Positions 1 through 27,469 of a stretch of 27,469 nt of DNA are shown one piece after another. How positions within the stretch are numbered: the stretch's first letter is position 1; the number at the start of each line of letters is the position of its first letter. The DNA comes from Planctomycetota bacterium (GTDB taxonomy: Bacteria > Planctomycetota > UBA11346). Made by a program: the position numbers and the translations under genes. The notes under the pieces were generated by a model that saw only the letters and a program-made list of their open reading frames with translations, had not been told where the DNA came from and made no database searches. Location: the NCBI GenBank assembly GCA_044353645.1, contig JBILBP010000001.1, positions 1-27,469 of the forward strand, given 5' to 3'.

Positions 1-2
1 GG

Positions 3-1832
3 GCGCTCAATTATCTGATCTGGACGTTGATCGATCTGGGCGCGCTGTTGGTCGCCAACGGCCTGACCGCCGCCATCCTGCAAGTGCCGCCGATGTGGTC
101 GTCGTGGATCACCCTGGTGGTGATGCTCGCGGCGCGCCTGGCGGTGTTCTGGTCGTATGGCGTGTACCGCGCCATGGTGCGTTTCACCGGCACGCATGCG
201 CTGGTGGTCTTGGCCCTCGGCATCGTGCTCGGCACCGGCGCGGCCATGGGCTTCGATTCGCTGGCGGGCAACCATCAGTACGGGCCGGCTTTCCTCGCCT
301 TGGAGGCGATCCTCGCCTTGTTCCTCTGCGGGGGCATCCGCCTCGGCACGCGGCTCGCGCTCGAATGGAGCCCCAATCGCGCCAAGCAGCGCGTGCTGAT
401 TTTTGGCGCCGGTTCGTTGGGCGAGCTGGTGCATCGCGAGATGACCCGCCTGGGGACTTTCCGCGTCGTCGGTTTCCTCGATGACGATCCGGGTCTGCTG
501 GGCGCGGGGATCCACGGCGTGCCGGTCTACGGCGGGCGGGCGAGCCTTGCTGAGGTCGTCGCGCGCACCAAGCCCGATCTGCTGGTGGTGGGCATCCTGC
601 ATCTGCCGCCGGCGTCGGTGCGCGATCTCTTTTCGGCGTGCATGGACCTCAAGCTGCGGGTGATGATCGCCAAGGGCTTCAGTTCCGCGTTCAGCCAGGA
701 TTTCCATCCCGAGCTGCGCAACCTCGCGCTCGAAGACTTGCTCTCGCGGCCCTCGCGCAATCTCGATCCCGAGCCGGTGCGCCGTGCCCTGCATGGCAAG
801 CGCGTGCTGATCACCGGCGCCGGCGGTTCGATCGGCAGCGAGCTCTGCCATCAGATCGCCGCCATGCACCCGGCGACGCTGGTGTTCCTCGACCATTCCG
901 AGTTCAATCTCTACGCCATCGACCTCGCCATCCGCGAGAAGTTTCCCTACCTCAAGGTCGAGGCGGTGCTCGACAACCTGCAGTCGCCGGCCAATCTGCA
1001 GCGCATCTTCGCCCGCCATACGCCGCAGGTGGTGTTCCACGCCGCGGCTTACAAGCACGTGCCGCTGGTCGAGGACAACCCCGCGCGCGGGGTGCTCAAC
1101 AACATCAACGGCTTCCGCAACCTGCTCACCGCCGCCGAGGCCAACAGCGTCGAGCGCCTGCTGCTGATCAGCACCGACAAGGCGGTGCGGCCGACCAATG
1201 TCATGGGCGCGACCAAGCGCGTCTGCGAGCTGCTGCTGCAGAACTTCCCGACGCGCACCACCAAGCTCTGCGCGGTGCGCTTCGGCAACGTCCTCGGTTC
1301 GAGCGGCAGCGTCATGCCGCGCTTTCTTGATCAGATCGCGCACGGCGGCCCGGTGACCGTCACCCATCCCGAGATCACGCGCTTTTTCATGCTCATCCCC
1401 GAGGCCGTCTCGCTGGTGCTGCAGGCCGGCTCGATGGCGGATCACGGCGAGATCTTCATCCTCGACATGGGCGAGCCGGTGAAGATCGCCGATATGGCAA
1501 GGCAGCTGATCTTCATGACCGGCCATCGTCCGGACGAAGACATCAAGATCAGCTTCACTGGCCTGCGCCCGGGCGAGAAGCTCTACGAGGAGCTGATCAT
1601 CGACGACCAGGAAGGCGGCACCAACGTCGACGGCATCCTCATCGCGAAGCCGACGCCGATCCCTTATGACCAGCTCAAGAGCCGCGTCGATCAGCTGATC
1701 CTCGCCTGCCATGACGGCGATCGCCATCAGGTGGCCCTGGCGCTGAAGACCCTGGTTCCGGAGTGGACGCCAGGTGAGCGGTTTACGCGTGCGATGGTGG
1801 CCCCGGCGGGGGGTATCGCGGTGGAGGGTTGA
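3..1832 (+). CDS. Membrane-anchored nucleoside-diphosphate sugar 4,6-dehydratase, CapD/PglF/WbpM family (5'-partial)
   Basis: The frame is open from the window edge (codons from nt 3 read ALNYLIWTLIDL), so the TTG at 27 is probably not the true start. It has N-terminal hydrophobic helices, a first Rossmann-like domain (IFGAGSLG...GFLDDD), then GAGGSIGSEL, HAAAYKHVP, STDKAVRPTNVMGATK, VRFGNVLGSSGSV and GLRPGEKLYEEL, all diagnostic of this family. Confidence 0.93.
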   Translation, partial: ALNYLIWTLIDLGALLVANGLTAAILQVPPMWSSWITLVVMLAARLAVFWSYGVYRAMVRFTGTHALVVLALGIVLGTGAAMGFDSLAGNHQYGPAFLALEAILALFLCGGIRLGTRLALEWSPNRAKQRVLIFGAGSLGELVHREMTRLGTFRVVGFLDDDPGLLGAGIHGVPVYGGRASLAEVVARTKPDLLVVGILHLPPASVRDLFSACMDLKLRVMIAKGFSSAFSQDFHPELRNLALEDLLSRPSRNLDPEPVRRALHGKRVLITGAGGSIGSELCHQIAAMHPATLVFLDHSEFNLYAIDLAIREKFPYLKVEAVLDNLQSPANLQRIFARHTPQVVFHAAAYKHVPLVEDNPARGVLNNINGFRNLLTAAEANSVERLLLISTDKAVRPTNVMGATKRVCELLLQNFPTRTTKLCAVRFGNVLGSSGSVMPRFLDQIAHGGPVTVTHPEITRFFMLIPEAVSLVLQAGSMADHGEIFILDMGEPVKIADMARQLIFMTGHRPDEDIKISFTGLRPGEKLYEELIIDDQEGGTNVDGILIAKPTPIPYDQLKSRVDQLILACHDGDRHQVALALKTLVPEWTPGERFTRAMVAPAGGIAVEG

Positions 1833-1956
1833 TGGGGACAGAGGCCTCCTTGCAGTCAGGTCGATAGGGGCGCGATGGACGAAGGGGTGTCCGTCACGAC
1901 GCTTGGTTGCCAATAGCGGTAATGCATGTTCCAGAAAACGAATTCAGGGCTTAGGC

Positions 1957-3339
1957 TTGATCTCCATTCATAACAAAATCCGAACCTTGATTCTCAGCCC
2001 GATTGCCTTGGCGGCGATGCTCGGGCGTCTGATTCAGGGACTGGGATGGGTGGCAGTCATTCCCTTGTTGGCAACGCATCTGAGTGCGGCGGAGCTCGGA
2101 TTCTATTATACGTTTGGGAGTCTCGCTGCGCTCCAGGTATTTGTGGAATTAGGACTGACCGGGGTGGTGGTTCAATCCTTGGCGCACGAAGTTGCCCATT
2201 TGCATTTCGGTAAATCGGGTGCCGTCTGGCTTTGGGAAGGACCGTTTGGTCACAAGTCGCGGATGATGGCAATACTTCATTTTGTGCAGTGGTGGTTCGG
2301 AATTGCCGGTTCGGTGGCGATCATTGCCCTGGGCGCGGGTGGCCTCTGGTTCATGCATACGGTTGAGCGGGAGCATGTGACGGGAGTCGAATGGCTGCAT
2401 CCGTGGTTGGCGATGGCAGTCCTTAGCGGCGGGGTCGTATGGTCGGCTGGGGTGATGTCGGTTCTTGAGGGCATGGGCAGGATTGGTCAAGTGACGATGA
2501 TTCGATTGATCGCCGCCATGATTGGGTTGTTGGCGCTTTCCGTTTCATTGCTGCTGGGGGCTGGACTGTGGTCGGCGGTCATTGGCCAAGGGTCGGTCAT
2601 GTTGGTCGGCTTGGTAACAGGCCTGTGCTATTTGTGGAGGCCTTGGCAAGCCATGCGGGGCACAGCCCGCGACCCTGCCTATCGCTGGCGTACGGAGATA
2701 TGGCCCTTTCAATGGCGAATCGCGCTTTCGTGGATGTGCGGCTGGTTGATTTTCCAGGCTATGACACCGGCCATGTTGAGGGTCTCCGGGGCAGAGGCGG
2801 CCGGCAGGTTCGGTGTCGCTCTGCAGATCGCTAATGGGATCCAGACCATAGCTTTGGTGTGGGTCCAGTTGCGAGTGCCGACATGGGGCATGATGGTTGC
2901 ACATGCTGATTGGACCTCGCTCGATCGGGATTTCTGGAAGACGGTTTTCATTTCCATCGCCTGCAGTGTGATCGGAGTTTTTTTACTGGCTATCTGCATC
3001 GTTTATCAGCAGAAGCATCATCTTGATTTTACGTCTCGGGTTCCACCGCTACTCACGCTGATCCCGTTGTTGGGTGTGGCGGTAGTCAATCAGTGGATAT
3101 TCGCTACCGCTGCGTACTTACGCGCACATAAACGAGAGCCATTTCTGATTGTATCAATTTTGGCGGCCGCATGCATGTTGCTTGCCATGCAGATTCCGTG
3201 GCTTGTTCGCGAGTCGACCTTGGCCTGGGTTTACGCAGCGGTATCGGTAGGCTTAGGGGGGATTTGGGGGACTTTGATCTGGTATCGTTGCCGAGGTTCC
3301 TGGCATGTATGCCCTGACTCCAAGTCGCCTGAGCCTTAG
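1957..3339 (+). CDS. wzx: O-unit/polysaccharide flippase (Wzx-like, MOP superfamily)
   Basis: About 460 aa with many hydrophobic segments. It has flippase-type motifs (ELGFYYTFGSLAALQVFVELGLTGVVVQSLAHE; WPFQWRIALSWMCG; AAYLRAHKREPF) and heads a glycosyltransferase cassette. The start is uncertain: the GTG at 1774 overlaps the upstream gene and adds a hydrophilic leader, so TTG 1957 or ATG 2017 is more likely. Confidence 0.82.
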   Translation: MISIHNKIRTLILSPIALAAMLGRLIQGLGWVAVIPLLATHLSAAELGFYYTFGSLAALQVFVELGLTGVVVQSLAHEVAHLHFGKSGAVWLWEGPFGHKSRMMAILHFVQWWFGIAGSVAIIALGAGGLWFMHTVEREHVTGVEWLHPWLAMAVLSGGVVWSAGVMSVLEGMGRIGQVTMIRLIAAMIGLLALSVSLLLGAGLWSAVIGQGSVMLVGLVTGLCYLWRPWQAMRGTARDPAYRWRTEIWPFQWRIALSWMCGWLIFQAMTPAMLRVSGAEAAGRFGVALQIANGIQTIALVWVQLRVPTWGMMVAHADWTSLDRDFWKTVFISIACSVIGVFLLAICIVYQQKHHLDFTSRVPPLLTLIPLLGVAVVNQWIFATAAYLRAHKREPFLIVSILAAACMLLAMQIPWLVRESTLAWVYAAVSVGLGGIWGTLIWYRCRGSWHVCPDSKSPEP

Positions 3340-3404
3340 AATCCCGACTTTGCCCATGGCATTGCAACGATTCTCTCAATAATAGCCACGGAAAATGAAT
3401 CAGC

Positions 3405-5012
3405 ATGAAGCTTAGTATTCTCATCCCGACGCGCAATCGAGCGCGGTATCTGGCAAAGCTGTTGTCATCGGTTGCAATGGTCTCAGGCGACTTCGAATTC
3501 GTAATCTGCGACAATGCCTCCGTCGATCTGACGGCGAAAGTGTGCGAGTATTACGCTCAAAAATTTAATATACGTTATCAATATTTCCGTGACCTGGTGC
3601 CGGCAGGTGAGAATATATTGCGTGGAATGGCAATGGTCCAAGGCGATCACGTATGGATCATGGGTGATGATGATTTCATAAACCCGGAATTCCTCAGTGA
3701 ATATCTGGTCAGCCGGATCTGCCGCTGCGTGATCATGCCGCTTGCTGCCGACAAGCATTTGCAGCTTCAGGCCGATTGTGCGGATCAGGATCGATCCTCC
3801 GCACCGCTTTTGCCGCAAGTGCGCTTCGAATCGGCGTCAGCGGGTGCTGTATTCGAGAAGCTCGGGACCTGGATCACCTATCTGGGTGCGTTTATCTACG
3901 ATCGCCGGGAGCTCCTTGCCGGGTTGGAGGTGCATCTTGCTCCGGGAAAAATCCATGAGCTTTCCTTTGCTTATTTGAATATCGATATCATCAGTGAAGC
4001 ACCTTCGCTTCAGATGGTCTCCAATGCGATCGTTTACCGTGGCGACAACAGCGGTGGCTATTCCATGTTTGCAACGTGGGTTGGTCGCTTCTTCGACCTT
4101 TTGGAATATGCCCAAAGCAAGAAGATACCGGCGGTCGTCGTTGACCGTGTCAGGGTGGAGCACGAACAGAGATTTTTGCCGGCGATGGCAGTGAGCAGGC
4201 ATCTGGGTAGGGCTTTTTGTGAAGAATGCAGGATCGGGGCATTATGGTCTTCACCGCTGCGCGTGAAGACCAGGATCTGCTTGTGGGGCATCGCATTCGT
4301 CATGCGCATAATGCGGGTCGATCTCTCGCTCATGTGGGCAAGTGCTATCCGTTTGCGGCAACTATTGGCCAGTGACGGCCTGCTGGGGGCTGTGAGCTTG
4401 ACGTTTAAACATCTTTCTGCTGTCGGACGCGCATTCAGCCTGCGGTTGGCAGGTCTGCGATTGGCTTCGATTGGCGTCGAGTTCCGTATAAAGGGAAGGC
4501 GGCATATCCGCATCGGTAAATCATCGTCATTCGGTAGGCGCGTATGGCTTGAAGCAATAGCCAATCATCGTCGCAGCATCTATTCGCCCAAGATCAGCAT
4601 CGGAAGCGGGGTTTCTTTCAACGACGATGTCCATGTCGCGGCTGCAAGTGCCGTGAGTATCGGCGATGACTGCCTGTTGGGTTCGCGAATCATCGTGACC
4701 GACCACAACCATGGATCATACAGCCCAGTGCATGAATCCGATCCGCTGTCTCCCCCTTCAGAAAGAGCCTTGGTCGCTACTCCGGTGCACATCGGCGCGC
4801 GCACGTGGATCGGTGATGGGGTGGTCATCCTGCCCGGTACCATTATCGGCAGCGGCTCGGTGATCGGGGCGAACTCCGTGGTGAGGGGTCATTTTCCCGA
4901 AAATTCAGTGATCGTCGGCAGCCCGGCGAAGATGGTGAAAAGATACAGCTTCTTGACAGCGACATGGATGGCATCGGCAGGATTTCAGGATTTGAAGTGG
5001 GATGATCAATGA
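3405..5012 (+). CDS. Fusion: GT2 glycosyltransferase (RfbV/abequosyltransferase-like) plus C-terminal hexapeptide-repeat (LbH) O-acetyltransferase (WbbJ-like)
   Basis: The N-terminus is a GT-A fold (SILIPTRNR, ICDNAS, WIMGDDD). From about aa 300 it shows LbH acetyltransferase motifs (NDDVHVAAASAVSIGDDCLLGSRIIVTDHNHG, IGARTWIGDGVVILPGTIIGSGSVIGANSVV, GSPAK). There is no stop codon between the two parts. Confidence 0.85.
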   Translation: MKLSILIPTRNRARYLAKLLSSVAMVSGDFEFVICDNASVDLTAKVCEYYAQKFNIRYQYFRDLVPAGENILRGMAMVQGDHVWIMGDDDFINPEFLSEYLVSRICRCVIMPLAADKHLQLQADCADQDRSSAPLLPQVRFESASAGAVFEKLGTWITYLGAFIYDRRELLAGLEVHLAPGKIHELSFAYLNIDIISEAPSLQMVSNAIVYRGDNSGGYSMFATWVGRFFDLLEYAQSKKIPAVVVDRVRVEHEQRFLPAMAVSRHLGRAFCEECRIGALWSSPLRVKTRICLWGIAFVMRIMRVDLSLMWASAIRLRQLLASDGLLGAVSLTFKHLSAVGRAFSLRLAGLRLASIGVEFRIKGRRHIRIGKSSSFGRRVWLEAIANHRRSIYSPKISIGSGVSFNDDVHVAAASAVSIGDDCLLGSRIIVTDHNHGSYSPVHESDPLSPPSERALVATPVHIGARTWIGDGVVILPGTIIGSGSVIGANSVVRGHFPENSVIVGSPAKMVKRYSFLTATWMASAGFQDLKWDDQ

Positions 5013-6067
5013 TGATCGAACGTACTGCTTTGGCTCCTCTCACGATTACGGTGGCGATTCCGGCATATAATCGGGCTGCGGTACTGCCTGAATTGCTGGA
5101 TAGCATACTGGCGCAAGACAGCATTCCGGACGAGATCATCATCTGCGAAGACATGTCGCGTGAGCGAACGGCTATCCGTGAGGTCTGTGATCAGTACCGG
5201 AGCCTATTCGAGGCCCGGGGAATGCGGTTTTCACTATTCGAAAACGCGGAGAATTTCGGTTACGACAAGAATGTCAGAGAGGTGATCTCCCGTTCCAGTT
5301 GTGAATATGTCATTCTAATGGGCAATGATGACCGCATGTTCTCGAACTGCATTCAGCATGTGCGCGCGGCTTTGCTGGAATATCCGACGGAAGCACGCCC
5401 GGGTTTTGTGGGCAGGGCATATGCGAAATTCGATGAAAGAGGCAGGCGCAAGGGCCTGACGCGAATATGCAAGAATAATAGATTCCATTTGCCCGGAGCT
5501 GCCGAGGCCGGGACGATTTTTTCTTATTGTGCATTCGTAAGTGGTATCGTCTTCAATGTCGAGCGCGCCAAGGCCGCGCAGACTGCTATTTTCGACGGCA
5601 GTCTCTACTATCAGTACTATTTAGCGCTCTCCCTATCGAGAGTCAGTTCGGTGCTTTATCTTTCGACCCCGATCATCGAGGGGAGGATGAATAACCCCCC
5701 GGATTTTGGTAATGCCAATAATGAGAAGAAGATTTTCACGCCCGGTGGTTATGCAGCGACGGCGAGGATCGCGATGTGGTCGGGACTACTGACTATCACC
5801 AGGCACGTGTGCAGATCGTTGGCTGGGGACCAGGAAAAAAGCCTCCGACGAATGCTGGATAATCGATATTTCTTCCATATTGCCGAGATGGTCTCATTGC
5901 GTGGGCGTGGTGAATTGATCACGCTTTTCAGAGGTTTTTTCGGGCTTGGGCTCATGCGTACGCCTCTGTCTCTGGTGATCTTTTCCTTCGCGATAGTTTT
6001 CGGGAGAATGTCGAGGGTGGCATTTTCGGCTACGCGTTCGATCGCCAGTAATTTTTCGGGGTTTTAG
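5009..6067 (+). CDS. Glycosyltransferase family 2
   Basis: Motifs VAIPAYNR, IIICED, NFGYDKN, ILMGNDD. The start overlaps the upstream stop (ATGATG at 5009-5014). Sugar specificity cannot be determined. Confidence 0.88.
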   Translation: MMIERTALAPLTITVAIPAYNRAAVLPELLDSILAQDSIPDEIIICEDMSRERTAIREVCDQYRSLFEARGMRFSLFENAENFGYDKNVREVISRSSCEYVILMGNDDRMFSNCIQHVRAALLEYPTEARPGFVGRAYAKFDERGRRKGLTRICKNNRFHLPGAAEAGTIFSYCAFVSGIVFNVERAKAAQTAIFDGSLYYQYYLALSLSRVSSVLYLSTPIIEGRMNNPPDFGNANNEKKIFTPGGYAATARIAMWSGLLTITRHVCRSLAGDQEKSLRRMLDNRYFFHIAEMVSLRGRGELITLFRGFFGLGLMRTPLSLVIFSFAIVFGRMSRVAFSATRSIASNFSGF

Positions 6068-6161
6068 GATGTCTCTGGAGATCAATGCTCTTCGCGGTGA
6101 TTCTTCTCGACGTCACTTCGTCGGGGTATTGGCCGTCACTTCCAGTCAGACGTGGTGGTAG

Positions 6162-7289
6162 ATGCGCATCGCTATCGTGCATGAATGGTTCACTCAATGG
6201 TCCGGCTCGGAACAGGTGCTCGAGCAGATGCTGGCCTGTTTTCCGGAAGCAGATCTTTTTGCCGTTACCAGCAGTCCTGATCGGCAGGGAGCGCAGGTTC
6301 TAGGTGAGAGGAGGATCCGCACGTCATTTGTGCAGAAGTTGCCATTCGGACGCCGATTACCTCAGTTGTGGCTGCCAATTCTCCCATTGGCCATTGAACA
6401 ACTCGATCTTCGAGGCTATGATCTGGTCATTTCGAATAGTCATTGTGTGGCCAAGGGTGTCATCTGCAGCCCGTACACCCGTCATCTAGCCTATGTCCAT
6501 TCACCGATGCGCTATGCCTGGGATTTGCGCCAGGAATATGCCGCCAAATTGCCCTTCGTGGTTCGGTCGATATGGAACTATGCAATGCATCGATTGCGGT
6601 CTTGGGATGCGCTTTCTGCGATGCGTCCTGATGCCTTGGCTTGCAATAGCCATTATATCGCCTCGCGAATCCGTCATGCCTGGAATCGCCCATCCACGGT
6701 CATCTACCCGCCGGTCGATGTCGCGTCCTTCTCCCCCGGTGGGGGTGAGCGGGACGATGTTTATATTTCGGTTTCGCGGATGGTTCCCTATAAGCGTATG
6801 GTGGTCATCGCCCGTGCCTTCTCGCGGATGCCCAAGCGGACCCTCCACATGATTGGTACCGGCAGTGAGTATCGCGAGATCCAGGAGATCGCTGCCAAGC
6901 ACAAGAACATTCGATTGCTGGGGCATGTCTCGCGTGCGGATCTGATCTACCGGCTCGGTCGGGCGCGGGCATTCATATTCGCCGCCGAAGAGGATTTCGG
7001 TATTGCTCCGGTCGAAGCCCAGGCATGTGGGACGCCGGTAATCGCCTTTGCCCGCGGAGGTGCCACCGAATCGGTCATACCGGGAGTGACCGGCTTGTTT
7101 TTCCATGAACAATCGGAGTCCGCTATCATTGAGGCGGTGGATGAATTTGAGCAAAGGGCATCATTCGATCCGGATGAATGCCGAAAAAATGCCGAGGCAT
7201 TTTCAATTGTGATGTTCAGGGAGCGATTCCTTGCCTGGGTTTCGGCGAATGCACCTCTATCGGAAGTCGCGCAGTCGCATCGGCGCTAG
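6162..7289 (+). CDS. Glycosyltransferase family 4, WbaZ-like (probable mannosyltransferase)
   Basis: RIAIVHEWF...GSEQVLE, YVHSPMRYAWD, SRMVPYKR and EEDFGIAPVEAQACGTPVIAF (GT-B E-x7-E motif). These match the WbaZ-type GT4 pattern. Confidence 0.9.
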   Translation: MRIAIVHEWFTQWSGSEQVLEQMLACFPEADLFAVTSSPDRQGAQVLGERRIRTSFVQKLPFGRRLPQLWLPILPLAIEQLDLRGYDLVISNSHCVAKGVICSPYTRHLAYVHSPMRYAWDLRQEYAAKLPFVVRSIWNYAMHRLRSWDALSAMRPDALACNSHYIASRIRHAWNRPSTVIYPPVDVASFSPGGGERDDVYISVSRMVPYKRMVVIARAFSRMPKRTLHMIGTGSEYREIQEIAAKHKNIRLLGHVSRADLIYRLGRARAFIFAAEEDFGIAPVEAQACGTPVIAFARGGATESVIPGVTGLFFHEQSESAIIEAVDEFEQRASFDPDECRKNAEAFSIVMFRERFLAWVSANAPLSEVAQSHRR

Positions 7290-7319
7290 GTCACCACTTA
7301 TTATGGATGTTTCCATTAA

Positions 7320-8747
7320 ATGAAAATGTCTGGTTCGGTATTGGCGCGCCTGTTACCACGGTCTGCTTCGGCTGGATTGCTTCTAACATCCGACTTATTG
7401 TCCACTTGCTTAGCAAACCGGTTCGCAGTGACGATGCGTGATTGGCTAGGCGGGGCGGTGGTCTTGCATGCGCATTTCGTTTTATGGCCATTTTTGATCA
7501 TATTTGCCGTGGTGTTTGCCTGGCAGCGTCTGTATCAGGTGGCGGGGCTTAATCCCGCCAATGAAATTCGTAGTGTCGTATGGAGCTCGAGTCTAGTGTT
7601 CCTGCTGGTCATGGGCGCGGCGTTCCTCGTCCAGTCGGAAAACCAGATATCTCGAGGCGCACTCGTGCTTGGTGCCGTGGGAACCATCTTGTTGGTGCTG
7701 TGTTCGCGCTACCTACTTCGGGGCTGGTTGTCGCGATATGACTGGTGGGGTGAACCTGTATTGGTATTGGGTGCGGGTTTGACCGGTCAATCTGTGGTGC
7801 GTCGATTGCGCGAAGCTCGTTATCTGGGGTGGCGGCCGGTGGCCATTTTGGATGACGACGTGCAGCATCACGGACGGGAGTATTCGGGAGTACCGGTATT
7901 GGGGTGCCTTGCGGACGCACCGATCCTCGCCGGTTCCATGCATCTGCGTAGTGTCATCGTGGCCATGCCCGGGGTGTCGATGGAGCGCCTGAGAATCCTT
8001 GAGCAGCAATGTTCGAAAGTTTTTCCTCAGGTGATAATTCTCCCGAGCTTTTGTGGTTATGCTTCTTTGTGGGTGCGTCCACAGGATCTCGGCGGCATCC
8101 TCGGACTGGAAGTGCAGCGTAATTTACTGAGGGTTTGGCCGCGCTTTGGTAAGCGTTTCTTCGATCTGTTCTGTTGTGTCTGGGGTCTATCGGTACTCAT
8201 CCCCTTGACCATCTTGATCGCCTTCCTGATCAAGGTCTCTTCACCCGGGCCGGTGTTCTACAGCCAAGAGCGCATCGGCCGCAATGGACGTTCTTTCAGA
8301 GCCTGGAAATTTAGATCGATGGTTAAGGATGCTGACACCGTGCTGCAGCATTATTTTCATGCCCATCCCGAATTGCGTGCGGAATGGGAGCGCGATCATA
8401 AATTGCGTGATGATCCACGGGTGACCTTCATCGGTGGCTTTCTGCGCAAAACGAGTTTGGATGAGTTGCCGCAGGTATGGAATGTCTTCCGTGGGGATAT
8501 GAGCTTGGTCGGGCCAAGGCCGATTGTTCATGCGGAAATTGCCAAATATCACGATCTATTTGATCTGTATGTCCATGTCCGTCCGGGAATAAGTGGTCTT
8601 TGGCAGGTTTCTGGGCGTAATGATACGACTTATGATGAACGGGTGATGCTCGATGTCTCCTATGTGCGCAACTGGTCGATCTGGTTGGACGCGTGGATTC
8701 TCATACGTACGATTCGGGTGGTCATCTTGGGTAGGGGGGCGTATTGA
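7320..8747 (+). CDS. wbaP: Undecaprenyl-phosphate hexose-1-phosphate transferase (WbaP-like initiating enzyme)
   Basis: N-terminal TM helices and a central Rossmann-like segment (LVLGAGLTG...LDDD). The C-terminal phosphoglycosyl transferase domain has [40 protein letters not shown] and [13 protein letters not shown]. Gal versus Glc specificity is not provable from sequence. Confidence 0.9.
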
Positions 8748-8903
8748 AGCGAAACTTGCACCAGATGCTCAGGCATGAACGCTCGCTCCAAGATCGCTTG
8801 GAATTTCAGTCTTTCGAATACTGCCGAGATGGAGACGGCTCCTCCGGTTGAGTGACGACAGGGTTATGATGCTGGCCGCTCAACCTTGCTGCTCAATCAA
8901 ACT

Positions 8904-8941
8904 CCGCTTAGGGCTGACGACCTCCGGCGTCAGCCTGGCGG
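8904..8941. other. GC-rich inverted repeat/hairpin in the wbaP-rfbF spacer
   Basis: GGCTGACG (8912-8919) pairs perfectly with CGTCAGCC (8928-8935), and the stem is extended by CCGC (8904-8907)/GCGG (8938-8941). There is no plus-strand T-tract, so its function is unknown. Confidence 0.5.
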
Positions 8942-9158
8942 AACGTATCTATCTGACCGCCACCCCTTGCGTCCTCTGCGTCTCGTCGATTTTTTCGAGT
9001 GGCCTTCTCCGCCACGGAGGGTCGTAGGGTTGCAAAGTCGCTGTTGGAGCCCACGCAAAATGGTCTCATACACTTTCCCTCGTGGCCCTTGGTAACAGTC
9101 GATGAGTGGCCAAGCCTCCTTGTCCATCATCCATCCCCGCCTAACCTTCTTCGCACCT

Positions 9159-9932
9159 ATGAAAGCAGTCATCCTCGCCGGCGGTATGGGCACGCGGATC
9201 AGCGAAGAATCGTCCGTGCGTCCCAAGCCGATGATCGAAATCGGGGGGAAGCCGATCCTTTGGCACATCTTGAAGGGATACGGACAGCATGGCATTACCG
9301 ATTTCATCATTTGCTGCGGCTATAAGGGCTACGTCATCAAGGAGTACTTCGCCAACTACTTCCTGCATATGTCCGATGTGACCTTTGATATGCAGCATAA
9401 TCAGATGGTAGTCCATCAGCGTCACGCTGAGCCGTGGCGGGTGACCTTGGTCGATACCGGTGAGCAGACCATGACCGGTGGGCGCATCCGTCGCATCCTG
9501 CCCTATGTTAAGGATGAGGAGGCATTCTGCCTGACCTACGGCGATGGGGTGGGCGATGTCGATATCTCCGCCCTGGTCGCCTTCCATCGGGCGCAGAAGA
9601 CCTTGTGCACGCTGACCGCGGTTCAGCCGCCGGGGCGTTTCGGGGCCTTGGCGATCGATCAGCATCAGCGCATCGTCTCCTTCCAAGAGAAGCCACAGGG
9701 CGATGGCAGCTGGATCAATGGCGGTTTCTTCGTCTGTTCTCCGCAGGTCATCGGGCGCATTGCCGGGGATGGCACTATCTGGGAGCGCGAACCGATGGAA
9801 TCACTGGCGCGTGACGGACAGATGAGCGCCTTCCACCATCGGGGGTTCTGGCAGCCCATGGACACCCTGCGCGACAAGCTGTTGCTCGAGGACTTGTGGG
9901 CCAAGGACCAGGCTCCTTGGAAGGTCTGGTAA
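9159..9932 (+). CDS. rfbF: Glucose-1-phosphate cytidylyltransferase
   Basis: [75 protein letters not shown]. The start is placed at the ATG of MKAVIL (9159), not 9102. Confidence 0.97.
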
Positions 9933-11035
9933 TGTTCGGCGGCGTCTTCAAGGGCCGGCGGGTCCTGCTCACTGGCCACACCGGTTTCAAAGGTTCCTGG
10001 CTGAGCCAATGGCTCATCGAGCTGGGAGCCGAGGTCCATGGCCTGTCGTTGGCGCCCGATACCGCTCCGGCGCTGTTCGAGGTGCTCGGCTTGGAGCAGC
10101 GCCTGGCCTCGCACCGCCTCGCGGACGTGCGCGATATGGCGGCGGTGCAGGCGATATGCGTCGCCATACAGCCCGAGGTGGTCTTCCACATGGCGGCGCA
10201 GCCTTTGGTGCGCCTGTCCTATCGCGAGCCCGCCGCTACCTGGGCGACCAACGTACAAGGTACCATCCATGTCCTGGAGGCGGTGCGTCGTCTTGCCTGT
10301 GTGCGTGCCTGCGTGGTGGTGACCTCTGATAAATGCTATGAGAACCGTGAGCAGCTGTGGGGGTATCGCGAAGCTGATGCGATGGGTGGCCATGACCCGT
10401 ATTCGTCCTCGAAGGGCGCTGCGGAGATGGCCGTTGCCAGCTGGCGGCGGTCCTTCTTCCACGATCCGAGCGGTGCCCGGCTGGCATCGGGACGAGCCGG
10501 GAATGTCATTGGCGGCGGCGACTGGTCAGCCGACCGCATCGTCGTCGACTTCGTCCGCGCGATGGTCGCCGGACAGCCGCTGTCCCTGCGCAATCCCGGC
10601 GCGATTCGCCCATGGCAGCATGTGCTGGAGCCCCTCTCGGGCTACTTGCTGCTGGCCGCCAAGCTCTTGCATGCAGAAGGCGCGGGCTTTGCCGAAGGTT
10701 GGAACTTCGGCCCCGGCGATGCCAGCGTGGCCACGGTCAAGGAGCTTGCCGACCTCTTGGTGCGTGCATGGGGCTCGGGCTCGGTCGAGGCTCCACTGCA
10801 GATCGGGCAACCCCATGAAGCCCATCTGCTCAAGCTGGATGTGAGCAAGGCCCGCGCCCTGCTGGGCTGGACAGGCATCTGGGACGTGCGGCGGACGGTT
10901 GCCGAGACCGTTCACTGGTACAAGGCCCACCATCAGGGGAGCGAGGATCTGTCCGCCCTGACCCGTCGTCAAATCGCCGATTATGCCCATGATGCCCGCC
11001 GTGCTGGCCTGGCCTGGGCTGGCGATGCCGGTTAG
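9932..11035 (+). CDS. rfbG: CDP-glucose 4,6-dehydratase
   Basis: LLTGHTGFKGSWL, HMAAQPLVRLSY, TSDKCYEN, DPYSSSKG, RAGNVIGGGDW, RPWQHVLEPLSGY, WNFGP. It is coupled to rfbF by a TAATG overlap (9930-9934). Confidence 0.97.
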   Translation: MFGGVFKGRRVLLTGHTGFKGSWLSQWLIELGAEVHGLSLAPDTAPALFEVLGLEQRLASHRLADVRDMAAVQAICVAIQPEVVFHMAAQPLVRLSYREPAATWATNVQGTIHVLEAVRRLACVRACVVVTSDKCYENREQLWGYREADAMGGHDPYSSSKGAAEMAVASWRRSFFHDPSGARLASGRAGNVIGGGDWSADRIVVDFVRAMVAGQPLSLRNPGAIRPWQHVLEPLSGYLLLAAKLLHAEGAGFAEGWNFGPGDASVATVKELADLLVRAWGSGSVEAPLQIGQPHEAHLLKLDVSKARALLGWTGIWDVRRTVAETVHWYKAHHQGSEDLSALTRRQIADYAHDARRAGLAWAGDAG

Positions 11036-11104
11036 GCTTCTTTCGGGGGCCTTGGCGGCTTCCCTTGCCCGGGTTTTTAAACTCAACGAGATGCCAATAT
11101 TTCC

Positions 11105-12484
11105 ATGACTGATCGCCTTGCACAACTCCGCGCCGAGATCCTCGTCAAGACCCGGGAGCTCATCAGCCTCCGTGAGGTTCCGCAGCCATTCATCCCCGGA
11201 CAGACGACGGTCCCCTATGCCGGTCGCGTCTACGATGCCGACGAGGTCGAGGCTGGCGTCGACAGCATGCTCGATTTCTGGCTGACCTTGGGCAAGCATG
11301 GTGATGCGTTCGAGAAGGAATTTGCAGCGCTCCTCGGGGTGCGTTCGTGCATCCTGACCAACAGCGGAAGTTCAGGCAATCTCTTGGCCTTCGCCGCGCT
11401 CACCAGTTACAAGCTCGGGGAGCGGCGGATCCGCCCAGGCGATGAAGTCATCACCGCCGCCGCCGGCTTCCCGACGACCGTGTCGCCGATCATCCAGAAT
11501 GGCTGCATCCCGGTCTTCGTCGATGTCGATCCGAGCACCATGGGGCCGCGTGTCGATCAGCTCGAAGATGCCTATGTCCGGGGCCGGACCAAGGCGGTGA
11601 TGATCGCCCACGCCCTCGGCAATCCATTCGATCTCGGTGAGATCACGCGCTTTTGCCGCGACAAGGGGCTATGGCTGATCGAAGACAACTGCGATAGTCT
11701 CGGCAGCCGCTATGACGGCCAGCTGACCGGTACCTTTGGCGATCTTTCCACGCAGTCCTTTTACCCGCCGCATCATCTCACGCTCGGCGAAGGCGGCTCG
11801 ATCAATGTCGTGCGCGATCCCAAATTGCGGGTGATCGTCGAAAGTTACCGTGACTGGGGCCGCGACTGCTGGTGCCCCTCGGGCAAAGACGATACCTGCC
11901 GCAAGCGCTTCGAATGGCAGCTCGGCGAGCTGCCCAAGGGCTACGATCACAAGTACATCTACAGTCACATCGGCTGGAATCTCAAGCCGCTCGATCCGCA
12001 GGCCGCCATCGGCCGTCAGCAGCTGAAGAAATTGCCGGGTTTCATCCAGGCGCGGCGGGACAATTGGGAAGCTCTGCGGCGCGGTCTGAGCGGGCTCGAG
12101 GACCGTCTCGAATTCATGCTCCCGACCCACGCTACCGCCTGGTCGCCGTCGGGTTTCTCGTGGCAGCCCGGCAAGCCGGTGGTCGAGCCGAGCTGGTTCG
12201 GCTTCATGATGCTGGTGAAGGGTGGCCCGCAGGCCCGCACCGCCTTGGCCAGGGCCCTCGATACGGCCCGCATCGGCAATCGCATGTTCTTCGGCGGCAA
12301 TCTCGTACGCCAGCCGGCCTTCGTCCAGCTCAAGGCCGATACCTTGGGCAGCGGCTACCGGGTGATCGGCGATCTCGCGGGTGCCGATCGGGTCATGAAC
12401 GAATCGTTGTTCGTCGGTACCTACCCCGGTCTGCGTCCAGAGCATATCGCGCACATTGTCAGCACCGTACGCGAGGCTTGCTGA
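11105..12484 (+). CDS. rfbH: CDP-4-keto-6-deoxyglucose 3-dehydratase (E1; RfbH/DdhC/AscC), PMP- and [2Fe-2S]-dependent
   Basis: NSGSSGNLLA, AAGFPTTV, AHALGNPF, EDNCDSLG. SFYPPHH carries His in place of the aminotransferase Lys. WGRDCWC-x7-C is the Fe-S motif, followed by YDHKYIYSHIG. Confidence 0.95.
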   Translation: MTDRLAQLRAEILVKTRELISLREVPQPFIPGQTTVPYAGRVYDADEVEAGVDSMLDFWLTLGKHGDAFEKEFAALLGVRSCILTNSGSSGNLLAFAALTSYKLGERRIRPGDEVITAAAGFPTTVSPIIQNGCIPVFVDVDPSTMGPRVDQLEDAYVRGRTKAVMIAHALGNPFDLGEITRFCRDKGLWLIEDNCDSLGSRYDGQLTGTFGDLSTQSFYPPHHLTLGEGGSINVVRDPKLRVIVESYRDWGRDCWCPSGKDDTCRKRFEWQLGELPKGYDHKYIYSHIGWNLKPLDPQAAIGRQQLKKLPGFIQARRDNWEALRRGLSGLEDRLEFMLPTHATAWSPSGFSWQPGKPVVEPSWFGFMMLVKGGPQARTALARALDTARIGNRMFFGGNLVRQPAFVQLKADTLGSGYRVIGDLAGADRVMNESLFVGTYPGLRPEHIAHIVSTVREAC

Positions 12485-12541
12485 GCGCATATGACTTCTT
12501 TCGCCCCCGCTCATCCCGATCATTCGGGGCAGTGAGATGTC

Positions 12542-13429
12542 ATGAGCAAGTATCCGATTGCGATCCTGGGATCAGGCAACATTGGCACTGATCTGCTGGT
12601 GAAATGCCAGCGTTCGGAAGTCTTGGAATGCGTGGCCTTCGTTGGCCGCAGCTTCACTTCCTCAGGGATGGTTAAGGCTCAATCCCTGGGCGTTACCTGT
12701 TCGGATCAGAGCATACACTACATCAGAAAGCATCAGCGCGACATCAAGCTGGTGTTCGATGCGACTTCCGCCAAAGATCACCACGTTCACGCGCCAATCC
12801 TCAAAGACCTGGGCATCACCGTCGTCGATCTGACGCCGGCGCATATCGGCCCGATGTGCGTTCCAGGAGTGAACATGAGCGCCTCGCTCGGCGAGGGAAA
12901 CCTCAACATGGTCACCTGCGGTGGACAGGCCTCGATCCCCATCGCCTACGCTATCGGTCAGACCCAGGGCGCGGTTGAATACATCGAGGTCGTCTCGAGC
13001 ATCGCCTCGCGCAGCGCCGGCCCGGCGACCCGTGCCAACCTTGACGAATACATTGCTACCACCGAGGCCGGTATCCGGCTGTTCTCGGGAGCGGCCAACG
13101 CCAAGGCGATCCTCAACCTCAATCCGGCGGTCCCCTGTATCGACATGCAGACGACGATCTTCGCCAAGGTCGCCCGGCCGGATCTGCCCGCTCTCCAGAG
13201 GGCTGTGACAGAGATGGTGGTGCGCATAGCCGCATATGTTCCTGGTTATCAGCTGCTGATGGCTCCGCGACTGGACGACGGGCGTCTGGTGGTCATGGTC
13301 AAGGTCCGCGGGCTGGGCGACTATCTGCCTGAATACGCGGGGAACCTCGACATCATCAATTGCGCGGCGATCGCCATTGCCGAAGAGCACGCACGCCACT
13401 ATCGGCATCGGCAAGGAGCCACCCCATGA
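12542..13429 (+). CDS. dmpF: Acetaldehyde dehydrogenase (acylating), DmpF/MhpF family
   Basis: [34 protein letters not shown] (catalytic Cys), [29 protein letters not shown]. Confidence 0.94.
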
Positions 13430-14457
13430 CCGAGCGTATCCTCATCTGCGATCCCAGTCTGCGGGATGGCAACCATGCCGTCGCGCATCAGCTCAGCCAC
13501 GAACAGGTGCGCGCTTATTGCCTAGCTGCGGATCGGGCCGGGATCCCCATCGTCGAAGTCGGCCATGGCAATGGTCTGGGGGCATCATCGCTGCAGGTCG
13601 GTCTGGCGAAGACCGCGGATGCGGTGATGTTGAAAACTGCCCGCGAGGCATTGCGTAACAGCAAGCTCGGCATTCATGTGATTCCGGGTTTCGCGACCAT
13701 CGAACGCGACCTCAAGCCGGCCATCGACTATGGCGTGGATGTGTTCCGGATCGCCGCCCATTGCACCGAGGCCGATATCACCGAACGCCATATCCGTTTC
13801 TGCCGCAACCAGGGCAAGACGGTTTTTGGCGTCTTGATGATGTCGCACATGGCCGATGTCCCCACGCTCTGCGATGAGGCGCGCAAGATGGAAGGGTACG
13901 GTGCCGAAGCGATCATCATCATGGACTCCTCGGGCACCTATCTGCCTGAAGATGTCAGCGAACGAATCGCAGCCCTGCGTGCCGGGCTGAGCATACCTGT
14001 CGGTTTCCATGGTCATAATAATCTGGGCATGGCGGTGGCCAATTCAGTGGCGGCGGTCCGTGCCGGCGCCTCCATATTGGATGCCTGCGCGCGTGGTTTT
14101 GGCGCAGGTGCGGGCAATACCCAGATCGAGGCCTTGGTGGCGGTGCTCGAACGGATGGGCATTCCGACCGGTATCGACCTCTATGCCCTGCTCGATGCCG
14201 CTGACCTTGCCGAAGCGCAGTTGATGAAGGAGGTGCCGGCGATCAGATCGCTCAGCATCGTCAGTGGCTTGTCCGGGGTCTTCTCGGGCTTCGCCAAGCC
14301 AGTGCAGCGCATTGCTGCCGAAACCGGCGTCGACGCCCGTGACATCTTCTTCGAACTCGGGCGGCGCAAGGTCGTAGCCGGCCAGGAGGATCTCATCCTG
14401 GAGGTGGCCCAGGAGCTGGCCTGTCATCAGCGCGCCGCAAGCGGAGTCAGGAGATGA
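13426..14457 (+). CDS. dmpG: 4-hydroxy-2-oxovalerate aldolase, DmpG/MhpE family
   Basis: [34 protein letters not shown] (metal-binding HxH), GAGAGN, and the C-terminal communication domain ([15 protein letters not shown]). The start at 13426 is an ATGA overlap with dmpF. Confidence 0.94.
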
Positions 14458-15488
14458 AAAGCACGCGGGCGCAGATTGTCAGCGGCGATTGCGAACGGGT
14501 CTATGCAAGTGCCGGCCAATCACTGCAGGGCCTGGCCGGGGCCTCGATCACGGTCACCGGCGGTACCGGCTTCATGGGTGCGTGGATCCTCGAGCTGATC
14601 GCCTACCTCAATGCCCGTCAGGGCATGGGCATAACGGTGACGGCGCTGGCCCGGGACAGCGGACGGTTGATCGCCGCCATGCCGCACATCGCTCATTTGC
14701 CGTGGCTTTGCCTGCAGCGCAACGACGTGCGTACCCTCGGCGAAATGCCGAAGAATACTTCGCATATCATCCATGCGGCCGGGGATCCAGATTCACGCAG
14801 CCATGCGTCGCGACCGGTGGAGACCATGCGGGTGATCGCTGAAGGGGCTGCGGCGGTGATCGCCGCCGCTCAGCGTCTCGGCCATCTGCGGCAGATCCTC
14901 AATGTCAGTTCGGGGAATATCCCCCATACCGGAACGGCTCTGCCGGGTGATCTGGCACGCACGGTCAGCGCCCCGTATGTCGAAGCCAAACGCTATGCGG
15001 AGACGCTTTTCCAGGCCGCCCGTAGTGAATTGCGTCTGCCGGTGGTGCAGGTTCGCCCGTACAGCTTTCTCGGCCCCTATCAGCAGGCGGATGCACCGTG
15101 GGCGGCGAATGCATTTCTGCGTGATGCCATGTGCGGACGGGCGATCCGCATCCTCGGAGATGGTGAAAGTATCCGTACGGTCATGTATGGGGCCGACCTA
15201 GCGATGTGGATGCTGGTGATGTTGGAGCAAGGCCGGGATGGCATGACCTATAGCGTCGGCGCGGATACCGGTCACAGTATGAAGTCCATTGCCCAAGCGG
15301 TCGCCGACCAGTTTCATCCCCGGCCGGCAATCCTCCTTAATTGCGCTCTCGCCGGTGCACCCACGAAGACCTGCTATGTGCCAGATCTTTCGGCGGTGCG
15401 TCAGGCGCTCAACCTGCGTACCTATACTGATCTGGCCACCGCCGTGGCCCATTACCAGTTGTGGCTTGAAGCCCCGGCGGACGCCTGA
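14454..15488 (+). CDS. NAD(P)-dependent epimerase/dehydratase/reductase (extended SDR)
   Basis: VTGGTGFMG (GxxGxxG), IIHAAG, NVSSG, YVEAK (YxxxK), RPYSFLGP. It has an ATGA overlap with dmpG and AGGAG immediately upstream. Confidence 0.87.
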
Positions 15489-15521
15489 CGGCCCCGTCGA
15501 TCGATCAATCCGAGTGAACCT

Positions 15522-17333
15522 ATGAAAATCAAATGCAGCGATCTGTTGGCGAACTTCCTGGCCGAGAAACAGGTCACGACTACCTTCGGCATCACCGGTT
15601 CAGCGATTGCGCACGTCTTTGATTCGATCGGCAACCTCGGTAAGACGGAGATCATCTGCGTCCATCATGAACAGGCGGCATGCATGGCCGCACAGGGTTA
15701 TTTCAGGACGCGGGGCACGCCGACGGTGGCCATCGTCACCGCTGGTGGCGGGTCGAGCAATGCCATCACCGGTGTCTTGTCGGCATGGATGGATTCGCTG
15801 CCGTTGCTGGTCATCTCCGGCAATGAAAACGCCAAGTTTACCTATGAAGACAACCCACTGCGCATCTGGGGCGTGCAGGGCTACGATTCGACGGCGATGG
15901 TGCAGAAGATCACCAAGCATGTGATTCGTGTGATGGACCCGACTATGATCATCTATGAGCTGGAGAAAGCCTGGCAGATCGCTACCAGTGGGCGGCCGGG
16001 GCCGGTGTGGATTGATATCCCGATGAGCGTCCAGGGTAGCTTCGTTGAGGAGGCCGAAATAAAGCGCTATGCTCCAGTCTCCGTGCCGCAGACTGCAGTC
16101 ACGCAGATCCGCCAGCTCGACCTCGTCGCGGATCTGCTGCGTCAGGCCAAGCGACCGGTCCTGTGGCTGGGCAACGGCATCCGCCATGCCGGATTTGTAC
16201 CGCAATTGGCGGACTTCCTGGCGCGGATCGAAGTGCCTAGCCTGGTAACCTGGGCGATGATCGATGCCCTCGATCCCCACCATCCTATGAATTTCGGACG
16301 TGCCGGTGTCTATGGTCAGCGCTCGGCGAACTTCGTTTTGCAGAATGCCGACCTGCTCATCACCATCGGCACGCGCATGCCGCTCCAGCAGGTGGGTTAC
16401 GATATCAGCGAACTGGCGCGGACGGCGAAGATCGTGGTCGTTGATATCGATGAAATAGAGCTGGCAAAATATGCTCAACGCTATGACGTTTCGATTTGCG
16501 CCGATGCTGGCGAATTCATGCGCGGCCTCATCGCGACCCTCGGGCGCCAGGCCGCCTCGCCGGAGTGGCTCGCGTCCTGCAATGACTTCCGCAGCCGCTA
16601 TCCGATCATCGGACCGGAGCACAACGACATCGGTGACTTCATCAATTCCTACCGCTTCATGGAGCGCCTGAATCGGCATTTCCACGAGGATCAGGTTGTA
16701 TGTACCGATGCCGGCACGGCGTTGCTGTCTGGGCATCAGGTACTGCAGATGAAACCTGGGCAGATGTTGTTCACCTCGCTCGGCCTCGGGGAGATGGGCT
16801 ATGGCCTGCCAGCAGCTATCGGTGCGGCATTCGGTCGTGGACGCAAGGAGGTCTTGTGTCTTAATTGCGACGGAGGGATGATGATGAATTTGCAAGAGCT
16901 GCAGACCATCGTCCACCATCGGCTGCCGGTGAAGATCATCATCTTCAACAATGACGGTTATCTGATGATCAAGCACACCCAGAATGCGATGTTCCATGGA
17001 CGTCGCTATGGCGTGGATCAGCGTTCAGGGGTGAGCTGCCCCGATTTCAGCAAGTTGGCCGCGGCCTTCGGAATCAAGGCTTTGCAGATCAATGTTTGGG
17101 ATGATGTGGATCCGGTCCTGACGCAGCTGCAGCAGGATCAGGGGCCGGTCATCTGCGAAGTCCGTATGCATCCCGATCAGATGATGCTTCCTAAGCTCTC
17201 GCTGGCGATGCGTGCAGACGGCAGCCTGGTCTCACCGCCGTTGGAGGATCTCAGCCCGTTGCTCCCGCGTGCCGAATTGGAGCGCAACATGCTGATCGGC
17301 ATGCACGAGAAATCCAGGCAGCTCAAACCTTGA
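15522..17333 (+). CDS. Thiamine-diphosphate-dependent enzyme (acetolactate-synthase-like fold; YerE-like carboligase candidate)
   Basis: HHEQAACMAA (catalytic Glu), TAGGGSSNAITG, GRPGPVWIDIP, GLGEMGYGLPAAIG, and the ThDP/Mg motif CDGG-x-NN. The fold assignment is strong; the YerE-like role is inferred from context. Confidence 0.9.
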   Translation: MKIKCSDLLANFLAEKQVTTTFGITGSAIAHVFDSIGNLGKTEIICVHHEQAACMAAQGYFRTRGTPTVAIVTAGGGSSNAITGVLSAWMDSLPLLVISGNENAKFTYEDNPLRIWGVQGYDSTAMVQKITKHVIRVMDPTMIIYELEKAWQIATSGRPGPVWIDIPMSVQGSFVEEAEIKRYAPVSVPQTAVTQIRQLDLVADLLRQAKRPVLWLGNGIRHAGFVPQLADFLARIEVPSLVTWAMIDALDPHHPMNFGRAGVYGQRSANFVLQNADLLITIGTRMPLQQVGYDISELARTAKIVVVDIDEIELAKYAQRYDVSICADAGEFMRGLIATLGRQAASPEWLASCNDFRSRYPIIGPEHNDIGDFINSYRFMERLNRHFHEDQVVCTDAGTALLSGHQVLQMKPGQMLFTSLGLGEMGYGLPAAIGAAFGRGRKEVLCLNCDGGMMMNLQELQTIVHHRLPVKIIIFNNDGYLMIKHTQNAMFHGRRYGVDQRSGVSCPDFSKLAAAFGIKALQINVWDDVDPVLTQLQQDQGPVICEVRMHPDQMMLPKLSLAMRADGSLVSPPLEDLSPLLPRAELERNMLIGMHEKSRQLKP

Positions 17334-17355
17334 TGATGGTGGATCGGGCAACCTG

Positions 17356-18333
17356 ATGCAAATCGCACTGCTGGGATCGACAAGTCATGTGGCCAAGGCG
17401 ACCATGGAGTACCTGCGTCGGCGGGCGACGCTCACCCATGTCGCCCGCGACCCCCAGCGTGTTCGCGTCCACCTCGAGCGATTCGGTGGTGACGATGTCG
17501 CGGAGCACCAACGCATCTTGAGTTTCGAGGAGTTTGCTGCCTCTCAGATGGTGTTCGATGCGATCATCAATTGCGTGGGTTTCGGAACCCCCGAAAAGGT
17601 TGCCGCCGCCGGCTTAGACCTGTATCGGCTCACCGAGCGCATGGATGAATTATGCCTGTCCTATCTTGAGAGGAATCCGCAGACGGTATTCGTCAATTTT
17701 TCAAGCGGTGCTGTATATGGGACGGCGCATGAGGCCTTGATTGGACCCGCTGCTGTTTTTACCATGGAGCTGAATCAGCCCCGCGAATCGGACCACTACC
17801 GTCTCGCTAAATTGCATTGCGAGCGCAAGCACCGTGCTTGGCAATCTGCTTCGATTATCGATCTCCGGTTGTTCGGCTTCTTTTCCAAGCATATCGACTT
17901 GTCGTCACGATATCTCATCTGCGAGATCGTGCGCAGCATCCGTGACAGGAAGATCTTCGTCACCGATGACAGCGACATCATCAGGGATTTCGTTCATCCA
18001 CGGGATCTTGCTGAGCTGATGTTGCGTGCGGCTGCGAAAAAAGGGCTCAATATCGCTCTGGATGTGTTCAGTAGTGCCTATCTGAAAAAATCTGAATTGC
18101 TCGCCGTGGCCAAGCAAAAGTTCGGCTTGCAGGTCGAGATCGTATCCTCGCCGCTGAACATTTCTCCTACCGGATCAAAGAGTTTCTATGCCAGCGGAAA
18201 CTTTGCGGCCACCGGAAAGATCGGCTATAATCCGCAGTGGTCTTCGATCGAGGCGGTGATCGACCAGATATCGCAGACGCTCGCACCGAGTACGCGGACC
18301 TCGCGGCGCGGGACCGATGGCGGGAATCAGTAG
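17356..18333 (+). CDS. NAD(P)-dependent epimerase/dehydratase family protein (divergent SDR)
   Basis: Degenerate nucleotide-binding loop (LLGSTSHVA), IINCVGFG, NFSSGAVYG, YRLAK (YxxxK), LRLFGFF, RDFVHPRDL. Confidence 0.8.
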   Translation: MQIALLGSTSHVAKATMEYLRRRATLTHVARDPQRVRVHLERFGGDDVAEHQRILSFEEFAASQMVFDAIINCVGFGTPEKVAAAGLDLYRLTERMDELCLSYLERNPQTVFVNFSSGAVYGTAHEALIGPAAVFTMELNQPRESDHYRLAKLHCERKHRAWQSASIIDLRLFGFFSKHIDLSSRYLICEIVRSIRDRKIFVTDDSDIIRDFVHPRDLAELMLRAAAKKGLNIALDVFSSAYLKKSELLAVAKQKFGLQVEIVSSPLNISPTGSKSFYASGNFAATGKIGYNPQWSSIEAVIDQISQTLAPSTRTSRRGTDGGNQ

Positions 18334-18394
18334 ACGCGTCAGTTTATCATACGTGCCTTGACTACCGCGGTCCGACAGGCTCCTCGTGATGACC

Positions 18395-19339
18395 TTAAGC
18401 GCAGTGCTCACTCAGGAAGTCCTGATAAGTCCGCCGCAGGCCTTCGACCAGCGTGATCCGCGATTTCCAGCCCAGGGCATCAAGTCGTCTGGTGTCCTGG
18501 AGCTTGCGCGGTGTGCCATCGGGCTTGCTGGCGTCCCATAGCAGTGTGCCTTGGTGGCCGACTGCTTTTTGGATCGCCTCCGCGAGTTGGCGGATCGTGA
18601 CTTCCTGGCCGCTGCCGACATTCAGCAGGGCTCGTGGCACGTCGGCGGCACGCACGTGTTCGGCGGCAAACAGAATCGCCTCGGCAAGATCATCGCTGTG
18701 CAGGAATTCACGCTGCGGCGTGCCGCTGCCCCAGATCGTGACCGGGGCATGGCCGGCGATCTTCGCCTCATGGAACTTACGCATCAGGGACGGCAGCACA
18801 TGGCCGCCGTTGAGATCGTAATTGTCGCCGGGACCGTACAGATTGGTCGGCATGAGGCTGAGGTAATCAGTTCCGTACTGTCGATTGCAACTTTCGATCA
18901 TGACCACGGCGGCGATCTTGGCGATCGCATACGGCTCATTGGTTGGCTCAAGGGCGCTGGTGAGCAACGATTCTTCGGTCATCGGCTGGGGCGCTTCACG
19001 TGGGTAGATGCACGAGGAGCCGAGGTTGATCAGTCGCGTCACGTCATGTGTGCGGCAGGCTTCGATGACGTTGGTGGCGATCATCAGATTCTGACGGATG
19101 AAATCATAGCGCAGGGTGTTGTTGGCCTGGATGCCGCCAACCTTGGCGGCTGCCAGGACCACGAGTGCGGGTCGCTCTTGGGCGACGAAAGCCGTGACGT
19201 CGGCTTCACGGGTGAGGTCCAGCTCGGCATGGGTCTTGAGCAGAAGATTACGATAGCCGCGTGCATGCAGGGCGCGGACCATTGCCGAGCCGACCAGGCC
19301 GCGATGGCCGGCGACCCAGATGGGAGTGTTGGGGGTCAT
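18395..19339 (-). CDS. fcl: GDP-L-fucose synthase (GDP-4-keto-6-deoxymannose 3,5-epimerase/4-reductase)
   Basis: VAGHRGLVGSA, AAAKVGGIQAN, LGSSCIYP, EPYAIAK, MPTNLYGPGDNY, WGSGTPQREFLH, KPDGTPRK. Confidence 0.97.
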   Translation of the reverse strand: MTPNTPIWVAGHRGLVGSAMVRALHARGYRNLLLKTHAELDLTREADVTAFVAQERPALVVLAAAKVGGIQANNTLRYDFIRQNLMIATNVIEACRTHDVTRLINLGSSCIYPREAPQPMTEESLLTSALEPTNEPYAIAKIAAVVMIESCNRQYGTDYLSLMPTNLYGPGDNYDLNGGHVLPSLMRKFHEAKIAGHAPVTIWGSGTPQREFLHSDDLAEAILFAAEHVRAADVPRALLNVGSGQEVTIRQLAEAIQKAVGHQGTLLWDASKPDGTPRKLQDTRRLDALGWKSRITLVEGLRRTYQDFLSEHCA

Positions 19340-19365
19340 GATGATTCGGTCTGAACGATATCGGC

Positions 19366-20457
19366 TTATTCGCGGAGGTCGGGGACGTGATAACCGTGGG
19401 AGCGCAGGAGCGAGGTCTGCTTGGCCTCCGACAGATCATGCTCCATCATTTCCTGCACCAGCTCTTCGATGCTCGTCTCGGGAACCCAGCCGAGCTTGGC
19501 CTTGGCCTTGGCTGGATTTCCCAGCAAGGTTTCGACTTCGCTGGGTCGGAAATAGCGCGGATCGATGCGCACGAGGGCTTTGCCGGTCGCCGCATCATAG
19601 CCGATCTCATTGACGCCGGTGCCTTCCCAGCGGATGGCGATGTCGGCGTGGCGGCAGGACATCTCGATGAATTGGCGCACGCTGTATTGCTTGCCGGTGG
19701 CGATGACGAAGTCGTCGGCCTGATCCTGCTGCAGCATCATCCACTGCATTTTCACGTAATCGCGGGCATGGCCCCAATCGCGCAGGCTGTCGATGTTGCC
19801 CATGTGCAGGCATTCTTCGAGGCCGAACTTGATGCGCGAAATGCCGCGGGTGATTTTGCGGGTGACGAAGGTCTCGCCACGGCGCGGCGATTCATGGTTG
19901 AAGAGGATGCCATTGCAGGCGTACATGCCGTAGGCTTCGCGGTAGTTCACCACGATCCAATACGCGTACATCTTGGCCACCGCGTAGGGCGAGCGCGGGT
20001 GGAAGGGCGTGGTTTCGGTCTGGGGAATCTCGCGGACCTTGCCGTAGAGCTCGCTGGTTGAGGCTTGGTAGAAGCGTGTCTTGCCCAGCAAGCCGCAGAT
20101 GCGGATGGCTTCAAGCAGGCGGACGGTGCCGGTACCATCGACATCAGCCACATATTCAGGCTGCTCAAACGACACCGCGACGTGGCTCATGGCTCCGAGA
20201 TTGTAGACTTCATCAGGCTGAATCTGTTGAACGATGCGGATCAGACTGCTTGAATCGCTCAGATCCCCATAGTGGAGGATGAGATTCCTGCCCTTTTGAT
20301 GCGGGTCGGTGTAGATATGATCGATCCGTTGGGTGTTGAAGAGCGAGGAGCGACGCTTGATGCCGTGGACCTCATAGCCTTTTTCAAGCAGGAATTCCGC
20401 CAGATAGGAACCGTCTTGGCCGGTGATCCCGGTAATGAGGGCTTTTTTACGAGTCAT
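19366..20457 (-). CDS. gmd: GDP-mannose 4,6-dehydratase
   Basis: [72 protein letters not shown]. The start is placed at MTRKK (20457), not the ORF-track start at 20595. Confidence 0.97.
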
Positions 20458-20660
20458 CGACAATACCTGCGGTGATCTGGAAAAACGGTAGGGATGAGCG
20501 GATGCGGGACGATTACGAACAAGCGTCATTGGCCTACGTAGGTTGCAAGGCGTGCCTGACTCGGTTCCGTCACTGGCTTTTCCTTGAATCACCATGTATT
20601 CCTACGGCGACGTTCGTTATCCGATAGGATTTGGACGAGCCCGTTCACGAGGAGCCATGA

Positions 20661-21299
20661 ATGTCACTTCAGCCAGCCGCCGCTGACCAACCGGCATCCC
20701 CATCAAGAATATCGCGCGATGAACGCTTCGGCCTTTTGCGACAGCGCGGAGCGGTGGTGTGGTTGACCGGGCTCTCCGGTGCCGGCAAGACCACGATTGC
20801 CAGGGCCTGCGAACGGCAGCTGATCGAGGCCGGGCGTGTTGCCTATGTGCTCGATGGTGACGAGGTCCGTCAAGGATTGTCGCGTGATCTTGGATTCAGT
20901 CCGACCGATCGTCACGAACAGATCCGTCGTGTGGGGGAAGTGGCACGATTATTCGCTGACGCCGGGGTGATTGTCATCGTCGCCTTGATCTCGCCGTATG
21001 CGGCCGATCGTGCCGCCGCCCGCGCGTGTGCGGTGGACTTGACCTTTTTGGAAGTTTTCGTCGATGCTTCCATGAGCCACTGCGAGGCCCGGGACACCAA
21101 GGGTCTCTATCGCCAAGCCCGCAATGGGACGATTGGCAACCTTACTGGCCTAGGCTCGCCATACGAGGTGCCGACGGCGCCCGATCTGCGACTGAGTACG
21201 GGAGAGCAGTCAGTTGCAGAATCACTCGCGGCACTGTGGCAGTTGTTGGGCGCACGGGGTTTGCTGCTGATGCATGAATCAACTCCATCGTCGCCTTAG
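20661..21299 (+). CDS. cysC: Adenylyl-sulfate (APS) kinase
   Basis: WLTGLSGAGKTT (P-loop), LDGDEVRQGL, RRVGEVARLFADAG, LISPY, RDTKGLY, TGLGSPYEVP. Confidence 0.95.
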   Translation: MSLQPAAADQPASPSRISRDERFGLLRQRGAVVWLTGLSGAGKTTIARACERQLIEAGRVAYVLDGDEVRQGLSRDLGFSPTDRHEQIRRVGEVARLFADAGVIVIVALISPYAADRAAARACAVDLTFLEVFVDASMSHCEARDTKGLYRQARNGTIGNLTGLGSPYEVPTAPDLRLSTGEQSVAESLAALWQLLGARGLLLMHESTPSSP

Positions 21300-21402
21300 A
21301 GCGGGTCGCAATTAATAACCGTTTGCCCAAGGGCAGTGAATCGTCTTTATAACCGCTTCGAGGTCTGGCATCTTCATGTTGAGCCTGTCAGGCGAAGCTT
21401 GT

Positions 21403-22353
21403 TCACGCGATCACCAAGCCAGTGATGATTCGTGATATTTGAGGGCCTAGGAAATCTCCCTTTAACAGATCCAAGCGGCGAGCTAAAGCACTCATATGAG
21501 CGTGACTGGCGCATCGCAGCGCCGCTTGCACGGCAGGATGATCATGAAAATCAGGGCGATTTCCGTAGCGTTCGGCGAAGGTCGTTGCCTGTTGACGTAG
21601 TGTCCGGAGATTGTGCCTGCGGCGAGCCAAGCGTGCTGCCGCATACGTAATTCTCCCGCTTATTTCACGAGGTACGGCTCCTGATTCGGTCACATTGCCG
21701 CCATGGAAACGATAGGAAATCCGGGCTGACGGTTCGCAGCCAATCTTCCCAAAGCCTGAGGCGACCAGGGCCAACCAATAATCATGCATCACCGCCGTCG
21801 GGGGAATCGGCAACGCCAAGTCGATCAATGACCGATTGACCACCATGGTGCATCCCCACAGCACGGAGCGGTAAAGCATTCGGCGAAATTGTTGGTCTCG
21901 TGGAGGATAAACTCGACGCCAGCGATGCAGCGAACTCGACATCTCCATCCCCTGCGCATCGACAACCCGTAAGTCACCATGAACGCAGAGCGGGACCTTT
22001 GCGCCGTGACGTTGAGCCATGACCTGAAGTCGTGCCATCGAACGCGCCAGCTTATCTGAATCCCAACAATCATCCTGATCGCAGAGCGCCACGTATTCAG
22101 CGCTTGTTGCGGCCAAGAGCCGAGAAAAATTTGTTCGAGGCCCGCCCGTCGGTTCTTGTGATATCCAGACGACCGGGAAGGGAGCCGTTTTTGCAAATGC
22201 ATCGACGCAGGCCACCGACTGATCAGAGCTGCCATCGTCGGCCACCAGCAAACGGCTCGGCAGTAATTTCTGCCGAGCTAACGAAGACAATTGCTCCGGT
22301 AGATACTGGGCACCATTATAAGTGGCAAGTACAACCTCAAGGTCACACCTCAC
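21403..22353 (-). CDS. Glycosyltransferase family 2 (rhamnosyltransferase-like, RgpB type)
   Basis: [48 protein letters not shown]. It overlaps the rmlB stop (22350-22353), which suggests a dTDP-Rha donor (inference). Confidence 0.88.
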
Positions 22354-23456
22354 CCCTGGCCAGTTCCTAACCGCTCACCCCGGTAGGTGCCGCTGCGAAT
22401 ACGTGCGATCCATTCAGGGTGATCCAAGTACCATTGTACAGTCTTGCGCAGACCGGTGGCGAAGGTCTCGCGTGGTTTCCATCCCAAGTCCCGTTCGATC
22501 TTGCCCGCGTCGATGGCGTAGCGCAGGTCGTGGCCCGGGCGGTCGGCGACAAAGGTGATCAGTGAGCGATAACCACCGACGCGACCGCTCGGCTTCAGCT
22601 CGTCCAAGGTGTCGCATAACAAGTGCACGATGTCGAGATTCTTCCACTCGTTATGGCCGCCGACATTGTAGGTCTCACCGATGGCGCCGGTGCGTACGAT
22701 GCAATCGATGGCCCGGGCATGATCTTCGACATACAACCAGTCGCGGACATTGGCGCCTTTGCCATAGACCGGCAGTGATTTGCCGGCGAGGGCATTGGCG
22801 ATCATCAGCGGGATCAGCTTCTCGGGGAAGTGATAGGGGCCGTAGTTGTTTGAGCAGTTGCTCATCGTCACCGGTAGACCGAAGGTGCGATGCCATGCCC
22901 GTACGAGGTGATCGCTGGCGGCCTTCGAAGCGCTGTACGGACTCGATGGATCGTAGCTGGTGGCCTCGGTGAATAGCCCGCTATCGCCAAGCGAGCCGTA
23001 GACCTCATCCGTTGACACATGGTGGAAGCGCACGGTTTTGGCAGCATCGCCGGGAAGCATCGCCCAGGCCTGCCGGGCGGCATGCAGGAGCGTGGCGGTA
23101 CCCATGACATTGGTCTGGACAAATGCCATGGGTCCATCGATCGAGCGATCGACATGGCTCTCGGCGGCGAGATGGATGACGGTATCGGGGCGATGCTCCG
23201 CGAAGACCTGCGCGATCGCCGCGCCGTCACTGATGTCGGCTTTTACGAAGCGGTGGCGGGCGGCCTGGGTCGGCGAGAGATCAGCGAGATTGTCGGGGTT
23301 GCCGGCATAGGTCAGGACATCGAGATTGACCACGATCAGCTGCGGGTCGCTGACTAAGAGATGCCGGACGAGATTCGAACCGATGAAGCCCATGCCGCCG
23401 GTAACCAGGGCGATGCGCGGTGTATGCAGGGCGGGCGGCGACGAATGCTGGGGCAT
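22350..23456 (-). CDS. rfbB: dTDP-glucose 4,6-dehydratase (RmlB)
   Basis: [72 protein letters not shown]. Confidence 0.97.
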
Positions 23457-23550
23457 GAATGATTTCCATGAACACAGGTGGGGCGATGGAGGAGCGTACG
23501 ATCGGATCCGCGCCCGTTTATTTACTTACAGTATAAGAGATGTCGGTGCG

Positions 23551-24396
23551 TCAATTAGCCGCGTGATCACCGACGTAACGCTGCAAGGCTTCTTGCCAGT
23601 CTTGCGGTTGAGGTAGCCCATGCACCCGCAAGGCGGTTTTCTCGAGGCGGCTGTTGGCTGGACGGGGTGCCGGGCGGGGGAAATCGGCGGTCGCGCAGGG
23701 TATCATCCCACGCGTCAATCCATAGTGCGCGAAGATTGCCTGGGCGAAACCGAACCATGAGGTTTCGCCGCTGCAGGTGAGGTGCAGGGTGCCCGCCAGA
23801 GGATGCACAAGCAGCCGCTCGATGGTGTCGGCGACCACGTCAGTCGAGGTCGGATTGCCGATTTGATCGGCGACTACCTTGAGTGGAGCCCCGCTTTCGC
23901 CACCCAGCTTGCGCATGGTATGGAGGAAGCTGGGCCCGCCGGGGCCATACAGCCAGGCGACGCGAGCAATCACGTGGTCGGCGCAATGCGTACGCACGGC
24001 TTCCTCGCCCGCGAGTTTGCTCTGGCCATAGACGGTGCGCGGGCCGACCGCATCCCACTCGCGATACGGGCGTTGGAGGTCGCCGCCGAAGACGTAATCG
24101 GTGCTGATCGCGATCAGTCGCGCGCCATGCCGCTGGCAGGCGATGGCGACATTGGCTGAGCCTATCCCATTGAGGGCGAAGGCGCGCTCGCTCTCGTTCT
24201 CGCAGGCATCGACCTTGGTGTGCGCCGCGCAGTGGATCACCACCTGGGGACGCCAGCCGCCGATCGCCTCGCTGACCGCCGTAGCCGAGGTCACATCGAG
24301 TTCGCGCGCACCAGTGGCACGTAGCTCATGGTGGGACAACCGGCGCACCAGGGTCCGGCCGAGCATGCCGGTGCCGCCGGTGATGAGGATCCTCAT
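23551..24396 (-). CDS. rfbD: dTDP-4-dehydrorhamnose reductase (RmlD)
   Basis: ITGGTGMLG, HCAAHTKVDACE, ISTDYVF, YGQSKLAGE, VVADQIGNPT, PAPRPANSRL. Confidence 0.96.
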   Translation of the reverse strand: MRILITGGTGMLGRTLVRRLSHHELRATGARELDVTSATAVSEAIGGWRPQVVIHCAAHTKVDACENESERAFALNGIGSANVAIACQRHGARLIAISTDYVFGGDLQRPYREWDAVGPRTVYGQSKLAGEEAVRTHCADHVIARVAWLYGPGGPSFLHTMRKLGGESGAPLKVVADQIGNPTSTDVVADTIERLLVHPLAGTLHLTCSGETSWFGFAQAIFAHYGLTRGMIPCATADFPRPAPRPANSRLEKTALRVHGLPQPQDWQEALQRYVGDHAAN

Positions 24397-24956
24397 CGCC
24401 GGTATGCGGGACGATCCGCGTGGGGAATTTCTGCCAGCAACGGCCAGGCGGCATCACGTTGATTCAGTTGCGGGACGACCCCGACATCCGGCCAGGGAAT
24501 AGCGACAGCGGGATCGTTCCAGCGCAAGCCGCGCTCATGTTCCTTCGACCAGTAGTCGGTGACCTTGTACAGCACATCCGCTGATTCGCTGGTAACCACG
24601 AAGCCATGGGCATAGCCCTTGGGTACCCATAGCATGCGCTTGTTGGTTTCGCTCAACTCGGCTGCGACCCACTTGCCGAAAGTCGGGCTATCGAGGCGCA
24701 CATCGACGACCACATCGTAAATCGCGCCGCGCAGGCAGCGCACGATCTTGTCTTGCGGCTGATGGATCTGGTAATGCAGGCCGCGCAGGATCCCACGCGG
24801 GGAGCGCGATTGATTGTCCTGTACGAATTTCTGTTCGAAGCCCAGCTCGGTAAATAGCTGCTGGTTGAAGGCTTCGTAGAAATATCCGCGTTCGTCGCCG
24901 AAGACCGTCGGCTCGAGGAGCCATACATCCGGCAAGGCCGTAGGAATCTTCTTCAT
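24393..24956 (-). CDS. rfbC: dTDP-4-dehydrorhamnose 3,5-epimerase (RmlC)
   Basis: FGDERGYFYE, QDNQSRS, LRGLHYQ, DVVVDVRLDSPTFGKW, WVPKGYAHGF, YKVTDY. Confidence 0.97.
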   Translation of the reverse strand: MKKIPTALPDVWLLEPTVFGDERGYFYEAFNQQLFTELGFEQKFVQDNQSRSPRGILRGLHYQIHQPQDKIVRCLRGAIYDVVVDVRLDSPTFGKWVAAELSETNKRMLWVPKGYAHGFVVTSESADVLYKVTDYWSKEHERGLRWNDPAVAIPWPDVGVVPQLNQRDAAWPLLAEIPHADRPAYRR

Positions 24957-24958
24957 GT

Positions 24959-25837
24959 TCAGCGGTGCCCCGCTTGGCGCAGCAGATCCCAGAGATAACT
25001 GGCATAGGCGCTCTTGCCCATGGCCTGGGCTTCGGCTTTCACCTCGTCTGGGCCGATCCAGCCATTGTGCCAGGCGATTTCTTCGAGGCAGGCGATCTTG
25101 AGTCCTTGGCGGGCCTCGATCGCTTCCACGAAATTGCCAGCCTCGAGCAGGCTTTGGTGTGTTCCGGTGTCAAGCCACGCCGTCCCTCGGCCGAGCTTCT
25201 CGACCTGCAGCTCGCCGCGGCCCAGAAAGACCTTGTTGAGATCGGTAATCTCATATTCGCCGCGGGCGCTGGGCTTGAGTTTTGCCGCCTCGTCGCACAC
25301 CTCCGGGCCATAGAAATACAGGCCGGGCACAGCATATTGGCTCTTCGGCTGCTGGGGTTTTTCCTCTAACGAGATCGCCTTGCCCTGGGCATCGAATTCG
25401 ACTACGCCGTAGGCCGAGGGATCGCGCACATAATAAGCGAAGACCAGACCGCCCTTACTGATCTGCGCGGCACGTCGGGTGGTATCGGTCATGCCATGAC
25501 CGTAGAAGATGTTATCGCCCAGCACCAGGCTTCCCGGACCACCGGCGAGAAAATCGCGGCCGATGACGAACGCCTGGGCCAGGCCATTGGGCACGGCCTG
25601 TTCCGCATAGCTGAAACGCATCCCCAGGCGCGCACCGTCGCCGAGCAGCTCGCGGAAGCGCGGAAGGTCCTGTGGCGTGCTGATGATCAACACCTCGCGG
25701 ATGCCAGCGAGCATCACCGTCGACAGCGGATAATAGATCATCGGCTTGTCGTACACCGGCATGAGCTGCTTGCTCACGACCTTGGTGCAAGGATGCAGTC
25801 GCGAACCAGCGCCGCCAGCAAGGATGATCGACTTCAT
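24959..25837 (-). CDS. rfbA: Glucose-1-phosphate thymidylyltransferase (RmlA)
   Basis: IILAGGAGSRLHP, SKQLMPVYDKPMIYYPL, PNGLAQAF, LGDNIFYG, EEKP, RGEYEITD, WLDTGT. Confidence 0.97.
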   Translation of the reverse strand: MKSIILAGGAGSRLHPCTKVVSKQLMPVYDKPMIYYPLSTVMLAGIREVLIISTPQDLPRFRELLGDGARLGMRFSYAEQAVPNGLAQAFVIGRDFLAGGPGSLVLGDNIFYGHGMTDTTRRAAQISKGGLVFAYYVRDPSAYGVVEFDAQGKAISLEEKPQQPKSQYAVPGLYFYGPEVCDEAAKLKPSARGEYEITDLNKVFLGRGELQVEKLGRGTAWLDTGTHQSLLEAGNFVEAIEARQGLKIACLEEIAWHNGWIGPDEVKAEAQAMGKSAYASYLWDLLRQAGHR

Positions 25838-25980
25838 GAGTCTGCCTGCCGTTCATCGCACAGTCGTCTGGCGTGGTGTGGTTTTTGCATAAAGAATTAG
25901 GATCGAGGAGAAAATGTGCGAGCTTTGCAATGATTTTTCAATGCAGGCTCAAGATCTTAGCCCGACCTCGAAAAATACAA

Positions 25981-26010
25981 ATTAAAGTGCTTGATCTATT
26001 TAGTATGCAA
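25981..26010 (-). promoter_or_regulatory. Candidate sigma70-type promoter for the rmlACDB operon
   Basis: The minus strand reads TTGCAT (26010-26005), 18 nt, then TTTAAT (25986-25981). It lies in an AT-rich spacer between divergent genes. Pattern match only. Confidence 0.4.
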
Positions 26011-26116
26011 TAGAATGAAGTGCGTACACGCTAAGCCTCGGGCCACATAGCCGTCTGAGCGCTGAATCACCCTTGATTGGAAGTCTCCCTGGCGAGGCTC
26101 GCTCTGCTTACCCAGG

Positions 26117-27376
26117 ATGGATATGCTCATGTCGCTAGTTCACTCGGGCCGTGCCAGGGTCTCATGGGCCGACACTTCCTTGGCCGTCGGCTTGCTGATT
26201 TCCGCTGTCGGCATGTGTGTCTCAGTTCCTCTCGTTTATGCCGGTTATGCAGTGGCTGCGGTCGGCGCTCTTCTTGAACCACGCCGCTTGGCCCCGTTTC
26301 TCGTCGGCTGGCCATGGGCATTGGCACTGAGCGCATGGATGACGCTATGCGGTTTTTTTAGCTCATTCGAAGTTTCCCGGGTGCCGCCGGGGTGGACCTA
26401 TTGCTGGTTGGCATTGCCGATATGGGCCTTGGCGGCTTCCCAGCCGCAGCGTTTGGCCTTGGCGATGTGGGGTTTCGCTTCTGGAGCAGTGCTTGCTACC
26501 ACTCTCGCGGCACTGCAGTTCTTTATCGGCTATGGCAACGACGTACCTCCCTGGCGCATCGATCGCCAGGGCCCGAAAATGGTGAAGGCCTCTGGTTTTT
26601 ATAGTCATTGGATCCGTTTCGGTGACGCGGTGGCATTTGCGGCCCTGGCACTGGCAGCATGGCTGTATCGGTTTCGAGGCTTGGCGCTGTCTCCGATCTG
26701 GTGGCGCTGTGGCGTAGCGGCATTCCTAGCCTTGGGCTTGGCAGCGACCTTCATCAGCAATGCTCGCGGCGCTTTCATCGCCTTTATCGTCGGCGCCTGG
26801 GTTCTAGCAGCGAGTCTGTTGCCGTGGCGTCGTCTTGGTGTGTTTACTGTTGCCATGATCGTGATCCTGGGCCTGACGGTGGCGTTGGCCTGGCCCACGC
26901 ACGGAGCACGCATCCAAAATGCCATGGCGGGGAGAGACGGACGGACCTACATCTGGCACACCGCTTGGGAAACTTTTCGTCAGCATCCGCTGACTGGTGT
27001 TGGACATCGTGGATACGATAAAGGTGCTTTGGCCACGGTGGCGCAGGGCCTGTCGGAAGCCGGCCCCGAAGGGGCTGATATGGGAAACGCACATAATAGT
27101 TTCTTAAGCCTATTGGTACTTTATGGCGTGCCGGGGTTGTTCTTGTGGTCAGCGTGGTTGTTCAGTGTCGGGCGCGAAATCTGGGGCCTGCGCCATCGCC
27201 ATCCGGCAGCAGGTCCGCTGCTGGTGGCGACGCTCAGCATATTTTTGGTAGGTTCCCTGACAGAGGATCTGGCGGCGTACGCATCATCGCGCTTTCAGCT
27301 CTTTTTCGGTTTGGCCGTGGCCCTGGGTTGCGCGCGAACCGTATCCCCGGCGGAAGGAGAGTTGCTGCGTCGCTGA
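26117..27376 (+). CDS. O-antigen ligase/polymerase family membrane protein (WaaL/Wzy_C-like)
   Basis: Many TM helices and SNARGAFIA. The periplasmic loop has RTYIWHTAWETFRQHPLTGVG followed by NAHNSFLSLLVLYGVPG (conserved Arg and the AHN His motif of O-antigen ligases). Confidence 0.85.
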   Translation: MDMLMSLVHSGRARVSWADTSLAVGLLISAVGMCVSVPLVYAGYAVAAVGALLEPRRLAPFLVGWPWALALSAWMTLCGFFSSFEVSRVPPGWTYCWLALPIWALAASQPQRLALAMWGFASGAVLATTLAALQFFIGYGNDVPPWRIDRQGPKMVKASGFYSHWIRFGDAVAFAALALAAWLYRFRGLALSPIWWRCGVAAFLALGLAATFISNARGAFIAFIVGAWVLAASLLPWRRLGVFTVAMIVILGLTVALAWPTHGARIQNAMAGRDGRTYIWHTAWETFRQHPLTGVGHRGYDKGALATVAQGLSEAGPEGADMGNAHNSFLSLLVLYGVPGLFLWSAWLFSVGREIWGLRHRHPAAGPLLVATLSIFLVGSLTEDLAAYASSRFQLFFGLAVALGCARTVSPAEGELLRR

Positions 27377-27418
27377 TTAAATCAGACGATTCGCAGAATG
27401 TGCGTCTCAACCAAGCTC

Positions 27419-27447
27419 TTTACAGATAATATCATGGTATACATACT
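27419..27447 (+). promoter_or_regulatory. Candidate sigma70-type promoter for the next gene
   Basis: TTTACA (27419-27424), 17 nt, then CATACT (27442-27447), in an AT-rich stretch after the ligase stop codon. Pattern match only. Confidence 0.35.
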
Positions 27448-27458
27448 AATGTACCACT

Positions 27459-27469
27459 ATGAAAAAAGC
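27459..27469 (+). CDS. Possible start of a downstream gene cut by the window edge (MKK...)
   Basis: ATG AAA AAA GC at the edge, after a promoter-like element. It is too short to verify. Confidence 0.3.

Follow-up and report, generated by a model that had tools for sequence, protein, structure and literature searches.

Eight genes between positions 9159 and 18333 of a 27,469-nucleotide stretch of DNA from a Planctomycetota bacterium (the window) probably encode the synthesis of an erwiniose-type, CDP-activated 3,6-dideoxyhexose. Judging from sequence comparisons, this sugar would carry a C4 side chain on C-4 and would be incorporated into a Wzx/Wzy-assembled surface glycan. The source genome is a metagenome-assembled genome (MAG) of a freshwater (lake) bacterium and is 77% complete.

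The pathway idea is already known from the 2022 erwiniose paper, and the cassette extends it to Planctomycetota. The erwiniose pathway of the potato pathogen Pectobacterium atrosepticum has been published and partly tested (Steitz et al. 2022, PMC9306805). In this scheme, an aldolase/dehydrogenase pair produces 4-hydroxy-2-oxopentanoate (HOPA), a YerE-like ThDP enzyme places the C4 unit of HOPA on CDP-4-keto-3,6-dideoxyglucose, and a reductase then completes the side chain (PMC9306805). An in silico survey from 2024, as cited in PMC12247030, lists more than 200 YerE-like clusters. A first-pass annotation of the window had proposed a donor supplied by DmpFG, ThDP-dependent acylation of the C4 ketone, and reduction; this mechanism is supported, as it is in essence the published scheme and each named Erw protein has a homologue in the window.

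By family assignment, RfbF and RfbG would form CDP-4-keto-6-deoxy-D-glucose, from which RfbH (E1) would take off the 3-hydroxyl group with electrons from a reductase presumably encoded outside the window. The DmpF-like enzyme would convert acetyl-CoA to acetaldehyde, and the DmpG-like aldolase would join acetaldehyde and pyruvate to HOPA, predicted to be the 4R enantiomer from a His84/Phe286 signature read against published mutagenesis. The ThDP enzyme, of the JanthE type, would then decarboxylate HOPA and transfer the 3-hydroxybutanoyl unit onto the C4 ketone, generating a tertiary alcohol; gene context, the biochemistry of ErwE, and the acceptance of HOPA by JanthE in vitro all point to this carboligation. 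Reduction of the side-chain C1′ ketone by one of two SDRs, either being a candidate, would yield a 1,3-dihydroxybutyl branch.

Gene organization and glycan context

The cassette encodes, in order, RfbF, RfbG, RfbH, the DmpF-like and DmpG-like proteins, SDR1, the ThDP enzyme, and SDR2 (Table 1). Families were assigned by NCBIfam or Pfam profile scores, and these matches bear out the eight-gene, plus-strand layout of the first-pass annotation, while direct reading of the sequence confirmed the three stop/start overlaps that it had listed. The rfbF/rfbG overlap is TAATG (9930–9934), and the dmpF/dmpG (13426–13429) and dmpG/SDR1 (14454–14457) overlaps are both ATGA, each with an AGGAG-like site just upstream; the dmpF-like and dmpG-like genes are translationally coupled. 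A promoter and terminator scan of positions 8600–18500 gave no signal above shuffled sequence. The gene arrangement is not a product of chance, because synteny of the same genes is preserved in dozens of genomes that are unrelated to one another.

Table 1. Features of the window assigned to the cassette and to the glycan locus upstream of it
Feature	Position	Strand	Assignment and supporting match
Probable divergent Wzx O-unit flippase	1774..3339	+	polytopic membrane protein; no Pfam match; at least 8 hydrophobic segments
GT2-LbH acetyltransferase fusion, GT2, GT1, WbaP-like initiating transferase	3405..8747	+	glycan assembly, upstream of cassette; Pfam
rfbF/ddhA	9159..9932	+	glucose-1-phosphate cytidylyltransferase (to CDP-glucose); TIGR02623, 454 bits (cut-off 300); ATG at 9159
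rfbG/ddhB	9932..11035	+	CDP-glucose 4,6-dehydratase; TIGR02622, 468 bits (cut-off 278)
rfbH/ddhC (E1)	11105..12484	+	PMP/[2Fe-2S] CDP-4-keto-6-deoxyglucose 3-dehydrase; NF011936, 626 bits (cut-off 423)
dmpF/erwJ-like	12542..13429	+	acylating acetaldehyde dehydrogenase; TIGR03215, 377 bits (cut-off 282)
dmpG/erwI-like	13426..14457	+	class II pyruvate aldolase; TIGR03217, 382 bits (cut-off 286)
SDR1	14454..15488	+	extended NDP-sugar-type SDR; Pfam Epimerase
ThDP enzyme	15522..17333	+	JanthE-type ThDP/FAD carboligase (YerE-like); three TPP_enzyme domains (Pfam)
SDR2	17356..18333	+	ErwF/YerF-type reductase; Pfam Epimerase, 59 bits

The cassette forms the distal part of a 14-gene same-strand run in a Wzx/Wzy-type glycan locus. 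The polytopic protein at the start of Table 1 has named O-unit flippases as its atlas neighbours and homologues of 27–32% identity in 19 other cassette loci; it is co-inherited with the cassette, and its identity as Wzx is probable.

The cluster shares with the erwiniose cluster (ErwE, ErwF, ErwI, and ErwJ) the same protein families, including RfbF, RfbG, and RfbH, a ThDP carboligase, and both SDRs, as well as a WbaP-initiated glycan locus. The window proteins are 65% (RfbF), 49% (RfbG), and 36% (WbaP-like protein) identical to their counterparts in the P. atrosepticum locus, and the DmpG-like aldolase and DmpF-like dehydrogenase are 63% and 59% identical to ErwI and ErwJ, respectively. However, the window lacks the HpcH/HpaI aldolase of that locus, the gene order differs (dmpF-dmpG-SDR1-ThDP-SDR2 in the window, E-F-J-I-SDR in P. 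atrosepticum), and the hosts belong to different phyla.

The carboligase and its donor

The ThDP enzyme matches JanthE (PDB 8rph) at 762 bits over residues 2–601, compared with 274 bits for E. coli AHAS I and 256 bits for PDB 5ahk, which we take to be the structure of the P. protegens YerE homologue. Its ThDP-binding motif, LNCDGGMMM, has CDG in place of GDG, and a C-terminal extension is present. CDG is common to 78 of the 80 clade members, counted among members that match the motif pattern. The full-length match, the CDG motif, and the C-terminal extension are all shared with JanthE from Janthinobacterium sp. HH01, an enzyme studied as a biocatalyst (Lanza et al. 2024, as cited in PMC12247030 and PMC12188165). 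The JanthE pocket residues V121, Y268, Y297, H494, and K567 are kept in the window enzyme, whereas those at P293, S498, and F564 have changed to Q, A, and M, respectively. ErwE, in contrast, belongs to a different lineage, harbors GDG, and is only 31% identical to the window enzyme. In a tree whose only outside sequences were ErwE, a second ThDP paralogue from Pseudomonas, and the IlvB of the source genome, the JanthE-type clade sits on a long, fully supported branch apart from both IlvB and ErwE. The description of the enzyme as YerE-like thus stands in the sense of a YerE-like carboligase, but not in the sense of a YerE or ErwE orthologue. This JanthE-type enzyme would be ErwE-like in action.

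It is scarcely credible that the ThDP gene encodes an anabolic acetolactate synthase (IlvB) and that DmpFG belong to aromatic meta-cleavage and lie in this locus by accident. Homologues are automatically named "acetolactate synthase large subunit" in public sources, and both DmpF and DmpG exceed their NCBIfam equivalog cut-offs. However, the ThDP enzyme scores 375 against TIGR00118, the IlvB equivalog, below its cut-off of 538, and the true IlvB of the same genome, with 732 bits, is encoded on another contig (C12). Together with the preference for JanthE over AHAS and the tree, in which the enzyme does not group with anabolic IlvB, these scores led to rejection of the IlvB assignment. Pfam and NCBIfam profiles also detected no aromatic-catabolism or meta-cleavage genes in the window. 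Catabolic DmpG paralogues reach 560–590 bits and the cassette type 360–390 bits, and the source genome encodes no DmpG besides the cassette copy; on these grounds, and on the differing stereo-determining residues described below, a catabolic DmpFG was likewise rejected. The combined IlvB and meta-cleavage reading is effectively refuted already.

The choice of donor for the carboligase is a separate matter. JanthE joins ketones to 2-oxoacid donors and accepts HOPA as a donor with benzaldehyde, but also takes pyruvate and other 2-oxoacids (PMC12188165), while ErwE, the only enzyme with a demonstrated preference for HOPA, favors (R)-HOPA and does not accept pyruvate (PMC9306805). Since JanthE also uses pyruvate and ErwE is so distant in sequence, the assignment of the donor rests on gene context. 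This breadth of JanthE, together with the few members of the ThDP clade without dmpFG nearby, would fit a carboligase that acts on pyruvate to install a yersiniose-type C2 acetyl branch, with DmpFG serving acetaldehyde/acetyl-CoA handling or an extension of the side chain after branching. The members in question are L003 and L039, two close relatives with no dmpFG within a full flank of 5 kb, and L067, with none on its shorter contig. A pyruvate donor is nevertheless very unlikely in view of the near-obligate synteny of dmpF and dmpG with the ThDP clade: both genes are present in 51 of the 53 related loci that have at least 5 kb on either side of the ThDP gene (the full-flank set), at a median distance from it of ~1 kb. 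The conserved active-site signature of the cassette aldolases also speaks against it. As for extension after branching, class II pyruvate aldolases act on a metal-bound 2-oxoacid, which an acetyl-branched sugar does not contain. Steitz et al. raised such a post-branching aldol extension as an alternative to their own hypothesis, and the failure of ErwE to accept pyruvate argues against it for ErwE (PMC9306805). The yersiniose A pathway of Yersinia pseudotuberculosis (YerE/YerF) resembles the proposed HOPA-dependent route in its ThDP-dependent acylation of a C4 ketone and subsequent proposed reduction; however, YerE uses pyruvate to form a C2 branch, and the pathway has no aldolase/dehydrogenase pair.

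The aldolase/dehydrogenase pair

The cassette pair has the fold of catabolic DmpFG/BphIJ and the same site for metal and pyruvate, together with the communication domain of DmpG and the cysteine motif of the dehydrogenase. The DmpF-like protein was aligned with PDB 7z3s, against which it keeps the motif TCGGQA, presumably the site of the DmpF active-site cysteine, and it also matched 1nvm_B. However, the identity to the catabolic enzymes is limited to 40–47%, and the cassette pair has a proposed reverse flux and a glycan-synthesis context.

A further difference resides in the aldolase active site. His84 and Phe286 occupy the positions of BphI Leu87 and Tyr290, such that the enzyme lacks the Leu/Tyr pair of the catabolic 4S-specific DmpG/BphI class. 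The same His/Phe combination occurs in all cassette aldolases (75 of 75), whereas Leu/Tyr is found in catabolic paralogues from the same genomes as well as in PDB 1nvm and 4jn6 (DmpG and HsaF). In BphI, these two residues flank the substrate C4; the native enzyme is 4S-specific, while the L87N/Y290F variant is 4R-specific (PMC3962088). On the basis of these alignments, the invariant His/Phe pair seems to be nature's equivalent of the 4R-specific BphI variant.

The mycobacterial caryophyllose and gastriose clusters (MMAR_2331/2332 and MygI/MyGE), compared here by description only, also combine an aldolase-made hydroxy-2-oxoacid, a ThDP carboligase, and a reductase. In contrast to the cassette, they employ HpcH/citrate-lyase-type aldolases and longer C6/C7 donors.

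The acceptor, the SDRs, and the distribution of the module

RfbF, RfbG, and RfbH all exceed their NCBIfam equivalog cut-offs. RfbH aligns with the Y. pseudotuberculosis E1 structure 3bcx at 444 bits, with equivalents of E1 His220 and of Cys193, Cys251, Cys253, and Cys261 all in register. The first-pass annotation had RfbFGH give CDP-4-keto-3,6-dideoxyhexose, which they would not do by themselves: their E3 partner, a DdhD/AscD-type Fer2-FAD-NAD reductase encoded in the P. atrosepticum locus, is missing from the window, and searches of the 77%-complete genome with a Pseudomonas E3 protein and the PF00175 profile detected none. At this level of completeness, absence of E3 from the organism does not follow. 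E1-type dehydrases can be served by general ferredoxin/flavodoxin reductases, as is the case for SpnQ. A cassette-bearing genome of the same genus (G166) encodes four NAD_binding_1 proteins, and the one examined is a plain FNR-type reductase beside hisS.

The missing E3, which is encoded within the fetched flanks of only 19 of the 80 related loci, would be in keeping with the same HOPA carboligation on CDP-4-keto-6-deoxyglucose, an acceptor that retains its 3-hydroxyl group, and thus with a branched sugar of the 6-deoxy and not the 3,6-dideoxy type. This acceptor is unlikely, however, given the incompleteness of the genome and the plain FNR of G166, and given that RfbH displays every E1 hallmark and that a true RfbH is kept in 42 of the 53 full-flank loci; these hallmarks and this conservation argue that RfbH is in use. 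The 3,6-dideoxy acceptor is retained here as the preferred one.

The second SDR is no departure from the known pathway, since the P. atrosepticum locus has both SDR types. SDR1 is 36% identical to the 351-residue SDR that follows erwI in that locus. Among SDR1 homologues, GGTGxxG, Ser152/153, and Lys179 are invariant and Tyr175 is nearly so, and the SDR1 model (pLDDT 90.8) has NDP-sugar SDRs as its nearest PDB folds. SDR2 aligns with P. atrosepticum ErwF over its full length (34% identity, 312 residues, E 8e-60), with Ser116/117, Tyr148, and Lys152 invariant. The best fold match of its model (pLDDT 88.5) is 8v4h, a CDP-sugar NADP reductase, with a TM score of 0.78. Both models are of the extended NDP-sugar-type SDR kind, and their matches in PDB fold searches were too even to assign a reaction to either enzyme. 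SDR1 is a candidate side-chain ketoreductase or modifier. Most related loci harbor SDR1 and lack the ErwF/YerF-type reductase, a pattern that invites the question of which enzyme is responsible for side-chain reduction.

The co-occurrence of dmpFG with the ThDP enzyme, proposed earlier as a cluster-level check, holds widely: the dmpF-dmpG-SDR1-ThDP module recurs in ~74 of 80 related loci under 16 phylum labels. SDR1 is found in 47 of the 51 dmpFG-carrying full-flank loci, where it adjoins dmpG. It is possible, albeit tentatively, that the widespread natural unit is a four-gene module of His/Phe aldolase, dehydrogenase, SDR1, and CDG JanthE-type carboligase, in which SDR1, and not an ErwF/YerF-type enzyme, would be the usual side-chain ketoreductase. 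Under this extended proposal, loci with two SDRs, such as the window and P. atrosepticum, may produce a further-modified or C1′-epimeric sugar, and the Planctomycetota glycan would contain a higher branched sugar as yet chemically undescribed.

The module occurs in many phyla, including sequenced strains with culture-collection or strain designations that are open to chemical analysis. Among its cultured carriers are Flavobacterium aquidurense DSM 18293 (L027), F. hercynium DSM 18292 (L033), Mucilaginibacter pedocola TBZ30 (L064), and Pseudomonas sp. MYb60 (L062), the last with an ErwF-type SDR and no SDR1. The His/Phe pair and the prevalence of SDR1 could guide enzymology, leaving the known chemistry unchanged. 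With the window, a pathway to surface sugars with long branches that was described only recently now reaches Planctomycetota, where it is apparently rare: the cassette was found in 2 of 401 searched genomes, both from one genus.

The cassette and the published erwiniose pathway

The eight-gene run at 9159-18333 is as the first-pass annotation described it, with RfbF, RfbG, RfbH, DmpF and DmpG scoring above the NCBIfam equivalog cut-offs and all three stop/start overlaps read from the sequence. The branching chemistry proposed there, in which a DmpFG-derived 2-oxoacid is added to the C4 ketone of a CDP-sugar and the side chain is reduced, is supported as the scheme put forward for erwiniose of Pectobacterium atrosepticum (Steitz et al. 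2022, PMC9306805). In that scheme, 4-hydroxy-2-oxopentanoate (HOPA) is proposed to arise from ErwJ (acetaldehyde dehydrogenase) and ErwI (BphI-like aldolase), the ThDP enzyme ErwE is proposed to couple HOPA to the CDP-4-keto-3,6-dideoxyglucose acceptor, and side-chain reduction is assigned to ErwF, for erwiniose as a proposal only. In tests, ErwE accepted HOPA together with a ketone analogue, favoured the R form, and did not take pyruvate (PMC9306805). Side-chain ketoreduction in yersiniose was uncharacterised as of 2016 (PMC4753412). According to a 2025 review, a 2024 in-silico survey found more than 200 YerE-like clusters (PMC12247030). Given this pathway and survey, that interpretation rediscovers a published pathway, and the kind of cassette is already known.

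The P. atrosepticum locus (L095), reached via an ErwF-like protein, encodes, in order, a WbaP-like protein, E3 (the Fer2-FAD-NAD reductase partner for 3-deoxygenation), RfbF, RfbG, RfbH, an HpcH/HpaI aldolase, ErwE, ErwF, ErwJ, ErwI, a 351-aa SDR, a Pfam-less 439-aa protein, a GT2, and an LbH acetyltransferase. The second reductase-like gene is not peculiar to this host, as both SDRs have counterparts in the erwiniose locus (Table). The window carboligase comes from a different lineage, E3 and the HpcH aldolase are both missing from the window, and gene order and host differ. The GT2 and LbH acetyltransferase, separate neighbours in P. atrosepticum (L095:15468-16870), are fused in a single 535-aa ORF in the window, with 27% identity between the LbH parts.

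Table. Features of the window and identities to P. atrosepticum proteins
Feature	Position	Strand	Remark
WbpM-like dehydratase	3-1832	+	
Polytopic membrane protein	1774-3339	+	no Pfam match; Atlas neighbours Wzx-flippase-like
GT2-LbH fusion	3405-5012	+	before cassette
GT2, GT1, WbaP-like initiating transferase	up to 8747	+	before cassette
RfbF	in cassette	+	65% to RfbF
RfbG	in cassette	+	49% to RfbG
RfbH	in cassette	+	46% to RfbH
DmpF-like	in cassette	+	59% to ErwJ
DmpG-like	in cassette	+	63% to ErwI
SDR1	14454-15488	+	36% to 351-aa SDR
ThDP enzyme	15522-17333	+	31% to ErwE
SDR2	17356-18333	+	34% to ErwF, E 8e-60
fcl, gmd	downstream of cassette	-	
APS kinase (CysC)	20661-21299	+	between gmd and GT2
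GT2	downstream of cassette		after APS kinase
rmlBDCA	downstream of cassette	-	
Wzy_C-family protein	downstream of cassette		

Cassette enzymes

The top solved relative of the ThDP enzyme is JanthE, the carboligase of Janthinobacterium sp. HH01 (PDB 8rph; 762 bits over residues 2-601, versus 274 bits for E. coli AHAS I). The window enzyme bears JanthE's unusual CDG ThDP motif and keeps its pocket residues V121, Y268, Y297, H494, and K567. CDG is common to 78 of 80 clade members (those matching the motif pattern), whereas ErwE, the genome's IlvB, and a second Pseudomonas paralogue carry GDG. The nearest solved structure to ErwE is also JanthE (368 bits), with a related C-terminal tail common to both. 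A quick ML tree with the genome's IlvB as root places ErwE at the base of the window's clade (SH-aLRT 99%); long branches leave this placement unsure. The alternative that the enzyme is an anabolic IlvB is rejected, as it scores below the TIGR00118 cut-off and the true IlvB (732 bits) lies on another contig.

Two Pseudomonas loci (L062:8206-9909 with L062:9986-11818; L071) carry tandem ThDP carboligases, one of a 567-aa GDG type and one of the JanthE type. In a Capsulimonadaceae locus (L023:12079-14600), the JanthE type occurs together with an HpcH aldolase and an enzyme of ErwE type (52% to ErwE); P. atrosepticum has this HpcH-ErwE pair as well (L095:7407-9995).

On alignment to DmpG (1nvm), His84 and Phe286 of the window aldolase replace DmpG Leu88 and Tyr291 (BphI Leu87 and Tyr290). 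This His/Phe pair, a signature added by the present analysis, is common to 75 of 75 cassette aldolases; Leu/Tyr is kept in DmpG, HsaF, and catabolic paralogues from two cassette-carrying genomes, and the catabolic paralogues score approximately 200 bits above the cassette aldolases with TIGR03217. BphI is strictly 4S-specific; Y290F removes that control, and the L87N/Y290F and L87W/Y290F variants are 4R-specific (PMC3962088). By analogy with these mutants, the natural His/Phe pair predicts a 4R product, in agreement with the ErwE preference for the R enantiomer.

Window RfbH retains the equivalents of His220 and Cys193/251/253/261 of the Yersinia E1 dehydrase structure and, judged from these residues, should need an electron donor. 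E3 is absent from the window and was not found in the incomplete (77%) genome; the sister genome of the same genus has a generic FNR-type reductase adjoining hisS. In 19 of the 80 loci, as in P. atrosepticum, E3 neighbours rfbF. The TCGGQA motif, which carries the active-site cysteine of DmpF, is conserved in the DmpF-like protein. Both SDRs keep Ser-Tyr-Lys residues and are modelled with an NDP-sugar-type extended SDR fold; fold matches assigned a reaction to neither.

The module across related loci

Scanning a single genome per species gave 197 relatives, from which 80 loci were retained (54-67% identity, except the near-identical L001). The genes dmpF, dmpG, and SDR1 adjoin the ThDP gene in 74-76 of the 80. 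Of the 53 loci flanked by 5 kb or more on each side, 51 have dmpFG (47 of these with SDR1), 42 have a true RfbH, and six have an ErwF-type SDR, four with both SDRs. Carriers cover 16 phylum labels, including Bacteroidota, Pseudomonadota, Verrucomicrobiota, Armatimonadota, Bdellovibrionota, and Spirochaetota. How widely and how tightly this four-gene module is conserved, and the finding that SDR1 rather than the ErwF type is the usual partner, are additions of this analysis.

In three loci with close ThDP-enzyme relatives (L003, L039, and L067), the available sequence contains no dmpFG; of these, L039 and L067 retain only the ErwF-type SDR, and L045, a sister of L067, does carry dmpFG. Thus, donor supply seems to switch among close relatives. 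The polytopic membrane protein accompanies the cassette in 20 loci, the window among them (homologues, e.g., L062:14869-16185 and L016:17025-18395), and is mutually exclusive with a ~316-aa GT2 family present in 29 other cassette loci, a pattern suggestive of two alternative modes of dealing with the branched sugar. An FkbM-type methyltransferase, absent from the window, is found within or next to the cassette of 18 loci (L044:3676-4614, L035, L060, L063, and 14 more), in some Bacteroidota separating dmpF from dmpG, and hints at methylated sugar variants.

Locus and host

The window is a surface-glycan locus. The APS kinase gene stands alone in it, a possible sign that the glycan is sulfated; none of the window's genes was recognised as a sulfotransferase. 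The assembly comprises 2.83 Mb in 423 contigs and is 77% complete. L001, a Planctomycetota MAG contig from a lake time series, is 99% identical across the cassette. The closest relative of the ThDP enzyme is a verrucomicrobial protein (67%). Among 401 Planctomycetota genomes searched, the ThDP gene occurs only in the window's own and in one of four from the same genus. G+C is lower in the glycosyltransferase block (0.51-0.56 at 3000-9000) than in the sugar-synthesis cassette (0.59-0.66 at 9000-15000), which, with the rarity of the cassette in the phylum, fits a mosaic, horizontally exchanged locus.

Follow-up and report, generated by a model that had tools for sequence, protein, structure and literature searches.

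Gene content of the locus

The DNA analysed here (the window, 27,469 nucleotides) is read on the forward strand of contig JBILBP010000001.1 in assembly GCA_044353645.1, a lake or freshwater Planctomycetota MAG (UBA11346) of 2.83 Mb that is 77% complete. Its features are listed below, with identities to the erwiniose cluster of Pectobacterium atrosepticum SCRI1043 where these were computed.

1774..8747, + strand: glycan-assembly genes for a Wzx-like flippase, a GT2-hexapeptide fusion, GT2 and GT4 proteins and a WbaP-type initiating phosphoglycosyl transferase (NF041503; Glycos_transf_2, Hexapep, Glycos_transf_1, Bac_transf)
9159..9932, + strand: ddhA/rfbF, glucose-1-phosphate cytidylyltransferase, yielding CDP-glucose (TIGR02623, 453.6 bits versus a cut-off of 300; 65% identity to P. 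atrosepticum DdhA)
9932..11035, + strand: ddhB/rfbG, CDP-glucose 4,6-dehydratase (TIGR02622, 467.7 bits versus a cut-off of 278; 49% identity to P. atrosepticum DdhB)
11105..12484, + strand: ddhC/rfbH, E1-type PMP and iron-sulfur CDP-6-deoxy-4-ketohexose 3-dehydrase (NF011936 RfbH, 625.7 bits versus a cut-off of 423)
12542..13429, + strand: dmpF/erwJ-type acylating acetaldehyde dehydrogenase, read as an acetyl-CoA reductase (TIGR03215; 60% identity to ErwJ)
13426..14457, + strand: class II pyruvate aldolase of the dmpG/erwI type, with a communication domain and interpreted as a 4-hydroxy-2-oxopentanoate synthase (TIGR03217; 63% identity to ErwI)
14454..15488, + strand: SDR1, extended nucleotide-sugar-type SDR, translationally coupled to dmpG (Pfam Epimerase, 89.8 bits)
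15522..17333, + strand: JanthE-type, YerE-like ThDP carboligase, predicted to use the keto acid (three TPP_enzyme domains; 761.8 bits to 8RPH)
17356..18333, + strand: SDR2, ErwF/YerF-like reductase (Pfam Epimerase, 59 bits; 34% identity to ErwF)
26117..27376, + strand: Wzy_C membrane protein of the O-antigen ligase/polymerase family (PF04932, 80.4 bits)

The original prediction placed dmpF and dmpG within a nucleotide-sugar operon, and this is where they lie: between ddhA/ddhB/ddhC and the ThDP carboligase gene, in a Wzx/Wzy glycan locus. We read ddhA from the ATG at 9159 (the TIGR02623 match begins at residue 20 of the ORF at 9102), and ddhB likely starts at the ATG at 9932, sharing TAATG with the ddhA stop codon. 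An ATGA overlap, preceded by AAGGAG, joins the end of dmpF to the start of dmpG, and the dmpG stop overlaps the SDR1 start at 14454 likewise as ATGA, in agreement with the translational coupling of dmpG to a sugar SDR claimed earlier. A TTG at 13360 was considered as the dmpG start and rejected in favour of the ATG at 13426. In a promoter and terminator scan of 8600-18700, sites were no commoner than in shuffled sequence.

In the ddhC product (46% identity to its counterpart in the P. atrosepticum locus), the iron-sulfur cysteines C196, C255, C257 and C265 and the His-His pair 223-224 are invariant among six cassette homologues. With Pectobacterium DdhD as query, the electron-donating E3 component had no match in the window or in the genome, whose 77% completeness leaves its absence unproven; a linked ddhD occurs in only 23 of the 86 loci of this kind.

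Intact dmpF and dmpG without catabolic partners

DmpF (295 amino acids) scores 377.5 bits against TIGR03215 (cut-off 282) and 165 bits against the Pfam family AcetDehyd-dimer (PF09290); its Cys126 aligns with the catalytic Cys132 of the DmpF reference and is invariant. DmpG (343 amino acids) scores 382.3 bits against TIGR03217 (cut-off 286), 147 bits against HMGL-like (PF00682) and 89.5 bits against DmpG_comm (PF07836). Its Arg13, Asp14 and His17, together with His195 and His197, align with Arg17, Asp18, His21, His200 and His202 of DmpG in 1NVM, and the metal ligands and catalytic Arg and His are invariant across 77 glycan-locus and 14 catabolic sequences. Both genes are therefore intact as originally described: dmpF has both of its domains, the catalytic Cys and a score over the curated cut-off, and dmpG has its HxH metal site and communication domain.

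Because both proteins exceed the NCBI equivalog cut-offs for catabolic enzymes, and all named homologues are called 4-hydroxy-2-oxovalerate aldolase, automated annotation would mislead here, as had been anticipated. Taken at face value, these scores favour an ordinary catabolic DmpFG pair, from a meta-cleavage or steroid lower pathway, that reached a glycan locus by chance or misassembly, and upstream catabolic genes may be absent from an assembly that is 77% complete. The surroundings of the pair point the other way. When every large ORF of the window was scanned against Pfam and NCBIfam, no dioxygenase, hydrolase or FAA-hydrolase-type hydratase was found, in line with the earlier claim that the window lacks a ring-cleavage dioxygenase, a hydrolase and a 2-oxopent-4-enoate hydratase; the matches were confined to families of nucleotide-sugar enzymes, glycosyltransferases, Wzx, Wzy_C and APS kinase. 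In all seven catabolic loci tested, the upstream ORF is an FAA-hydrolase-type hydratase, whereas no hydratase lies upstream here. Proteins over the DmpG and DmpF cut-offs occur in single copy in the whole MAG, in which DmpE (TIGR03220) and catechol 2,3-dioxygenase (TIGR03211) were not found, although at 77% completeness their absence is unproven. The start/stop overlap with the neighbouring SDR gene also argues against a chance insertion, and a near-identical contig of a second MAG (proteins 98-99% identical) keeps the same gene order, on which ground misassembly was rejected.

Distribution and phylogeny of the cassette

We compared 80 genome loci, namely those encoding the closest relatives of the ThDP enzyme (54-67% identity), from about 15 phyla. 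Both dmpF and dmpG are present in 74 of them, and in a further two dmpF lies where the contig ends; the same cassette was seen in loci of Anaeromyxobacter, Marinomonas, Holophaga, Janthinobacterium and Pectobacterium. Its cultured carriers include Flavobacterium aquidurense DSM 18293, Leptospira ilyithenensis and Janthinobacterium sp. HH01. A homologue of SDR1 follows dmpG in nearly all loci, including that of Pectobacterium (36% identity). Horizontal transfer is probably how the cassette was gained.

One branch of the DmpG tree (SH-aLRT 99) gathers all 48 rows of glycan context, among them the window, ErwI and Janthinobacterium sequences, and the catabolic-context rows all fall outside it. 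One sequence, L104, was left out after the first DmpG tree (branch length 10), and the wider DmpG tree, with 112 rows, comes from a quick search with SH-aLRT support only. The DmpF tree splits 78 sequences from 15 with support of 99 and places the window DmpF in the glycan clade. Whether the dmpFG of glycan loci form a clade apart from catabolic ones, the check suggested at the outset, is thus answered alike by both trees, which separate them. An ordinary catabolic pair is already contradicted by this phylogeny and by an arrangement shared by 74 of 80 loci in about 15 phyla, and we regard it as scarcely credible.

Residues at the stereochemical and cofactor sites

In the aldolase BphI, Leu87 and Tyr290 flank C4 of the substrate; the wild-type enzyme is strictly 4S, and the L87N/Y290F variant is 4R-specific (PMC3962088). 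At these positions the window DmpG has His84 and Phe286. The same His/Phe pair occurs in all 77 glycan-locus DmpG sequences, in ErwI and in 244 of the 246 nearest homologues, while Leu/Tyr occupies the positions in all four solved aldolases and in 14 of 14 catabolic aldolases (a small comparison set with verified context, from Gammaproteobacteria only). From these residue identities, the product of the glycan-clade aldolase is probably the 4R enantiomer. The engineering of BphI used Asn or Trp at position 87, where the glycan-locus enzymes have His instead.

The cofactor site of DmpF differs between the two groups as well. An acidic residue ending the second Rossmann strand is the usual mark of NAD preference. 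In the window DmpF this strand is followed by Gly35-Arg36-Ser37, and the acidic residue is missing; Arg36 is present in 77 of 77 glycan-locus sequences (typically as Gly-Arg-Asn/Ser), with Asp at position 37 in only one, versus Ile/Val-Asp in all five solved structures and in 15 of 15 catabolic sequences. By the general rules of Rossmann folds, Arg without Asp suggests that glycan-locus DmpF uses NADPH. We found no description of the His/Phe (DmpG) or Gly-Arg-Asn/Ser (DmpF) signatures in the literature cited here.

The ThDP carboligase and the two SDRs

The ThDP enzyme matches PF02776, PF00205 and PF02775, and its scores against the acetolactate-synthase NCBIfam models all lie below cut-off. 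It aligns at full length with JanthE (PDB 8RPH; 761.8 bits) and carries a CDG motif at residues 449-451 that is common to 79 of 82 cassette ThDP enzymes; to ErwE, which has GDG in place of CDG, it is only 31% identical. ErwE accepts 4-hydroxy-2-oxopentanoate, uses the R enantiomer and rejects pyruvate (PMC9306805), and JanthE accepts 4-hydroxy-2-oxovalerate, pyruvate and other donors, its physiological substrates being stated as unidentified (PMC12188165). Encoded two genes and about 1 kb downstream of dmpG, at 15522-17333, and not named as a consumer in the original prediction, the window enzyme is predicted to use the keto acid made by DmpG, with the CDP-4-keto-3,6-dideoxyhexose from ddhABC as acceptor. 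Since identity to ErwE is only 31% and JanthE also takes pyruvate, this choice of donor rests on gene context.

The two steps might also occur in the opposite order, the ThDP enzyme, like YerE, first using pyruvate to attach an acetyl branch and the aldolase then extending the resulting sugar methyl ketone with acetaldehyde from DmpF. The DmpG pocket in 1NVM is small and buried and opens into the channel to DmpF, with no room for a CDP-sugar, and the pyruvate- and metal-binding residues (Arg, Asp, His, HxH) are invariant in glycan-clade DmpG. A JanthE-type enzyme beside dmpFG in 74 of 80 loci would, moreover, be hard to explain if pyruvate sufficed. These points make the opposite order very improbable in our estimation, even though JanthE, the solved relative of the window enzyme, accepts pyruvate (PMC12188165) and the experiment that excludes this order was performed on ErwE, at only 31% identity to the window enzyme (PMC9306805). 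We continue with the keto acid as the donor.

SDR1 conserves GGxGFxG, Ser152/153 and Tyr175-x3-Lys179. Its predicted structure (pLDDT 91.5) has its best Foldseek match, at a TM score of 0.82, in an NADP-dependent CDP-sugar reductase of C. jejuni, but dehydratases, epimerases, decarboxylases and reductases score alike, and the class is set only as nucleotide-sugar extended SDR. SDR2, which has the YxxxK motif, aligns with ErwF at 34% identity over 312 residues (E 1.5e-58) and probably reduces the branch ketone.

A proposed pathway to a branched CDP-sugar

We read the eight genes at 9159-18333 as an erwiniose-type cassette that would make a CDP-linked 3,6-dideoxyhexose with a four-carbon branch on C-4, and put the probability of this reading at roughly 85%. 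The gene identities, catalytic residues, synteny, separate clades and residue signatures it draws on were observed here; for the donors that ThDP enzymes of this kind prefer, and for what the two positions that set stereochemistry do, it draws on the literature on ErwE, JanthE and BphI. From these we infer which way the flux runs, which enantiomer and cofactor are involved, what the two SDRs do and how the final sugar is built.

CDP-4-keto-3,6-dideoxy-D-glucose would come from DdhA, DdhB and DdhC acting together with an electron donor encoded elsewhere. DmpF would reduce acetyl-CoA to acetaldehyde, probably with NADPH, and the aldehyde would be channelled to DmpG for condensation with pyruvate to 4-hydroxy-2-oxopentanoate, probably 4R. 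The JanthE-type enzyme would then decarboxylate this keto acid and transfer the resulting 3-hydroxybutanoyl group onto the sugar's C-4 ketone, the loss of CO2 driving the two reversible dmpFG steps forward. SDR2 (ErwF-like) would reduce the branch ketone, SDR1 may carry out a further redox or epimerisation step on the CDP-sugar, and the finished sugar would enter a Wzx/Wzy-type surface polysaccharide.

The dmpFG pair very probably runs in the synthetic direction. The proposed route, from acetyl-CoA by reduction to acetaldehyde and on, through condensation with pyruvate, to 4-hydroxy-2-oxovalerate as a building block, is supported by the published erwiniose scheme, by identities of 60% to ErwJ and 63% to ErwI, and by their shared clade. 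The original prediction that catabolic enzymes had been put to work in reverse therefore stands as regards direction but needs revising as regards the enzymes: rather than simply a catabolic pair reversed, the two belong to a subfamily apart, widely distributed and marked by distinct residues at the stereochemical and cofactor sites.

Chain length is not fixed by the sequence, and DmpF might reduce propionyl-CoA, or both acyl-CoAs, with DmpG making 4-hydroxy-2-oxohexanoate and the sugar gaining a five-carbon branch. The catabolic BphI/BphJ use both acetaldehyde and propanal. ErwE converts 4-hydroxy-2-oxohexanoate better than 4-hydroxy-2-oxopentanoate (76% versus 49%; Table 1 of PMC9306805), and in BphI it is Leu89 that limits aldehyde length, L89A admitting longer aldehydes (PMC3962088). 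The corresponding residue in the 77 glycan-locus DmpG sequences is nevertheless bulky (Ile in 60, Met in 17), which indicates a pocket that is not enlarged, and erwiniose, 3,6,8-trideoxy-4-C-(1-hydroxyethyl)-D-gulo-octose, the one natural product from a cassette of this type whose structure is solved, has a four-carbon unit (PMC9306805). The longer branch is unlikely on this evidence, and we retain the four-carbon one.

Taken jointly, the observations allow a more specific interpretation, which we advance tentatively and hold at slightly under even odds. The glycan-locus pair would constitute a distinct anabolic subfamily, a natural 4R-specific aldolase with an NADPH-dependent acetyl-CoA reductase, whose mostly CDG-bearing, JanthE-type partners would have (R)-4-hydroxy-2-oxopentanoate and CDP-4-keto-3,6-dideoxyglucose as native substrates. 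SDR1 would add a step absent from the published scheme, so that most cassettes may end in a sugar other than erwiniose. Seen in this light, the His/Phe pair would be nature's counterpart of the L87N/Y290F switch in BphI.

Implications for annotation and biocatalysis

Proteins that score above cut-off with the equivalog models of meta-cleavage aldolase and dehydrogenase appear to serve as sugar-branching enzymes, here and in many other phyla, and calls of aromatic or steroid degradation made on these models alone would for that reason be wrong. A possible annotation rule would set His/Phe against Leu/Tyr in DmpG, and Arg without Asp against Ile-Asp in DmpF; among the sequences examined, each pair tells the two uses apart without exception. 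Should the signatures have the meaning proposed here, the subfamily would be a natural source of pyruvate aldolases selective for 4R and of acyl-CoA reductases linked to NADPH, and the cassette points to probable native substrates of JanthE-type carboligases, now being developed as biocatalysts. A further prediction is that this freshwater Planctomycetota bears on its surface a rare deoxysugar with a long branch.

Comparison with known systems

The mechanism is already published: Steitz et al. (2022) proposed and partly tested for Pectobacterium a route in which ErwJ and ErwI convert acetyl-CoA to acetaldehyde and, with pyruvate, to 4-hydroxy-2-oxovalerate as a glycan building block (PMC9306805), and the present locus adds a case from the genome of a lake Planctomycetota. 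The Erw reference proteins were taken from the SCRI1043 locus reached through protein CAG74339. The two loci share ddhA/B/C (65, 49 and 46% identity), the acylating acetaldehyde dehydrogenase (ErwJ, 60%), the DmpG-type aldolase (ErwI, 63%, with His/Phe as well), a ThDP carboligase, the YerF-like reductase (ErwF, 34%) and the extra SDR after the aldolase gene (36%). They differ in gene order (J-I-SDR1-E-F in the window, E-F-J-I-SDR in Pectobacterium), in the lineage of the ThDP enzyme (JanthE-type with CDG here, ErwE with GDG there), in the linked E3 (ddhD) and HpcH/HpaI aldolase genes that Pectobacterium has and the window locus lacks, and in the host, a freshwater Planctomycetota MAG.

JanthE of Janthinobacterium sp. 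HH01 (8RPH, 8RPI and 8RPJ; PMC12188165) has the CDG motif in common with the window ThDP enzyme. It has been studied as a biocatalyst, and gene context suggests its native substrates: a Janthinobacterium locus (ThDP enzyme at 1020 bits to JanthE) contains ddhABC, the ThDP gene, dmpF, dmpG, SDR1 and an SDR.

The catabolic complexes DmpG/DmpF (1NVM), BphI/BphJ and HsaF/HsaG (4JN6) share with the window pair, at about 40-48% identity, the fold, domains, catalytic Cys, metal ligands, Arg/His pair and communication domain, and the window pair presumably forms the same channelling complex. It differs from them in its separate clade, in His/Phe in place of Leu/Tyr and Arg-Asn/Ser in place of Ile-Asp, in having no hydratase or ring-cleavage neighbour, and in a predicted flux opposite to that of the catabolic DmpG/DmpF.

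The branching step itself has a close parallel in yersiniose A of Y. pseudotuberculosis, in which YerE and YerF act on the same acceptor sugar by ThDP-dependent acyl-anion addition at the C-4 ketone and subsequent SDR reduction (PMC9306805); YerE, however, takes pyruvate directly and makes a two-carbon branch, and hence no aldolase-dehydrogenase pair is required. The caryophyllose and gastriose clusters of mycobacteria (MMAR_2331 with MMAR_2332; MygI/MygE) differ in the aldolase, MMAR_2331 having reported homology to the aldolase/citrate-lyase family rather than the DmpG type, and no acyl-CoA reductase partner is described for them. Their branches are longer (C6 and C7), but they follow the same logic as that proposed here: a hydroxylated 2-keto acid is assembled by an aldolase and then passed to the sugar by a YerE-like enzyme.

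Locus structure and integrity of dmpF and dmpG

The window spans one entire contig of a 2.83-Mb MAG (423 contigs; 77% complete), and profile scans of its ORFs place every gene from 27 to 18333 on the + strand. Both dmpF and dmpG are intact, as originally predicted, with products above the NCBI equivalog cut-offs (DmpF, 377.5 bits to TIGR03215 against 282; DmpG, 382.3 bits to TIGR03217 against 286). The predicted catalytic Cys of DmpF is Cys126, and DmpG has the HxH metal site and catalytic residues (Arg13, Asp14, His17, His195 and His197, aligning with Arg17, Asp18, His21, His200 and His202 of 1NVM) together with the communication domain, found by domain scan. The dmpG start (ATG at 13426) shares an ATGA overlap with the dmpF stop and is preceded by AAGGAG; a second ATGA overlap, between the dmpG stop and the start of SDR1, bears out the proposed translational coupling to a sugar SDR.

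Features of the window
from 27, + strand: PglF/WbpM-like dehydratase, first gene of the + strand run
within 27-18333, + strand: Wzx-like flippase
within 27-18333, + strand: three glycosyltransferases, one with a fused hexapeptide acyltransferase
within 27-18333, + strand: WbaP-type initiating transferase
9159-9932, + strand: ddhA
9932-11035, + strand: ddhB
11105-12484, + strand: ddhC (E1)
12542-13429, + strand: dmpF (TIGR03215)
13426-14457, + strand: dmpG (TIGR03217)
14454-15488, + strand: SDR1, an extended SDR
15522-17333, + strand: ThDP enzyme
17356-18333, + strand: SDR2, a second SDR
downstream of 18333: gmd and a GDP-sugar reductase/epimerase
20661-21299: APS kinase, between the gmd and rml operons
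downstream of 18333: GT2, rmlBDCA and a Wzy_C protein

The gene neighbours settle what this locus is: the product of ddhA/B/C, CDP-4-keto-3,6-dideoxy-D-glucose, is the acceptor of YerE-class ThDP carboligases. The predicted absence of a ring-cleavage dioxygenase, hydrolase or hydratase held in the window ORF scans, and the MAG contigs (77% complete) contain no second DmpF/DmpG copy, DmpE or catechol 2,3-dioxygenase.

Elsewhere in the window, a single 535-aa ORF (3405-5012) has a GT2 glycosyltransferase domain in its N-terminal part and a hexapeptide-repeat acyltransferase domain in its C-terminal part. With an APS kinase gene inside the glycan locus, the polysaccharide may be sulfated, but the scanned ORFs matched no sulfotransferase family.

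The SDR motifs of SDR1 are intact, and in almost every locus its gene comes after dmpG. In its structure model (pLDDT 91.5), SDR1 looks like nucleotide-sugar SDRs with several different activities, and the top TM-score is to a CDP-sugar NADPH reductase. Loci without a gene like erwF (the Pectobacterium atrosepticum counterpart of SDR2) usually have a second SDR1 paralogue adjoining the ThDP gene, which suggests that the cassette normally includes two SDR steps. E1 keeps its four iron-sulfur cysteines; its reductase partner, E3 (DdhD), was found neither in the window nor in the MAG (77% complete). Just 23 of 86 loci have a linked E3, so another reductase probably serves. The window E1 also carries an insertion of about 16 residues (residues about 345-360) that is missing from five other aligned cassette E1 proteins.

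Distribution and phylogeny of the cassette

A Planctomycetota contig of a lake metagenome series (L009) encodes proteins 98-99% identical to those of the window. Many phyla are represented among the 120 nearest DmpG homologues (69-89% identical), with three (Anaeromyxobacter, Marinomonas and Holophaga) found in the same cassette. Both dmpF and dmpG are present in 74 of the 80 genome loci with the closest ThDP-enzyme relatives, across about 15 phyla; in two more dmpF lies at a contig end, one is too short to judge, and three (L011, L047 and L075) have neither gene within the sequence covered. These three combine ddh genes with a ThDP enzyme like, or related to, JanthE (from Janthinobacterium sp. 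HH01); they may be relatives of the yersiniose type, using pyruvate, or may receive their donor from elsewhere. The Anaeromyxobacter paludicola locus (L006; AP025592.1, 302937-323956) has two different ThDP enzymes, of 584 and 595 aa, on either side of ddhB/ddhC and dmpFG, and may make two branched sugars.

Of 300 Gammaproteobacteria sampled, 15 have a DmpG relative at 35-45% identity, which in 14 belongs to a dmpF-dmpG pair lacking ThDP and ddh genes; one genome is of cassette type, at 62%, with no identities in between. All seven ORFs tested upstream of the gammaproteobacterial pairs encode hydratases of FAA-hydrolase type.

Phylogenies separate glycan-locus from catabolic sequences. In the DmpG tree, which also includes 50%-identity cluster representatives, a single branch (SH-aLRT 99, length 0.39) holds every one of the 48 glycan-context rows, among them the window, ErwI (the P. 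atrosepticum DmpG) and Janthinobacterium, and all catabolic-context rows fall outside it; the DmpF tree splits 78 from 15 with support of 99. Branching inside the glycan clade is at odds with organismal phylogeny (the window DmpG groups with a Myxococcota sequence). Among 251 Planctomycetota genomes sampled, DmpG occurs only in the window genome and one of the same genus, a pattern that suggests the cassette has moved horizontally.

Residue signatures of the glycan-locus enzymes

After the second Rossmann strand, DmpF reads Gly-Arg-Asn/Ser in 77 of 77 glycan-locus sequences, against Gly-Ile/Val-Asp in 15 of 15 catabolic sequences and five solved homologues. Loss of the acid with gain of an Arg generally marks NADPH use in Rossmann folds, and glycan-locus DmpF would by this rule use NADPH, which would match a reductive, biosynthetic role.

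Only 8 of 343 positions tell glycan from catabolic DmpG, and two of these are the stereo positions. [quoted passage not shown] The aligned residues are His84 and Phe286 in the window; His and Phe occupy this site in all 77 glycan-locus DmpG, ErwI and 244 of 246 nearest homologues, as against Leu and Tyr in 14 of 14 catabolic DmpG and four solved aldolases. The His/Phe pair is consistent with the demonstrated use by ErwE, the P. atrosepticum ThDP enzyme, of the R enantiomer of 4-hydroxy-2-oxopentanoate (PMC9306805). We found neither signature described in the literature searched.

A third large DmpG-like class (L104:1887-2864, from gammaproteobacterial genome G095, and representatives P0163-P0270) has Tyr where the catalytic His21 would be, and its two stereo positions are Phe and His; its members are mostly 620-710 aa, with a C-terminal half lacking any Pfam match. 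The L104 gene has no dmpF partner and lies about 7 kb from a DegT-type aminotransferase gene. Another protein, P0121 (419 aa), shares 59% identity with the window DmpG; it is a DmpG-type aldolase with a phosphopantetheine-binding (carrier protein) domain fused at its C-terminus and Phe at both stereo positions.

The ThDP enzyme and the order of steps

The window ThDP enzyme has just 31% identity to ErwE. Its score to JanthE (PDB 8RPH) is 761.8 bits, and it shares the unusual CDG motif of that enzyme, a motif found in 79 of the 82 ThDP enzymes from such cassettes. In a Janthinobacterium locus with a ThDP enzyme scoring 1020 bits to JanthE, the genes are ddhABC, that ThDP gene, dmpF, dmpG, SDR1 and a further SDR. 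JanthE takes pyruvate, longer keto acids and 4-hydroxy-2-oxovalerate, and its physiological substrates are stated as not identified in the JanthE engineering paper; the gene context suggests 4-hydroxy-2-oxopentanoate and CDP-4-keto-3,6-dideoxy-D-glucose as the native substrates of JanthE-type enzymes.

The steps might also run in reverse, with the ThDP enzyme adding a pyruvate-derived branch first and the aldol step following. ErwE does not accept pyruvate (PMC9306805); the published exclusion of the pyruvate-first order does not automatically extend to the JanthE-type enzyme of the window. We nevertheless rate the pyruvate-first order as unlikely, because the residues of DmpG that bind pyruvate and metal do not vary across the glycan clade, and the DmpG pocket, as known from 1NVM, is small and buried.

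Loci with ErwE-type ThDP enzymes (GDG motif; L107, the P. atrosepticum SCRI1043 erwiniose locus, and L008, L031 and L105) have an HpcH/HpaI-family aldolase gene directly adjoining, besides dmpFG. This aldolase, undiscussed for the erwiniose cluster in the main text of PMC9306805, may point to an additional keto-acid donor or an additional branched sugar.

HpcH/HpaI-family aldolase genes beside ErwE-type ThDP genes
L107:5549-6331
L008:12091-12831

Comparison with the erwiniose pathway

In the O-antigen region of P. atrosepticum SCRI1043, ErwJ (acetaldehyde dehydrogenase) and ErwI (pyruvate aldolase) adjoin ErwE (ThDP) and ErwF (reductase) (Steitz et al. 2022, PMC9306805). In the published scheme, ErwJ converts acetyl-CoA to acetaldehyde, ErwI condenses this with pyruvate to 4-hydroxy-2-oxopentanoate, ErwE joins the product to the keto sugar, and reduction by ErwF gives erwiniose (PMC9306805). 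The window proteins are 65, 49 and 46% identical to DdhA, DdhB and DdhC of P. atrosepticum, SDR2 is 34% identical to ErwF, and SDR1 is 36% identical to a 351-aa SDR encoded after erwI, which the main text of PMC9306805 does not discuss. On sequence alone, the acyl-CoA reduced by DmpF may be acetyl-CoA or propionyl-CoA. This precedent, with the identities of DmpF to ErwJ (60%) and of DmpG to ErwI (63%), supports the original prediction that acetyl-CoA is turned into acetaldehyde and condensed with pyruvate to give 4-hydroxy-2-oxovalerate as a building block; the mechanism is the one already published for erwiniose rather than a new one.
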